A stretch of 64,000 nt of DNA from an uncultured Pseudomonadota bacterium (GCA_963770835.1 CAVYRH010000005.1:160001-224000), one strand, 5' to 3'; numbered from the stretch's first letter, positions 1-64,000 are shown. Translations and numbers: made by a program. Notes: generated by a model not told the origin, from the sequence alone.

Positions 1-2
1 AG

Positions 3-476
3 AGCCGTGTCGTTGGAATCGCCGAAATCATCGTTTCCCAAAGCCCCCAACGGTTGATGGCTTATGGCTTGGGCTCCTGCGTGGGGGTGGCCCTCTACGA
101 CGCCACCAGCAAAACCGGAGGGATGGCCCATGTGATGCTGCCTTCCAGCCGCCTCCACTCCTCGGAAACCCATCCCGGAAAATACGCCGACACGGCCATT
201 TCGGTCCTGGTCGCGGAAATGGAAAATGCGGGATGCCGGCGGAAAAACATGGCGGCCAAGATCGTGGGCGGCGCCAACATGTTCTCGGATATTATCCAAA
301 GCGGGGTTCCCATCGGCTTGCGCAACGTTTCCGCCGTCCGACAGAAATTGGAGGAACTGGGGATTCCCATCGCCGCGGAAGAGGTGGGGGGGACCAAGGG
401 CAGGACCATGATTTTTACCCTCGAAGACGGCCGGGTGGAGATCCGACGCCTGAACCAGCCCGAGCAATACCTGTGA
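3..476 (+). CDS. cheD: Chemoreceptor glutamine deamidase CheD (5' end lies before the window)
   Basis: Frame is open from position 3 (SRVVGIAEIIVSQSPQRLMAYGLGSCVGV). Motifs GLGSCV, AHVMLP, PGKYADTAI, AKIVGGANMF, IGLRN and VGGTKGR are typical of CheD. Confidence 0.93.
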   Translation, partial: SRVVGIAEIIVSQSPQRLMAYGLGSCVGVALYDATSKTGGMAHVMLPSSRLHSSETHPGKYADTAISVLVAEMENAGCRRKNMAAKIVGGANMFSDIIQSGVPIGLRNVSAVRQKLEELGIPIAAEEVGGTKGRTMIFTLEDGRVEIRRLNQPEQYL

Positions 477-587
477 AACAGTCAAATAAACTGCGTTTTT
501 CCAGAATATTAAGTTTGATCCAGGTTTTTTGGGCGGCCCGGCTTCTTTAGTGGTAAAAATAGTTTCAAAGGTCTTGAGGTGCAACCG

Positions 588-1130
588 ATGAGCCTATCGA
601 TGTCCGAAATATCAACGCTTTCCCAGCCGGAAACGGCGGAAGCCCAACTGGTGGTGTTCACCCTGGCGGGCTGCGAGGCCGCCGTGGGAATCCGGCAGGT
701 GCGGGAAATCCTGCGTGTGGGCGATATCACCTTCATGCCCAAGGCACCGCCCTTTTTGGAGGGGATCATTAATATGCGGGGGAAAATCATCCCCGTCATC
801 GACCTGAAGAAGCGGTTCCAGATGCCCCTTATCGACCGCACGGATGAGTCGCGCGTGCTAATTGTGGAAATCCAGGACCAGATGCTGGGGTTCCTGGTGG
901 ACAAAGTAGTAGGGGTGCTGAGGACCTCCCTGGCGGCGGTGGAGCCTGCCAAGGAGCCGGTTTTAACCGTCGGCGCCGAGTATCTCGACGGGCTCCTCCG
1001 AGTTGAAAAACGGTTGATTCTCCTCTTGAATTTGAAGAAATTGCTGACGCTGGACGAACCAAAGGCGCTCCCCGATCGGGAGCCCTACACAGTTCCTCCA
1101 TCAATGGGGCCTTCGGCCCCCAATAGATGA
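588..1130 (+). CDS. cheW: Chemotaxis coupling protein CheW
   Basis: QLVVFTL, VREIL, GIINMRGKIIPVIDL, GFLVDKV. ATG 588 chosen because GAGGTG lies 6 nt upstream. Confidence 0.93.
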   Translation: MSLSMSEISTLSQPETAEAQLVVFTLAGCEAAVGIRQVREILRVGDITFMPKAPPFLEGIINMRGKIIPVIDLKKRFQMPLIDRTDESRVLIVEIQDQMLGFLVDKVVGVLRTSLAAVEPAKEPVLTVGAEYLDGLLRVEKRLILLLNLKKLLTLDEPKALPDREPYTVPPSMGPSAPNR

Positions 1131-1158
1131 ACTATGTCACTCTCAGGGGAGAATAACT

Positions 1159-1524
1159 TTGGCCATTAAGGTGATGTTCGTCGACGACTCCTCTTTCATG
1201 AGATCCATTCTAAAAGGCATCATCCTCAAAGAACCCTTCGAATTAGCTGGGGAAGCCACGACGGGCAAGGAAGCGGTGGAACTTTACCGGGAAACCAAGC
1301 CCGACCTCGTGACCATGGACATCGTCATGCCGGAAATGAACGGTATCGACGCGGTTAAGGAAATCCGAGCCATGGACCCCGACGCCAAGATCATCATGGT
1401 CAGCGCCATGGGCCAGCAGGGCATGGTCATCGACGCCATCCAGGCGGGCGCCCGCGACTTCATCATCAAGCCTTTCCAACCTCCGAGAATCCAGGAAGCC
1501 TTGCGGCGGGTGGTCGGGAACTAA
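1159..1524 (+). CDS. cheY: Chemotaxis response regulator CheY
   Basis: Stand-alone receiver domain: VDD, PDLVTMDIVMPEMNG, SAMGQQ, DFIIKPF (Bacillus/Thermotoga-like). TTG start after GGGGAG. Confidence 0.92.
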   Translation: MAIKVMFVDDSSFMRSILKGIILKEPFELAGEATTGKEAVELYRETKPDLVTMDIVMPEMNGIDAVKEIRAMDPDAKIIMVSAMGQQGMVIDAIQAGARDFIIKPFQPPRIQEALRRVVGN

Positions 1525-1575
1525 TAACTATTTAAACCGTAAATTCGCCTTAATCGACATTGAAAACAGGTATCC

Positions 1576-2673
1576 ATGCCTTCATACAAGCCCAACCCTA
1601 TCCGCGTCCTGGTGGTGGACGATTCCTTTTTCATGCGGAAAATGATCCAGGACATGCTGGAGGCCTCCGATGGGGTGGCCACGGTCCTGGATACGGCCCA
1701 GAACGGCCTGGAAGCAGTCGAAAAAACCATTAAGTTGAAACCCGACGTCATTACCCTTGACGTGGAAATGCCTCAGATGGATGGGCTGCAGGCCTTGGAA
1801 AGGATCATGGCCGAACGGCCCACGCCAGTGGTGATGCTTTCCAGCCATACGGGGGAGGGAACGGTCACCACTATTCGGGCCCTGGAATTGGGGGCCGTGG
1901 ATTGTTTGGGCAAGCCCGCGGGACGCGTCATGGAAAACATGAAGGAAATCCAGGCCGAGCTCATCGAAAAGATTAAGCTGGCTTCTACGATCCGGCCCCG
2001 CCAGCGAACGGGAACGGCTTTAGGGCCCAAAGCCTCGGCGTCTACAGTTGAAATAACGGAACCTTCAAAGCATATCCCCCAAGTGGAAAGGCCGGCCACT
2101 TTTATCGTTGCCATTGCCTCTTCCACCGGCGGTCCCCGCGCCTTGAACGAGCTTTTTTCCCACCTTCAACGAACTCCCCACGCCGCTTATGTCATTGTCC
2201 AGCATATTTCGGTCGGGTTCACCAAGGCCCTGGCCCGGCGATTGGGTGATGTCAGTTGTGTTTCCGTTGCCGAAGCACAGGACCAGGAAATTCTCCTCGG
2301 AGGGCATGCATATGTGGCTCCCGGCGGCAGCCATCTGGTTTTGGAAAAGGTTGCCGGGCATTACCGGGCCGCCTTTCATGATTCGCCCCCCCGCTTGGGG
2401 GTCAAGCCCTCGGCGGATATCATGATGGCCTCGGTGGCCAGGGTTGCGGCCAAGGATTGCATGGGAGTGGTGCTAACCGGCATGGGGCGGGATGGGACCG
2501 AGGGTTTGAAGGGGATCCGGGCCGCCGGAGGCAAGACCTTCGCCCAGGACGCCGAAAGCTGCGTGGTTTATGGCATGCCCAAATCCGCCGTGGATGCCGG
2601 CCTCGTGGACCGACAGTTGACCCTTCCCCAAATGGCCGAGGAGATCAACGCTCTCCTTACCAAGAAAAGTTGA
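1576..2673 (+). CDS. cheB: Chemotaxis methylesterase CheB
   Basis: Receiver domain plus esterase motifs SSTGGP, VQH, KPSAD, LTGMGRDG and VYGMP. Confidence 0.95.
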   Translation: MPSYKPNPIRVLVVDDSFFMRKMIQDMLEASDGVATVLDTAQNGLEAVEKTIKLKPDVITLDVEMPQMDGLQALERIMAERPTPVVMLSSHTGEGTVTTIRALELGAVDCLGKPAGRVMENMKEIQAELIEKIKLASTIRPRQRTGTALGPKASASTVEITEPSKHIPQVERPATFIVAIASSTGGPRALNELFSHLQRTPHAAYVIVQHISVGFTKALARRLGDVSCVSVAEAQDQEILLGGHAYVAPGGSHLVLEKVAGHYRAAFHDSPPRLGVKPSADIMMASVARVAAKDCMGVVLTGMGRDGTEGLKGIRAAGGKTFAQDAESCVVYGMPKSAVDAGLVDRQLTLPQMAEEINALLTKKS

Positions 2674-2756
2674 CGGTTAGTCTTGAATAAGCTGACTTAA
2701 CATGGAGCGAAAATGGTATTTGAAAAAACTTTATGTAAATTAGCGGAGAATAAAAA

Positions 2757-3188
2757 ATGTTTAAACAACAGTTGGTGTTTATTTTTTTAAAACTCATATT
2801 TTGGGGAATGGTTTTTTGCGTTTGCATACCAGGAATTTCTTTTTCTAATGTTGCAAATCTTGGAAACACCAATACTGCTCAATTGGAATTAAAGAAAAAC
2901 ACAACTATTTTTCAGTCTCTGAATGAAAAACAGAATAACCAATCGCTTTGGTTGAGATTTGAAGATTCGGGAATGGAAGAGGTTGTCGAATATTTGTTGT
3001 ACTTGTTAATTGGTTCTTTGATGATGCTTTATTCTAGGGAGTTGGCCGCCTTCTATCCTTTTGCCAAGTGGACACCATGGTTTAAGTTATCACCTTTTGT
3101 GGTACGGGTAAGACAGATAGCTTTCTTATTGGCGGGATTTATTCTGGCAGTATTTGGTCTTGTTAGTTTTCTTAAAGAGGTCCGCTGA
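2757..3188 (+). CDS. Hypothetical AT-rich membrane protein
   Basis: 143-aa ORF with a hydrophobic N-terminus and two C-terminal hydrophobic segments. Much lower GC than the flanking che genes. No recognisable family. Confidence 0.5.
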   Translation: MFKQQLVFIFLKLIFWGMVFCVCIPGISFSNVANLGNTNTAQLELKKNTTIFQSLNEKQNNQSLWLRFEDSGMEEVVEYLLYLLIGSLMMLYSRELAAFYPFAKWTPWFKLSPFVVRVRQIAFLLAGFILAVFGLVSFLKEVR

Positions 3189-3364
3189 AGTTCATTTGTA
3201 TTTTTAAAAGGAAGTTTGGAATAAAAAAATAAGGGAAAAAGCTAAAAACCCGCAAAATCCCGTTCTCCCACGCAGTTTGGCTGGTTGGCTAAATCTACTT
3301 AGAACCCTGCCTGTTTTAATCTAAAATAGTGTCCAGCCCACAGCCTTACCCTTCTGGAGCCATC

Positions 3365-5461
3365 GTGAATAGCGGCGATTACAAAGAGATTTTCCTCACC
3401 GAAGCGCGGGAATATCTTTCGAACCTGAACAATTCCCTCGTGATGCTGGAAAAAGACCCATCCCAAACTGAGGCCATCCGGGAAATCTTCCGCGCGGCCC
3501 ATACCCTGAAAGGTATGTCAGCCACGATGGGCTATGACCCCATGGTACGGCTTACCCACCAGATGGAAGCGGTTATGGAGCCCATCCGGTCGGGCACCCA
3601 AAATCTTTCCACGCGAATGGTTGATATTCTCTTTGTCTGTCTGGACCTATTGTCCAAATGGGTGGACGTGTTGGCAAACCAGGATTTTATTGAGGAGGAA
3701 GGGCTGCAATCCGCCCTCCAATTACTGGCAAGCGTCGGCAAAGACGTAACCCCTTCCGAAGTTTCTTCGCCAAGCACGACAGAAAGTTCGACGGCCTCCA
3801 GTATGTATCTGGCATTTTCCGAGAATGAAAGGGAAGTGCTCTCCCAGGCTAAAATGAACGGATTCTCGATCCTCAGGGTGGCGGTGGAATTATCCCCGGA
3901 CTGTGTTTTCAAGGAAGTCCGGGCTTTCATGGTCCTGAAAAACGTCAACGAATTGGGAGAGATCGTCAAAAGCATCCCCGCTCCGGAAGAAATCGAGAAA
4001 GGGCAGTTTTCTAAAGGCTTCGTGCTGGTGGTCGTCACCGATTCCACGGACGAGAAACTGCAGGAAGCTGTCGCGAGTGTCACCGAGGTTTCGAACGCGC
4101 AAGTGGAAAGCCTCAAGCTTGAGGATATGTCCTCCCCGCAGGCGGCAGGGCAGCCCTCTACGCCCTCGCAAGGTATGGGATCTCCCAAGGCTTCGGCTCC
4201 CGCCCTGGTACCTGACGAAAGAACCTTTGCCCTACCTACTATCCGAGTCCATACTTCCAAGCTCGACAAACTGATGGCCTTGGTCCAAGAACTCGTCATT
4301 TCAAAAATTCGCTTCGAACAAGTGGCCAATACCAAGGCCTTGAAAGAACTGTCCGACCCCCTTTCCCAGCTCCACCACATCACCGACGAACTGCAGGACG
4401 AGATTACCAAGGTCCGGTTGATGCCGGTCAAACAGATCTTCGACAGGTTCCCCCGCATGGTTCGCGACTTGGCGCGTAACCTCAACAAACAGGTGGACTT
4501 GGAGATGGATGGCGCGGAGGTGGAGCTGGACCGCACGATATTGGAAGAAATGAGCGAACCCCTGGTGCACTTGCTCCGCAATGCCGTGGACCATGGAATC
4601 GAGGAGCCCGAGGCGAGGGCCCGCGAGGGCAAAGAACCCTACGGTATCATCCGGCTACAAGCCAAGCGGGAGAGGTCCCACGTGGTGATTTCCATCACGG
4701 ACGATGGGCGGGGGATTGACCCGGAAATCGTGCGGCAGAAGGCCATTGCTAAGGGTATGGTCTCGGCGGAAGATGCGGCCAAACTGACCGATGAGGAAGT
4801 TGTGCGCATGGTCTCCCTACCGGGTTTTTCCACGGTGGATACTGCCACGGAGATTTCGGGCCGGGGGGTAGGTGTGGACGTGGCCAAGACCAAAGTGGAA
4901 GCCGTTGGGGGCGTTTTCCGCATCCAAAGCAAAAAGGGGCAGGGAACCACCTTCATCCTGAGGTTTCCCCTCACCCTAGCCATCATCAAGGCGCTCCTGG
5001 TGAGGTGCAACGAGGAGATTTTCGCTATTCCCGTCGTGAACATCACGGAGACGGTGGATGTTTCGCCGAGTGAAAAAAGGCAGATTCAACAGCAGGAGGC
5101 CGTCATCCTTCGGGAAGACGTCATTCCCCTTTACCCCCTCCAGGAGCTCCTGGAACTACCGGATTTGTCGAAACCCCGCGATGACTCCGGGTTGGAGACC
5201 GTGCTGATCGCGGAAGTGGGGGATTCCCGGGTGGCCTTAAGGGTGGACGAGGTTATCGGCCAGCAGGAAATCGCCATCAAGCCCCTCGACCGTCTCTTGA
5301 AGGGCATCCGTGGTTTTTCAGGCGCCACCATCCTCGGCAGTGGTAAGATATCGCTGATTCTCGATGTGAATAGTTTGGTTGAGGATTTGAAAGACAAGCG
5401 GTTCCAGGCCGAACACTCCCTATTGGAAAAGGACGACGCGCATGCCGACCTTCATTCTTAA
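3365..5461 (+). CDS. cheA: Chemotaxis histidine kinase CheA (P1-P2-P3-P4-P5)
   Basis: IFRAAHTLKGMS (Hpt), P2-like KEVRAFMV region, HLLRNAVDHGIE, DDGRG, SGRGVG and a CheW-like C-terminus. GTG 3365 follows GGAG; the ORF track starts at 3329. Confidence 0.96.
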   Translation: MNSGDYKEIFLTEAREYLSNLNNSLVMLEKDPSQTEAIREIFRAAHTLKGMSATMGYDPMVRLTHQMEAVMEPIRSGTQNLSTRMVDILFVCLDLLSKWVDVLANQDFIEEEGLQSALQLLASVGKDVTPSEVSSPSTTESSTASSMYLAFSENEREVLSQAKMNGFSILRVAVELSPDCVFKEVRAFMVLKNVNELGEIVKSIPAPEEIEKGQFSKGFVLVVVTDSTDEKLQEAVASVTEVSNAQVESLKLEDMSSPQAAGQPSTPSQGMGSPKASAPALVPDERTFALPTIRVHTSKLDKLMALVQELVISKIRFEQVANTKALKELSDPLSQLHHITDELQDEITKVRLMPVKQIFDRFPRMVRDLARNLNKQVDLEMDGAEVELDRTILEEMSEPLVHLLRNAVDHGIEEPEARAREGKEPYGIIRLQAKRERSHVVISITDDGRGIDPEIVRQKAIAKGMVSAEDAAKLTDEEVVRMVSLPGFSTVDTATEISGRGVGVDVAKTKVEAVGGVFRIQSKKGQGTTFILRFPLTLAIIKALLVRCNEEIFAIPVVNITETVDVSPSEKRQIQQQEAVILREDVIPLYPLQELLELPDLSKPRDDSGLETVLIAEVGDSRVALRVDEVIGQQEIAIKPLDRLLKGIRGFSGATILGSGKISLILDVNSLVEDLKDKRFQAEHSLLEKDDAHADLHS

Positions 5462-5610
5462 AAGCTTTGAGAGGGCCGGTATCACACCGATTTCCTTTAA
5501 TCTTTCAAAAGGAGAATCGGCGCATGCCGACTCTCATTTTGCAATAAATAAAAGAGGTCGGTATCGCACCGATTTCCATAATCTCTTTGAAGGAGAATCG
5601 GCGCATGCTG
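5427..5610. repeat. Imperfect tandem repeat, about 2.3 copies, period 81-82 nt, at the cheA/cheC junction
   Basis: GCGCATGC occurs three times with ATG at 5442, 5524 and 5605. AAGGAGAATCGGCGCATGC is exact in two copies. CGGTATC(A/G)CACCGATTTCC occurs twice. Confidence 0.9.
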
Positions 5611-6219
5611 CTCAACCTGGATGAGCTGACCCCGAGCCAACTCGACGCATTGAAAGAAGTAGGAAATATCGGGGCGGGGCACGGTGCCACGGCCCTTTCC
5701 CAGCTCTTGGGAAAGAAGATCTTCATCACCGTTCCTAAAGCCACCGTTCTCCCCCTTTCGGAAGTCCCCAAACTGGTCGGCGACCCCAATACCCTGGTGG
5801 CGGGCCTTACCCTTTCCATCCTGGGCGACGCCACGGGAAAGATCATCCTGCTTTTTCCCCGCGACTCGGCGCTTCACCTGGCAGACATGCTCCTCAAGCA
5901 GCCCGTGGGCACCAGCAAAATCCTCACCGAGATGGGCCATTCGGCCATCAAGGAAGCGGGGAATATTTTGACGGGGGCCTATTTGAGCGCCTTGAACGAA
6001 TTTCTCGGCATGCTGTTATTGATTTCCGTTCCGACCCTAGTGTTCGACATGGCGGGTGCGCTTTTAACCATGATCACCCAGGGTATGGAGGAGACCCTCA
6101 AAGTCATTTCCATCGAGACCAAGTTCAGCGATGACCACGAGGAAATCGGGGGATATTTCATCCTGGTTCCGGACGCGGTTTCCCTTCGCGCCATCTTTCA
6201 AGCCATCAAAGTGAAGTAA
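5605..6219 (+). CDS. cheC: CheY-P phosphatase CheC
   Basis: Two active-site repeats (DALKEVGNIGAG and SAIKEAGNILTG). AAGGAG upstream of ATG 5605. Confidence 0.93.
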   Translation: MLLNLDELTPSQLDALKEVGNIGAGHGATALSQLLGKKIFITVPKATVLPLSEVPKLVGDPNTLVAGLTLSILGDATGKIILLFPRDSALHLADMLLKQPVGTSKILTEMGHSAIKEAGNILTGAYLSALNEFLGMLLLISVPTLVFDMAGALLTMITQGMEETLKVISIETKFSDDHEEIGGYFILVPDAVSLRAIFQAIKVK

Positions 6220-6284
6220 TTAAAACCGCTAATCATGTTAATATATTGTCCGCGATTTTATCGTATTCCGTATGAAAGGCCGAC

Positions 6285-7385
6285 ATGCTGGGCCAAGCCA
6301 TCCTCACTGAAAAACTAAACTCCGCCTGTCGGAAAAGTTCCGTCACGAAGGCCGACCTGGCCGACTGTTGCCAAATCCTCTCGGAAAACTTCAAGTTCGA
6401 CTGCGTTTTTGTGGCTTTTGCCGCGAACGCCGAGGAGCTCCTGTCGCCCATGGGATTTTACGGGAGGGATGAAATCATGGAAACCTGCCTCTACCGCCTC
6501 GGGGTGGAGGAAAGAAACACCTTGGCCAAACTTCCCATGAAGGCCTACCAGGACATCACCGGCAAGCCGGTTTTCAACAAATCGGGTTCCTTGCGCATTC
6601 AAAAGCCCTTCAGCGGAATTTTCATGGTCCACAGCGTTCCCAAGAAGTGTTTCATCCTGCTGGGTTACGCCCACCAAAACTCGCAGGGTTATGACGTCAA
6701 ATTGATGGAAGAGTTGCAGGGCGTTTGGAAACAATGGCAGGAATCTTTGGAGAAAGCGGTGCTCCAAATTTCCTCCGGAAGGATGGAGGTTCCGTTTATC
6801 CCCGCCTCGCCTTCCGTAGAAAAGGCGGATTTAACATTCGAAAAACCCGCCGTGGCGCCATTCCCGACACCGTCCAAAGCGCCCGAAAACCAGGATGACG
6901 GCCGGCGTCCGATGATCCTTGTGGATGAAGTCACCCGCCTTTTCAACAAAGATTATTTTTCCGAGTGCCTGGCCATCGAGGTGGAACGGGCCAAGCGCTA
7001 TTCCCGCATGATGAGCCTGATGTTCCTCAGCGTTACGCCCAACAACGGCGTTTCCCCCGCCGCGAACGACAACCAGGTGGCGACCCAAGTGGCGGAAATA
7101 TTGGCCAAGAGCCTGCGGAGGGTGGACGTTATTTGCCGGCTGGAGAAGGATAAATACGCCATCGTGCTGCCCGACACGGCCAATAACACCTACGGCATTA
7201 TCGCCAAGAGGATTTTCAAGTTTTTCAAACTCATCATGGGGGAAGCCCCCCCGGTTTTCTTGAACATCAGCGCTTCCACTTTTCCAAAACACGCCGCCGA
7301 CCACCACGCGCTATTGGACAGCGCTGAAAAACTCCTGGTCCAGGCCAGGGAAGTTGGCCCGAATAAGGCGGTACTTCCAGAATAG
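6285..7385 (+). CDS. Degenerate GGDEF-domain protein with unknown N-terminal domain
   Basis: DEVTRLFNKDYF, EVERAKRYSR, LRRVDVICRLEKDKYAIVLPDT and AREVGPN match the GGDEF fold, but the signature reads EKDKY. Confidence 0.8.
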   Translation: MLGQAILTEKLNSACRKSSVTKADLADCCQILSENFKFDCVFVAFAANAEELLSPMGFYGRDEIMETCLYRLGVEERNTLAKLPMKAYQDITGKPVFNKSGSLRIQKPFSGIFMVHSVPKKCFILLGYAHQNSQGYDVKLMEELQGVWKQWQESLEKAVLQISSGRMEVPFIPASPSVEKADLTFEKPAVAPFPTPSKAPENQDDGRRPMILVDEVTRLFNKDYFSECLAIEVERAKRYSRMMSLMFLSVTPNNGVSPAANDNQVATQVAEILAKSLRRVDVICRLEKDKYAIVLPDTANNTYGIIAKRIFKFFKLIMGEAPPVFLNISASTFPKHAADHHALLDSAEKLLVQAREVGPNKAVLPE

Positions 7386-7483
7386 AAGTGTTGTGTTTTA
7401 CCTGTTTTTGCAATTCGAGACTCGGCACTAAAATCTCCAAGATCTTGGTTCGCTGCGCCAATTTTAATCGCAGAGGTTGCGAC

Positions 7484-8596
7484 ATGAATGAGCGTGAATC
7501 CTTACTAGCCCTCCATTTGACGGGCGTCATCGGCCCCCGCCGGTTGAAAGCCGCGCGGGAAGCTTTTCCGGAAATCTCGGATGTTTTCGGGGCTTCGGAA
7601 GACGTCCTAAGCCGCCTTCCCGATTGGACTTTTTCCTGCGTGCAAAAGATACTTTCCTTTAAAGACCCGTTCCAGAAGGTGGAAGCCCAATTGGAAAAGG
7701 CCGAGCGAGCCGGCATCACGGTCCTCGTGGAAGGGGACCTGGAATTTCCCAAGGTTTTTGAGAACCTCTTTGACCCGCCTTTCGTCCTTTGGAGAGTGGG
7801 GAGCTACCTTCCGGACGACGAGAAAGCCATTGCGGTCATCGGATGCCGCAAACCAAGCGCCTACGGCAAGCAGGCGGCATTGAGGCTTTCGGAGGATATC
7901 GTACGGGCCGGTTATACGGTGGTTTCGGGGCTGGCCCGGGGCATCGATTCGTTGGCCCACCTGGGGGCCCTCCGCTCCCCCCAGGGCCGCACCATCGCCT
8001 TTTTGGGAAGCGGCCTCTTGAACCTCTATCCACCGGAAAACAAAAAGCTGGCTCAGGAAATCGCCGAAAGAGGGGCGGTTTTCAGCGAATATCCCCTGGT
8101 CTCCAAACCGCTCGCCATGCATTTTCCCCAAAGAAACCGCCTTATTAGCGGGGCTGCGAAGGGACTGCTGGTCGTGGAAGCCAAAAAGGACAGTGGTTCC
8201 TTTATCACCGTGGATCACGCCATGGACCAGGGAAAACCGGTTTTTGCCGTTCCTGGGCCCATCACCCATAGCGAATCGGAAGGAACCCATGCCCTAATCC
8301 AACAGGGCGCAAAGCTGGTCATGGGAGTGGAGGACATTTTCCATGAGTTGCACGACATGAGGGCGGAAACGGTTTTCAAGTCGAGAAAGGGAAGGCTTTC
8401 CACCGCCGCTGTGTTGGAAACGTTGACCGAGGAAGAAAAGAAACTATTGGAAAAACTCACCTATTCACCCCTCCATGTGGACGTTCTTCTACGGGAAACC
8501 GGCATAGCCCTGCGGCGCGTTAACGAATTACTACTGATGTTGGAGATGAAAGGGCTGGTCCAACAGGCGCCGGGGCATTGCTATTTTAAAATCTGA
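7484..8596 (+). CDS. dprA: DNA-processing protein DprA
   Basis: IAVIGCR, VVSGLARGIDSLAH, FPQRNRLISG and a C-terminal winged helix. ATG 7484 follows GAGG. Directly upstream of topA. Confidence 0.95.
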   Translation: MNERESLLALHLTGVIGPRRLKAAREAFPEISDVFGASEDVLSRLPDWTFSCVQKILSFKDPFQKVEAQLEKAERAGITVLVEGDLEFPKVFENLFDPPFVLWRVGSYLPDDEKAIAVIGCRKPSAYGKQAALRLSEDIVRAGYTVVSGLARGIDSLAHLGALRSPQGRTIAFLGSGLLNLYPPENKKLAQEIAERGAVFSEYPLVSKPLAMHFPQRNRLISGAAKGLLVVEAKKDSGSFITVDHAMDQGKPVFAVPGPITHSESEGTHALIQQGAKLVMGVEDIFHELHDMRAETVFKSRKGRLSTAAVLETLTEEEKKLLEKLTYSPLHVDVLLRETGIALRRVNELLLMLEMKGLVQQAPGHCYFKI

Positions 8597-8736
8597 TTTC
8601 CAGCCGTCGCCTTCCCTTCGCTCAACGGTTTCCGCAAAAAAATTATTCCCTCTTTGGCAATGTGAAACGAAAGCATTTAAAAGGGTTTTGACGATTTTTA
8701 CCGTTTGCCCTTTGTGCCGTCCAAATTGGCCAAAAC

Positions 8737-8766
8737 TTGACAAACCCCCAATCTCCTGCCTATTCT
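8737..8766 (+). promoter_or_regulatory. Putative sigma70 promoter for topA
   Basis: TTGACA (8737-8742), 18-nt spacer, TATTCT (8761-8766). Confidence 0.6.
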
Positions 8767-8835
8767 TGCAAAACTAAACGGTCCGCTTTTATGGGCCTGG
8801 TTCCTTATTTAATGAATGTTTGAACGGAGCTAGAT

Positions 8836-11175
8836 GTGGCAAAAGCCAAAGCGAAAAAAGCTGAAAGTAAAAAACTCGTGATCGTGGAGTCGCCCTCCAA
8901 GGCAAAAACGATTAATAAATATCTCGGCTCCGATTACGTCGTACTGGCCTCCAAGGGCCACTTGATCGATCTACCCAAGAGCAAGTTGGGTGTTGACCTT
9001 GAGCATAACTTCGAACCCCAATACATTCCCATCCGCGGCAAAGCCTCCATCATTAAGGAACTCAAGAAAGCGGCTGGAAAAGCCTCGGCCGTTTACCTGG
9101 CGGCGGACCCGGACCGGGAAGGGGAGGCCATCGGCTGGCACATCCGGAATTTCTTGTCCACCCTACCGACGGTGCCCGTTATTTACCGTTTGCGCCTAAA
9201 CGAGATCACCAAGCCCGCCATCGAGGAAGCCATCAAGTCCCCTAGCGAGGTGGATTTGAACATGGTGAACGCCCAGCAAGCTCGGCGGGTCTTGGACCGC
9301 CTGGTGGGTTACGGCATCAGCCCCCTATTATGGAAAAATATCCGGCGCGGGCTTTCGGCTGGCCGCGTGCAGTCCGTGGCCTTGAGGCTTATTTACGAAC
9401 GGGAGAAGGAGATCGAGGGTTTCAAACCCGTGGAATATTGGACCCTGGAAGCCGATTTCATTATCGAGGACGGACGGGTTATCCGGACCAAGCTGGCCAA
9501 AATCGACGGTGAAAAGCCGGAATTGAAAACCCAAGCCGATACTTTGGCCTTAATCGAACGCATTAAGGCAGCGGATTTCAAGGTTTCGGCGGTTCTGCAT
9601 CGGGAGAAGTCCAAAAAGCCTCCCATGCCCTTTACCACCTCCAAGCTCCAGCAAGAGGCTTATAAGCAACTGCGGTTCGGGGCCCGGAAGACCATGTCCA
9701 TCGCCCAGGGTTTGTATGAAGGTATCGAAATGGGTGAATCGGGCCCTGTAGGCTTGATTACCTATATGCGTACGGATTCCAAGCGCGTTTCCCCCGATGC
9801 AAAGGTGGAAGCCGCCAAGTTCATCCAACAGACCTATGGGGACAAGTACTTGGGCCCCGGTGACCGGGATACTTCCAGCAAGGGGAAAATCCAAGACGCC
9901 CATGAGGCGATCCGGCCCACTTCGGCTTTCCGCACCCCCGACCAGGTAAAAACCTTCCTGACTCCCGAGCAATTCAGGCTTTATAAGCTGATTTGGGAGG
10001 ATTTCATGGCTAGCCAGATGAGCAACGCCATCTACCGGGAAACCAGCGTTGAAATCGCGGGCAATAATGTGGTTTTTAGGGCCAGTGGTACCGAAACCCT
10101 TTTCGACGGTTATACCAAGGTTTATGAGGAAGCCGCTGACGAGGATAAAAAGGAAGGCCAGGGCGAGGGCGAAGAGGGGGAGGGTATCAACCCCAACAAG
10201 CTTTCAGGAATCGCCGAGGGGCAAAAAGCCACATGGAAAGAGCCCTTCCCGGAGCAACATTTTACCCAGCCGCCCCCTCGGTTTACGGACGCCTCCATGG
10301 TGAAGACCCTGGAAGAAATGGGGATTGGGCGTCCTTCCACCTACGCACCGACCCTGGAAACCATCCAGGCGCGGCATTACGTGAAAAAAGAAAACGGCCG
10401 GTTCTTCCTGGCCGAACTAGGAAACCTGGTGCTGGAAATCCTGATGAAGAATTTCCCCGTTATTTTGGATTATGCTTTCACGGCGAAGATGGAAGGGGAA
10501 CTCGACCAGGTGGAATCCGGTGAAATTGAATGGCGCAAGGTTATCGGCGATTTTTACACGCCATTCAAGGACACCCTGGCCGAGGCCGAAAAACTCATAG
10601 GCGAGGAGAAATCGAAGATTGAAGTGGTGACCGACATCCCCTGCGAGAAATGCGGGCAGATGATGATCGTGAAATGGGGTCGCCACGGCAAGTTCCTGGC
10701 TTGTTCCAAGTATCCCGAGTGCCAGAACACCAAGAGCCTCAAGGAAACCACCGATGGTTCCATCCAAGTGGACAAGGATACCATCACGGACGAGAAATGC
10801 CCGAAGTGCGGGGCCGATATGGTGGTCAAGATGGGGCGGTTCGGGAAGTTCCTTGCCTGCTCCAAGTATCCCGAATGTAAAACGGCGAAGCCTATTTCGC
10901 TGGGCATCAAGTGCCCCCTGGGCTGCGGTGGGGAAGTGGTCTCCCGCGGGTCGCGCCGGGGAGTTTTTTACGGTTGCAACAAATACCCGGACTGCAAATT
11001 CATTTCCTGGTACAAGCCAGTCAACCGGCCCTGCCCCCAATGTGCCAGTCCTTACTTGGTGGACAAGTACCTCAAGACCCTTGGGCCCCACATCGCCTGT
11101 CCGAATAAGGAATGCGATTACAAAGAATTCCCGAAGTCCGAAGCACCCGCGGTTGAGGCCGCTCCAGCCACGTAA
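8836..11175 (+). CDS. topA: DNA topoisomerase I with C-terminal C4 zinc ribbons
   Basis: IVESPSKAKTI, DPDREGEAI, SAGRVQS, ITYMRTDS, GIGRPSTY and repeated CPKCG...FLACSKYPEC ribbons. Confidence 0.97.
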   Translation: MAKAKAKKAESKKLVIVESPSKAKTINKYLGSDYVVLASKGHLIDLPKSKLGVDLEHNFEPQYIPIRGKASIIKELKKAAGKASAVYLAADPDREGEAIGWHIRNFLSTLPTVPVIYRLRLNEITKPAIEEAIKSPSEVDLNMVNAQQARRVLDRLVGYGISPLLWKNIRRGLSAGRVQSVALRLIYEREKEIEGFKPVEYWTLEADFIIEDGRVIRTKLAKIDGEKPELKTQADTLALIERIKAADFKVSAVLHREKSKKPPMPFTTSKLQQEAYKQLRFGARKTMSIAQGLYEGIEMGESGPVGLITYMRTDSKRVSPDAKVEAAKFIQQTYGDKYLGPGDRDTSSKGKIQDAHEAIRPTSAFRTPDQVKTFLTPEQFRLYKLIWEDFMASQMSNAIYRETSVEIAGNNVVFRASGTETLFDGYTKVYEEAADEDKKEGQGEGEEGEGINPNKLSGIAEGQKATWKEPFPEQHFTQPPPRFTDASMVKTLEEMGIGRPSTYAPTLETIQARHYVKKENGRFFLAELGNLVLEILMKNFPVILDYAFTAKMEGELDQVESGEIEWRKVIGDFYTPFKDTLAEAEKLIGEEKSKIEVVTDIPCEKCGQMMIVKWGRHGKFLACSKYPECQNTKSLKETTDGSIQVDKDTITDEKCPKCGADMVVKMGRFGKFLACSKYPECKTAKPISLGIKCPLGCGGEVVSRGSRRGVFYGCNKYPDCKFISWYKPVNRPCPQCASPYLVDKYLKTLGPHIACPNKECDYKEFPKSEAPAVEAAPAT

Positions 11176-11295
11176 ATCATTGATGGTTTGCGCTTTTCTT
11201 TGGTTTTTATAAACTGGAATTGCTTCCTCATTTTCGCCCGCCTATTCGGCAGGCATTTCTCGCAATGACAACAATTAAATATTTGGGAGAAACTT

Positions 11296-12159
11296 TTGAA
11301 GGAATCCATCCAAAAAGCCAAAATCCTCGTTGAGGCTTTTCCCTATATCAAACAATGGGCTGGGCGCACTGTTGTCGTCAAATACGGTGGAAGCACCCGG
11401 GGTGGCATTGAAGAACTGGAAAACACCTTGCAGGACATCGTCCTAATGAAATTCGTCGGCATGAGACCGGTGGTGGTCCACGGCGGTGGCAAGGACATCA
11501 CCCGGGCTATGGAAAAGTTGGGAATCCACTCTCAATTCGTGGACGGGCTCCGGGTGACGGATCTTTCGGCCATGAAAGTGGTCGAAAAAGTACTTGGCGG
11601 CACAATCAACAAAGAACTGGTGGCTTTGATCCAAAAGTTAGGAGGGCAGGCAGTGGGGCTTTCCGGCAAGGATGCCGCCATGTTGCAGGCTTCCCGGGTT
11701 AAATCCAAATCGGGTAAGGACATTGGCTACGTCGGCAGGGTTTCCAAGGTAAATACGGCTGTCCTACAAAGCATGGACCGGGAAAAGTTCATCCCCGTGA
11801 TTGCTCCCATGGGTTTGGGGAAGGATGGACACACTTACAATGTTAACGCCGATGAGGCAGCTGGCGCCATTGCCGGCGGCCTCAAGGCGGAAAAGCTCGT
11901 TTTTTTGACCGATGTACCCGGGATTTGTAAAAAGAAGGAGGATCCCCAAACCCTCCTATCAACAATCAAAGTGCGGGAAGTGCCAAAACTCTTGAAGAAC
12001 GGCGTCATCTCTGGCGGCATGATTCCTAAGATTGAGGCCTGTCTTCACGCTTTGAAGTCCGGAGTTCATAAAACCCACATTATTGACGGCACCCTGCCGC
12101 ATGCTCTGCTCTTGGAAATCTTTACCCCCCAAGGCGTTGGAACTGAAATCATCCCTTAA
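11296..12159 (+). CDS. argB: Acetylglutamate kinase
   Basis: VVKYGG, VVHGGG, GLRVTD, NVNAD, LTDVPG, GGMIPK and LLLEIFT. Confidence 0.95.
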   Translation: MKESIQKAKILVEAFPYIKQWAGRTVVVKYGGSTRGGIEELENTLQDIVLMKFVGMRPVVVHGGGKDITRAMEKLGIHSQFVDGLRVTDLSAMKVVEKVLGGTINKELVALIQKLGGQAVGLSGKDAAMLQASRVKSKSGKDIGYVGRVSKVNTAVLQSMDREKFIPVIAPMGLGKDGHTYNVNADEAAGAIAGGLKAEKLVFLTDVPGICKKKEDPQTLLSTIKVREVPKLLKNGVISGGMIPKIEACLHALKSGVHKTHIIDGTLPHALLLEIFTPQGVGTEIIP

Positions 12160-12245
12160 ATTGCAGGCCAATGAAGTTTCTCACTGTTTTTCCTTTTTAA
12201 GTTACCTAGCCCTTGCGGGTTCTTTTCATTAGACCCTCCTACCTA

Positions 12246-12254
12246 TGGTATAAT
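12246..12254 (+). promoter_or_regulatory. Extended -10 element upstream of nrdR
   Basis: TGGTATAAT, 42 nt before the nrdR ATG, which is preceded by GAGGAG. Confidence 0.55.
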
Positions 12255-12296
12255 TCGCCCACTTGAAGATACCCACTACCGGTTGAGGAGCCGCTG

Positions 12297-12758
12297 ATGA
12301 AGTGCCCCTTTTGTGGACATCAGGAAGACAAGGTCATGGATTCCCGACCCAGCAAGGGTGGATCGGCGATCCGCCGCCGCCGTGAATGCCTAAAGTGCGA
12401 GAAGCGGTTTACCACCTACGAGCAGATAGAAGAAATCCTGCCAATGGTAGTAAAGCGGGACGGGCGCCGCGAGCCTTTTGACCGCCTGAAAATTGTGGCG
12501 GGTGTCCGCAAGGCCGTGGAAAAGCGGCCCGTTTCCTCGGAAAAGATCGAAGCGCTTGTAGATGACATCGAGAACGCCTTGATGGAGCGCGCGGCCAAGG
12601 AGATCAATTCCACGGAAATTGGGGAAATGGTCATGAACCGCCTAAAGGAACTGGACGACGTGGCCTATGTGCGCTTCGCCAGCGTCTACCGCCAGTTCAA
12701 GGACATCAACGCCTTCATGGATGAAGTGAAGAAGCTCCTGAACCGTAAAAACACCTGA
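12297..12758 (+). CDS. nrdR: Transcriptional repressor NrdR
   Basis: [27 protein letters not shown] cone and [10 protein letters not shown]. Confidence 0.97.
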
Positions 12759-12832
12759 TAGTTCGTAAACCGCAGTTGGCAGCAACGTCGAACTTTTTTA
12801 AAACCCATGAAAAAAATAGAGAGGCATAAACA

Positions 12833-14143
12833 ATGGCGAATATTATTCCTTTTCGCGGAATCCGCTATGGCGTGACCGGTTCCAGCCGCTTGGCCAAGGT
12901 GATGGCTCCCCCTTACGACGTCATTTCCACCCAGCAAAAACAACAATTGAAAGCCGCGGATCCCACCAACGTGATCCGCCTTATTATCGGCAATCCCAGC
13001 CATGAAACCCACGGGCCCGCGGATTATCAATACGCGAAAAAAGCCTTCGCCGACTGGCGGAAAAAGAACGTGCTGAAGCGGGATGCCGAGCCTTCCATTT
13101 ATGTATACCAGCAGACCTTCTCGTTTCATGGAAAAACCTTCCACCGAACCGGGTTCATCGCTCTTTCCCAACTGACCCCCTTCGGGAATAAAAAAGGAGG
13201 CATCCTAGCCCACGAACATACCTTGAGCGGGCCCAAGGCCGACCGCTTGAAACTGATGAAAGCCTGCCATGCCAATTTCAGCTGTATCTTTTCCCTTTAT
13301 CCCGACAAGGGTGGGGTGGGGAAGGTGTTGAAGCAAATCACGGTTAAGAAGCCGGATGTCAGCGTGGATTTTCCTAAGGATATTCAGAACCGTGTTTGGG
13401 AGGCTTCGGAACCGAAAGTTGTTAAGGAAATTCAACGTAGAATCAAAGCCGCCACTCTTTTCATCGCCGACGGTCATCATCGTTATGAGACGGCCTTAGC
13501 CTACCAGGCTTTTCGTTCGAAGGGCTCCAAAGGCAAGACGGGATCACGTCCCTTTGATTATGTCCAGATGATGTTCGTGGCTATGGAAGACCCGGGGTTG
13601 GTCATCTTGCCCACCCACCGGATGCTGCCCAAACGGCATATTTCCTCACCCGCCCTTTTGTTGAGCCGTCTTTCTTCCTTGGGGGAGATTCACGAATACA
13701 AGAAACCCTTGAATGGTTTGGCGCCCTGGCAGTGGATGGAAAAACTAGGAAAGAAACAACTGACCATTGGCCTGTCGTTCGACGGGAAGAAACTTTTCGC
13801 GCTTCAGTTTTCCAAGTTGGTCGTAAGATCCCCGCTCTTAAAGGATGTTTCGGACGCCCAAAAGAAATTAGATGTCACTTTGTTACATCGTCTGATTCTG
13901 GAGCCCTTTTTTGGAATTACCAAAGAAAAGGTGGAGCATGAAATTTCCTTCACCAGCAAGGCGGAGGAGGCGGTGGAACGGCTTCGTAAAAAGGAATTTG
14001 CCGCGACTTTCTTTTTAAACCCGACTCGGATAGATCAATTGAGGGAAGTGGCTTTAAAACAGGAACGGATGCCCCAAAAGTCCACTTACTTCTATCCCAA
14101 GCTTGTCACCGGGCTTGTCTTCAATGATTTGGATTCTTTCTGA
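12833..14143 (+). CDS. DUF1015 family protein
   Basis: IIPFRGIRY, APPYDVI, HEHT, IADGHHRYETA and MPQKSTYFYPKLVTGL. Confidence 0.88.
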   Translation: MANIIPFRGIRYGVTGSSRLAKVMAPPYDVISTQQKQQLKAADPTNVIRLIIGNPSHETHGPADYQYAKKAFADWRKKNVLKRDAEPSIYVYQQTFSFHGKTFHRTGFIALSQLTPFGNKKGGILAHEHTLSGPKADRLKLMKACHANFSCIFSLYPDKGGVGKVLKQITVKKPDVSVDFPKDIQNRVWEASEPKVVKEIQRRIKAATLFIADGHHRYETALAYQAFRSKGSKGKTGSRPFDYVQMMFVAMEDPGLVILPTHRMLPKRHISSPALLLSRLSSLGEIHEYKKPLNGLAPWQWMEKLGKKQLTIGLSFDGKKLFALQFSKLVVRSPLLKDVSDAQKKLDVTLLHRLILEPFFGITKEKVEHEISFTSKAEEAVERLRKKEFAATFFLNPTRIDQLREVALKQERMPQKSTYFYPKLVTGLVFNDLDSF

Positions 14144-14254
14144 CCCTATCGAATCTCCACCCTTCCGCTTGAATTAACAGGGAAATGCTTGCTTGCGGAA
14201 GCGGCCCAAATGTAGAATCTTCGCTCGTTTCAGCCCATTCTTACACTAATTTGA

Positions 14255-15556
<1,302 letters not shown>

Positions 15557-15685
15557 CCAAGGATTAGGGCGGTTTTTGGCCGCGGGTTAACCGGATCAAT
15601 ACGGATAAGGCTTAAAAAATCCGTTGGGTCTATGTTAATCTGTGGCCAATTCTTTTGCCTTTTTTAATCCCCGAGGAGAGGTTCT

Positions 15686-16606
15686 GTGGCCACCGCTGTT
15701 TTCAATCCACCCCGAATCTATGAAAGCGTCACGGAGTTGGTGGGAAGGACGCCCCTCCTTCTGATCGATAACCACGACGTGCCGGGTGTGGAAATTTGGG
15801 CCAAGTTGGAAGCCTACAATCCGGGCCGTTCGGTCAAGGACCGGCCCGCCCTTCGAATGATCCAGGAAGGTATCCGCACCGGGAAGCTGACTAAGGACAA
15901 AACCATTCTCGACGCCACCTCGGGCAACACCGGCATCGCTTATGCCTGGATCGGGGCGGCCTTGGGATTCAAGGTTGCCTTAGCGATTCCCGCCAATGTC
16001 AGCGAGGAGCGAAAACGCATCCTTAAATCATTCAACGCTGAAGTGCATTTTTCCAGTGAGATGGATGGTTCCGACGGCGCCATACTTCTCGCCCGCGAAC
16101 TCTACAAAAAAAATCCCGAGAAATATTTCGTCCCCGACCAGTACAACAATCCCGAAAATCCAAAAGCCCATATATTGAGTACGGCCGAAGAGATCATGGA
16201 ACACCTGAAAGACAAAATTACGCATTTCGCGGCAACTATCGGGACCAGCGGCACCTTGATGGGAACCGGCAAGCGGATTAAAGAAATCAAATCCTCAGTG
16301 AAGATTGTCGCCCTGGAACCTTCCCAACCGTTTCATGGACTCGAGGGGTTGAAACACATGGCGTCCTCGATTGTGCCGGGAATCTACGACCCCAAAGCCT
16401 ACGATCAAAATATCCCGATCGATACCGATGAGGCTTACGAGTGGGTGAAAAAACTGGCTCGCAGGGAAGGCGTCTTGGTGGGCCTTTCTTCAGGAGGCGC
16501 CATGGCGGGCTGCGTTCAATTGGCCAAGCAGATCAAACAAGGATGTATCGTGACCGTCTTTCCCGATTCAGGGGATAAGTACCTTTCCACAAGGGTTTGG
16601 GAGTAG
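15686..16606 (+). CDS. PLP-dependent cysteine synthase family protein (CysM/CysK-like)
   Basis: KLEAYNPGRSVKDR, ATSGNTG, GTSGT and DSGDKYLST. Adjacent to a Mec-like JAMM gene, which favours CysM. Confidence 0.9.
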   Translation: MATAVFNPPRIYESVTELVGRTPLLLIDNHDVPGVEIWAKLEAYNPGRSVKDRPALRMIQEGIRTGKLTKDKTILDATSGNTGIAYAWIGAALGFKVALAIPANVSEERKRILKSFNAEVHFSSEMDGSDGAILLARELYKKNPEKYFVPDQYNNPENPKAHILSTAEEIMEHLKDKITHFAATIGTSGTLMGTGKRIKEIKSSVKIVALEPSQPFHGLEGLKHMASSIVPGIYDPKAYDQNIPIDTDEAYEWVKKLARREGVLVGLSSGGAMAGCVQLAKQIKQGCIVTVFPDSGDKYLSTRVWE

Positions 16607-16610
16607 TCGC

Positions 16611-17018
16611 ATGGTTACTTTTAAACCGGAAGCCCGAACTCAAATGATTTCGATCGGCGAAAAGGGTTACCCCCATGAAATTTGTGGCCTCATGCTGGGC
16701 AAAGCCGATGAGACTCGGATTGTCAGTGAGGTTTTTGAGTGTGGAAATCTGAACAAACTCAAACCGGAAATCCGCTACGATTTGGACCCTAAAGATTATA
16801 TTAAGGGGGAAGCCTTGGCCCGCCAGAAGGGACTGGACGTCGTCGGTATCTTTCATTCCCATCCCGACCATCCTGACAAGGCTTCTGAGACCGACCGACA
16901 GGCGGCCTGGCCTGGTTTTTCCTACGTCATTATGTCCATCCAAAAGGGGAAGTTTGCTTCGATGAAGTCCTGGGTTTTGAACAACCAGTCACAATTCGAT
17001 GAAGAACCTATCGGTTGA
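16611..17018 (+). CDS. JAMM/MPN+ (M67) metallopeptidase, Mec-like
   Basis: YPHEICGLMLG and the JAMM motif FHSHPDHPDKASETD. Confidence 0.9.
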   Translation: MVTFKPEARTQMISIGEKGYPHEICGLMLGKADETRIVSEVFECGNLNKLKPEIRYDLDPKDYIKGEALARQKGLDVVGIFHSHPDHPDKASETDRQAAWPGFSYVIMSIQKGKFASMKSWVLNNQSQFDEEPIG

Positions 17019-17024
17019 TAGGTC

Positions 17025-17141
17025 ATGATTTGGCTCGGCATGACCGTTGTGGCCATTTTTTTCAACGCCTTTTGGAGCGTCCTCTTCAAAAAATCCCTTG
17101 AACATCTTTCTGCCCACCCTCTTTTAGCGGCTTTCGCTTAA
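17025..17141 (+). pseudogene. 38-aa N-terminal fragment of an EamA/DMT paralog
   Basis: Translated by hand: MIWLGMTVVAIFFNAFWSVLFKKSLEHLSAHPLLAAFA*. It aligns with the N-terminus of the next gene (FNAFW vs FNALW). Its TAA overlaps the next ATG (TAATG). Confidence 0.55.
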
Positions 17142-17959
17142 TGTGGGCTCTCTATGCCCTGGGGTCGGGCATCTTTAACGCCCTTTGGACGGCCCGAATC
17201 AAACCGAATGTCCAAAAAGAAGGAGCCTTGCCCTTTACGGCTTCCATCCGGTGGGGTGTCGTCCTTCTATTGCTTCCCCTCACGATTGTGCACTGGAAAC
17301 CTGTTTCGGTCCAATGGTGGATCTTTACCCTTTTAAGCGGGGTCTTTGAATCCCTAAGCGTTTGGGCGCTGGCCAAGGGTGCGAGAAGGGATTATTACTC
17401 CAGCTATGCCCTGAGTAATATCACGCCCCTCTTCGTGTTTTTCGCGGCTCACCTCTTCCTGGGGGAAGCCATCACCTTTTGGTTGGGTCTGGGGGTTGGT
17501 TTTGTGGTTGTAGGGATCCTTTGGCTTTACTACCGAGGACATTGGTCCTGGTGGGGCTTTATCACGGCCGTCATCGGAACCTTCAGCAGTCTTTTCAGTA
17601 AAAAGGTAATCGGACAAGCCGATCCTATCACCCATGCCTGTGTTTCCTTCGCCATGGGAGCGACCTTTTGTACTTTGCTTTCCATGAGGGAAAGGGAGAA
17701 GCTTCCCGAGGTCATCCAAATTCTCAAAAATATTTGGGCCCATCGTTACCTGACTGTGGGCTCGGCCTTGGCCACCTGGTTTTTTTACATGTCCCTGTTT
17801 CTTGCGCCACTCAACCGCATGAGTCCTTTGGTGCGGATCAATATCATCGTGGGATTTCTTTTAAGTGTTTTTCACCTGAAAGAAAGCCATGATTGGAAGG
17901 GAAGGGGTTTTGGCGCTATATTGATCCTTCTGGGCCTTGTCCTGGTCCTAATCCAATAG
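17141..17959 (+). CDS. EamA/DMT family transporter
   Basis: About 10 hydrophobic segments in two repeats. PLFVFFAAHLFLGE and LSVFHLKE resemble DMT repeat ends. Confidence 0.75.
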   Translation: MWALYALGSGIFNALWTARIKPNVQKEGALPFTASIRWGVVLLLLPLTIVHWKPVSVQWWIFTLLSGVFESLSVWALAKGARRDYYSSYALSNITPLFVFFAAHLFLGEAITFWLGLGVGFVVVGILWLYYRGHWSWWGFITAVIGTFSSLFSKKVIGQADPITHACVSFAMGATFCTLLSMREREKLPEVIQILKNIWAHRYLTVGSALATWFFYMSLFLAPLNRMSPLVRINIIVGFLLSVFHLKESHDWKGRGFGAILILLGLVLVLIQ

Positions 17960-17968
17960 GAGACGCTT

Positions 17969-18382
17969 GTGAAATCATTGACCGAATACATATGGTTCAA
18001 TACCAAAAAACACCGGGAATACATCAACATCACCCTCGACGTGGAAAAAGCGGTGAAGAAGAGCGGGATTCAAGAAGGAATGGTTCTAGTTTCGGCCATG
18101 CATATCACGGCCGGGGTTTACGTTAACGACGCGGAAGATGGACTGATCGCCGATATCGATGAATGGCTGGAAAAACTGGCGCCTTACCGGGAGAATTACC
18201 GGCATCATTTGACCGGTGAGACAAACGGTGATTCCCACTTGAAAAGCCTCTTGGTGCACCATGAGGTCATCGTGCCGGTGACGGGCGGGAAATTGGATTT
18301 CGGCCCTTGGCAGCAGATTTACTATGCCGAATTTGACGGTCAACGCAAAAAGCGCCTGATCATCAAAGTGATTGGGGAATAA
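17969..18382 (+). CDS. yjbQ: YjbQ/UPF0047 family protein
   Basis: [13 protein letters not shown] and [14 protein letters not shown]. Confidence 0.9.
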
Positions 18383-18678
18383 TGCAAACCAGTGAACCAA
18401 AGTTTGAAAAATATGTTTTTGTGTGCATCAACGAGCGCCCGGCTGGTGAAAGGGTTTCTTGTGGTGGAACCTTCTGCGGTAAGGAACTTTCGGAAAGACT
18501 TAAAGACGCCGTGAAAACAGCTGGACAGGCAAAACGTATCCGTGTATCCAAAACCAAATGTCTGGATGTGTGCGAGGAGGGCCCCAATGTCCTGGTTTAT
18601 CCCGATAATGTTTGGTTTAAACAGGTGGAATTGACGGATATTCCGGCCATTCTTGCCAAACTTGGAATCCGGCCGTAA
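18382..18678 (+). CDS. Thioredoxin-like [2Fe-2S] ferredoxin
   Basis: VFVCINER, SCG and KCLDVCEEGPNVLVYPDNVWF. Confidence 0.85.
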   Translation: MQTSEPKFEKYVFVCINERPAGERVSCGGTFCGKELSERLKDAVKTAGQAKRIRVSKTKCLDVCEEGPNVLVYPDNVWFKQVELTDIPAILAKLGIRP

Positions 18679-18721
18679 AGTAAGAAAAGATTTTTTGAAT
18701 CAATGCTGACAATTAAAACGT

Positions 18722-19063
18722 GGGGGTGACCGGTTTCGACTGGGAAACTGAACTTTTGGGTGCGTGTCGAGGCGCCATCGCTCGTCAAACATGGCAACGG
18801 TTTAACTGCCGACAATCAGTTAGCTCTGGCCGCTTAAGCGGTTAGCGTTTCGCCCTTGATGCCTATTAGGGGGAGGAAACGTATGCAGTAGGCTGGTCCG
18901 GATCAGGCTTGTTCCACCGATGGCCGGACGAGATTCAATGGGACTGGCTCTCCGCCGGCCGCTCGGGAGCGAGCGGGGGGCGAGACTCTTTCCTGAGCTA
19001 CGCACGTAGGGCCCATTACGGATGTTTTTCAGGACGTGGGTTCGATTCCCACCACCTCCACCA
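18722..19063 (+). ncRNA. ssrA: tmRNA with tag reading frame ADNQLALAA* (18808-18837)
   Basis: 5' GGGGGTGACCGGTTTCGAC pairs with 3' CACCTCC-ACCA, including a G3-U wobble. T-arm GTGGGTTCGATTCCCAC. The tag ends in ALAA. Confidence 0.96.
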
Positions 19064-19126
19064 TTTTATCGTTCCCGCCTGGCAATAGATCGGCAAGGGT
19101 TTTTTTATTAATTAATGGTGAACCGC

Positions 19127-19672
19127 ATGAAAATATTAAAAATGATTTTCATCGTCTTGGTTGTTTTTATTATTGCTTTCGTTATGGTCGGATTTTTACT
19201 ACCCACAAAATGGAAGGTCGAACGTTCCATTGTGGTTAATGCTCCTGTCAGCGTGATCTATCCTCTCGTGGCCAATTTTAAAGCGGGCTGGCCCCAATGG
19301 AGTGCCTTTGACTTTGAAGATCCCTCGATCCAGTACAGTTATTCGGGACCGGATGAGGGGATTGGAGCAACCCGGTCTTGGGTTTCGAAGAAAATGGGGG
19401 ATGGTTCCCAAAGCATTACCGGAGCCGACCCGGCCGTCGGTGTTACTTTCCAACTTCAAATGACGCAAAACAGCTTTTCATTGAACGGCAAAATTACCTT
19501 TGAACCGACGGCGACGGGGACCAAAGTAACATGGACGGATTTTGGTGATGCCGGCAACAATTTGATGTTCCGTTATATGGCCACTTTGATGGATAAGATG
19601 ATGGGTGCCACTTTTGAAAAAAGCCTGTTTGTTCTCAAACAAAAATCGGAATCCGTTACCCCGCATCTCTAA
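19127..19672 (+). CDS. SRPBCC/START-like (polyketide cyclase family) protein with N-terminal membrane anchor
   Basis: N-terminal transmembrane helix, then LLP..VERSIVVNAP, WPQWSAF, GIGA..SW and TKVTW. Alternative start at 19115. Confidence 0.8.
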   Translation: MKILKMIFIVLVVFIIAFVMVGFLLPTKWKVERSIVVNAPVSVIYPLVANFKAGWPQWSAFDFEDPSIQYSYSGPDEGIGATRSWVSKKMGDGSQSITGADPAVGVTFQLQMTQNSFSLNGKITFEPTATGTKVTWTDFGDAGNNLMFRYMATLMDKMMGATFEKSLFVLKQKSESVTPHL

Positions 19673-19861
19673 GCTCCGATTTCTTTAAGACCCCACCACT
19701 GAGCAGTATTTCGATCGTGCCCCGCCATAAAATTCGATAATCGTTTGTACACGTTTGAATTGGCGAAGTCTTTTTTTGTGTTTTAAAAAGGTGATATTCG
19801 TCATAAAAGAATTGCACGGCTAGTCTTACTCTTTGGCGAGATTTAACGTTTTAAACATTCC

Positions 19862-19888
19862 TTAAGTTTCAGAACGAACTGTCGTTAG
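19862..19888 (+). promoter_or_regulatory. Candidate sigma28 (FliA) promoter
   Basis: TTAAGTTT-N11-GTCGTTAG against consensus TAAAGTTT-N11-GCCGATAA (7/8 and 5/8 matches, exact spacing). Confidence 0.4.
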
Positions 19889-20005
19889 AAGTTAGCAGCA
19901 AGTTTGTCAAACCGAAAGCCGGGCAGTTTGAACTTTGAAAAGATTAGGGCTTTTGTTAAACTATTTCGGCTTTCCCACCTTATGAATAAAAAGAGGCCAT
20001 CCTTC

Positions 20006-21043
20006 ATGAAAAAGTTTTTGCTCTTTCCAATGGCGGTTTTGCTTTTGCTGGCGAACAGCCACCAGGTAATCGCCGCAGGCCCCACGAACGTGAAGGATCC
20101 TATCACGGTTTCCACCGAATGGACGCGGGACAACAGCCCCTACGTCATTCAAAACGACATTGTTGTTTCCAAGGGCGCCGTCCTCACCATTGACCCTGGT
20201 GTTGAAGTTCAGTTCGTTGTTTCGGCGGGCACGAAGGTCGGTACAGGGCCCAATTTGGTTATTGAAGGTGGTTTAAAAGCGTTAGGGAACGCAACTGCCG
20301 CGATTTCATTCAACCCCGCGGCAACGGGTTCATTATGGGGCGCCCTTTATTTCTACAACGGGGATTCCACGAACTGTATTCTCCAAGGTTGCCTGATTAA
20401 GGGGGGGCGTATCGTCTGCAACGGGGCCTCACCCACGATCACCCAATGCGCCATTTACGGCGCGAAGACGGGCGTTGAAATTTACGCAAATTCTCAGCCC
20501 CAAATCGTCAATAACAAAATCACGGCCAACGGCTACGGCATTTCCTTGATGGCGGACACGGCCAGCCCCGTCATTACTAACAACGAAATCTACAACAACA
20601 ATTTAGGTTTTGTTTTAAAAGATTTTGGAACGCCTACTATCTCAGGGAACAAGATTTACAATAATTTAAAATACAATATGGTCAATTACTCGGCAAAATC
20701 TTTGAATACTCCCAATAACGATTTCCGTATGGTGGACACTCAACAGATTATCCGGACCATCTACGACGGGGCCTATAATGCCAGTTTGGGGCGCATTAAT
20801 TTTATGCCCTACGTTGGGATGCCTGCGGGCCAGGGGCAACCAATCGTGGCGAGCGCCTCCAACACATCCGCGAGCCAAGAAAAACCGAAAATTCAAGAAG
20901 AGGATTATTGGAGTTACGGCCGTCCCTTTGACGCGATGAAAATCAGTAATGTCGATGACCAAAAGAAAAAGCCCTCCAATACGGTCAAAGTGTTAGCGGT
21001 CGGGGCAACAGCCGTGGTGACGGTTGTACTTCTTTTTCTTTGA
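20006..21043 (+). CDS. Secreted right-handed parallel beta-helix (NosD/pectin-lyase-like) protein with hydrophobic C-terminus
   Basis: Signal peptide MKKFLLFPMAVLLLLA, WTRDNSPYVI, LTIDPGVEV, repeated P-x-I-x-x-N-x-I-x-x-N coils, C-terminal VLAVGATAVVTVVLLFL. Confidence 0.78.
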   Translation: MKKFLLFPMAVLLLLANSHQVIAAGPTNVKDPITVSTEWTRDNSPYVIQNDIVVSKGAVLTIDPGVEVQFVVSAGTKVGTGPNLVIEGGLKALGNATAAISFNPAATGSLWGALYFYNGDSTNCILQGCLIKGGRIVCNGASPTITQCAIYGAKTGVEIYANSQPQIVNNKITANGYGISLMADTASPVITNNEIYNNNLGFVLKDFGTPTISGNKIYNNLKYNMVNYSAKSLNTPNNDFRMVDTQQIIRTIYDGAYNASLGRINFMPYVGMPAGQGQPIVASASNTSASQEKPKIQEEDYWSYGRPFDAMKISNVDDQKKKPSNTVKVLAVGATAVVTVVLLFL

Positions 21044-21141
21044 AGCGGCTGCATCCTCTCAAAAAACCGGATTTTGTTTTAATTTCGATGGCGTTTTCCC
21101 CGTCATAAGCCACGCCGGACCCATCCTTACTGGTGCCTGCC

Positions 21142-21501
21142 ATGAAGCTAGAGAAACGAAAAGCCAGCCGTGTTATCCTGTCGGTACCGGTTCAGTACAA
21201 GGTATTCCAGATCGACCAACTTGAAGAGAATATCCAAGACGAGGTCTTAAGATTCAAAGCGAATCTCCAGGATGTCAGTTTAGGCGGGCTTCAAGTTGTT
21301 TCGGCCAATTCCTTCCGGAAAGGAGATATCTTGGAAATAGAAATAAAGATTCCGGCAGGCGGAGGAGTACAGTCGGTCGCCAAGGTCATTTGGTGCAAAA
21401 GGGAGGGTTCCGGACCGGATTATCGGTCGGGAATTCAATTCATCCCGGTATACGAGGAAGATTTAATCAAACTGAGGGATTATTTGAAAGGCGGCGGTTG
21501 A
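21142..21501 (+). CDS. Stand-alone PilZ domain protein
   Basis: RKASR (RxxxR), DVSLGG (DxSxxG), AKVIW and GIQF. Confidence 0.88.
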   Translation: MKLEKRKASRVILSVPVQYKVFQIDQLEENIQDEVLRFKANLQDVSLGGLQVVSANSFRKGDILEIEIKIPAGGGVQSVAKVIWCKREGSGPDYRSGIQFIPVYEEDLIKLRDYLKGGG

Positions 21502-21504
21502 TTC

Positions 21505-21885
21505 ATGGCGGTCCCATCCCCCTTCGACAAAAGAATTTCCCCCCGCTTCCCAGTTCGTATCCACATCCGTTTCCGGCTTTTAAGCTCACCTGATGGGGAA
21601 GCGCCCGAACCCGAACTTCATAACGGCAACAACCTGATGTCGAACATCAGCCGAACAGGATTCTTTCTCTCGACGAAAAACTACCTCGAAGTCTCCTCAC
21701 AGATCGAAGTGGAGTTTCCGCTGGAGGAATTCAAACAGGTGCTACGGGCGGAAGCGGAGGTTGTCCGCGCCAATCACGCGAATTTTCCAAATCAGGGGCG
21801 TTATGAATATGGCCTGCACTTTCTTTCCATGCATCCCCATTTCCGGGAGACCTTGGATAAATTCCTGAGGGTTGCGGGGGGCTGA
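21505..21885 (+). CDS. Stand-alone PilZ domain protein
   Basis: RISPR (RxxxR), NISRTG (NxSxxG), AEVVR and YGLHF. Confidence 0.87.
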   Translation: MAVPSPFDKRISPRFPVRIHIRFRLLSSPDGEAPEPELHNGNNLMSNISRTGFFLSTKNYLEVSSQIEVEFPLEEFKQVLRAEAEVVRANHANFPNQGRYEYGLHFLSMHPHFRETLDKFLRVAGG

Positions 21886-21929
21886 GGGGTAATAAAGTCC
21901 CCGATTTCCATGTGCTTCTGAAACCTTTC

Positions 21930-21958
21930 TTGTCCTCCCGACTCAATTCGTGTAATAT
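21930..21958 (+). promoter_or_regulatory. Putative sigma70 promoter for the skp-lpx operon
   Basis: TTGTCC-N17-TAATAT. Confidence 0.5.
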
Positions 21959-22073
21959 TTCCGCTCTATTCCTCCGGCCCCGGGATCTGCGTACCTTTTC
22001 CCAAAACGAAAGGGAACGGGTTGATTGAAAAGACGCGCGACGGAACGCCGGATAAAACTACTAAGGAGTTCTT

Positions 22074-22592
22074 ATGCGTTGGATTGCATTGTTGTGCTGC
22101 TTTTTGACAGCTTCCATGGTTTCGGCCAAGGATTTAAAGATCGCCGTTGTGGATATGCAGAAACTTTTTAACAGTTATCCGGGAACCCAGAAGGCCAAGG
22201 ATAAGCTCGCGGACATGGAAAAAAAGAAAAGAGATGATTTGTCCGACCAAGCCCAGGAGCTGAAAGACTTGGAAAAGGACCTGAGCGATTCCAGCTCGGT
22301 TCTCTCAGAAACACAACGGGCCCGTAAGACGAAAGAATATAAAAGCAAATTGGCTGCTTTCAGCCAGGACCAGGATGAAGCTCAAAAGGAAGTAATGGCG
22401 AAGGAAAGCGAAATGAGCCAAACCATCAAAGGTGAAATCAAGGACATCGTGGCTGCCGTGGCCAAGGACAAGGGAATCGACCTGGTCTTGGACCAGGATC
22501 AAACCGTTTACGCCATGGACGCCGCCGATTTAACCGAGAATGTCCTCAATAAGTTTAAAGATATGGACAAGGCCGATTCTTCTTCAAAATAG
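22074..22592 (+). CDS. skp: OmpH/Skp periplasmic chaperone
   Basis: Signal peptide, KIAVVDMQKL, coiled coil, IDLVLD and DLTENVL. Upstream of lpxD. Confidence 0.9.
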   Translation: MRWIALLCCFLTASMVSAKDLKIAVVDMQKLFNSYPGTQKAKDKLADMEKKKRDDLSDQAQELKDLEKDLSDSSSVLSETQRARKTKEYKSKLAAFSQDQDEAQKEVMAKESEMSQTIKGEIKDIVAAVAKDKGIDLVLDQDQTVYAMDAADLTENVLNKFKDMDKADSSSK

Positions 22593-22607
22593 GCAAGCAT
22601 TAATAAG

Positions 22608-23669
22608 ATGGTGAGCATGGGGATTTCTTTTTCTCTGGAAAGCCTTGCCCGTGAGATTGGCGCAACCGCGCTCGGTGACAAATCCCTCGTGATTACGGGG
22701 GTGGCGTCTTTGGATTCAGCGAAGGAAGGGGATTTGACCTTTCTCACGAATCCCCGTTATGCGAAAACGGCTGCGGGCACAAAGGCATCCGTGATTTTGT
22801 GTGAAAAGGTTTTGCCCCAGGTTCCAAAAGCCTTTTTACTTGCCCCGAACCCTTATGCGGCGCTCGCCAAGGTCATCTCTCTTTTTTTCCCTCCGAAGAT
22901 CCAAGCCTCCGGCATTCGAAAAGGAGCTTGGGTCGACCCCCAGGCCTCTGTTGATCCTCAAGCTTGCGTGGCGGATGGCGCTACGGTGGCGGCGGGTGCC
23001 CGTGTGGGAGCCCGTAGCATGCTTTATCCCGGAACCTATATCGGGGAAGGCGCCGTGGTTGGGGAAGACTGCCTCCTTTACCCCAATGTGACTATCCGGG
23101 AAAATTGTGTATTGGGAAACCGGGTTATTTTGCAACCGGGGGTGGTTGTGGGCTCGGACGGTTTTGGCTTTGCCCCCGAGGGCGAGGGCTATCGCAAAAT
23201 CCCCCAAGTAGGAAACGTCGTGATCGAGGACGATGTGGAACTGGGAGCCAACACCTGCGTGGATCGTGCCGTCCTTGGGACGACGCGGATTGGAAAGGGC
23301 ACAAAGTTGGACAACCTGATTCAAATCGGACACAACGTCGAGATCGGTCAACACACGGTTATGGCGGCTTTGACCGGCATTTCCGGTTCGACCAAAGTCG
23401 GTAACCATGTCGTGATGGGGGGGCAAGTGGGGCTGGCGGGCCACTTGAAGATCGGCGATGGAGTGACACTGGCCACCCGGACCGGCGTCATGGAAGACAT
23501 TACGGAAAAAGGCGTTTATTGGGGCTCGCCTTCGATTGACATGGCCATGGAAATGAAAAACGTCGCCGCTTACCGCCAATTACCGGAGCTGATAAGACGG
23601 ATCAGGGGCCTTGAAAAAGCCCTGGAAGGGCTTCGAAAGGGTGGGGAAGCAGGTCGAGATGGTAAATAA
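22608..23669 (+). CDS. lpxD: UDP-3-O-acylglucosamine N-acyltransferase
   Basis: Hexapeptide repeats, GSDGFGF, KIPQVG and [11 protein letters not shown]. Confidence 0.95.
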
Positions 23670-24993
23670 ACCTGCCCTGCCCCGCCAAAAAACCATTTCC
23701 CATTCTTTTACCTTCGATGGCGTCGGATTACATACGGGAAAAAAGTGCCGGGTAAAAGTTTCGCCCCTTCCGGAAGGATCGGGCCTTCGGTTCTTCAGGT
23801 CCGATTTAAACGCTGAAATCCCCGTTACCCCCGAAGCGGTTTCCAGCACCAAGCGGGGTACTGCCTTGAGCGGAGAGAAGAACGCCGTCATCCATACGGT
23901 TGAGCATTTTTTGGCCGCTGTTCAAGGGTTGGGAATCACTAACCTCAAGGTTGAGATGGACTCGGAAGAAATGCCGATCATGGACGGCAGTGCGGCCCCG
24001 TTTTGTGAACTGCTGAAAGGAGCGGGGATTACTCCACAGCAAGAAACGGTTGAACCCTTACGGATTACGGCTCCGATTGAACTGAATTTTGGGGCTACGG
24101 TCTTAAAAGCCGAGCCTGCCGAGGGTCTTCAATTAGATGTCACCATATCTTTTCCTTATCCCGGTCTGGAAAACCAGAAAAAGACCTTTAATTTGCAAGA
24201 CCAGAATTTTGAAATCGAGCTGGCCTCGGCCCGAACTTTTTGCTTTGAAGAGGAGGTTGAGCAGTTACGCCGACAGGGATTGATCAAGGGGGGGAACCTG
24301 GATTGCGCGATCGTCTTGGGGAAGACTGGGATTTTAAACGGCCCCTTTCGTTATGAAGATGAAATTGTCCGCCACAAAACACTGGATTTGTTGGGAGATC
24401 TGACGCTTTTAAACCGTCCCCTATGGGCGAAGGTCACGGTGAAAATGGCCGGCCACCGTTACCACGTGGAATTAGCCAAGGCCATCCTGAAACAAGCCGG
24501 GAACGGTACCCGGACGATAAAACCTGAATTAAGAGAGAGGGCTATGCTCGACATCACGGAAATCCAAAAAATCTTGCCACACCGGTATCCTTTTTTACTT
24601 GCGGACCGAATCCTGGAATTGGAACCCAACAAACGGGTGGTGGGAATCAAAAACGTGACGGCGAACGAACCCTTTTTCCAAGGGCATTTTCCGGGAAACC
24701 CCATCATGCCGGGTGTCTTGGTTTTGGAAGCAATGGCCCAAATCGGCGGCGTAGCTTTTTTGTGCAATCCGGCGAACGCGGGGAAGATGCTCTATTTAGC
24801 CGGGGTGGACAACGCCCGGTTCCGCAAGCCGATTGTGCCGGGCGACCAGATCCGCTTTGAAACCGAGGTGGTATTTGTGCGCACTAAAATCGGCAAGATC
24901 GCTGGAAAAGCTTTCGTGGACGGCAAACTGGCCGTGGAAGCCGAGCTCATTTGCGGGATTGTGGAGATAGGTTCCAAGAACGAGGAAATGTAA
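23659..24993 (+). CDS. lpxC/fabZ: Bifunctional LpxC-FabZ fusion
   Basis: LpxC motifs GVGLHTG, TVEH, MDGSA, ARTF and [10 protein letters not shown] continue in frame into FabZ motifs LPHRYPFL and [23 protein letters not shown]. Confidence 0.93.
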
Positions 24994-24995
24994 AA

Positions 24996-25781
24996 ATGCC
25001 CGTGTCTTCCCTCAAAATCCATCCGACGGCGATCGTCGATTCCAAGGCCCGGCTTGCAGAAAGCGTAACAGTCGGTCCCTATTCCATCATTGACGGGGAG
25101 GTTACCATCGGGGAAGACACGGTGATCGGCGCACATTGCGTCATCACGGGACATACGGTGCTCGGCAAGAAAAACCGAATTTTCACCGGGGCGGTTGTTG
25201 GGAGCGAACCCCAGGATGTCAAATATCACGGGGAGGAAACCTACCTCGAAATTGGTGACGAAAACGTCATCCGGGAATACGCCACCATCAATCCTGGCAC
25301 GGGTGAGGGAAGCCGGACCGTCATTGGCAACGACAACTGGATCATGATCCAAGCCCATGTGGGGCATAACTGTGTTATTCACAACCATGTCAAATTAGCC
25401 AATGGCGTGATGCTGGGGGGGCACGCGGTGATCGAGGATCATGCCACCGTGGGCGGGGGTACGCCTGTCCATCAATATGTCCGGATCGGAAAATACGCCA
25501 TGATCGGCGGTGGGTTCCGGGTGGTCCAGGATGTGGTGCCTTTCATGATGGCCGGGGACGAACCCCTCCGAATTTACGGGATAAACCAAGTTGGTTTAGA
25601 GCGGAACCAGGTTTCAAAAGAAACCATTGAGACATTAAAAAAAGCTCATCGGGTTATATTCCGCAACAACCTAATCCTAAAAGAAGCCATTCAAGTCCTT
25701 TCGTCGGATTTTCCTCCCATTGAGGAAATTAAAAGCCTGATCGAATTCCTTAATACCTCCACTCGTGGGATCGTTCGTTAA
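24996..25781 (+). CDS. lpxA: UDP-N-acetylglucosamine O-acyltransferase
   Basis: IHPTAIV, PQDVKY, IREYATINPGT, HVGHNC and HQYVRIG. Confidence 0.95.
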   Translation: MPVSSLKIHPTAIVDSKARLAESVTVGPYSIIDGEVTIGEDTVIGAHCVITGHTVLGKKNRIFTGAVVGSEPQDVKYHGEETYLEIGDENVIREYATINPGTGEGSRTVIGNDNWIMIQAHVGHNCVIHNHVKLANGVMLGGHAVIEDHATVGGGTPVHQYVRIGKYAMIGGGFRVVQDVVPFMMAGDEPLRIYGINQVGLERNQVSKETIETLKKAHRVIFRNNLILKEAIQVLSSDFPPIEEIKSLIEFLNTSTRGIVR

Positions 25782-25783
25782 CA

Positions 25784-26593
25784 ATGCCTTCTTCGCCCAT
25801 CATCGGATTAATCGCGGGTGGCGGGGAATTACCCCTCCTTTTCGCCCGTGAGGCAAAACGCCGGGGTTTTTTAGTCCAAACGGCGGCTGTCCGGGGTTCG
25901 GCCCAAGCTTCCATTGAGAAACTGAGCGATAATGTCATCTGGATTTCCATCGGCCAGCTGGGTGCCCTCATCGGTTTTTTCAAAAAACGGGGTGTTAAAC
26001 GCGCGGTCATGCATGGAAAAGTCCAACATTCCCAATTGTTCAGGAATTTCCGGTTGGATTGGAAAGCCCTCCAGGTGTGGAGCCGTCTCAAGGACCGGTC
26101 GGGAGAAGCGCTCTTGAAAGCCGTGGCTAAAGAACTCCAGGACTCCGGAACCACCCTTTTAGATGGCCGGACTTTCATGGAGAAAACCCTTATCCCCAAA
26201 GGGTACCTGACCGGCGTCCGGGTTAAGGGGGCGGTCCAAGAAACCATTATTTATGGGCTGAAACAAGCCCGCCGATTGGCCCAAGCAGGTATCGGCCAAA
26301 CTATCGCCGTTAAAGGGAACGCAGTAGCCTCCGTGGAGGCCATGGAAGGAAGTGACGAGGCCATCCGGCGCGCCGGACGCTGGGCGGGTCCCGGTGTCAT
26401 TGTCATTAAAGCCGCGAGTCCCCGGCAGGATTGGCGATTTGACATTCCCACTTTGGGTCCTCGGACCCTTCAAAGTCTTATTCAAGCCAAGGCCAAGGGT
26501 ATCGTCGTTGAGGGAGGCCGTGCCTTTCTTTTAAACCGCCCTAAAACGGTCGCCTTGGCGGGGAAATACGGGATCTTCATTCTTGCCGTTTAG
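25784..26593 (+). CDS. lpxI: UDP-2,3-diacylglucosamine pyrophosphatase LpxI
   Basis: IGLIAGGGELP, IGQT, VEAMEGSD and QDWRFDIPTLG. Directly after lpxA. Confidence 0.9.
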   Translation: MPSSPIIGLIAGGGELPLLFAREAKRRGFLVQTAAVRGSAQASIEKLSDNVIWISIGQLGALIGFFKKRGVKRAVMHGKVQHSQLFRNFRLDWKALQVWSRLKDRSGEALLKAVAKELQDSGTTLLDGRTFMEKTLIPKGYLTGVRVKGAVQETIIYGLKQARRLAQAGIGQTIAVKGNAVASVEAMEGSDEAIRRAGRWAGPGVIVIKAASPRQDWRFDIPTLGPRTLQSLIQAKAKGIVVEGGRAFLLNRPKTVALAGKYGIFILAV

Positions 26594-26624
26594 AACGTGA
26601 ATTATTGTTGAAAGGTCATGAGGC

Positions 26625-27863
26625 ATGAGTGGTCCCTCCCAAACAACCGGCTGGAGGAGCTGGACGGTTTTTCTTTCCGTAGCCCTTTTGTTAGGTATTA
26701 TCCTTCGTCTTTCATTTCCAGGTGACATTGAATACAAGGGCGACGAAAAATATATGTTCGACGTCACCCAATCAATTGGTGTGACGGAGCCTTGGCCGGT
26801 TTTAGGAATGGTTTCAGGCGGCCAGGTGAAAAACCCGGGTATGAGCGTGTGGATTCTTGGTGGCCTCTCCAAAATCAGCCATGCCTCCACCCCTCCGGAA
26901 CTGGCCCGGGCCGTCCAATGGCTTAACATCCTCGGCCTGTTGGTGCTGGCTTTTTTCAGTCTTTGTGTTCTGCCGGAGCAGGAACGACAGCCCTGGTGCT
27001 GGGCAACGGCGTTCGCGGCAGTCAGTCCTGTCGCCGTTCTTTTCCAGCGGAAGATATGGTCCCAATCCACGCTGCCCTTGTTTTGCGCGCTCTTTTGGAT
27101 GGCGTGGCATTACCGGCAAAAGCGGATCGGAGCGTTCTTTTGGGGGTTTTTGGGGGCTTGCCTGGGCCAGATTCACCTTTCCGGATTTTATTTAACCGCA
27201 GGCGCTTTTCTTTGGACGGTGTTTCGGGACCGCCGGGCCCGATGGGACTTCTGGTTCTTAGGTTCTTTAATCGGAGCTGCCCCCCTTATTCCATGGGTGC
27301 AGTATGTTTTTTCCAACGCCGGAACGGGGCTGACCTTGATGAATTTATTTTGGGTTATTTATCCAAAATATTGGATCTTTTGGGTGACCGATTCTTTGGG
27401 AATGGGACTGACCCACAGCATGAAAGCATCGTATTTTTTGGATTTTTTGCGCTATCCCTTGATTGCCGAAAGAGGCACCTACCTCGTTGGGATTTTGCAT
27501 GTTTGTATTATTGTGTGTGCAATCCTTATTTTTGTTTCAGCGTATAAAAAACGAGGCTTCCTGCGGGGAATTTCCGATTCATCCGAAACCGGATTGATCC
27601 TGAATTCGGCTCTGGTGATTTCGGGAATTTTGATGACCCTCTCTTGTTTCAAAATCAACCAGCATTACCTGATTATGAGTTTCCCTTTGGAATGGGTTTG
27701 GTTGGCCCGGCTGGGTCTTAGTGATCCCCGAGGTTCAAGGTGGTTGATGGCGATCTGGACGGCACAACTTTTGATTTCGATTTTGTTTTTAACCTACATT
27801 CATGTCAACCATGGCGTTCCGATGGGCGATTACGGAACCGCCTACCAATTCCAAACACCCTAA
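26625..27863 (+). CDS. Polytopic membrane protein, probable GT-C (ArnT/PMT-like) glycosyltransferase
   Basis: First transmembrane helix ends in LRL, followed by an acidic loop (DIEYKGDE). Many transmembrane segments; SP..VLFQRKIW and QIHLSG. Confidence 0.55.
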   Translation: MSGPSQTTGWRSWTVFLSVALLLGIILRLSFPGDIEYKGDEKYMFDVTQSIGVTEPWPVLGMVSGGQVKNPGMSVWILGGLSKISHASTPPELARAVQWLNILGLLVLAFFSLCVLPEQERQPWCWATAFAAVSPVAVLFQRKIWSQSTLPLFCALFWMAWHYRQKRIGAFFWGFLGACLGQIHLSGFYLTAGAFLWTVFRDRRARWDFWFLGSLIGAAPLIPWVQYVFSNAGTGLTLMNLFWVIYPKYWIFWVTDSLGMGLTHSMKASYFLDFLRYPLIAERGTYLVGILHVCIIVCAILIFVSAYKKRGFLRGISDSSETGLILNSALVISGILMTLSCFKINQHYLIMSFPLEWVWLARLGLSDPRGSRWLMAIWTAQLLISILFLTYIHVNHGVPMGDYGTAYQFQTP

Positions 27864-27878
27864 CGACCGATGGCGTTT

Positions 27879-28967
27879 TTAGTGGTTTTTCCATACCAAT
27901 AGGATTGGTCCGACAACTGCGAATATGACATTCGCGATCCAGACGGATAAAAAGGGAGACACAACGCCGGATTCGCCCAGGTGCTGGCCGATCTGCATTC
28001 CCCCGATATAAGCGAAGGCTACCAGCGCGCAAATGCCGACGCTGGCGATAACACCCGTGTATTTACGCATGCTCCATCCCCAGGGCACCCCCAGAATGAC
28101 CATGATGATACAGCCGAAGGGTGAGGCGAACTTCAGGTAGAGGGTCACCAGTTCCTTGTGATAGTCCGACCCGTTGCGCTTGAGTTGTCGAATGTAGGTG
28201 GCCAGTTCCACCATGTTCAATTCGCCTGGTTCCTTTTGGGCTTTCAAGAAATCCGCGGGTTTCTCCGGGATTGGAAGGGGAAGGCGGTCGAAGGGCTGGT
28301 CCGAAATTTCAGCTCCCGTGTCGTCAAACGCCCTCCGGTAGCCTTCGAAAAAGACCCATTGGCCGTCCTCGTATTTCGCGCTTTGGGCGTCCAGGCGGGC
28401 TTTTAAACGGGTTTCCGAGTCGAACTCCAACATCAAGATATCCGACATAACATTGTTCGCCCCATCGAAGGAACTGATGTGGTAGATCTGCCCCTCGGCC
28501 CCGACCATGGAAATATTCTGGCGTTGGAGATTGGCTGACTCCTCCGTGTGTTTTGAGATTTCCACCCAAACGGTGTGGTGCTTTTGGGCCTCGGCCTTGG
28601 GAACGACGAGTTCGCTGAAGAGAAGGCTTATGGTGCAGATGAGTGCGCCGATGAAAAACAGGGGAACAGCCACCCTGTAAATATCGACGCCTCCGGAGCG
28701 CATGGCGATGAGTTCGTTCCCCTTGGAAAGCCCGCCGAGGGAAAAAAGGACCCCGAATAGGCAGGCGATAGGAATGATTTGAACCATAAAACCTGGGACG
28801 TAAAAAGAAAAATATTTAAGGGTTACCCAGATACTGGGTTTGAATTCCATCAAAAGGTGCATGTCGTTAAAAATTTGAACGATGAGGACAATAACGCTGA
28901 ATCCGGCCAAAGACAATGAAAAGGGTTTTAGAAACTCGCCCAAAATATATCTTGTGAGGACTTTCAC
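27879..28967 (-). CDS. lptG: LPS export ABC permease LptG-like
   Basis: VLTRYILGEF, NELIAMRSGGV, periplasmic domain, KFASPF and WIANVIF. Confidence 0.87.
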   Translation of the reverse strand: MKVLTRYILGEFLKPFSLSLAGFSVIVLIVQIFNDMHLLMEFKPSIWVTLKYFSFYVPGFMVQIIPIACLFGVLFSLGGLSKGNELIAMRSGGVDIYRVAVPLFFIGALICTISLLFSELVVPKAEAQKHHTVWVEISKHTEESANLQRQNISMVGAEGQIYHISSFDGANNVMSDILMLEFDSETRLKARLDAQSAKYEDGQWVFFEGYRRAFDDTGAEISDQPFDRLPLPIPEKPADFLKAQKEPGELNMVELATYIRQLKRNGSDYHKELVTLYLKFASPFGCIIMVILGVPWGWSMRKYTGVIASVGICALVAFAYIGGMQIGQHLGESGVVSPFLSVWIANVIFAVVGPILLVWKNH

Positions 28968-30121
28968 CGGATTCTTCCCCTTGTTCCTGCCCGGTGTCCC
29001 GGTGAAGGAAGATGCCTAAAAGCGGAGTGTTCCGCGACTACGAGGTAATAAACCGCGCATCCTGCGACTGCCAGGATTAAATTCGCCCCCCAAAGTCCAA
29101 TCACGGGGCTAAGGATACCCTGGTTGCTCAACAATTGTCCAAGCGTGAACATGAGGTAATAAATGAAAATAAGGGCCAGTCCCAGGACGAATCCCATGAA
29201 GCCCTTGGATTTTGTCCAGAGTCCCAAGGGAGCACAGAACCAGGCCAATACGAGGCAGGCAAAGGGCAAGGCCAACCTTTTCTGGAATTCGGTCTTTAAG
29301 TGATTGAGCCTCCCTGGGTCTTTTTCGAGGGGAATGGCGCGCCCCAGCTCGCCCAAGTCCATTTCTTCAAAATCCTTTTTGACGTCGTTCAGGTGGGCCA
29401 GCTGGTTCTCAAAGTTTAGCCGGATAATATAACGGTCGAAGTAAAGCTGATTGTAAGTGTGATAATTGCTGTTGTCCCAGCTCATGACGCCGTTGTTGAG
29501 ATGGAAAAAAACTTGGTAAGACTTCGGGTCGTTTACCAGAGCGCCCGTTTTGGCCACAGTCGTCTGTAGGGGAGCCTTGGGCGACCAATAATTGAAGGAT
29601 TTGATGTTCGAAAAAGAGCCGTCAGGCTCCTGGCGGTCGATCAAGAATCGGTAGTTTTCAAATTGGTCGATCCACACTTTTTCCCGGATTGCCAAATTGG
29701 CCTGTTTTTGAAGGATTTTAAATTGGGTTTCTTTGCAGATTAAGTTAGAGGCAGGCAGTACTTTGTCATTGAAGTAAATCATCGTACCGGTAAGCGCCGA
29801 ACCCATCACCAGTACAGGTGCTATTAGATGAAACAAATGGACTCCACTGCTTTTGAAGGCCGTGATCTCCATGTCAGAACTCAATCGCCCAAAGGCTAGG
29901 AGCGTTCCTACCATCATTGACATGGGAATGGTCATTGAAAGGATGAGCGGAACGAAACTGAGGTACAACACCGTTGTATCTAGGAAAGGAACTTTTTTAT
30001 TAAGTACCATATCTAAGAACAAAAAAATTTTATTTGTCATTAAAAGGGTGGTAAGTAAGGCGACGCACAACAGGAATGAGGGAGTCATTTCGCTAAGGAC
30101 GTAACGATAAACGGTTTTCAA
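28964..30121 (-). CDS. lptF: LPS export ABC permease LptF-like
   Basis: RYVLSE, GRLSSDMEITAFKSSG and EFQKRLALPFACL. TTG at 30121 follows AAGGA; the ORF track extends to 30187. Confidence 0.87.
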   Translation of the reverse strand: MKTVYRYVLSEMTPSFLLCVALLTTLLMTNKIFLFLDMVLNKKVPFLDTTVLYLSFVPLILSMTIPMSMMVGTLLAFGRLSSDMEITAFKSSGVHLFHLIAPVLVMGSALTGTMIYFNDKVLPASNLICKETQFKILQKQANLAIREKVWIDQFENYRFLIDRQEPDGSFSNIKSFNYWSPKAPLQTTVAKTGALVNDPKSYQVFFHLNNGVMSWDNSNYHTYNQLYFDRYIIRLNFENQLAHLNDVKKDFEEMDLGELGRAIPLEKDPGRLNHLKTEFQKRLALPFACLVLAWFCAPLGLWTKSKGFMGFVLGLALIFIYYLMFTLGQLLSNQGILSPVIGLWGANLILAVAGCAVYYLVVAEHSAFRHLPSPGHRAGTRGRIR

Positions 30122-30416
30122 CTCGAAATCCTTGAAAAGGTGATCACGACTTATTGACGATCGGGCGCTGCTTTTTCGGCGAACCACCGGTTTAAGTGGT
30201 TGAAAGCTGACATAGGGGGAACCTGGTGCGGGCAGTATAACACGTGTATTTGCGGCCCCGGAGCACGCTTTTAGGGGCCGGGAGGCGGTTCGGGTATCTT
30301 TTTCGTCCTTTCGAGGATTCCTCGTCCCAACTTTAGGGCGTGTGGGATAACTTTACCGTAGGGCAATCAAGCTCGGTTTGGAACGGTTTTAACCGTCGCC
30401 GGGGTTGATTTTGGGC

Positions 30417-30455
30417 AGCGCGGTTCCCGTCCCACGGGGCGGGAACCGCGCTTTT
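30417..30455 (+). terminator. Strong GC-rich hairpin with short T tract
   Basis: AGCGCGGTTCCCGTCC-CACG-GGGCGGGAACCGCGCT (16-bp stem, one G-U pair) followed by TTT. Confidence 0.55.
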
Positions 30456-30639
30456 AACATATCCATTTAGGAAACAGGGATAAACGTTGATTGAGATGGA
30501 TAAATTCAACTCCAAATCCGCGCTCGTTAACGTTCATCACTGTTCCAAATCCTTGGGGTTTGGGGAGTTGGAACACGTTGTCAAAGGTGAAAATAAGTCG
30601 TTCGGATCTTTTCGATATTGCTATCATCTCCAGGAACAA
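30454..30639 (-). pseudogene. Probable C-terminal remnant of a PilZ-domain gene
   Basis: LFLE...LIFTF...GTVMNVNERGFGVEFIHL resembles the last PilZ strands. An in-frame stop lies three codons upstream, so the RxxxR and DxSxxG motifs are missing. Confidence 0.4.
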
Positions 30640-30715
30640 GGGGTTTCATCCGGGTCAAACCCGGTTTGTTGAAGGAGGGGCCCCTCGAGTCAAGACCCGC
30701 CCGGGGGAATGGTGG

Positions 30716-31888
30716 ATGAAACCAGCGCCGAAGACGGACTTTTTTCTTGGGAAGTTCTTCCTCTTTTTCGTCAATAAATTCTTTTTTCTCGATTTTGAAA
30801 AATCCTTTGTTGTCTCCTGCCTCAGACTTTTTTTAATTTGGAACCCCCTTTGGACCCTCATCGTCACACTGATATTGGGAAACGGTACCCTCGCTCTCTT
30901 TGAATGGGGATGGAGATTCCTGGTAGCCACTCTTGTGTGCCTGCTGGGATTGACGGTCATCCGGCTTTTCACCCTCTCGGAAAAGGTTTGGATGGCCAGC
31001 TCGGATCGCACCCCGCCTAACCACGGCACGGGGTGGTATCTGTTGTTTCTGGGTATCCTGGCTCCTCTGGGGTCTTTCATAGCCCTGCACATGATGGTAG
31101 CTGGCATTAACCTTTTCTTCGCCGGTGCCCCCGTTACTGCGAACTTTCAATGGGAATATTATTGGAAAGAAATTCTATGGGTTTGGGCGCTTTTATTTGT
31201 TTGTTTCCTCTTCATTCACTGGCAGGAATTGAGAGACGCAGCCCAACAAGGGCAAATTCGGGCGGAGGAATTGGAAAAGGAAAGGTTGCAGGCCGCACTA
31301 GACAAATTGAAGGACCAGATGAATCCCCATTTCCTTTTCAACACCCTCAACACCGTGGCGGCCTTAATTCCTGCGGATCCGGTCAAGGCTGAGGAAGTGA
31401 TCGTCAAGCTTTCGAGTATTTTCCAGGGGGTTTTGGAAGCCACGCGCAAAGCCAATCATTCCTTGGAGAAAGAACTTGAGTTCTGCCGGAATTACCTGGA
31501 CATTGAAAAAGCCCGTTTCGGATCCCGACTGGTTTCGGAGATCGAGATCGAAAAGGGCCTGGACACCGCCGGAGTTCAAATACCGGTACTCTTGCTCCAG
31601 CCGTTGGTGGAAAACGCGGTGAAACACGGCCTTTCTTCCCGCGCGGCGGGGGGCAAGGTTTGGATCAAGGCTGCGTTGCGTGACGGCCGATTGGAAGTAA
31701 AAGTGGAAGATGACGGGGTGGGTTTTGGAAACTCGCCTTACGCCGGTTCCGGAACGGCCCTGGAGAACTGCCGCAAGAGGCTGGAATTGGGGTTTGAAAA
31801 AGAGGGACGGTTGGAAATAAGGCCCCGCGAAGGTGGTGGAACAACCATTTTCCTGTCCATGCCGGTTTTAACCGCGGATTCGAACTGA
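30716..31888 (+). CDS. LytS/YehU-type membrane sensor histidine kinase
   Basis: About 4 transmembrane segments, LKDQMNPHFLFNTLN, YLDIEKARF, LQPLVENAVKHG and DDGVG. Start uncertain; the ORF is open from 30491. Confidence 0.9.
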   Translation: MKPAPKTDFFLGKFFLFFVNKFFFLDFEKSFVVSCLRLFLIWNPLWTLIVTLILGNGTLALFEWGWRFLVATLVCLLGLTVIRLFTLSEKVWMASSDRTPPNHGTGWYLLFLGILAPLGSFIALHMMVAGINLFFAGAPVTANFQWEYYWKEILWVWALLFVCFLFIHWQELRDAAQQGQIRAEELEKERLQAALDKLKDQMNPHFLFNTLNTVAALIPADPVKAEEVIVKLSSIFQGVLEATRKANHSLEKELEFCRNYLDIEKARFGSRLVSEIEIEKGLDTAGVQIPVLLLQPLVENAVKHGLSSRAAGGKVWIKAALRDGRLEVKVEDDGVGFGNSPYAGSGTALENCRKRLELGFEKEGRLEIRPREGGGTTIFLSMPVLTADSN

Positions 31889-31923
31889 ATCGGCTTGGAA
31901 ATTAAACATTTCCTGGAGGAACG

Positions 31924-32673
31924 ATGATTAAGGCTTTGATCGTGGATGACGAGGCTCCCGCAAGGTCCCGGTTGGCCCGGATGCTCTCGGCCTTTGGGGA
32001 CTTGGAAGTGGTCGGTGAGGCCTCCAACGGCCTGGAAGCCCTCCAGACCGTCCAAAACCTCCAGCCCGACCTGGTATTCCTGGACATTGAAATGCCCGAA
32101 CTGAACGGTTTGGAAGTGGCGGAAGCCTGGGGCGGGAAAGGCCCCGCCGTGGTTTTCGTGACGGCTTATAGCGAGCATGCCTTAAAAGCCTTTGAGCTTT
32201 CGGCCCTCGACTACCTTGTGAAGCCCGTGTCCCCCGAGAGGCTGGCTGAGACCATCGAAAGGGTCCGCCGCCAAAAGGAACCCCGGCCCGCAGCCCATCT
32301 TCAAAAACTGATTGAGAGTTTGCAAGAAGGCCGAACCCGGCGGAGGATGGCCGTGAAGAGCGGGGCCAAGTACCGCGTTTTCGAGCCGTCCCAGGTTTCC
32401 GCCATTGTGGCCCGGGAGCATTATGCTGCCCTCCTGGTGGATGGCCAGGAATTGCTGGCCGACGACAGCCTGGACCAATTGGCCCAAAGGCTGGATCCGG
32501 CGAGGTTCTTGCGGATCCACCGCAGCGCCATCATTAACTTGGATTACTTGAGGGAACTGGAACACGAGGGGGACCGGAAATACACGGCGGTTTTATCGGA
32601 CCCGGCCAAAACCCGCCTGCCGGTCAGCCGCGAAAAGCTGGAGGATTTGAGGAAGGTGCTGGGTTTGGAATAG
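31924..32673 (+). CDS. LytTR family response regulator
   Basis: Receiver domain (VDDE, FLDIEMP, FVTAY, DYLVKP) plus LytTR motifs FLRIHRSAIIN and LPVSR. Confidence 0.93.
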   Translation: MIKALIVDDEAPARSRLARMLSAFGDLEVVGEASNGLEALQTVQNLQPDLVFLDIEMPELNGLEVAEAWGGKGPAVVFVTAYSEHALKAFELSALDYLVKPVSPERLAETIERVRRQKEPRPAAHLQKLIESLQEGRTRRRMAVKSGAKYRVFEPSQVSAIVAREHYAALLVDGQELLADDSLDQLAQRLDPARFLRIHRSAIINLDYLRELEHEGDRKYTAVLSDPAKTRLPVSREKLEDLRKVLGLE

Positions 32674-32793
32674 CAATCAGGAAAAATCCGGGAAGCCGGA
32701 TGGGCCCGAACCGACGGGAAAACGGCGGGATGCCTTTCCTGTCCCGAGGCCAAAAGTTTTTTGGGAGTTCGATGAATTGTGAGGCGGTTTTAA

Positions 32794-35700
32794 ATGGCAG
32801 TCGGCGGACTTACTCTTCAACATCTACAACGGCGGGCCCTCTTGGGCCTGGTGATGGTTTTCGCCTTTGTTTTGCCATTGAGGGCTTTCGGCCAAACACA
32901 GTTGACCGCTTCCTCCGGCCTTTCGTCCCCATCGGGTGCCGCAGTCAGTTCGGCCCCAGCAACGGATTTGACCGTCAGTTCCGATGAAGAGATTAAAATA
33001 TTAGACGCCATCGATTCCCAGTCCAACACTCCGAACGCCCAACAAACACCTTCGACGGCCGCTGCCCCCTCTACCCCGGTTTCAGCCTTAACCTCGGTGG
33101 CTTACGCCCCACCGAAGGCCCCCACGGGGTTAAGCGTATTGATCCTGAAGGAAGGGGTTTATCTTTCCTGGGATGCCGCACCGCCGGATTCGCCCGTCAC
33201 CGCCTACAACGTCTACCGGTCCACCACCCCCGGCGGGGGATACCGGCTGGTCAACGCCAAACCACTTTCGGCCCCCTATTTCCTGGATAGCGCCCAAAAT
33301 AGCCTGTCGCTTCCGAGGAACGGAGAGGATTATTTTTACGTGGTTTCCGCCACGGACTCCCAAGGCCAAACTAGTCCCGACTCGGATGAAATCACGGTTA
33401 CCCCCCAAGGCATGGATATTCCTGAGGAAGCGCAGGCCGCCAAACCCACTCCCACGGCCACTCCCGAGGAAAAGGAAATAGCGATCCCCGAAAAAAACAT
33501 CATCAATCTCCAGCTCCCGGCCGATACCCAGTTATCGATCCAGGGGTATAAAAAGATCGATGTCGCATTGGCTTTCCAGGATTTTTACAACCGGCCCGTG
33601 GCCAACGGCATCCTCCAGGAACAGGACACCACCCTCGTAAACCAGGAATTGGTGGTCAACTTGCAAGGAAAGGTGGGGAGAAACGTCGACGTGAACGTGG
33701 ATTATAGCGACGTCAACCGGGCCGGCGGTGTGGACCAAAGCAAACAGATAATTTCCATCGTCTACCACGGCGACCAGGACAGCCCGGTCCAGGAGGTGGA
33801 ATTCGGGGACCTCCAGCTGTTGCTGCCCAACACCGAGTTCGCGGGTTTCAGCAAAAACCTATTCGGGCTCCAGGCCAAGTTGAAATTCGACCAGTTCAGG
33901 CTCACTACCTTTTTCGCCCAGACCAAGGGTATCGCGGAAACCAAGACCTTCACCGGTAATTCCGTCCAGGTGGACAACGTGATCCAAGATATTACCTATA
34001 TCCCCAATAAGTATTTCCTCATCACCAGGGAATTTTTGACTCCAACCTCGACATCAAGTTCCAATGGAGCCCTTCCGACGCCCAATTCCGAGCAGATCTG
34101 GGTGGATGCGGGCAACGGCCAATTGAACCCTACCGGGCCTAATTTCGGGGGGCCTAACAATGCCTTCGAACATTGGTTACCGGGGCGGGATTACACCGTC
34201 GACTACACCACCGGCATCATTACCTTCATACGGGCCATGTCTTCCACCGCCAGGATCGCTGTTGGATTTACAAACCAAAACGGCCAGTACAGGGGCCTGA
34301 ACGCCTATAACAACAGCAACACGGCGAATTTCCCCAACACTACGCCCTCCACCAACCTCTTCGTCCCGGATGACGGGGTGGTCGGCGTTGCGGTCACTAC
34401 GGGCGCTAAACCACACGGCCCAGGATATTTGATCAAGGATAACAACAATTCCGTGGGCAACAGCTCTCCCAATGCCATCGCCCTTTCGCCCCTTTACTTG
34501 GTCAATTATTACAACCTTGGCACCACCAAGATCATTCCCCCGTCGGAAGATCCGAATTTTCTTTTCCAAATCATCAACAACAGCAACACTGTTCTTCAAA
34601 CAGGGCAAGGTGTCTCCCAAGTGGGCGCTTCCAATCCCTGGGTTTACAACGTGGACCTGGACTTCAACTACCTGACGGTCACCAATTCCAATTTCCTGGC
34701 CTCCAGCGCACCCCAGTCCTTTCTTTGGCCGGAACGTCCCTTCGCCAACTTGGACGCTACCGGTGGGTCCAGCTCCAGCGCGAGCCCGCCGGACGTCTAT
34801 TGCCAAACCGTCGCTCCTTTCAGCCAATACAGTATCCATATCCGCTACAAAACCGAATCCAGCAATTACAGCCTGGGACGGTTCAACATCATCCAGGGGA
34901 GCGAATCGGTCTTCCTGGACGGGCGCCGCCTGCGCCGGGACGTGGATTACCTGTTCGACTATACGTCGGGCTTCCTGGACTTCCCCGACAAGAGCATCCT
35001 CCGGCCGGACAGCCAGGTCGTGGTGAGTTACGAATACTCGCCCTTCGGAAGCTTCAGCCAGGACAACATCCTGGGGGCCCGGGCCGAATACGACCTCACC
35101 GACAATTTCTTCATCGGTTCCACCTTCCTGGAGGAGGACGCCCAGCAGCCCATCGACACTCCCCAGATCGGTTCCACTCCCAATTCCCTGACCCTCTTCG
35201 ACGCTGACACCCGGCTGGACTTGTCCCAGGACGACGTGAAATCCCTCACGAGCGCCATTCCCGGCCTGGAAAACTGGAAACCGCCCTTGAGCGTCAAGCT
35301 GTCGGGCGAGGTCGCGCAAAGCTATTTCAACCCCGACACCTTCAACGCGGAAGGGGAGAGTGGCGTGGCTATGATCGATAACATGGAGGGCATCGACAGT
35401 GTGACCGGGGCTTCCACGAACCAAACCAGCTGGCTGGTTTCGGCGGCCCCTGAGCCCGTGGCCTTCCTGGGGAATATACCCTACGACGCGGGGCCGGACC
35501 CGACCAATAACCGCACCCGGTTTTACTGGGCTGGCGCCCCCAACTCTAATATGGAAGTTTTCCAGACCATCGGAACCCAAAACACCGGGTCCGCGAACTT
35601 TACCAACGTTCCGGCCTACGGCGGCCATATCTACGCCCAGACGCAACAAGCCAACGACGCGGTCCAGGTCCTTCAATTTCCTTACAGTAACTTAACCAGC

Positions 35701-38700
35701 AATCAATGGGCGGGGCTTCGGCAGATTATTTCCGTCAACGGAACGGACTTTTCCAACGTTACCTACCTTGAAAGCTATGTTTATAACGACGGCAAACCCA
35801 AATGGATCATGGTGGATTTTGGGGTGATGAGCGAGGAATCCAATGGGGTAGTGAACGCTGCCCCTGGAAGCATTACCTTTTCTGATCCCAATGAATACGC
35901 CCAACCACAACTGCCGGCGAATTCGGCCTATGGTTTGCCGACTTTTTACTATCAAGGCAACCCTTGGTCGGCGGACGGAAGCTATGCCGCGCCGGTGAGC
36001 GGGCTGATCCGGAATGAGCAGACTTCCCAAGAAGGGGTCAGCGTGGGAAGTGGCACCAGTTACGTCAACGAGGACCTGAACGGCGACAATATCCTGGAAG
36101 GAAACTCCAACGATGCCTATTACGAATACGGCATCCAGGCCAACTGGACCGGATGGCATGAGATAAAAATACCTGTCAACTTCACGGCGCCGGACAGCAT
36201 GAGCACCACACCCGACGGGATCACGTACTTTTTTCATACCCAAGGTTTGGCCAGCCCCACCATCATTCGCACGGCCCGGCTTTGGATGACGGGTACAAGC
36301 CCCTCTCCAGTTAGCGGGGACGTTTATTTCGAGAATATTAGTTTTGCCCACAACCTTTGGCAGCTACAGGTGGACCCCACGGCCCCTGCCGGCGTGACGG
36401 TCAATACCTCCGAGTTCGACGCGAATTCCATCAGCCAGGACCAGAACCCCAGTTACCAACCAACCTTGAGGTTCTTGACCGTTGAGGCCGGCCAGGACCA
36501 ATCCGCAATCCTGTATAAGGAAAAAGCCCTGGAACTCACTTACAGCCTGACACAAGGGGATCCTTACAATGGAATGCTATATGCCACCCGTCTTTTCAAC
36601 CAGGGTGTGGACCTCACCGACTACCTGGATCTTCGCATCGATCTTTATATGCGGGCATTTCAGCCGGGGGACGTATTGTATGTCCGCCTGGGCAACGACC
36701 CGCAGGACTATTACCAGTACAACATCGATTTAAGCGCGGCTGCCGTCACTTGCTTGAATACCTGGGGGGTGGTGGACCTTCCGTTAAGTGGTTCGGGGGG
36801 CAACCGCTCGCAGGTGGGAACGCCCTATATCAACCGCACCTCTACTGTCAGTTTCGGCATCATTTCGCACAGCGGGGTATCGGGTTTCGTGGGGGACCTT
36901 TGGATCAACAACCTGCGCGGCGTCAACTCCAACGTGCGAAGCGGCGTGGCCCGGCGTGCCGACGCAGCTTTCCTTATCGGGGACGATTCCAAGAAGCCCT
37001 TCGCTACGGTCAACACCCGGTACAGGGAAGTGGACTCGGGTTTCACGGAGATCGACCAGACCAGCACCCATTTCCAGCATTCCACCCAATTGGGGGCGGA
37101 CTACACTTCCAGCGGGGTGTCCCTTTTCTCCCAGCCGCTGGTAACCCAGGCCTCTTATACCCACCAAGACCTGACTACCGAGTCCGCCTTGCTCAACAAC
37201 CCCTATTACATCGCCCTGCCCAACACCCACACCGACAACGCCACGGGGAGCATCAGCTATACCAAGGACCTGGGGGCTTCCTGGGGCCGTTTGACGGCTG
37301 TGCGGCTATCGGGAAGCTACGACTACGAAATCGACAACTTCCCCACTAGCGACTACCTTTCCCAACCGGGGGTGCAAGGAAACACCCTGAAAGACCAGGA
37401 AGTCTATACGCTGGCCTCCACTTACGACGCCCCCCAGAAGTTCTTCTTCCTGCCTATTGGGGCCAACCAGCTCACGGAAACCTACAGCCTTACCCATAAT
37501 TACCAGGGGTACCTTCCCCCGAACAACCTCGAACTGGCGAGTTACGACCGGACCACCCGGATGCAGACTTATGGCTGGACCAACACGACGGAGATCGTGA
37601 AAAACCTTGTTTTCACCCCTGGTTATACTTGGACCCTTACCGACGCGGAAGGGAACACCACCTCACCGGGCGTTCCGGTATCCATTTCCAGTTATTCCCC
37701 GACTTTCACGCCCTTCCAGGAGCAGACACAGCCCAAGGCGGGGCTGGTGTACCGGGGCATTCCAGGCCTCATCCCCTCGGTGGCCTATACGGGCAGTAAC
37801 GGTTACGACTGGTTTTCCTATCAGGACGGACTTCGGTTTAACAATGCAAATACGCTTAACTACACCTTCAACTTTACGCCCAGCAGCTGGTTCGGTTTCC
37901 TGCAAAAAATAAACCCAACCGTGACCGCGAGCCGGACGGACAACGCCACGGCCGCCATTCCCGGCTACCACAACGGGCTTTTGAACTTCTGGCAACAATG
38001 GCTCATCGACCCTGATTTCAACGACTCCCTTACGGCCAGCCAATCGCGGACCGACCAGCTGACCGCAGAATTCAAGCTATTTGACGTGTGGGATTTCAGG
38101 CCCAACGCCTCCTGGAACAACCAGTTGAGCCTGCTTTCCCAGGGAACGAATCCGGTGCAGCAATATGGGAAAACGCTCGGCCTTACGACCGTCTATAACC
38201 ATAAACTCTTCACCCTGCCCCTGGTGCCCCTTACCATGGATTCCGCCCAGTTCCAATATACCCATACGGACAGTACCCAGTATGATTCTTCCATACCGCC
38301 TAATATTTCTAATGAGACCACCAGCGACCTCTATGGAATCACGCTGCCTTACGAGCTCGGCAAGAATTTTGCCCAGGGCAACATCCATTTGCAGCGCACC
38401 ACGGGCACCCAAAACGGACTTTCCACCTTGAACACCCTCGTGACACAATTGGACGACCAAGCCACCATCGAATACGACCAAAAATTGGCTCCCAACCTGG
38501 AGTTGCACATTCCCTTCACGCATTGGAAAATAAAGCTGGATAACGCCATCGAACTCAAGGCCACCTTCCTGATGGAATTCGTCAACAACCAGTCCACTTA
38601 CATCACCAATGAAACCCTGACCCAAAGGTACCGTGGTACAATCGACATCAATTACAATGCCCTTAAAAACCTGCGAATCGGCATCGGCCTGGCAAATGAG

Positions 38701-38778
38701 TATTTTACAAACACCCTAAATAACCAATTAGATTACGTCCTATGGCAGGGTGACATTTCGGCCGAGGCGCGGTTTTAA
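32794..38778 (+). CDS. SprA/Sov-like giant outer-membrane protein (T9SS translocon-like) with N-terminal FN3 domain
   Basis: Signal peptide. SprA-like blocks in order: VQEVEFGDLQLLLP..NLFGLQAKLKF, GRDYTVDYTTG, FNIIQGSESVFLDGRRLRRDVDYLFDYTSG, ILGARAEY..FFIGST, LSGEVAQS..AMIDNMEG, NEDLNGD, VRLGND..YYQY, LWINNLR. Amphipathic beta-strand C-terminal region ending in Phe (EARF). Confidence 0.75.
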   Translation: MAVGGLTLQHLQRRALLGLVMVFAFVLPLRAFGQTQLTASSGLSSPSGAAVSSAPATDLTVSSDEEIKILDAIDSQSNTPNAQQTPSTAAAPSTPVSALTSVAYAPPKAPTGLSVLILKEGVYLSWDAAPPDSPVTAYNVYRSTTPGGGYRLVNAKPLSAPYFLDSAQNSLSLPRNGEDYFYVVSATDSQGQTSPDSDEITVTPQGMDIPEEAQAAKPTPTATPEEKEIAIPEKNIINLQLPADTQLSIQGYKKIDVALAFQDFYNRPVANGILQEQDTTLVNQELVVNLQGKVGRNVDVNVDYSDVNRAGGVDQSKQIISIVYHGDQDSPVQEVEFGDLQLLLPNTEFAGFSKNLFGLQAKLKFDQFRLTTFFAQTKGIAETKTFTGNSVQVDNVIQDITYIPNKYFLITREFLTPTSTSSSNGALPTPNSEQIWVDAGNGQLNPTGPNFGGPNNAFEHWLPGRDYTVDYTTGIITFIRAMSSTARIAVGFTNQNGQYRGLNAYNNSNTANFPNTTPSTNLFVPDDGVVGVAVTTGAKPHGPGYLIKDNNNSVGNSSPNAIALSPLYLVNYYNLGTTKIIPPSEDPNFLFQIINNSNTVLQTGQGVSQVGASNPWVYNVDLDFNYLTVTNSNFLASSAPQSFLWPERPFANLDATGGSSSSASPPDVYCQTVAPFSQYSIHIRYKTESSNYSLGRFNIIQGSESVFLDGRRLRRDVDYLFDYTSGFLDFPDKSILRPDSQVVVSYEYSPFGSFSQDNILGARAEYDLTDNFFIGSTFLEEDAQQPIDTPQIGSTPNSLTLFDADTRLDLSQDDVKSLTSAIPGLENWKPPLSVKLSGEVAQSYFNPDTFNAEGESGVAMIDNMEGIDSVTGASTNQTSWLVSAAPEPVAFLGNIPYDAGPDPTNNRTRFYWAGAPNSNMEVFQTIGTQNTGSANFTNVPAYGGHIYAQTQQANDAVQVLQFPYSNLTSNQWAGLRQIISVNGTDFSNVTYLESYVYNDGKPKWIMVDFGVMSEESNGVVNAAPGSITFSDPNEYAQPQLPANSAYGLPTFYYQGNPWSADGSYAAPVSGLIRNEQTSQEGVSVGSGTSYVNEDLNGDNILEGNSNDAYYEYGIQANWTGWHEIKIPVNFTAPDSMSTTPDGITYFFHTQGLASPTIIRTARLWMTGTSPSPVSGDVYFENISFAHNLWQLQVDPTAPAGVTVNTSEFDANSISQDQNPSYQPTLRFLTVEAGQDQSAILYKEKALELTYSLTQGDPYNGMLYATRLFNQGVDLTDYLDLRIDLYMRAFQPGDVLYVRLGNDPQDYYQYNIDLSAAAVTCLNTWGVVDLPLSGSGGNRSQVGTPYINRTSTVSFGIISHSGVSGFVGDLWINNLRGVNSNVRSGVARRADAAFLIGDDSKKPFATVNTRYREVDSGFTEIDQTSTHFQHSTQLGADYTSSGVSLFSQPLVTQASYTHQDLTTESALLNNPYYIALPNTHTDNATGSISYTKDLGASWGRLTAVRLSGSYDYEIDNFPTSDYLSQPGVQGNTLKDQEVYTLASTYDAPQKFFFLPIGANQLTETYSLTHNYQGYLPPNNLELASYDRTTRMQTYGWTNTTEIVKNLVFTPGYTWTLTDAEGNTTSPGVPVSISSYSPTFTPFQEQTQPKAGLVYRGIPGLIPSVAYTGSNGYDWFSYQDGLRFNNANTLNYTFNFTPSSWFGFLQKINPTVTASRTDNATAAIPGYHNGLLNFWQQWLIDPDFNDSLTASQSRTDQLTAEFKLFDVWDFRPNASWNNQLSLLSQGTNPVQQYGKTLGLTTVYNHKLFTLPLVPLTMDSAQFQYTHTDSTQYDSSIPPNISNETTSDLYGITLPYELGKNFAQGNIHLQRTTGTQNGLSTLNTLVTQLDDQATIEYDQKLAPNLELHIPFTHWKIKLDNAIELKATFLMEFVNNQSTYITNETLTQRYRGTIDINYNALKNLRIGIGLANEYFTNTLNNQLDYVLWQGDISAEARF

Positions 38779-38780
38779 CC

Positions 38781-41700
38781 ATGAAACCTAAAGACAGCCA
38801 AAAGTCGACAGTCCGCAGTCGGCAGCAACAGCCGCAAAAAACTTGGCTGTGGACTATTATTATTTTTGGGGTTTGTTCGTGGGCAGGGGCCCAGCCGCCT
38901 ACCCCCACAGGCCTGACTGTCTTGCCGCCTTATGATGGGCAAATCAACCTCATTTGGGCGCCGGATTCCAATGCTACTCCGACCGTTTCGGAATACCAGA
39001 TAATCCGACAACTTTGGGATGCAACTTTGACTCCCACGCCCAACCCAATCGGAACGCCTACCCCGATTGCGACAGTTCCTCTTCAAACAATCCCCAGCCC
39101 AGGCACGCCGGTTTACCAGGATTTCCAGGTGACCAATGGACTAAATTACTTTTACCAGGTTTCAGGGGTGGATTCAGGCGGTAATGTGGGGGCGGCCGCA
39201 ACAGTCAACGGGTCCCCCTATTTGGGTCCCGTCGCCGTCCAGCCCGTCGGAGTCCAAAATATCCATTCGAACGCCCTGGATCTTTCCTGGGGAGTTCCCA
39301 ATTCCAGTTACCCTGTTTCCTATTATCAGGTCTACCTTTATCAATACCCTACCTACACCCCAACACCCACCGGAACCTTGGCTCAGGCGACGAATACCCC
39401 CACCCCTCCCTTTCCCGTTGCAACCGTACCGGCTTCCGCGGCTTTGAGCAATACACCCCTAGCCGCTGTTTCGGGAACGACCTATAGCGACACGACCTCC
39501 AACTCCTCAGGCTCCCCGGCCTTTTATTACGTGGTCATGGCCGTGGACAGCCAAGGACATGTGAGCACTCCTCCCGCTTCTGCCGCGGGACCAGCTTTGC
39601 CCCATAATATGGCTTCCCCTGGGCCGCCGGCGCTTTCTGTGTTGGTTGGCCCAGCGGTTTCCCCGACTATTATTCCTTCGGGGTATGGCGCCCGGCTCGT
39701 TTGGACGGGTTCGCTTACTTCTGAAGGCGTGACGGTTTATCAGGTTTTTCAGAACAGCACGCCCATTGCCACCATTCCTTATCAACCAGCAACGCCCACC
39801 GTTACTTATGATGACACGACCCTTCCGGAGGGAAACGGATCCTTGGCGGTCACTTACAGCGTGGTTGCAGTTAATACTTACGGGGTCGGTACTTCCAACA
39901 GCGTTTCGGTTTCTTTGATCGCGGCCAATGAGTCCACGAATATTCAAGTTACGCCCAACGCCACTTCGGGCGCCGTTACAATTACCTGGAACCCCGCGAC
40001 GCCTGGAATCTATGGGCTAGTCGGATACCGTCTCTATAAGAGCCTCTTTGGGGTCCCGACCTTTAATCAGACGCCTATCCCATCCATAAGCCCGACGGCC
40101 ACATTGACACCCACGCCCTTTGCCATTGTGACTTTCAATCCCTCGGCCACCTTTACCCTGACCCCTTACGTGGATTCCCCGCCTCCCAATCTCAACCACA
40201 TGAACTATTGGGTGGAGCCGGTGGATGCGACGGTGCATGGGGGGTTCACGAACTCAGCTTCAACCCCCGCGCTTAATCTCGCGCCAACGCCTCCGTCCTT
40301 TCCCGGCGTGGCCCCCCCGGTGGGGAACAACCAAATCGCGGTCTCCTGGACGGCTGGAGGCGCGGGATTTTTTGGAACACCGGTGGATTATGTTGTTTAC
40401 CGGGTCATCTTGGGAAGCCCTACTCCTACTGTTCAAGCGGTTGCAACCGTTGGGTTCACACCCACCGCAACCCAGGTGAGTTATACCGATATCGTGCCTG
40501 GAGCTACTCCAGGGACGGAAATTGATTATCAGATCGGACTGGTGGACGTGATGGGGAACACCTCGGACCTTAGTACCTTAGGAAACCAGGTTTTCTCAAC
40601 GGGAGTGACAGTACCGGCCGCTCCCACTGTACTTCCGATGGCTGGGTCGGCGGCTTCAATTCGTTTTTGCTGGTTGAATAATCCCCTTGCGGATAGTGTG
40701 ACAAGTTATTCGGTTTTCGGCCCGGACTTGCCAACCATAACCCCAATTGCAACCCCACTCGCCGTGGTTTTTGTCCCCCCACTCTCCACTCCGACCCTGG
40801 TTTTCGCACCCACTCCAAACCCTTGGGCGGCCACCTTTTACTATCTTTCGGCCCAGAATAGTGTGGGTTCTAGCGCGCCAGCCACCCTTTCTGGAATTCC
40901 AGTGCCGCTTTATACGGTAACCGCAGTCATTCCTCCGGGTACACGGCAGGCCCAAGTGTCGTGGACAATGGTACCCGCACCGGTTTCAACGCCATTCGTG
41001 GATAGCTATGGGATTTACCGTTCCTTGCAACCCACTGCGTGTTTTACACCCATTGCCACGGTGATCATTCCGGGCGGGTCCTACACGGATGTGTTGCCGG
41101 CGGCCACGGCGGGTGTCAGTTATTACTACCGCGTCACGGCAAGGGCGGACGACCTCAACGGGCATTTGGCGGAGAGCTCGCTCCATCCCGCTATGACCCC
41201 AGATCCCCTTGGAAGTATCCAGGCCTGGCCCAACCCGCCCAGCGGTTTCACGGCTTTATCAGGTGTAACCCAAACTACCCTAAATTGGGCTGAGAATACT
41301 CCGCAGGAAGGTGTGACAAGCTATACGGTTTATTGGTATGGGACGGGGACTCCAACACCAATCGCTACTGTTTTGGCTACACAAGGCCCTTCGACGGTTT
41401 ATTCTTTCGTGGCTACTGAAACACCTGGAAACCAGTCTTCTTACGATGTAGTGGCGAATAATCCCTCTGGGCCGAGCGATGCGTCCCAATCCATTACGGT
41501 CTTGGTGCCCCCCTCCATGACACCCAACATTGCTCTTTCGCCACCAACTTGGTTTGTCCCTGCGGCCACGATCACGCCGGGGGTCTGGATATCGGGGTTC
41601 ACTTATCCCGGTGCTGTAAGTGGTTATTCCGTCTATTGGTTAAGCATTCCTACACCGGGGGGAACAATCACCCCCTCGCCCACTCCCGCCTATATATCTG

Positions 41701-43454
41701 TCGGGTCAGTGGTGGAGGGTATATCGACACCGGTCATCGAAGCTTCGCAAATGGCCGTAGGTTACGTGAACAATTACCAAGTTGTGGCCAATAACGGAGG
41801 ATCTGTTACCGCAGTGTCAACTATTTCCGCACCATTAACTGTCGCCCTTTGGCCCGCAGCGCCCAATCCAACCTTATTACCAAGCAACAATTCGGTTACG
41901 GTGGCCTGGGGCACACCGGTGGGCAATGTCACTGTAACCAGCTACGACATCTATCGGAACATTTACCCCACCATGACCCCGGTAATGATTGCCTCGAACC
42001 TGTCTTCCGCCACTACGGTTTACCCGGATTCGCCATTGACCAATGGCACGGCCTACCTCTATTGGATGGATGCCCAGAATGCATCGGGGGGGGTGAGTTA
42101 TTTTTCGGCTCCCCAAACCATCATTCCCCTGCAGCAGGCGCCCACCATCGCCATTACGCCATTACCCGAACGAAACCAGATTTGTTGGCTCCCGATTTCA
42201 GTGCCGACGACCAGCCCGGTCACGGGCTTTGCGGTTTACCGGGCCATCCCGACTCCCGGTGTTGTACCCAACTTCGTTGTGTTGCCGGGGGGAACCCTCG
42301 TGGAACCCCTCTCCAACACCAGTTACGTCGATGCGACGGTTAGCGATGGAGTGTCTTACCTATATGAGGTGGCTCCTACCTCGGCAAACGGCATTTTGGG
42401 GCCCTTTTCCAATCAAGCGGCCGTCAATGTTTTTCCCCAGCCGGTTACTGACCTTGTCGCCGCTTCGGGGGATACGCTGGTTCAACTGAGGTGGGAATAC
42501 CAAGGGGTAGCGAATAACACCTATTTCATTACGCGTAAATTAGGGACCGCGCCCAATAGTTCAGCCCAGACCCTGAGGACGGGTTTCCAGGGGTTGAATT
42601 TCAATGACTCTGGTGTCGTCGACAAAAATTTTTATATTTATAACATTTACACGGTGGACGCCAATGGATTGACTTCCAATACTTCCGCGGCAGTGACGGC
42701 CCTTCCGGCAGCGGGACCGGCCCTTCCCCTTGTGTCAATACAAGGATCGAACGGTTCAATAACCACTGCTCCCGTGACCTTGACACAAAATACGGTTAGT
42801 ACCCAGACCGCGATTGGGAACTCTCTTAGCTGGGGCGGGGCCGACCAAGCCAGCGGACCAGCCTCATTCAACTCCCAAACCATGTATCCCCTGGGTGGAT
42901 ATGAAGTTTCCAGTTCCTCGGATGGCGGGAATGTTTACCAAATCCTTGCGACCCTTCCGGTTACTCTTGTGAATGGATATCCAGCCCCGGTTGTTGGCTA
43001 TTTTGACCAAGTACAGTTGGTAAGTGGAAGTACCTATTCGTATTTGGTCCAGGCTTTTGACAATCCGCCGGATCTTCCGGTGCCGCTTTCCCAGGCGGTT
43101 ACCGAGGGATGGGTTCACGTTGTACCCTATCAACCGGTGAACGCCTATCCTATCAGTCCCAATACGGCCTTGGACCGGAACGCCATCCGGCCCTTCGGGG
43201 CCAGCAATGAACAGATCGTGAACATCCGCTTTGTGGTCACTTCGAAAGGAAACGTGGATATCAAGGTTTACACTTTGGACGGCACCTTCGTAAAGGAATT
43301 GGTAAACCAAAGTTACTCCCAACCCGGCATTTATTGGACTAAGTGGGACGCCCGCAACCGGATCGGTAACCTGGTGGCCTCTGGAGTTTATCTTGTCACC
43401 ACCGAATCCCCCGGTGGGCACCAGGAGTTTGAAAAAGTTGCAGTTATTAAATGA
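38781..43454 (+). CDS. Large secreted protein with about 13 FN3-like domains, Pro/Thr-rich inserts and a C-terminal FlgD-Ig/T9SS-CTD-like domain
   Basis: Signal peptide ending AGA-Q. Repeated (L/I/V)xW...Yx(V/I)YR...YxD...YxYxVxA units. C-terminus VDIKVYTLDGTFVKEL..WDARNRIGNLVASGVYLV..EKVAVIK. Confidence 0.8.
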   Translation: MKPKDSQKSTVRSRQQQPQKTWLWTIIIFGVCSWAGAQPPTPTGLTVLPPYDGQINLIWAPDSNATPTVSEYQIIRQLWDATLTPTPNPIGTPTPIATVPLQTIPSPGTPVYQDFQVTNGLNYFYQVSGVDSGGNVGAAATVNGSPYLGPVAVQPVGVQNIHSNALDLSWGVPNSSYPVSYYQVYLYQYPTYTPTPTGTLAQATNTPTPPFPVATVPASAALSNTPLAAVSGTTYSDTTSNSSGSPAFYYVVMAVDSQGHVSTPPASAAGPALPHNMASPGPPALSVLVGPAVSPTIIPSGYGARLVWTGSLTSEGVTVYQVFQNSTPIATIPYQPATPTVTYDDTTLPEGNGSLAVTYSVVAVNTYGVGTSNSVSVSLIAANESTNIQVTPNATSGAVTITWNPATPGIYGLVGYRLYKSLFGVPTFNQTPIPSISPTATLTPTPFAIVTFNPSATFTLTPYVDSPPPNLNHMNYWVEPVDATVHGGFTNSASTPALNLAPTPPSFPGVAPPVGNNQIAVSWTAGGAGFFGTPVDYVVYRVILGSPTPTVQAVATVGFTPTATQVSYTDIVPGATPGTEIDYQIGLVDVMGNTSDLSTLGNQVFSTGVTVPAAPTVLPMAGSAASIRFCWLNNPLADSVTSYSVFGPDLPTITPIATPLAVVFVPPLSTPTLVFAPTPNPWAATFYYLSAQNSVGSSAPATLSGIPVPLYTVTAVIPPGTRQAQVSWTMVPAPVSTPFVDSYGIYRSLQPTACFTPIATVIIPGGSYTDVLPAATAGVSYYYRVTARADDLNGHLAESSLHPAMTPDPLGSIQAWPNPPSGFTALSGVTQTTLNWAENTPQEGVTSYTVYWYGTGTPTPIATVLATQGPSTVYSFVATETPGNQSSYDVVANNPSGPSDASQSITVLVPPSMTPNIALSPPTWFVPAATITPGVWISGFTYPGAVSGYSVYWLSIPTPGGTITPSPTPAYISVGSVVEGISTPVIEASQMAVGYVNNYQVVANNGGSVTAVSTISAPLTVALWPAAPNPTLLPSNNSVTVAWGTPVGNVTVTSYDIYRNIYPTMTPVMIASNLSSATTVYPDSPLTNGTAYLYWMDAQNASGGVSYFSAPQTIIPLQQAPTIAITPLPERNQICWLPISVPTTSPVTGFAVYRAIPTPGVVPNFVVLPGGTLVEPLSNTSYVDATVSDGVSYLYEVAPTSANGILGPFSNQAAVNVFPQPVTDLVAASGDTLVQLRWEYQGVANNTYFITRKLGTAPNSSAQTLRTGFQGLNFNDSGVVDKNFYIYNIYTVDANGLTSNTSAAVTALPAAGPALPLVSIQGSNGSITTAPVTLTQNTVSTQTAIGNSLSWGGADQASGPASFNSQTMYPLGGYEVSSSSDGGNVYQILATLPVTLVNGYPAPVVGYFDQVQLVSGSTYSYLVQAFDNPPDLPVPLSQAVTEGWVHVVPYQPVNAYPISPNTALDRNAIRPFGASNEQIVNIRFVVTSKGNVDIKVYTLDGTFVKELVNQSYSQPGIYWTKWDARNRIGNLVASGVYLVTTESPGGHQEFEKVAVIK

Positions 43455-43461
43455 AAATAAA

Positions 43462-44196
43462 ATGGTAAATACGGGTTTCCTCGACTTTCTTTTTCCCAAG
43501 GCCTGCCAACGGTGCGGGGAAGGGTTTCGGGAGGGACTTTCCAATATTCTTTGCAAGGCTTGTTTTGATTCTATTCCCGCTTATGAAGACCCTGTTTGTG
43601 ACCATTGCGGGATTTCACTGCTTGCCAGATCCTTTGAGGACGCGCTCCGGTTTCGATGCCGCGACTGCGGCGAGGATAATTATTTTTTGGATAAGGTCCG
43701 GGCGGTTGGATCCTATGACGGGGCGTTGAGGATCGCCCACCATGGGTTTAAATTCGAGGGCATGGAGTTTTTGAAGCTGGCCTTGGCGGGGAGGATGGTT
43801 TCTTCCTCCATTCCGGCTTTCTGGGGGGAGGTTGAGGCCTTGATACCCGTGCCCCTCAGCGCTGAACGGGAAAGGGAAAGGGGTTACAATCCCGCGGCCC
43901 TCCTGGCGGTAGAAATCTCGAAAATAATTCGAATCCCATTTCGACCAATGCTCCGGAAAATAAAATCGACCAAACCGCAAATGTCCCTGACACGGGAAGA
44001 ACGGTTAAGGAATCCAAAAGGTGCTTACCAAGTTAAGGATGAAGGACCGGTTCCGCTTAAAGTGATCTTGGTGGACGACGTTTTCACTACCGGAGCCACT
44101 CTGGAAGAATGCGCCAAAGTTCTAAAAAAATCTGGAATAACTTGGGTAGGAGCAATTGTCTTTGGCAGGACACAACACCACTACCGGCAAATTTAA
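43462..44196 (+). CDS. comF: ComF family protein (double zinc ribbon plus phosphoribosyltransferase domain)
   Basis: LDFLFPKACQRC, four CxxC motifs, IPVPL..RERGYNPA and LVDDVFTTGATL. Confidence 0.92.
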   Translation: MVNTGFLDFLFPKACQRCGEGFREGLSNILCKACFDSIPAYEDPVCDHCGISLLARSFEDALRFRCRDCGEDNYFLDKVRAVGSYDGALRIAHHGFKFEGMEFLKLALAGRMVSSSIPAFWGEVEALIPVPLSAERERERGYNPAALLAVEISKIIRIPFRPMLRKIKSTKPQMSLTREERLRNPKGAYQVKDEGPVPLKVILVDDVFTTGATLEECAKVLKKSGITWVGAIVFGRTQHHYRQI

Positions 44197-44283
44197 ATTT
44201 AGACAAATTCAATTTCGAAACTCGACAATTTTCCTATTTCGATCAAACGTCATGATTGCCTTCGACATCCATGATGCCTGCTC

Positions 44284-44312
44284 TTGACCACTTAAACCCC
44301 ATATGCTAGCTT
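44284..44312 (+). promoter_or_regulatory. Putative sigma70 promoter for the gap operon
   Basis: TTGACC-N17-TAGCTT with a TG extension. Confidence 0.55.
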
Positions 44313-44346
44313 GGCCGCTCTTAATCCACTCTTTTGGGAGGATTCT

Positions 44347-45354
44347 ATGGCAATCAAGGTCGGTATCAACGGTTTTGGCCGTATCGGGCGCAATGTTTAC
44401 CGCGCCGCGATGAATAACAAAGACATTGATATTCTTGCGGTCAACGACCTCACGGACGCGAAAACACTAGCCCACCTTTTGAAATACGATTCCGTGCTGG
44501 GAAACCTCCACGCGGACGTGAAGGCTGGCGACGGGACCGTCATCGTGAACGGCAAGGAAATTAAGGTTTACGCCGAAAAAGATCCGGCCGCCATTCCCTG
44601 GGGCAAGCACGGCATCGAGTACGTGGTTGAATCCACCGGCCGCTTCACCGACAAAGAGAAGGCTGTTGTCCACATCAAGGACAGCGTCAAGAAGGTCATC
44701 ATTTCCGCGCCCGCTAAAGGCGAGGATATTACCATTGTCTTGGGCGTGAACGAAGACAAGTACGATCCCAAGAACCACCATGTTGTTTCCAACGCTTCCT
44801 GCACCACCAACTGCCTGGCACCGTTCGCCAAGGTGCTCCACGACAAGTTCGGCATCGTTAAGGGATTGATGACCACCATCCATAGCTATACCAACGACCA
44901 GGTCATCCTGGACTTTCCCCATAAGGACCTGCGCCGCGCCCGCGCCGCGGCCCTGAATATGATCCCGACCTCCACGGGGGCCGCCAAGGCCATCGGCTTG
45001 GTCATGCCGGAGATGAAGGGAAAATTGGACGGGTTGTCCATCCGCGTGCCGACCCCGACGGTTTCGGTGGTCGACTTGGTGGTGGAGTTCACAAAAACCG
45101 TCACGAAGGATGACATCAACAACGCTTTAAAAGAGGCGGCAAAGAGTCCCAAACTGGATAAATACCTTGATGTCACCGACGAGCCCTTGGTTTCGATGGA
45201 TTTCAAGGGGAACCCCCACTCCTCGATCGTGGATGCCCAATCCACCTTCGTGAGCGGCGGAAATATGGTGAAAGTGCTTTCCTGGTACGACAACGAATGG
45301 GGTTATTCAAACCGGGTCGTGGACCTAATCGAGTATATGGCCTCCAAACACTAA
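44347..45354 (+). CDS. gap: Type I glyceraldehyde-3-phosphate dehydrogenase
   Basis: [22 protein letters not shown] and [15 protein letters not shown] ribosome-binding site before ATG 44347. Confidence 0.98.
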
Positions 45355-45380
45355 AAAGCTTTATTGGCTAAGGATGTTTT

Positions 45381-45806
45381 ATGCATCCAGTCGTATGGTG
45401 GGTTGCGACGGCGGTCGTTTTTTTCATCCTGGAACTGACGACCGCCTCTTTTTTCTTCCTTTGGATCGGGGCCGGTGCGGTCCTTACGGCCGTATTGAGC
45501 CTGTTTGTCGACAAAGACTGGATTGAGTACCTCACCTTTGTTCTTTCTTCCCTCCTTTTGGTCGGCCTCAGTCGCCGTTGGGCGCCCCGTTTTTCCGGAA
45601 AAACCCAAAGAGCCGCCAATGTAGACGCTCTTGTCGGTCAAACCGCCCATGTCATCAAAATTGAAAAGAACCAGCCCTCGCAAGGTTACGCAAAGGTAGG
45701 GGGCGAATTTTGGAAAGTGGAATCGGAAAACCAGGAACCCCTAAAGATCGAGGGTGAAGTCAGTGTGGTTTCCGTAAAAGGGAATGTACTAGTCGTTAAA
45801 GTCTAG
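45381..45806 (+). CDS. Short NfeD/YbbJ family membrane protein
   Basis: Three hydrophobic helices plus an OB-fold-like tail (LVGQTAHV..GYAKVGGEFW..VVSVKGNVLVV). Adjacent to an SPFH gene. Confidence 0.85.
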   Translation: MHPVVWWVATAVVFFILELTTASFFFLWIGAGAVLTAVLSLFVDKDWIEYLTFVLSSLLLVGLSRRWAPRFSGKTQRAANVDALVGQTAHVIKIEKNQPSQGYAKVGGEFWKVESENQEPLKIEGEVSVVSVKGNVLVVKV

Positions 45807-45827
45807 TTTTTTTGAAAGGAGTTTCAC

Positions 45828-46754
45828 ATGGAAATCCTCGCGGGTCCGGTTCTTATTATCCTCGTTATTTTTGTACTGATTTACGTGTCGCGCGCCATCC
45901 GAATTGTCCGACCCTATGAAAAAGGGCTGATCGAACGCGTTGGGAAATACACGCGGACTGCCGAATCGGGTCTTACAGTCTTATTCCCGCCTTTTGAAAA
46001 CATGCGCAAGGTGGATATGCGCGAGCAGGTGATCGAGGTTCCGCCCCAAGAGGTCATCACGAAGGACAACGTGGTGGTCACCGTGGACGCCATCATTTAT
46101 TTCCACGTGACCGACCCCTTCAAAGTGGTTTACAACGTGATGAATTTTATCCAAGCCGCCTTGAAATTGGCCCAAACCAACCTGCGCAATACCATTGGCG
46201 AACTCGATTTGGACCAAACCTTGAACAGCCGCGAACGCATCAACACCCAGTTGCGGGAAATCCTGGACGAGGCTACGGACAAATGGGGCGTGAAGGTCAC
46301 CCGGGTGGAAATTCAAAAGATCGACCCCCCGGCAGACATCGTCAACGCCATGAGCGCCCAGATGAAAGCCGAGCGGACCAAGCGCGCCGCGATCATCGAG
46401 GCGGAGGGTATTAAGCAAGCTGCTATTACGACGGCGGAGGGGCAGAAACAATCCGCCATTTTGAAGGCGGAAGGCGAGGCCGGGGCCATCGAGAGGGTTG
46501 CGACAGCCAACAAGTTCCAAAAAATTGCCCTGGCGGAAGGGGAAGGCCAAGCGATCTTGACCGTCTTCAAGGCCATCCATGATGGGAACCCCACGCAGGA
46601 CCTGCTGGCGTTGAAATACATGGAAATGTTGGGGACCGTGGCGGATGGTCAAGCGACCAAGATTTTTCTTCCTTTGGAGGCTTCCGGCACGTTAGGGGCT
46701 TTGAGCACTATCGCGGAAGCTTTTAAAACGGATTTGAAAACAAAGGCCAAGTAA
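45828..46754 (+). CDS. SPFH/band-7 (stomatin/QmcA-like) protein
   Basis: QEVITKDNV, AQTNLRNTIG, WGVKVTRVEI and QMKAER..AEG repeats. Confidence 0.92.
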   Translation: MEILAGPVLIILVIFVLIYVSRAIRIVRPYEKGLIERVGKYTRTAESGLTVLFPPFENMRKVDMREQVIEVPPQEVITKDNVVVTVDAIIYFHVTDPFKVVYNVMNFIQAALKLAQTNLRNTIGELDLDQTLNSRERINTQLREILDEATDKWGVKVTRVEIQKIDPPADIVNAMSAQMKAERTKRAAIIEAEGIKQAAITTAEGQKQSAILKAEGEAGAIERVATANKFQKIALAEGEGQAILTVFKAIHDGNPTQDLLALKYMEMLGTVADGQATKIFLPLEASGTLGALSTIAEAFKTDLKTKAK

Positions 46755-46784
46755 AAACACCCAAGTTTCCAGAAAGGAACAAGG

Positions 46785-47990
46785 ATGGTTTCTTACAACA
46801 AATTGACGGTTGAAGACTTGAATCCGGCGGGGAAAAGAATCCTAGTTCGTGTGGATTTTAATGTCCCCTTGGATGATGCCTTGAAAATCACCGATGACAC
46901 CCGTATCCGCGAATCCTTGAAAACGATTCAGTACTTGTCCGATAAGGGAGGCAAGGTCGTCCTTTGCTCCCACTTGGGCCGGCCCAAGGGTGTGGATGAA
47001 AAGCTTCGTTTAAAACCGGTAGCAGACCGTCTTTCCGAGTTGTTGAAGAAGCCGGTTAAGGTGCTCAAGGAATGCGTGGGACCTGAGGTTGAAAAGGAAG
47101 TCGCCGCCATGAAAAACGGCGAGGTCATTCTTTTAGAAAACGTTCGGTTTCATGCCGAAGAGGAGAAAAATAATCCGGACTTTGCCAAGAAATTGGCGGC
47201 CCTCGCCGATATTTATGTTAACGACGCATTTGGGACCGCCCACCGGGCCCATGCTTCCACCGAGGGGGTTACGAAGTTCGTCCCGCAATCGGCGGCTGGG
47301 TTTTTAATGATGAAGGAAATTAAATATTTGGGCGGTGCCTTATCCAAGCCGGCCCGGCCTTTCGTCGCTATCATCGGTGGGTCCAAAATTTCCTCCAAGA
47401 TCGATGTAATCCAAAACCTCATAAAAATCGTGGATGTGCTGATCATCGGGGGGGGTATGGCCTATACCTTCCTGAAGGCCCGCAAATTCGAAATCGGAAA
47501 GTCCCTCGTTGAAAATGACAAGATCGACCTGGCTAAGGAATTGATGGGTCAATCCATCGATACGGATGTTCCTCTTCTCCTGCCAATTGACCACGTGATT
47601 GCGGATAAATTTGACGCCAAGGCCAATGTCAAAGTTGTGCCGCGGGGCGGTATTCTTCCCGAATGGGAAGGTATGGATATCGGCCCGGCCACAGTTGAGA
47701 AATACGCGAATTTCATCCGGACCGCCAAAACCATCTTCTGGAACGGTCCGGTCGGGGTATTTGAAATGGAACCCTTTGCTAAGGGTACTTTTGCCATCGC
47801 AAAACTGTTGGCTGAGGACTCTGGGAAGGGTGCAACGACGATTGTTGGCGGTGGTGATTCGGTGGCTGCCGTCACACAAATGGGTCTCGCTCCTAAGATG
47901 TCACACATTTCCACCGGAGGCGGAGCATCCTTGGAGTTTATGGAAGGGAAACAGCTTCCAGGGATTGTCGCCTTGACCGACAAAAATTAA
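46785..47990 (+). CDS. pgk: Phosphoglycerate kinase
   Basis: [31 protein letters not shown] and STGGGASLE. Confidence 0.98.
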
Positions 47991-48011
47991 GCTAGTTTAG
48001 AAAGGAACCGG

Positions 48012-48764
48012 ATGTCACGCACACCTATTATCGCCGGAAACTGGAAGATGTATAAGACGGTCAAAGAGTCGGTGAATTTTGTAAAACTGCTTCACGAGAA
48101 GCTGAAAGACGTGAAGGACCGCGAGATCCTGATCTGTCCGACCGCGCTTTCGGTGCCTGCGGTTTCCGAAGCCTTGCGGTTTTCCAATATCCAAGTAGGG
48201 TCGCAAGACGCCCATTGGGAAAACGAGGGAGCTTACACGGGTAACATCAGCCCCTCCATGTTCAAAGAAGTAGGAGCGAAGTATATTATTTTAGGCCATT
48301 CGGAGAGACGTCAATACGATAATGATACGGACCCGAGGATCAACGCTAAGCTTAAAAATGTGCTCCGTAACGGTTTGAAAGCCATTGTTTGCGTAGGCGA
48401 AACCCTGTCGGAAAGGGAAGCGGGTAAAACGGAAAAAGTTGTCGAGACTCAAGTGAATGGGTGTTTTGAAGGTATAGGTCTGGGGGACTTGGTGAATATC
48501 GTGATCGCCTATGAACCGGTTTGGGCCATTGGAACAGGAAAAACAGCGACACCCGAGCAGGCGAACGAAGTCCATGCTTTTATCCGCCAGTTGATTGGCA
48601 AAAAATACAACTTGGAGGCGTCTGAAAAAATCCGCATCCAATACGGCGGAAGCGTCAAACCCGAAAATATTAAGCAGCTGATGTCCCAGCCTGATATCGA
48701 TGGGGCTTTAGTCGGCGGGGCCAGCCTGAAAGAGGACTCTTTCACCACAATCGTCAAGTTTTAA
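48012..48764 (+). CDS. tpiA: Triosephosphate isomerase
   Basis: AGNWKM, GHSERR, AYEPVWAIGTG and YGGSV. Confidence 0.98.
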   Translation: MSRTPIIAGNWKMYKTVKESVNFVKLLHEKLKDVKDREILICPTALSVPAVSEALRFSNIQVGSQDAHWENEGAYTGNISPSMFKEVGAKYIILGHSERRQYDNDTDPRINAKLKNVLRNGLKAIVCVGETLSEREAGKTEKVVETQVNGCFEGIGLGDLVNIVIAYEPVWAIGTGKTATPEQANEVHAFIRQLIGKKYNLEASEKIRIQYGGSVKPENIKQLMSQPDIDGALVGGASLKEDSFTTIVKF

Positions 48765-48853
48765 CGTAAAGTTGAACAGGTTTAAAAGTTTTATTGGCAC
48801 ATTGGGGTTGGTTTCATTTAAAATGAATCCACTTTTAGAACTTGAGGGGTTCC

Positions 48854-49258
48854 ATGAGCGTTATTGTTACCATTTTGTTTGTCTTGAACGCTGTGCTGTT
48901 GATCGGGGTTGTCTTGATCCAACAGCCCAAAACAGCTGGAGGATTGTTTTCCGGAACAGGCCAAAGCCTTTTGGGTACGAGTGGTAAAACCTTTTGGACC
49001 AAGTTCACCACTATTTTGGCCGGAACGTTCATGGTGCTTTGCCTTTTAATGTCTATTGTCCACCGCTTTGAGAAAGCACCCAGCTCCGTCACGGATATCA
49101 TCGAAAAGCAGCAACAGCAGGCGGCCTCTCCAGCCCAAGCCGCAGTCACAAATTCAAATCCGTCGGCGGCCAACCCACAACCCCAGGTGAATCCGGCTCC
49201 CCAGGGCCAGGCGGTTCCTAAAACGGTTCCTTCGTCTCCAGGTGATTTGAAGAAATAA
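48854..49258 (+). CDS. secG: Preprotein translocase subunit SecG with Gln/Pro-rich tail
   Basis: Two transmembrane helices, VLIQQPK..GGLFSG and TKFTTILA. Follows tpiA. Confidence 0.85.
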   Translation: MSVIVTILFVLNAVLLIGVVLIQQPKTAGGLFSGTGQSLLGTSGKTFWTKFTTILAGTFMVLCLLMSIVHRFEKAPSSVTDIIEKQQQQAASPAQAAVTNSNPSAANPQPQVNPAPQGQAVPKTVPSSPGDLKK

Positions 49259-49300
49259 GCATTCGGGTAAGGTGAATTTTAAAAGAGGTATTAAAACGTT

Positions 49301-50371
49301 ATGATCAGCGGTAGCAAGTCCCGTTCGACTTTAAAGCAGATTGCCAAGTACTGCGGTGTTTCTCATACCACCGTTTCGATGGTGATCAACCAAAATCCAC
49401 GGATTTCGGCGGAGACACGTGAAAAAGTCATGGCCGCCATCAAAAAGTTCAATTATTACCCTAATGTCGCCGCTCGAAGCCTTGTTATGTCCCGCACCAA
49501 CACCATTGGGATCTTTGGAACCATGTTTGATTCCCCTTATTATAACGAAATCATCCGTGGTATTGAGATGGAATGCCGCCACGCGAATGTTGATTTGAAA
49601 ATCTACAATTGCAATGGCAGCTTGGAGGACTTCAATGATTTTTACGACCGCATCTTGGGAGAACGGCGGATTGACGCGGTCATAGCCTTATCCGTGCCCA
49701 TGGAAGACGCGGTCTTGGAACGTTTCCAGACGGAGGAATTACCCCTTATTATTCTTCAACCCGTTTCAATCGAAGGGCCGAACCATCTTTTGGAAAAAAT
49801 TCCAACTTTGCATGCGGAGGATCGAAAGGGTATTTACAAAGCGGTGGGCTACCTGCTTTCGTTGGGCCACAAAAAAATCGGATTCGTGAATGGCCCTGAA
49901 CATCTGAAGATCTGTCAAGACCGTTTGGCGGGATATCGTGACGCCTTGAGAGACAACAACATTCCTTACCAGGAACAAAACGTCGTTTACTCCCACGTAA
50001 GACCCGACGCCTTTACGATGGACGCTGGTTACCAAGTGGGTCGGGAGCTGCTTGATCAGATTCCAGACTTGACCGCCATTTGTTGCGTTTCCGATACAAT
50101 GGCGATCGGTGTCATTAAAGCGGTCCGCCACAAGGGTAAATCGGTACCAGAGGATGTTTCGATAGTGGGTTTTGACGATACCTACGTAGCCCGGCTGGCC
50201 GATCCATCTTTGACAACCCTGCATCAGCCGCTTTTGGAGATGGGGAAGGCATCAGTAACTTTAACTCACGCGATTTTAAATAAGAAACCAGTGGAATACT
50301 TGCATCGTGGTTTTGATGTGGAACTGATCATCCGCGAATCGACAGGTAGGCCCCGAAAAATCGTCAAATAA
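49301..50371 (+). CDS. LacI family transcriptional regulator
   Basis: TLKQIAKYCGVSHTTVSMVIN, YYPNVAARSL, VPEDVSIVGFDD and LIIRES. Confidence 0.95.
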   Translation: MISGSKSRSTLKQIAKYCGVSHTTVSMVINQNPRISAETREKVMAAIKKFNYYPNVAARSLVMSRTNTIGIFGTMFDSPYYNEIIRGIEMECRHANVDLKIYNCNGSLEDFNDFYDRILGERRIDAVIALSVPMEDAVLERFQTEELPLIILQPVSIEGPNHLLEKIPTLHAEDRKGIYKAVGYLLSLGHKKIGFVNGPEHLKICQDRLAGYRDALRDNNIPYQEQNVVYSHVRPDAFTMDAGYQVGRELLDQIPDLTAICCVSDTMAIGVIKAVRHKGKSVPEDVSIVGFDDTYVARLADPSLTTLHQPLLEMGKASVTLTHAILNKKPVEYLHRGFDVELIIRESTGRPRKIVK

Positions 50372-50560
50372 AAATTCTTTCAAAATGCAATTAAGGTCAA
50401 TGCGGAAACAAGAAAAGGCACTTCCCAAAAAAAACTGTAGAAATTCTCCCCCCGGTTTTTTACCTGTTCAGAAGGTTCTTGCGAATCGATATCAAATGGT
50501 TTTTCTAATCCGATAATCCTATGATCCTTCGAACGAACTTTTCTTGGTTATAATACCCTC

Positions 50561-52168
50561 ATGAAAATGAATTTATCCTCTTTGCAACGAATTCTTTTGT
50601 GTCTCTTGAGCGCAGTCCTTGTTTGGTTTTCATTCCCCAATTTCATCAATAAAACATTGACGCCTCCAGCTGCTTTTTTAGGATGGATCGCGTTAATTCC
50701 GTTTTTTATTTCCCTTTATCAAACCACTCCCCGCCAGGGCGCTTTTTTGGGATGGTTTTTCGGTTTTTCCCAGTTTGGCGGCGTCCTCTATTGGATCGCA
50801 TTTTTAGAAGCCGCCCATTATTTAAGCGGTCCGGCTTGGTTCATTCTTGTTTTTTATTTAAGCCTTTATTTAATGATTTTTGGATGGGTTTATCGATTCG
50901 TCGCGAATTATTTGAAAGGCGCAGTGTGGCTGGCCCCATTTATTTGGGTGGCCTTGGAGTACATCCGTGGTAGCCGTCCATGGGGAGGCTTTTCTTGGGG
51001 TGAACTTGGGTACAGTCAGGCGCCATATCCTTTGATACTGACCGTTACGCCCTGGGCAGGAGTTTATGGCCTGACATTTCTGATGGTCTGGTTTAATGCA
51101 TGGATTTCTCAATGGGCCATTAAAGTCTTGGAGAGCCGGGAAAGCGCTTCGTTTTTTCAATTCCGCCTAAATTTACTAGGTTTAACTCCCGCCCTGGGAG
51201 TCCTGGTTATTTTATTGATGGGAGGAGCGGTTGAAATGAGAACCACCCCTCTTCAAAAGGCCGGTACCGTCGCCATGCTTCAACCCAGCATCGACCAGGA
51301 TGTCAAATGGAGCAAAGAAAACGAAATCGTCACTTACAACAAACTGGAACGATTGGTGTTTGGCGCGAAGAAAGCCAAGCCCAGCCTCATTATTTGGCCG
51401 GAAACAGCAGCGCCGGCTTATTTGCTTTGGGCACCAACGGACTTGGCGCGGGTTATTTCGATCGTTCGCGGATCGAGGACGACGCATCTAGTGGGTTGCT
51501 TGGACGCACGGAAAAAGAAAAATGAACAGGTTCAATGTTTCAACGCGGCCATCCAATTTGAATCGAATGGGAAACCGGACGGTGTCTACCACAAGCGGCA
51601 CTTGGTGCCTTTTGGGGAGTTTGTTCCATTTCAAAAGTATCTGACGTTTCTCGGCCCGGTGGTGGGAGATTTAGGCAATTTCGATTTCGGTGAAAATTAT
51701 AAAAGGTTTCAGGTTAAGGGGTTCAGTTACACTCCGATGATTTGCTACGAGGTGATTTTCCCGGGAGACGTTTATCGGGCTTTTCAAACCGGCGCGGACG
51801 CCCTCGTAAACATCAGCAACGACGCTTGGTATGGCCACACCGCCTCACCTTACCAGCACGCCATGATGGCTGTGGTGAGGGCCGCCGAAGAGCGAAAACC
51901 GCTTCTGCGCACGGCCAACACGGGTATCTGCCTGGCAACCGATCCGTTTGGGCAAATTCTTTGCTCTAGCCGTTTATTTGATGAGACGTGGTTGTCGGCG
52001 GATGTCCTTTTGGCGCCTTCCGCTTCGCGGACCCTTTATTCCCGTTGGGGGAACTGGTTTCCGTGTCTTTGCTGGTGGGTGACGGTTCTTTCGGTTTTAG
52101 CGTCTTGTTTCGTAATGAAACGGCGGAATTCCCGCCAGCCTCCAAGTTTGGAAAATTATGCCGCGTAA
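50561..52168 (+). CDS. lnt: Apolipoprotein N-acyltransferase
   Basis: Catalytic triad motifs WPE, KRHLVPFGE and ICYE, plus NDAW and RTANTG. Confidence 0.94.
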   Translation: MKMNLSSLQRILLCLLSAVLVWFSFPNFINKTLTPPAAFLGWIALIPFFISLYQTTPRQGAFLGWFFGFSQFGGVLYWIAFLEAAHYLSGPAWFILVFYLSLYLMIFGWVYRFVANYLKGAVWLAPFIWVALEYIRGSRPWGGFSWGELGYSQAPYPLILTVTPWAGVYGLTFLMVWFNAWISQWAIKVLESRESASFFQFRLNLLGLTPALGVLVILLMGGAVEMRTTPLQKAGTVAMLQPSIDQDVKWSKENEIVTYNKLERLVFGAKKAKPSLIIWPETAAPAYLLWAPTDLARVISIVRGSRTTHLVGCLDARKKKNEQVQCFNAAIQFESNGKPDGVYHKRHLVPFGEFVPFQKYLTFLGPVVGDLGNFDFGENYKRFQVKGFSYTPMICYEVIFPGDVYRAFQTGADALVNISNDAWYGHTASPYQHAMMAVVRAAEERKPLLRTANTGICLATDPFGQILCSSRLFDETWLSADVLLAPSASRTLYSRWGNWFPCLCWWVTVLSVLASCFVMKRRNSRQPPSLENYAA

Positions 52169-52532
52169 AAAAATGGCTCGGACATTGAAAATAGCTTCTG
52201 TCGGTGAACTGAAGAATGGTGAGTCAAAGAAATTCATAATCCATCGTAAGGATCGTACAACGGAAGCTTTTTTGATTAAAACGAATGACCGGGTTTATGC
52301 TTATTTAAACTTATGCCGACATTGGACCGTAGGACTTGACTTTGACGACAATGAATTTTTTTCGGAAGATCGGGAATGGATCGTCTGTAAGAATCATGGG
52401 GCGCTATACAACCCTGTGACGGGGGAATGTGCAAGCGGGCCTTGCGGGGGAGCCGGCCTTTATCCGGTGCCTTTGTTCGAGAAAGATGATTTTGTCTACG
52501 CTGACGTGGCGCAGGTCAATTGGGGAGACTGA
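52158..52532 (+). CDS. Rieske [2Fe-2S] ferredoxin
   Basis: NLCRH (CxH), CKNHG (CxxH) and TGEC.SGPC. Confidence 0.88.
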   Translation: MPRKKMARTLKIASVGELKNGESKKFIIHRKDRTTEAFLIKTNDRVYAYLNLCRHWTVGLDFDDNEFFSEDREWIVCKNHGALYNPVTGECASGPCGGAGLYPVPLFEKDDFVYADVAQVNWGD

Positions 52533-52539
52533 GTCATTT

Positions 52540-53595
52540 TCAAATTGGATGCAATCCGCGGCGCGTCAGGCCGGTGGTTTCATCCAATCCGAACATCAGG
52601 TTCATGTTTTGAACTCCCACATGGGCACCACCCTTGCCGATGCTGTCCAGCACGCTGAAAACCACGATTCGGCCTCGGACCTCGTCCACATCCAAGCCAA
52701 TGAAGCAGAAATTGGTACCGGAGACACTGTTTACCCAAGGGTAGGGTTTGTACTGCCAGGAAACGCCTTCCTCCATAGGAAGATCATAAGCCTTGACGAA
52801 ATATTCATTTTTATAGAATTCCTTGTAAAGCGCCATGACCTTGGCTCGGGTAACTTTTTTGGTTGGGAAGACATGACAGATATCCAGTATCCCCCGGATG
52901 ATCGGAACGTAAACAGGCGTAAAACCGATTTTTACATTTTTGCCCGATAGAGCTGTCAGTTCTTGCTCCGCCTCATAAGTGTGACGATGCCCCGTAACGT
53001 TGTAAGGGATTAAATTATTGCCGATTTCGGCATGATGCGCGGGCCTAGAAAGGTCGGCGCCGATTCCTGCCGTTCCCGAGAGACCGTCTACAATGATTTT
53101 GGTAGTATCGATCCATCCGGCTTTGACCAGGGGTGCCAAACCCAGAATGGCCGCTGAAGCAAAACAACCGGGATTGGCGATGATGCGAGCCTTTTTAATC
53201 TCTTCCCGATGGAGTTCGGAAACGCCATAGACGGCTTCTTTGGCAAGGTTCCAGCTTTTGTGTTTCTTCTTGTAAACTTTTTCCCAAGTAGTGCGGTCAC
53301 TCAAGCGGAAATCTGCTCCTAGATCGATGACTTTCGCGCCTTGTTTTATAAATTTTGGTGCCAATTCCATGGGAACACCCGTGGGCAGGGCCATGAAAAC
53401 GACATCGCAGGGAGTCGTTTGGTCAGGACGAATGAATTGGATACCGCTACCGTAGAGATTGGGATGGTAATCGGCCACCTGGGCTTCGCTGCGGCTGGTA
53501 GCCCACGCGATTTCAACTTCTGGATGGTCCATCAGAACCCGCAAGACTTCGCCACCCATGTAACCTGTGGCTCCGTAAATGCCGGCGCGAATCAT
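52540..53595 (-). CDS. argC: N-acetyl-gamma-glutamyl-phosphate reductase family protein
   Basis: GATGYMG, DLGADFRL, IANPGC, HRH and VQNMNLM. Confidence 0.88.
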   Translation of the reverse strand: MIRAGIYGATGYMGGEVLRVLMDHPEVEIAWATSRSEAQVADYHPNLYGSGIQFIRPDQTTPCDVVFMALPTGVPMELAPKFIKQGAKVIDLGADFRLSDRTTWEKVYKKKHKSWNLAKEAVYGVSELHREEIKKARIIANPGCFASAAILGLAPLVKAGWIDTTKIIVDGLSGTAGIGADLSRPAHHAEIGNNLIPYNVTGHRHTYEAEQELTALSGKNVKIGFTPVYVPIIRGILDICHVFPTKKVTRAKVMALYKEFYKNEYFVKAYDLPMEEGVSWQYKPYPWVNSVSGTNFCFIGLDVDEVRGRIVVFSVLDSIGKGGAHVGVQNMNLMFGLDETTGLTRRGLHPI

Positions 53596-53644
53596 GAACT
53601 GCCTCCAAGAAATGTTGAAATTCCGAATTTACTTGGGAGATAAA

Positions 53645-53720
53645 TGGCGACCCCAACGGGAGTCGAACCCGTGTTGCCGGGATGAAAACCCGGTGTCCTA
53701 GGCCTCTAGACGATGGGGTC
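53645..53720 (-). tRNA. tRNA-Glu (anticodon TTC), CCA encoded
   Basis: Reverse complement GACCCCATCGTCTAGAGGCCTAGGACACCGGGTTTTCATCCCGGCAACACGGGTTCGACTCCCGTTGGGGTCGCCA folds into a cloverleaf. Confidence 0.97.
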
Positions 53721-53753
53721 AAAAGTTCTGAAAAACCCAAGAAAAGAGTGCAA

Positions 53754-53782
53754 ATTTTAGGGGACAAGGCCAGGGAAGTCAA
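53754..53782 (-). promoter_or_regulatory. sigma70 promoter for tRNA-Glu (and probably argC)
   Basis: Minus strand TTGACT-N17-TAAAAT. Confidence 0.7.
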
Positions 53783-54010
53783 GGAAGGAACATTGTATTG
53801 AAATGTCGATGGAAAAGCCTTGTTCAATACAAACGCTATTAGTGCCAAGAAGTAAATTTACCCAAAGGCCCGCTATTCTTCTGAATAATAGACTTCAAGA
53901 AAATTCACCAGTCGACCAGGTGACGTTGAGGAATTCTGTCGTTATGATACGTTAATCATTATTTGCTGATGGAAGATGTGGTTCGAAAATCGAGGTTGGT
54001 TTTGGGCGGT

Positions 54011-54481
54011 TTGAAAAATCCACTGGATGGACAATGGCGAAAAAAGAAAAAAATAAATCCAAAGGTCCTTTTTGAAACCACTCAGGGAAAGTTCACGGTT
54101 GAACCTTTCCTGGACGTAAAAATAACGTCACAGAATTTTTTGGATTTAGTTTCATCAGGGTTTTACACCGACCTTCTTTTTCACCGCTATGTTCCGGGAT
54201 TCGTGATCCAAGGTGGCGACCCAACCGGGACGGGCATGGGTGGGTCCCCAACAACAATCCCACTTGAAATCACGGAGCACAAACATGATAAGGGAGCCCT
54301 TGGGATGGCCCGTTCCCAGGATCCCGATTCGGCTTCCAGTCAGTTTTATATTTGCTTGGAAGATACACATCAGTTAGATGGTGGTTATGCTGTTTTTGGA
54401 AGGGTTGTTAAAGGAATGGATAACGTTTTGAAACTTCGCCAAGGCGATAAAATGACAAATGTAACGCTGCTAAAAAAATAA
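54011..54481 (+). CDS. Cyclophilin-type peptidyl-prolyl isomerase (start uncertain)
   Basis: [39 protein letters not shown] and [11 protein letters not shown]. Confidence 0.9.
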
Positions 54482-54563
54482 GCCGGGAAGGAGCCATAGG
54501 GCTTCCTTTAAACATGTTGTATAATAACAACAACTTATATTAGAGAAGCGAGGTTCCAAATCG

Positions 54564-55604
54564 ATGGCCATCACCATCAAGGATGTGGCACAAAAAGCCG
54601 GAGTTTCTGTCGCAACGGTTTCCAGGGTCGTCAATCAAAAAGACATCCATAAAGTCGGAGTCAAGACCCAACAAAGAATCGAAAGAATCCTCAAAGAACT
54701 GGGTTATTACCCCAATACCATGGCGCGGGGCCTAAAAACCCGGAAAACCTACAACATTGGCGTCGTTTTCTTCTGGTATGAAAAACCATCACTCAGTGAT
54801 TTTTATTTGACCCGCGTTTTGGACGGCATCATTAGTTTCATCAGTGAAAAGCGTTATAACATATTGATGAATACTTTCAGCCGTCAAATCCAAAATGAAG
54901 GAGTTTACGCGAATTTTGTTAATTCCGGACTTGTGGATGGGGTATTGGCCATCGCGCCGCCGGTTGAGTCCCGGTTTTACCAGGATTTGAAGCAAGGATC
55001 TTTACCTTATGTCCTCGTAAATTATCAAGTCAATGATCCAAACGTTTGCTTTGTCGATTGCCTTAATACCCAAGGTATCATCGACGTGGTGGACCACCTG
55101 ATTTCATTGGATCATAAACGCATTGGATTTATTGCGGGGGATGTCAATTATTCGAAAAATTCGTTGGACCGGTTTAACGCCTACAAATATATCCTCAAAA
55201 AAAGGGGTCTCCCTTTTCACGAGGAACATGTTTATTTTGGAAATTGGAGTGAACAATCGGGAGCCAAAGCCGTAGAAGTTTTCTGGAAAACCAAGAATCC
55301 CCCGACTGCTTTGATCGGATCGAGTGACATGATGGCTCTTGGGGCCATCCGACAACTTCGTAAACAAGGTCTCCGAGTGCCCCAGGACGTGGCGGTTGTT
55401 GGATTTGATGATATTTCTAACGACAGTACACTGACCACTGTCCACCAGCCAGCTTATGACATCGGATACGAAGCCGCCAAAATGTTGTGGAACCAGATCG
55501 AAAAAAGACCCCTTGAATATACGCATCGGTTTTTCCCGACCAAATTGGTAGTGCGCGAAAGCTGTGGTTACTACTTGAAGAATTCCCAAGAACAAAAAAT
55601 TTAA
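54564..55604 (+). CDS. LacI family transcriptional regulator
   Basis: TIKDVAQKAGVSVATVSRVVN, YYPNTMARGL and VPQDVAVVGFDD. Confidence 0.95.
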   Translation: MAITIKDVAQKAGVSVATVSRVVNQKDIHKVGVKTQQRIERILKELGYYPNTMARGLKTRKTYNIGVVFFWYEKPSLSDFYLTRVLDGIISFISEKRYNILMNTFSRQIQNEGVYANFVNSGLVDGVLAIAPPVESRFYQDLKQGSLPYVLVNYQVNDPNVCFVDCLNTQGIIDVVDHLISLDHKRIGFIAGDVNYSKNSLDRFNAYKYILKKRGLPFHEEHVYFGNWSEQSGAKAVEVFWKTKNPPTALIGSSDMMALGAIRQLRKQGLRVPQDVAVVGFDDISNDSTLTTVHQPAYDIGYEAAKMLWNQIEKRPLEYTHRFFPTKLVVRESCGYYLKNSQEQKI

Positions 55605-55624
55605 AATTCAAAAAACTAGGCTGG

Positions 55625-55660
55625 GGTGTTTTTAGATGATGGCTAAAAGCGCCTTCTTTC
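55625..55660 (+). terminator. Possible intrinsic terminator after the second lacI gene
   Basis: GGTGTTTTTAG-ATGATGG-CTAAAAGCGCC followed by TTCTTTC. Confidence 0.4.
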
Positions 55661-55704
55661 CTTAGGCCCCCCCGTAGGATGAATGTTCCATTCCCATATT
55701 GCCG

Positions 55705-55733
55705 TTGAAGGGCTTTGGGAAAGGTGTTATAAA
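55705..55733 (+). promoter_or_regulatory. Putative sigma70 promoter for the glycoside hydrolase gene
   Basis: TTGAAG-N17-TATAAA with a TG extension. Confidence 0.55.
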
Positions 55734-55778
55734 AGCCTGCCCGCGCTTTGATTCCATCCCGAAAAGGAAAAATAACCC

Positions 55779-58664
55779 ATGAAATTTCAGAAGCTCTTTT
55801 TTCCGGCCGTCATTTTTCTTGTCTTCGGACTTCCGCCCATTTCCCACGCTGGACCCGCAGCCGATATCACTGACACAACCGCCCCTCCACGAATTGACGG
55901 GGACTTATCCGATTGGACCAGCCAGCCTGTCATCACGTTGGATAAAAAAGAAAACGTGGTGGTTGGAGTGAACGATTGGACCGGCCCGGATTATTGCAGC
56001 GCTAAAATTTACATCACTTACGACAAAATCAACCTATATATAGCCGCAGACATCACCAGCAAAACTCCCCAGTTCAACAGCCAGGATGCCAGCAACATCT
56101 ATAATGGCGACGCTTTGGAAGTTTATGCCGGGACGGATTTGACCGATCCCAAGCGGACTTCTTATTCACCCACCGACGTTCAATTCATCCTTTCACCCGG
56201 TAAAAATGGGGACAACGCACAGGTTTACAGCGCAACGGATAAGTCACCGGTTTCCGGGGCGAAAGTGGCCACCCAACTAACTAAGACCGGGTACACGTTG
56301 GAAGCCTCTATCCCTTTAAAATTCTTCTATAAGATCAAGGTCGGACTTGGAAAATCTATCGGGTTCGACGTGGCTTTGGACGATGTCGGTGCGACTTCCA
56401 AAGTCCGGACCTTGCAAATGGCTTGGTCTCAGCAAGATAAGAGCTGGCAGGATCCGTCCCAATGGGGCACTTTGACTTTCAAAGGGGATACGGTTTTTGT
56501 CAACAACGAACCGAAAATGGCCATGCCTGGCGCGGTTCAGGCAGACCTGGATCCGAAAGACGGGGCCAAAGGTGCTTCGACTGCGGGCACGCTTTTGTGG
56601 GGTTTCAATGGTGACTTGGGTGGGTTTACAGGCTCAGTGACATCGACCACCGACATTACCAGTGAAGGAACTGGAGCGTTATTAGTAAATACGGATGGCT
56701 CCTCTGGTTGGAATCAAAACCTGGCCGTTTCCACCACCATTCCCATGGCGAACAAGTGGGAGACATTCAAAGCCATTTCGCTTGATGTTTATTTCCCGCC
56801 AAAAAGTTTGGCTAAGGCTGGTTACGGCGAACTTTACATCATTACGCAAAGCCCGGCCAACAATTGGTATGAAATTAAAATGAAAATGAACGAAGGGTGG
56901 AACCACATCAAACAAGAGGTGGATTCCAGCCAATTCAAAGGTGGGGTCACTAAAGCCTACTTTGTTTTTAACTCAGGTGGGCCCATTTCGGGACAAGTAG
57001 CTATTGACAACATTCGCGGACTTGCTAAAGGCGCCGCCACTGTTTTAAAGGGAAAGGTCACCCAAGGTTCGGGTAAACCTGTTGCGGGAGCAATTGTGGC
57101 TGTTGCGAAAAAGCTGGTGAAGACATCGGCTAATGGCGCGTTCTCTATTGAACTCCCAGCCGACGAGTATACAGCCGAAGTTTTTTGTCCCGGATATGAA
57201 GCTTACCGGGAAAACGTCAAAGTTGATTCAACGGCCGAAAATATGTGGAACGTAACTTTGAAACCAACCTCGGCGATCATAAAACCTGCAGTTGTTGACG
57301 CCTTTTTCGACAAGCCGAAAGTTCGTACCATCAATCCACATTACATGTATGGGAACAATATTGCCGCTTGGTACGATCCAAAGTGGTGCACGGATGAAAC
57401 TGGGCTAAAAAAGGCTGAAGACATTTCCTCCTACTATCGGGTTCCAGGTGGCGCTTACGCTAACATTTGGAATTGGAGAACCGGTGAGGTATTCCGGAAA
57501 GACGGCACCACAGTACAATGGACCCCCGACTTCAAATGGCCCCAGATGGTGGACTTCCTAAAAAAGACACATTCTGAGCCGCTAATGATCGCCAATATGG
57601 CGACACTCGACGTCCAAAACTGCTTGGATTGGATTGCGGATGCGAAGGCCCAAGGCTTGACGGTCAAATATGTCGAGTTGGGGAATGAACCTGATTACGA
57701 GGCTGATCTTTTTTATAAAGGCCAGGACCAGTATTGGACGGTCATTGATAATTATTGCCAACATTTCATTGAATTTGCCAAGGCGATTAAATCCAAATAT
57801 CCCGACATCAAAATCATGGGGCCTACCATAGCCCAGGTGGAAAACCACGAGCGCAAAGAAGGTTCCCCCTGGCTGGCGGCGGCGTCCTCTCCCTGGTGGG
57901 TAGAAAAGTTTTTGGAAGAGTGCGGTTCCTACGTGGATGTAGTCTCAGTGCACAGCTACCCCTATTGGAGCAATGACAGCGACACTAATTTGCTTTCCAA
58001 AACCAACCATTGGGCCGAATTTATTCCCAAAATTCGGGAAGCCATCCAGAAAAATATTCCAGATCGCTACAAGCAGATTGAAATCTCCGTAAGTGAGTGG
58101 AACTCAGGGGATGAAAATTCAACTACGGCCCGTTTGGTCAACGGCTTATTTTGCGCGGATTACCTGGCCCAGATGATGCTCTACGGTGTTAACCAGGCAA
58201 ATATTTGGGACCTTTATACCCAAAAACCGGGATTGGGTGGGGGACATGGGGTCCTTGATCCCAATAACGACCCGGATCATCCATTTGCCGAAAGGGCTCA
58301 CTATTGGGGACTTTTCATGATGGAACACCACTTTGGGACGGTTCTTTACCAGGCCGTTGCTACTACGGATGATTTATCGGCTTACGCCAGCACGGCTAGC
58401 GGAAAAGAATATCTGATGGTTATCAATAAAAGTCCCAAAAACGCCTATAAGACCTCAATTAACACAGGAAGTTCCAAGATCCGATTTAAAACCGATTTCT
58501 ACGAATTGAGCTCGAAGGAATACCAGTGGAGTGAAAATCTTTACCGCGCCGTCATTAATTCCGGTCCTAGCCACCTGAAGGGTGGACGGGTCGTTAAAAA
58601 CCGCTTTGAGTACACCTTCCCGCCATATTCCATTACCTGCATTGAGATGACCCCGTCTAAATAA
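55779..58664 (+). CDS. Secreted multidomain glycoside hydrolase: CBM9/DOMON-like, second CBM-like, carboxypeptidase-regulatory-like and clan GH-A catalytic domains
   Basis: Signal peptide; PRIDGDLSDW..GYTLEASIP..IGFDVALDD; LKGKVT..PVAGAIV; RVPGG, ELGNEPD (acid/base), SVHSYP, ISVSEWN (nucleophile); C-terminal YTFPPYSIT. Confidence 0.8.
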   Translation: MKFQKLFFPAVIFLVFGLPPISHAGPAADITDTTAPPRIDGDLSDWTSQPVITLDKKENVVVGVNDWTGPDYCSAKIYITYDKINLYIAADITSKTPQFNSQDASNIYNGDALEVYAGTDLTDPKRTSYSPTDVQFILSPGKNGDNAQVYSATDKSPVSGAKVATQLTKTGYTLEASIPLKFFYKIKVGLGKSIGFDVALDDVGATSKVRTLQMAWSQQDKSWQDPSQWGTLTFKGDTVFVNNEPKMAMPGAVQADLDPKDGAKGASTAGTLLWGFNGDLGGFTGSVTSTTDITSEGTGALLVNTDGSSGWNQNLAVSTTIPMANKWETFKAISLDVYFPPKSLAKAGYGELYIITQSPANNWYEIKMKMNEGWNHIKQEVDSSQFKGGVTKAYFVFNSGGPISGQVAIDNIRGLAKGAATVLKGKVTQGSGKPVAGAIVAVAKKLVKTSANGAFSIELPADEYTAEVFCPGYEAYRENVKVDSTAENMWNVTLKPTSAIIKPAVVDAFFDKPKVRTINPHYMYGNNIAAWYDPKWCTDETGLKKAEDISSYYRVPGGAYANIWNWRTGEVFRKDGTTVQWTPDFKWPQMVDFLKKTHSEPLMIANMATLDVQNCLDWIADAKAQGLTVKYVELGNEPDYEADLFYKGQDQYWTVIDNYCQHFIEFAKAIKSKYPDIKIMGPTIAQVENHERKEGSPWLAAASSPWWVEKFLEECGSYVDVVSVHSYPYWSNDSDTNLLSKTNHWAEFIPKIREAIQKNIPDRYKQIEISVSEWNSGDENSTTARLVNGLFCADYLAQMMLYGVNQANIWDLYTQKPGLGGGHGVLDPNNDPDHPFAERAHYWGLFMMEHHFGTVLYQAVATTDDLSAYASTASGKEYLMVINKSPKNAYKTSINTGSSKIRFKTDFYELSSKEYQWSENLYRAVINSGPSHLKGGRVVKNRFEYTFPPYSITCIEMTPSK

Positions 58665-58847
58665 CGGGGTCCTCTCCTTGAGTTTTGCGTTGGAACTCTC
58701 CCGATAAAGCCCTTGGCCTGGTAAGGGGCCTATGTTAAATTATTTTCCACCCTTAACTTTTGACGTCAAAGGCTTGCTTCAACCTGATGCCACAACCCCT
58801 CAAAGGTTGACACAAACCGAAGTTTCCCTTGAAGGAGTTTTTCTGCG

Positions 58848-60935
58848 GTGTCCGAAGATAAAGCCGTCCTTATTAAAACCGCTTATTCCTATTACCAAAA
58901 AGGTGATTGGGACAGGGCTATCGAGGAATACCACAAATTAGCCGATTTGGACCCCAAGGACTTGAACGTCCACAACATGTTGGCTGACATTTACGCCAAA
59001 AAAGGCGATGTTCAAGAAGCCCTCCAGCAATACGATCTCGTCGCCCAAGGCTTTGACCAGAAAAACCAAGTCGATAAAGTCCTTCAAGTTTATCGGCGGA
59101 TGCTCAAACTGGTTCCTAATGATCCGGATTTACTCAACGCCGTTAAAAACCTAATTGATAAGTACCTGGCCCGTGCCGGCCAACTGGAAGATGTTGATCC
59201 CGGGAAATCTGCTGAAATTTACCGATTTGTTCTTAAAACTGAGCCCGCCCGGATCGACGCCCATTTCCAACTCGCCAGGCTTTTGGCCAAGAACGGACAA
59301 AAATTCGAAGCCGTTGAATCCCTTATGAACCTGTTGACGAATTTGGATCCGGAAACTCAAACAGGACGGCTGGTGGAGGTTCTACAAGTTATCACCGAGC
59401 TGGATCCCCTGAACATTGAGGCGCGTGAAAAAATGATCACCTTGTTCATCCAGGCCAAACAGACGGCGGCTGCCGTGAAGGGCCTGCAAGACTTGATCGA
59501 AATTTATATCAGCAAGAATGAGTTCACTCAAGCACAGGAAGCGGCCCAAAAGGCGATCGAGCTTGGAGACTCCAACACCTATTACCATTTGGGCGTGATT
59601 TATTTCAACCAACAAAAATACACCGAAAGCCGGCAGGCTTTTGAAAAGTTTTTAACTTTTCAAGAAGGGCATGTTGGTGCTTTGAAATACCTTGCTCTTT
59701 CTTTTATGCGATTGGGGCAGGCGCCGGAAGCGGTTTTGGTTTACCTCAAGATCCTTGATGTTTATTTTAACGAAAATCTTTTGGACGAGGCCAGGGAAGT
59801 TCGACAGACGATTCTGGAACTGGATCCGGCAAATGAGGCCGTCAAACGGTACCCGTTGGAACAAGCGGTTATGATACCTGAAACGCCGCCGGCCGAATAT
59901 CCGCCTATAACTGATGGCGCTGCGTCTGAAAATGAGAAATCCCTTGCGGATCAACAGACGCTTCTTTCGCAAGCCACCGGCTTTACCGAAAGGGGATTTT
60001 ACGAACAGGCGATTGATATTTATTTGGATATGCTAAAACGTTGGCCCCAACTGCCGGAAATCCGCATTCGCTTGCAACAAGTTTATGCCCTTATGGCACG
60101 GGCCGCAGAGCCTGCGGAAAAATACCCATCGCCCGAGGAAATCAAATCCGAACTGGAACGAGAATTACGGGAACAGATGCGCCGGGAACTGGACGAACAA
60201 GCCCGGATCGTTCATGAACAACAACGGGAATTAGAGCAAAAAAGGGAATTGGAACAGTTGCGACTAAAACAGGAACTGGAATCGAAACTGATGGAGCAAG
60301 TGAATCGAACCAAAGAAGAAGATCTGCGGCAACTACTTTCCCGAGAATACGAGGAGAAACAAAGACTTTTGTTGGTCGAACGGGACCGTCTGGAAAAAGA
60401 AAAAGATGAATCCCTGACCCGGTTGAAAGCCGAATTTGAAAAATCAAAAGTTGTTATGGAACAAAAACTGCGCGAGCAAATTGAAAAAGAAACAAAGGAC
60501 AGGTTGGACCGGGAAGTTCAACTGAAAACTGCCTTGGAACAAGAAGAGGAAAAGAGAAAGACCGAGGAGGAAGAACGAAAAAAGTACGCAAACCAAAAAA
60601 AAGAACAAGAGGCAGCCAAGGCCAAAATTAACCAAGAAATATTACAAGGAATGGAAAGACTTCGCTTCGAAAAAGAAAAAGAGGCAAAATCAAGTCCGTC
60701 GCTGTCGACTTCTCATCCAAAACCTTTGATCGAAACCGTCCCCACTAATCCTTCCCCAGAGACCCAAGAGTCGTTAGATGATCCCTTTGTCCGGCAAACC
60801 TTGGCTGAAATTTACGCGAAACAAGGCCTTTATGTTGAGGCCCTTAAAATTTATGAAAAAATATTAAATGAGGAACCAAACAATGAAGATGTCCGTGAAA
60901 AATTGAGAGATATATTGCGTCTCAAAGGTATTTAA
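58848..60935 (+). CDS. TPR-repeat protein with long charged coiled coil and C-terminal TPR
   Basis: Multiple TPR units, an E/K/R/Q-rich heptad region, and terminal TLAEIYAKQGLYVEALKIYEKIL. Confidence 0.85.
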   Translation: MSEDKAVLIKTAYSYYQKGDWDRAIEEYHKLADLDPKDLNVHNMLADIYAKKGDVQEALQQYDLVAQGFDQKNQVDKVLQVYRRMLKLVPNDPDLLNAVKNLIDKYLARAGQLEDVDPGKSAEIYRFVLKTEPARIDAHFQLARLLAKNGQKFEAVESLMNLLTNLDPETQTGRLVEVLQVITELDPLNIEAREKMITLFIQAKQTAAAVKGLQDLIEIYISKNEFTQAQEAAQKAIELGDSNTYYHLGVIYFNQQKYTESRQAFEKFLTFQEGHVGALKYLALSFMRLGQAPEAVLVYLKILDVYFNENLLDEAREVRQTILELDPANEAVKRYPLEQAVMIPETPPAEYPPITDGAASENEKSLADQQTLLSQATGFTERGFYEQAIDIYLDMLKRWPQLPEIRIRLQQVYALMARAAEPAEKYPSPEEIKSELERELREQMRRELDEQARIVHEQQRELEQKRELEQLRLKQELESKLMEQVNRTKEEDLRQLLSREYEEKQRLLLVERDRLEKEKDESLTRLKAEFEKSKVVMEQKLREQIEKETKDRLDREVQLKTALEQEEEKRKTEEEERKKYANQKKEQEAAKAKINQEILQGMERLRFEKEKEAKSSPSLSTSHPKPLIETVPTNPSPETQESLDDPFVRQTLAEIYAKQGLYVEALKIYEKILNEEPNNEDVREKLRDILRLKGI

Positions 60936-61089
60936 GGTTTCTAGCCATATTTAGTAGAGGCGTAACCCGAGTTGAAGGCGTCGTGAATAATTCTGTGAAG
61001 GCTTTTATCAAAAGCTTTAGTTTATTCAAACAATAAATATTACGCTTATTTCCCTTGTTTTCGTCCTGGTGCTTTCCCAGAATAACCCC

Positions 61090-63078
61090 ATGAAATTCGA
61101 AATTGTCTCTCCTTTCAAACCGACAGGTGATCAACCGCAGGCAATCGACAAACTCCTGAGAAACCTTGAAAAGGGCTTGCCCCACCAGACCCTTTTGGGT
61201 GTGACGGGATCGGGGAAAACCTTCACGATGGCCCAGGTTATCCAAAAGACTCAACGCCCTTCCCTTGTGATTTCGCACAACAAAACTTTGGCTGCACAGC
61301 TTTATAGCGAATTTAAGGAATTTTTTCCGAAGAATGCCGTGGCTTATTTTGTTAGTTATTATGATTATTATCAACCCGAGGCCTATCTTCCCCAGACCGA
61401 TACTTTCATCGAGAAAGACGCTTCCATCAATATGGAGCTTGACCGGCTGAGGCTGGAAGCCACTGCATTGCTGCAGGAGAGGCGAGATGTGGTTATTGTG
61501 GCGTCCGTTTCCTGCATTTATGGGCTTGGTTCCCCCGAGTATTACAAAAAAATGCACTTGGTGATTCGGGAGGGTCAGGAGACCCCAAGAGAAAACCTAC
61601 TTAAAGAACTCGTTGGAATCCAGTACTCCCGTAACGATATTGATTTCAACCGCGGCAAATTCAGGGTCAAGGGCGACGTTGTCGAAATTTTCCCGGCTTA
61701 CGAGGAAAATCCCTTTCGAGTCGAGTTTTTTGGGGATGAAGTCGAGAAAATATCGGAAGTTGATCCTGTCACGGGAAAGGAACTGAACCGTCGAACTGTT
61801 CTTCCTGTTTATCCAGCTAAACATTACGTTATGCCGGAATCGGTCATCAAAGGCGCGATTCAAGAAATCCAAGAGGAATTGCGGGAGCGGCTCCTGGAAT
61901 TAAAAAAAGAAAATAAACTTGTGGAGGCTCAGCGCCTGGAACAGCGCACCCAGTTCGACCTCGAAATGATCGAAGAAATGGGTTACTGCCAAGGGATTGA
62001 AAATTACAGTCGGCACTTCGATGGCCGCAAGGCAGGGGAACCACCTTATACTCTTTTAGATTATTTCCCAAATGATTTCCTGACATTTATTGATGAGTCT
62101 CATGTGACCCTACCCCAACTCCACGGTATGTATAACGGAGATTTTGCCCGGAAAAAGAACCTCGTGGACTTTGGATTCCGCCTGAAATGCGCTTTTGACA
62201 ATAGGCCCTTGAGGTTTGAGGAATTCCAAAAGAAGACCGGGCAGGTGATTTATGTTTCGGCCACCCCGGCCAAGGAAGAACTGGGATATTCCAAGGAAGT
62301 AGTGGTGGAACAAATCATTCGTCCGACGGGTTTAATGGATCCGGAAATAGAAGTTCGTCCGGCTGCTTCCCAGGTGGATGACTTGACCAGCCAAATCCGG
62401 GAAAGAGTGAAAAAACAACAGCGCGTCCTGGTGACGACCTTGACCAAGAAGATGGCCGAGGATTTGACCGGTTTCTTGAAGCAAATCAACGTCAGGGTGG
62501 CCTACCTTCATTCAGATGTGGAAACCCTGGATCGCATCCGGATCATCCGGGATCTCCGTCTCGGTGTTTACGACGTTCTCGTCGGCGTAAATCTCTTGCG
62601 GGAGGGATTGGATTTGCCCGAAGTGGGGTTGGTGGCCATTATGGACGCGGACAAAGAAGGCTTTTTGCGGTCTGAAGTCTCTCTCATGCAGACGGCCGGG
62701 CGGGCCGCCCGGAACGTGGAGGGAAAAGTCATCTTTTACGCCGATAAGGAAACCGCATCAATCCTTAAAACCATCCAGGAAACGAAGCGGCGTCGGAAGG
62801 TACAAGGGGAATATAACCAAAAAAATGGAATTACTCCCGCAACTATCAAAAAGCAAATACGGGAGATATTATCCACTGTCTATGAGGCGGACTACTACAC
62901 CGTTCCCGTCGCGGCGGAGGAACAGGAACCCTACTTGGTACCAGAGGCTATTCCCAGAAAAATTGTTGCCTTAGAGAAGGAAATGATGGGGTACGCTCAA
63001 AAATATGAATATGAAAAGGCGGCGGAATTGCGAGACCAAATCCGACAATTGCGTGAACGGATTAAAAGTCCGTTCTAA
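61090..63078 (+). CDS. uvrB: Excinuclease ABC subunit B
   Basis: [40 protein letters not shown] and a C-terminal UVR domain. Confidence 0.98.
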
Positions 63079-63144
63079 TCCTGCCCTGAACTTCCCAGTT
63101 TCGTTTTGGGGTTATCGACTGAGTCAACCGAAAAGAGTTTAACC

Positions 63145-63999
63145 ATGCCCGAAAATAAAACGGAATCCTTAAAAAAGATGGTCGCTGGTTTCCCGGATTC
63201 ATTCGGTGTTTATTTGTTTAAAAGCAGCGGCAATAAAGTTTTGTACGTCGGAAAGGCAGTCTCCCTCAAAAAACGAGTTGCGTCTTATTTCAACCAAGTA
63301 GCGAAAGAAAGCCCCAAAATCCGTTCTTTGGTAGCTCAGTCAGCTCATGTGGAGTACGTCCTGACGGAGGACGAAAGCCAAGCTTTCCTTTTGGAAAGCA
63401 ACCTCATTAAACGGTACCGGCCCCGCTACAATGTGGTTTTGAGGGATGACAAAAGTTATCCTTACTTGAAACTTACACTTTCGGAGGATTTTCCGAGAAT
63501 ATTGATCTCCCGCCGACCGGCAGCGGATGGGTCCAAATATTATGGGCCCTATCCCAATCTAAAATTACGTGAAATGGTCAAGTTGATTTATCGTTATTTC
63601 AACATCCGGGACTGCAACCTTGAAATCGACGGCAAAGCTGAAAGGGCCTGTTTAAGTTATCAAATCAAACAATGCCCCGCTCCTTGCATCGGATTGATTC
63701 AAAAACAGGCTTACGGACAGTTAGTTGACCGGGTGCGTTGGTTCTTGGAGGGCAAGCACGACGATTTGATAGAACATGTAAAAACTGAAATGCTCAAGGC
63801 TTCCGATAACCAGGAATACGAAGAAGCTGCGAAGTACCGGGATCTTTTGACAACGATCGAGCAAATGCAAAGCGGTTATACGGTTATTATCCCCGAAAAA
63901 CGGGATGTAGATGTTTTTGCCTTTGCTGCGGGTTTGGGCAAGGTGCTGGTTTCCGTTCTTCAGGTCCGACAGGGCAAAGTTGTGGACCACGTGAGACTG
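63145..63999 (+). CDS. uvrC: Excinuclease ABC subunit C (runs off the 3' end of the window)
   Basis: Not in the ORF track. Translated by hand: MPENKTESLKKMVAGFPDSFGVYLFK..VLYVGKAVSLKKRVASYF..LESNLIKRYRPRYNVVLRDDKSYPY (GIY-YIG domain). Confidence 0.95.
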   Translation, partial: MPENKTESLKKMVAGFPDSFGVYLFKSSGNKVLYVGKAVSLKKRVASYFNQVAKESPKIRSLVAQSAHVEYVLTEDESQAFLLESNLIKRYRPRYNVVLRDDKSYPYLKLTLSEDFPRILISRRPAADGSKYYGPYPNLKLREMVKLIYRYFNIRDCNLEIDGKAERACLSYQIKQCPAPCIGLIQKQAYGQLVDRVRWFLEGKHDDLIEHVKTEMLKASDNQEYEEAAKYRDLLTTIEQMQSGYTVIIPEKRDVDVFAFAAGLGKVLVSVLQVRQGKVVDHVRL

Positions 64000-64000
64000 A

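Follow-up and report, generated by a model that had tools for sequence, protein, structure and literature searches.

The genome of an uncultured bacterium that appears to lie outside the FCB group encodes an SprA/Sov homologue (gene A) directly followed by an FN3-repeat protein with a sorting-domain tail (gene B), together with many PorV/PorQ-family carriers and tail-bearing proteins. We consider it probable that these parts form a type IX pore-carrier-tag core working without a Gld motor or PorU sortase, with B as a dedicated accessory.

The window analysed was the whole stretch of 64,000 nucleotides. Checking of ORFs placed gene A at 32794..38778 (+ strand; 1994 aa with a terminal Phe) and gene B at 38781..43454 (+ strand; 1557 aa), joined as TAA-CC-ATG with 2-nt spacing, and B ends in the motif IKVYTLDG..V..L..WDARN..G..VASGVY..KVAVIK, all as given in the first-pass annotation. 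Both proteins start, by eye, with a hydrophobic stretch resembling a Sec signal. Genes for a LytS-like histidine kinase and a LytTR response regulator lie upstream of A on the same strand (30491..32673, +) and lptF and lptG are divergently transcribed (27879..30187, −; PF03739); these and a Skp/OmpH gene (22074-22592) were assigned by Pfam, and CheD-like (54-476) and CheC-like (5587-6219) ORFs by eye only. Shine-Dalgarno use, which had been proposed from the window, was borne out genome-wide by a GGAG/AGGA/GAGG peak at −11/−10 over 1010 ATG-started genes. Sigma-70 promoter matches in 29800-44600 were not enriched (8 versus 9.0 ± 3.1 in shuffles), and the promoter/terminator scan stayed at chance level.

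Gene A is an SprA/Sov homologue, as its ordered blocks had suggested. It matched TIGR04189 in four stretches with 203.6 bits (E 3.5e-60; cut-off 200), and profiles of the A family matched only Flavobacterium johnsoniae SprA among PDB sequences; profiles were required, a single-sequence PDB search with A giving no match. In Foldseek searches SprA provided the top four matches for each of two partial AlphaFold2 models, with E values of 1.4e-36 to 2.0e-32 for an A model and 3.8e-5 for the next match. The models covered residues 795-1994 (mean pLDDT 84.3, pTM 0.50) and 228-900 (mean pLDDT 69.6), and both have a pTM of about 0.5 and superpose poorly on SprA (rmsd 12-13 Å and 24-27 Å). A occupies a single locus in the genome. 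Pfam gave no match for it, ESM Atlas gave only leads below 0.9 (SprA_N in 12-20% of members), and a phage search with Bacteroidota SprA added nothing. The TIGR04189 cut-off is passed only barely.

A very large barrel had been expected, and A is predicted to be a 36-stranded outer-membrane pore, the count being the sum of long strands over two partial models (7 + 4 + 25) that were assigned to the barrel by reading of the strand list, and not a view of the whole barrel. The first seven strands would span approximately residues 246-377 (33529..33924, +), the middle four residues 757-844 (35062..35325, +; also placed by the SprA alignment) and the last 25 residues 1382-1992 (36937..38769, +), followed by the terminal Phe, which is invariant in 52/52 aligned sequences. 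Two large inserted domains flank the middle four strands. An FN3 profile built from B orthologues matched the N-terminus of A with 63 bits (approximately residues 105-205; 33106..33408, +) and 39 of 53 aligned SprA sequences, the motif being visible by eye in four more; most A homologues carry one to three copies. Since this FN3 region precedes the barrel, it is predicted to be periplasmic.

Repeat and profile searches resolved B into a signal-like N-terminus, a tandem array of 12 called FN3 repeats with one repeat-sized gap (about 13 repeats), and a C-terminal sorting domain. The repeat number ranges from 3 to 18 across orthologues, whose profile matches titin and other tandem FN3 structures; a single-sequence PDB search with B returned one weak FN3 match, and ESM Atlas returned FN3 and sorting-domain clusters. 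No Pfam family was matched by B at E ≤ 0.01, and the searches revealed no catalytic or enzyme domain in it, nor any tip domain with an adhesive or catalytic function. Its tail (approximately residues 1462-1557; 43164..43451, +) is divergent and type A/FlgD-Ig-like; the T9SS style claimed for it holds, more weakly than implied, with 20.5 bits against TIGR04183 (cut-off 23), a cut-off that some other proteins of the genome exceed. Its best match was the PorZ tail (30 bits), which was also the best-scoring tail model in 21/23 B orthologues; 18/23 matched FlgD_ig and six of the 23 TIGR04183 at E ≤ 0.01. The PorZ-like tail was considered as a mark of a resident component and is weak as such, since an equal score was obtained for one of the 34 other tails.

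Binding of the B tail to a PorV-family carrier is predicted. The modelled complex with a PorV-family barrel of the same genome scored 0.79, against 0.02 for the best control, relative to a mark reached by 116/157 solved pairs and 2/215 mismatched pairs; the runs shared at least 88% of contacts, with partner pLDDT of at least 81. Because similar PorV-tail complexes have been solved (8GL6, 8GL8), this pass may reflect those known structures.

That B might be a dedicated partner, conserved beside sprA in relatives, agrees with its distribution: orthologues are single-copy in 73/99 phylum genomes and, of the 52 cases that could be tested, 51 adjoin sprA. The adjacency is shared by families whose other sprA neighbours differ entirely. 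B is absent from families f4-f7 (0/13 genomes) and from 8/11 genomes of family f9, with 22 candidates scored per genome, and is therefore not essential for the pore. It was found only where the sampled SprA has N-terminal FN3 domains, a co-occurrence that counts once for f4-f7, which form one clade in the SprA tree. From the strict linkage, the single copy and the lack of an active domain, B is likely to be a dedicated accessory of the pore.

Two other roles for B were weighed against this evidence. B could be exported as an ordinary rod or adhesin of the cell surface, its gene being kept beside sprA only by shared regulation and inheritance, which we hold to be somewhat unlikely: its variable FN3 number resembles that of surface stalks, it is missing from several families, and a second FN3-rich tail protein of the genome (2414 aa) has its own carrier gene, whereas the persistence of one copy beside sprA amid wholly different neighbours, the lack of a tip domain and the restriction to SprAs with N-terminal FN3 all speak for a tie to the pore. 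Alternatively, B could remain periplasmic, its tail lodged in the lumen of the pore, and serve as a plug or scaffold that replaces Plug/SprE-SkpA and touches the FN3 domains on the A N-terminus; in F. johnsoniae the periplasmic extension docks at the N-terminus of SprA, and this site is essential (PMC10994853). The FN3 domains of A are of the same type as those of B, and the two show nested co-occurrence, but the predicted carrier binding would have B exported. Moreover, 13 to 18 tandem FN3 domains would exceed the usual width of the periplasm, and we judge this arrangement unlikely. The role of dedicated accessory is thus retained below.

The sprA gene was found in 92/99 genomes of the phylum, which makes it a phylum-wide feature rather than a local oddity. 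In a SprA tree (FastTree; 516 columns from one half of the gene, rooted at the midpoint without an outgroup) the A clade included spirochaete-labelled sequences and stood apart from FCB SprAs, and an SprA with 55% identity, from a record that bears the label candidate division FCPU426, nested within the host's family. On these grounds the host is placed provisionally outside Bacteroidota and FCB, grouping with the FCPU426-labelled record, in agreement with the suggestion that it did not look like Bacteroidia; names of UvrB homologues gave no placement. FCPU426/Goldbacteria have been listed with PVC (PMC12057145) and positioned beside Firestonebacteria and Elusimicrobia (PMC7031533). Recent acquisition of sprA from Bacteroidota was considered and is not supported by the frequency of the gene or by its tree position.

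Around sprA, lptFG is a conserved neighbour across the phylum (30/49 loci), and the LytS-like kinase and LytTR regulator occur in 13/49 and 12/49 loci, respectively, nearly all from the host's family. A further lptF/G-lptD pair sits between two PorV-family genes. Both lpt arrangements would suit a pore with a non-export role, for example one tied to LPS transport, and we regard such a role as highly improbable given that the many tail-tagged proteins and carriers fit protein export. Divergently oriented neighbours of envelope genes are, besides, commonplace.

An iterated profile built for this analysis found a terminal tail match in 122 proteins, 7.4% of the genome. This figure is an upper bound, since one probable flagellar FlgD is counted in it, as are several short FlgD-Ig proteins beside ECF sigma factors; TIGR04183 matched 45. 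Glycoside hydrolase domains (GH5, 8, 9, 28, 30, 44, 62 and 116) were present in 11 of 46 scanned tail proteins and protease domains in two. Export of more than 100 tagged proteins is likely on this sequence evidence. PorV/PorQ-family ORFs numbered 24, with 17 over the NF033709 cut-off, and all of six scanned carriers scored far below the PorV/PorQ equivalog cut-offs; the family is over cut-off in 99/99 phylum genomes. Twelve of the 24 lie directly downstream of a gene with a terminal tail, versus a background of 2.9%. C-terminal extensions were found on 17/24 (TPR in 9, FN3 in 4, OmpA-like in 3); these are expected on the periplasmic side, where they could serve as tethers for the carriers. 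Accordingly, the earlier description of the system as reduced stands for the motor and sortase, which were not found, but not for the carrier and cargo side, which is expanded.

The first-pass annotation had also recognised no PorK/L/M/N, PorV or PorU-like genes in the window, which proved correct for the 39 other ORFs of the window (no T9SS family by Pfam) and, genome-wide, for the Gld/PorK-N motor and PorU, but not for PorV/PorQ. GldK, GldL, GldM and GldN gave nothing at E ≤ 0.1 in the host genome (96.4% complete), and Cardinium GldK/L/M/N sequences used as queries gave no match better than E 0.23. Across the phylum, GldM was found in 0/99 genomes by an HMM search that gives 331 bits on a Cardinium plasmid, the only positive control among the HMM searches; GldN was found in 0/60 and GldL over cut-off in 0/60. 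GldK was searched in the host genome only, and the model matched three control genomes below cut-off. No C25 domain was present in the host genome or its family (0/31); it occurred in 8/99 phylum genomes, and eight such proteins that were scanned scored at most 84 against a PorU cut-off of 420. An apparent inverse relation between B and the C25 proteases of f9 was considered and dropped, these proteins scoring far below PorU and having no PorV-family gene within the stretches examined. PorP/SprF was not found in the host genome; across the phylum, mostly weak matches were obtained in 19/60 genomes, 12 of them over cut-off. Of five MotA/ExbB genes, one is apparently flagellar and four belong to ExbBD-TonB sets, three of which adjoin TonB-dependent receptor-like genes; none of the five adjoins sprA or a carrier.

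Release of cargo from the pore requires energy in F. johnsoniae (PMC10994853), and a motor might therefore exist that is too divergent for HMMs built on Bacteroidota. A complete type IX system of this kind, with motor and ring diverged past detection and B as mere conserved cargo, would be compatible with the narrow pass of A and the low equivalog scores of the carriers, since smaller parts could then escape detection. We nevertheless find it quite unlikely: A and the carriers were detected at E < 1e-40, whereas the four Gld proteins left no trace at E ≤ 0.1 in the host genome, the controlled GldM search was negative throughout the phylum, and the GldK model, which reaches distant relatives in control genomes, found none in the host.

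Under the preferred reading of a core without motor or sortase, A, B and cargo would cross the inner membrane via Sec, as their signal-like N-termini suggest. A would then fold into a capped, laterally open barrel of the SprA type, as homology and the strand count of the partial models indicate. At the opening, the loops of a PorV-family barrel would receive the cargo tail, as in F. johnsoniae and as modelled for the B tail. The carrier would depart with its cargo and hold it on the surface; in a system that lacks a sortase the tail would probably remain uncut, and cargo would therefore stay there. Release would probably proceed without a Gld-type track. Exchange driven by the large carrier pool is, by a cautious preference, favoured over an energiser that escaped recognition, for instance an ExbBD-TonB set, an option that is itself quite plausible. 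B is most likely exported too and then stays bound to a carrier close to the pore, where it would act structurally or as a gate. PorU and PorZ are likewise tail-bearing components rather than nutritional cargo.

In recent papers SprA is described as specific to FCB (PMC12611786), and tail-bearing proteins are said to be confined to that group (PMC12398890); a literature search found no description of such a system. A non-FCB phylum with the pore, carriers, about 120 tagged proteins per genome and no detectable motor makes two questions testable: what constitutes a minimal type IX machine, and whether its motor was there from the start or added later. More speculatively, and with less than even confidence, the SprA pore, PorV-type carriers and tails may form a self-sufficient system for export and display that is older than FCB and lacks motor and sortase, in which carriers tethered to the cell wall or periplasm double as permanent anchors, B is a new core subunit gating or resetting the pore via FN3 on the A N-terminus, and the Bacteroidota motor is a later add-on. 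The system could also provide a display route for the many cellulases of FCPU426/Goldbacteria, for which the accessible part of PMC7031533 names no export route.

Compared with SprA of F. johnsoniae (PDB 6H3I, 6H3J, 8GL6, 8GL8) and Sov of Porphyromonas gingivalis, A is homologous along most of its length and shares the order of barrel and inserted segments, the 36 long strands, the terminal Phe and the single copy; it differs in being about 400 aa shorter, in its low structural-alignment identity (12-15%), in its one to three N-terminal FN3 domains and in forming a clade separate from FCB SprAs. The system as a whole resembles the Bacteroidota T9SS (SprA-PorV, GldLM, GldKN, PorU/PorZ/PorQ) in its pore, its PorV/PorQ-family carriers, its type A-like tails and a cargo rich in polysaccharide-degrading enzymes, but GldK/L/M/N, PorU and PorP/SprF were undetected in the host genome, the host is flagellated and outside FCB, and its 24 carriers, most of them fused to TPR, FN3 or OmpA-like domains, take the place of one general PorV. 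Carrier genes directly downstream of cargo genes recall type B cargo and its cognate PorP/SprF shuttles in F. johnsoniae (PMC12618676), an analogy that suggests dedicated, non-recycled anchors; the paired barrels of the host, however, belong to the PorV/PorQ family (NF033709) and not to PF11751, and the tails resemble type A and FlgD-Ig domains. B differs from PorZ and PorU in consisting of FN3 repeats without a beta-propeller or C25 domain, and resembles them in a tail that scores best against that of PorZ and in component-like behaviour (single copy, sprA-linked); it is a candidate lineage-specific subunit.

The two reading frames proposed in the first-pass annotation were recovered as described: gene A (window 32794-38778, +; 1994 aa, terminal Phe) and gene B (window 38781-43454, +; 1557 aa), with two bases between them. 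Both lie on contig C5; the assembly (4.58 Mb) is rated 96.4% complete and shows clear Shine-Dalgarno use. The proposed promoters gained no support: sigma-70 matches in window 29800-44600 numbered 8, against 9.0 +/- 3.1 in shuffles. A belongs to the SprA family. A Pfam scan gave no match for A; the resemblance to SprA recognised by eye was confirmed with the NCBIfam SprA model (203.6 bits against a cut-off of 200, E 3.5e-60), for which A was the only locus in the genome. Profiles of the two halves of A, made from about 50 relatives, matched only F. johnsoniae SprA among 177,635 PDB sequences (E 9e-37 and 1e-28), and Parabacteroides SprA as query found A at 7e-15. The expected structural likeness was borne out by two partial models, both of which matched SprA chains best: with residues 795-1994 (AlphaFold2; pLDDT 84, pTM 0.50) the four SprA chains scored E 1.4e-36 to 2.0e-32 and the following match 3.8e-5, and for residues 228-900 (pLDDT 70) those four chains were the only matches at E<=0.001. 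From our reading of the strand lists of these part models, with high rmsd values and the full barrel above the folding size limit, A is predicted to have 36 long strands (7 N-terminal, 4 middle and 25 C-terminal), the number reported for SprA (PMC10994853). An FN3 domain lies N-terminal of the barrel, as it does in one to three copies in 39 of 53 aligned SprA sequences by profile and in four others by eye.

SprA was matched in 92/99 genomes of the host phylum (58/60 of those of high quality) and in 9/9 genomes of a further small phylum (seed record labelled Elusimicrobiota). In a FastTree of 60 SprA sequences (516 columns, midpoint root, giving no direction of descent), FCB-labelled sequences formed a single clade (support 1.0); the other (0.97) held sequences labelled as spirochaete, those without a name and those of the host phylum. 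A SprA from a record titled candidate division FCPU426, 55% identical to A, nested within the host's family. A long SprA-like stretch close to the end of a Synechococcus phage record (MK799832.1, 203388-206507) is probably contaminating bacterial DNA. Elsewhere in the window, Pfam placed LpxC and FabZ domains in one reading frame (23611-24993, +), a fusion known from Bacteroidota and relatives; the skp-lpxD-lpxC/fabZ-lpxA-lpxI run was preceded not by bamA but by a beta-helix gene and two short ORFs of 121-126 aa. FCPU426 corresponds to Goldbacteria, with Firestonebacteria and Elusimicrobia as nearest neighbours (PMC7031533), and PMC12057145 groups these with PVC.

In the whole genome, nothing was detected for GldK, GldL, GldM, GldN or peptidase C25 at E<=0.1, or for PorP/SprF at E<=0.001. 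The GldM search gave 331 bits on a Cardinium plasmid as positive control, and the GldK/L/M/N sequences of that plasmid reached a best E of 0.23 against the host genome. Across the phylum, GldM was found in 0/99 and GldN in 0/60 genomes, and GldL gave one sub-threshold match among 60. C25 domains in 8/99 genomes, scoring far under the PorU cut-off, and PorP/SprF-like matches in 19/60 count against a clean absence. Tail-bearing, gingipain-like C25 proteases of 870-1657 aa, not PorU, were seen in some families (stretches L130-L137).

PorV/PorQ-family carriers were over cut-off in 99/99 phylum genomes. The host had 24 such ORFs (17 over cut-off), 17 of them with C-terminal extensions that included TPR (9), FN3 (4) and OmpA-like (3) domains. 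Twelve of the 24 lay directly behind a gene with a terminal sorting tail (background 2.9%), after one internal-domain case had been left out of the 13 called by script. An iterated profile started from the tail of B found 122 proteins with a terminal match (7.4% of the genome), an upper bound that takes in a probable FlgD and some short regulatory-looking proteins; 53 exceeded 1000 aa and 18 carried tandem tails, 17 ending in three copies and one in two (e.g. C4:515311-518076, C3:329914-334704 and C26:693286-699111). Independently of this profile, TIGR04183 gave 45 matches. Among the 46 tail proteins scanned, those within 20 fetched regions, 11 had glycoside hydrolase domains and two had protease domains. 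At C26:248000-390000, genes for carriers, CBM proteins and glycoside hydrolases with tails were densely clustered. In the window, a secreted-looking 961 aa protein (55779-58664, +) combined CBM9-like and carboxypeptidase-regulatory-like domains with a probable glycoside hydrolase in its C-terminal half, and bore no sorting tail.

Near carriers, a module of ECF sigma factor, 210-240 aa FlgD-Ig protein, PorV-family barrel with TPR tail and cargo gene was repeated (L081:8636-12951, L093:304-3582, L089:7328-11835, L080:301-4082), possibly a surface-sensing circuit made from secretion parts. A five-gene run (L086:304-7768; C11:239582-247049) comprised a PorV-FlgD-OmpA fusion, a TPR/TolB-like lipoprotein candidate, a long TPR protein, a 522 aa barrel-like protein and a stand-alone PorV-family barrel, and is a candidate core accessory operon. 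At L087:304-11181 (C2:18126-29006), two stand-alone PorV-family genes flanked genes for a proline-rich 748 aa protein, a third LptF/G, an LptD-like protein and uvrA.

The tail of B had been called type IX-like; its best match was indeed the PorZ tail, but it is divergent, at 20.5 bits below the TIGR04183 cut-off of 23. Modelled with the best-conserved stand-alone carrier (C2:18126-19109), it scored 0.79 against 0.02 for the best control, on a mark reached by 116/157 solved and 2/215 mismatched pairs; runs had at least 88% of contacts in common, with partner pLDDT at least 81. Because like complexes are already solved, the model indicates compatibility of carrier and tail and is not proof of binding. 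Before the tail, B consists of about 13 FN3 repeats (12 called and one repeat-sized gap), numbering 3-18 in 22 orthologues, whose profile matched tandem FN3 structures, titin among them; a catalytic domain was not detected. Such an array could be an ordinary surface rod, which we regard as possible though doubtful. A profile covering the C-terminal 345 residues of B matched 73/99 phylum genomes at E<=1e-40, once per genome except for one weak second match. Among the 68 of these with a listed sprA position, both genes shared a contig in 52, within 12 kb in 51, and lay on separate contigs in 16 fragmented assemblies. The profile found B in 0/13 genomes of families f4-f7, whose sampled SprAs were without N-terminal FN3; in family f9, B was not found in 8/11 genomes and sampled SprAs retained that FN3 domain. 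Since SprAs sampled from f4, f5 and f7 fall into a single clade (FastTree), this joint absence is one event and not a statistic. That B is a dedicated accessory of the pore appears to be the best reading; a periplasmic plug or scaffold seems improbable.

Pore, carriers and tails most likely act, by analogy, as in F. johnsoniae until the tail docks on carrier loops inside the pore, a step described in PMC10994853. There, cargo release requires a GldLM-driven chain (PMC10994853, PMC12635249); as this is undetectable in the host, release would be spontaneous, aided by the large carrier pool, or powered by an unrecognised energiser. The genome holds four ExbBD-TonB sets, none linked to the pore or carriers; one, at C11:170921-177603 (L102 and flank), behind genes for a 981 aa TPR protein and a barrel-like protein split in two by ORF calling, is a candidate energiser. 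In the absence of a sortase the tail is probably not removed, and cargo would remain attached to its carrier, consistent with the pairing of cargo and carrier genes.

SprA has been called FCB-specific (PMC12611786) and tail-bearing proteins limited to FCB (PMC12398890). No description of such a system outside FCB was found in the open-access literature searched. If non-Bacteroidota FCB phyla are also without the motor, the motor-free state would be more widespread and in part already contained, implicitly, in published tables. The retained cargo would resemble type B cargo with cognate shuttles (PMC12618676). The host system differs from canonical T9SS in having no detectable motor (GldL/GldM), ring (GldK/GldN) or sortase (PorU); that its pore-carrier-tail system is real is well supported, and by analogy it would work like type IX secretion.
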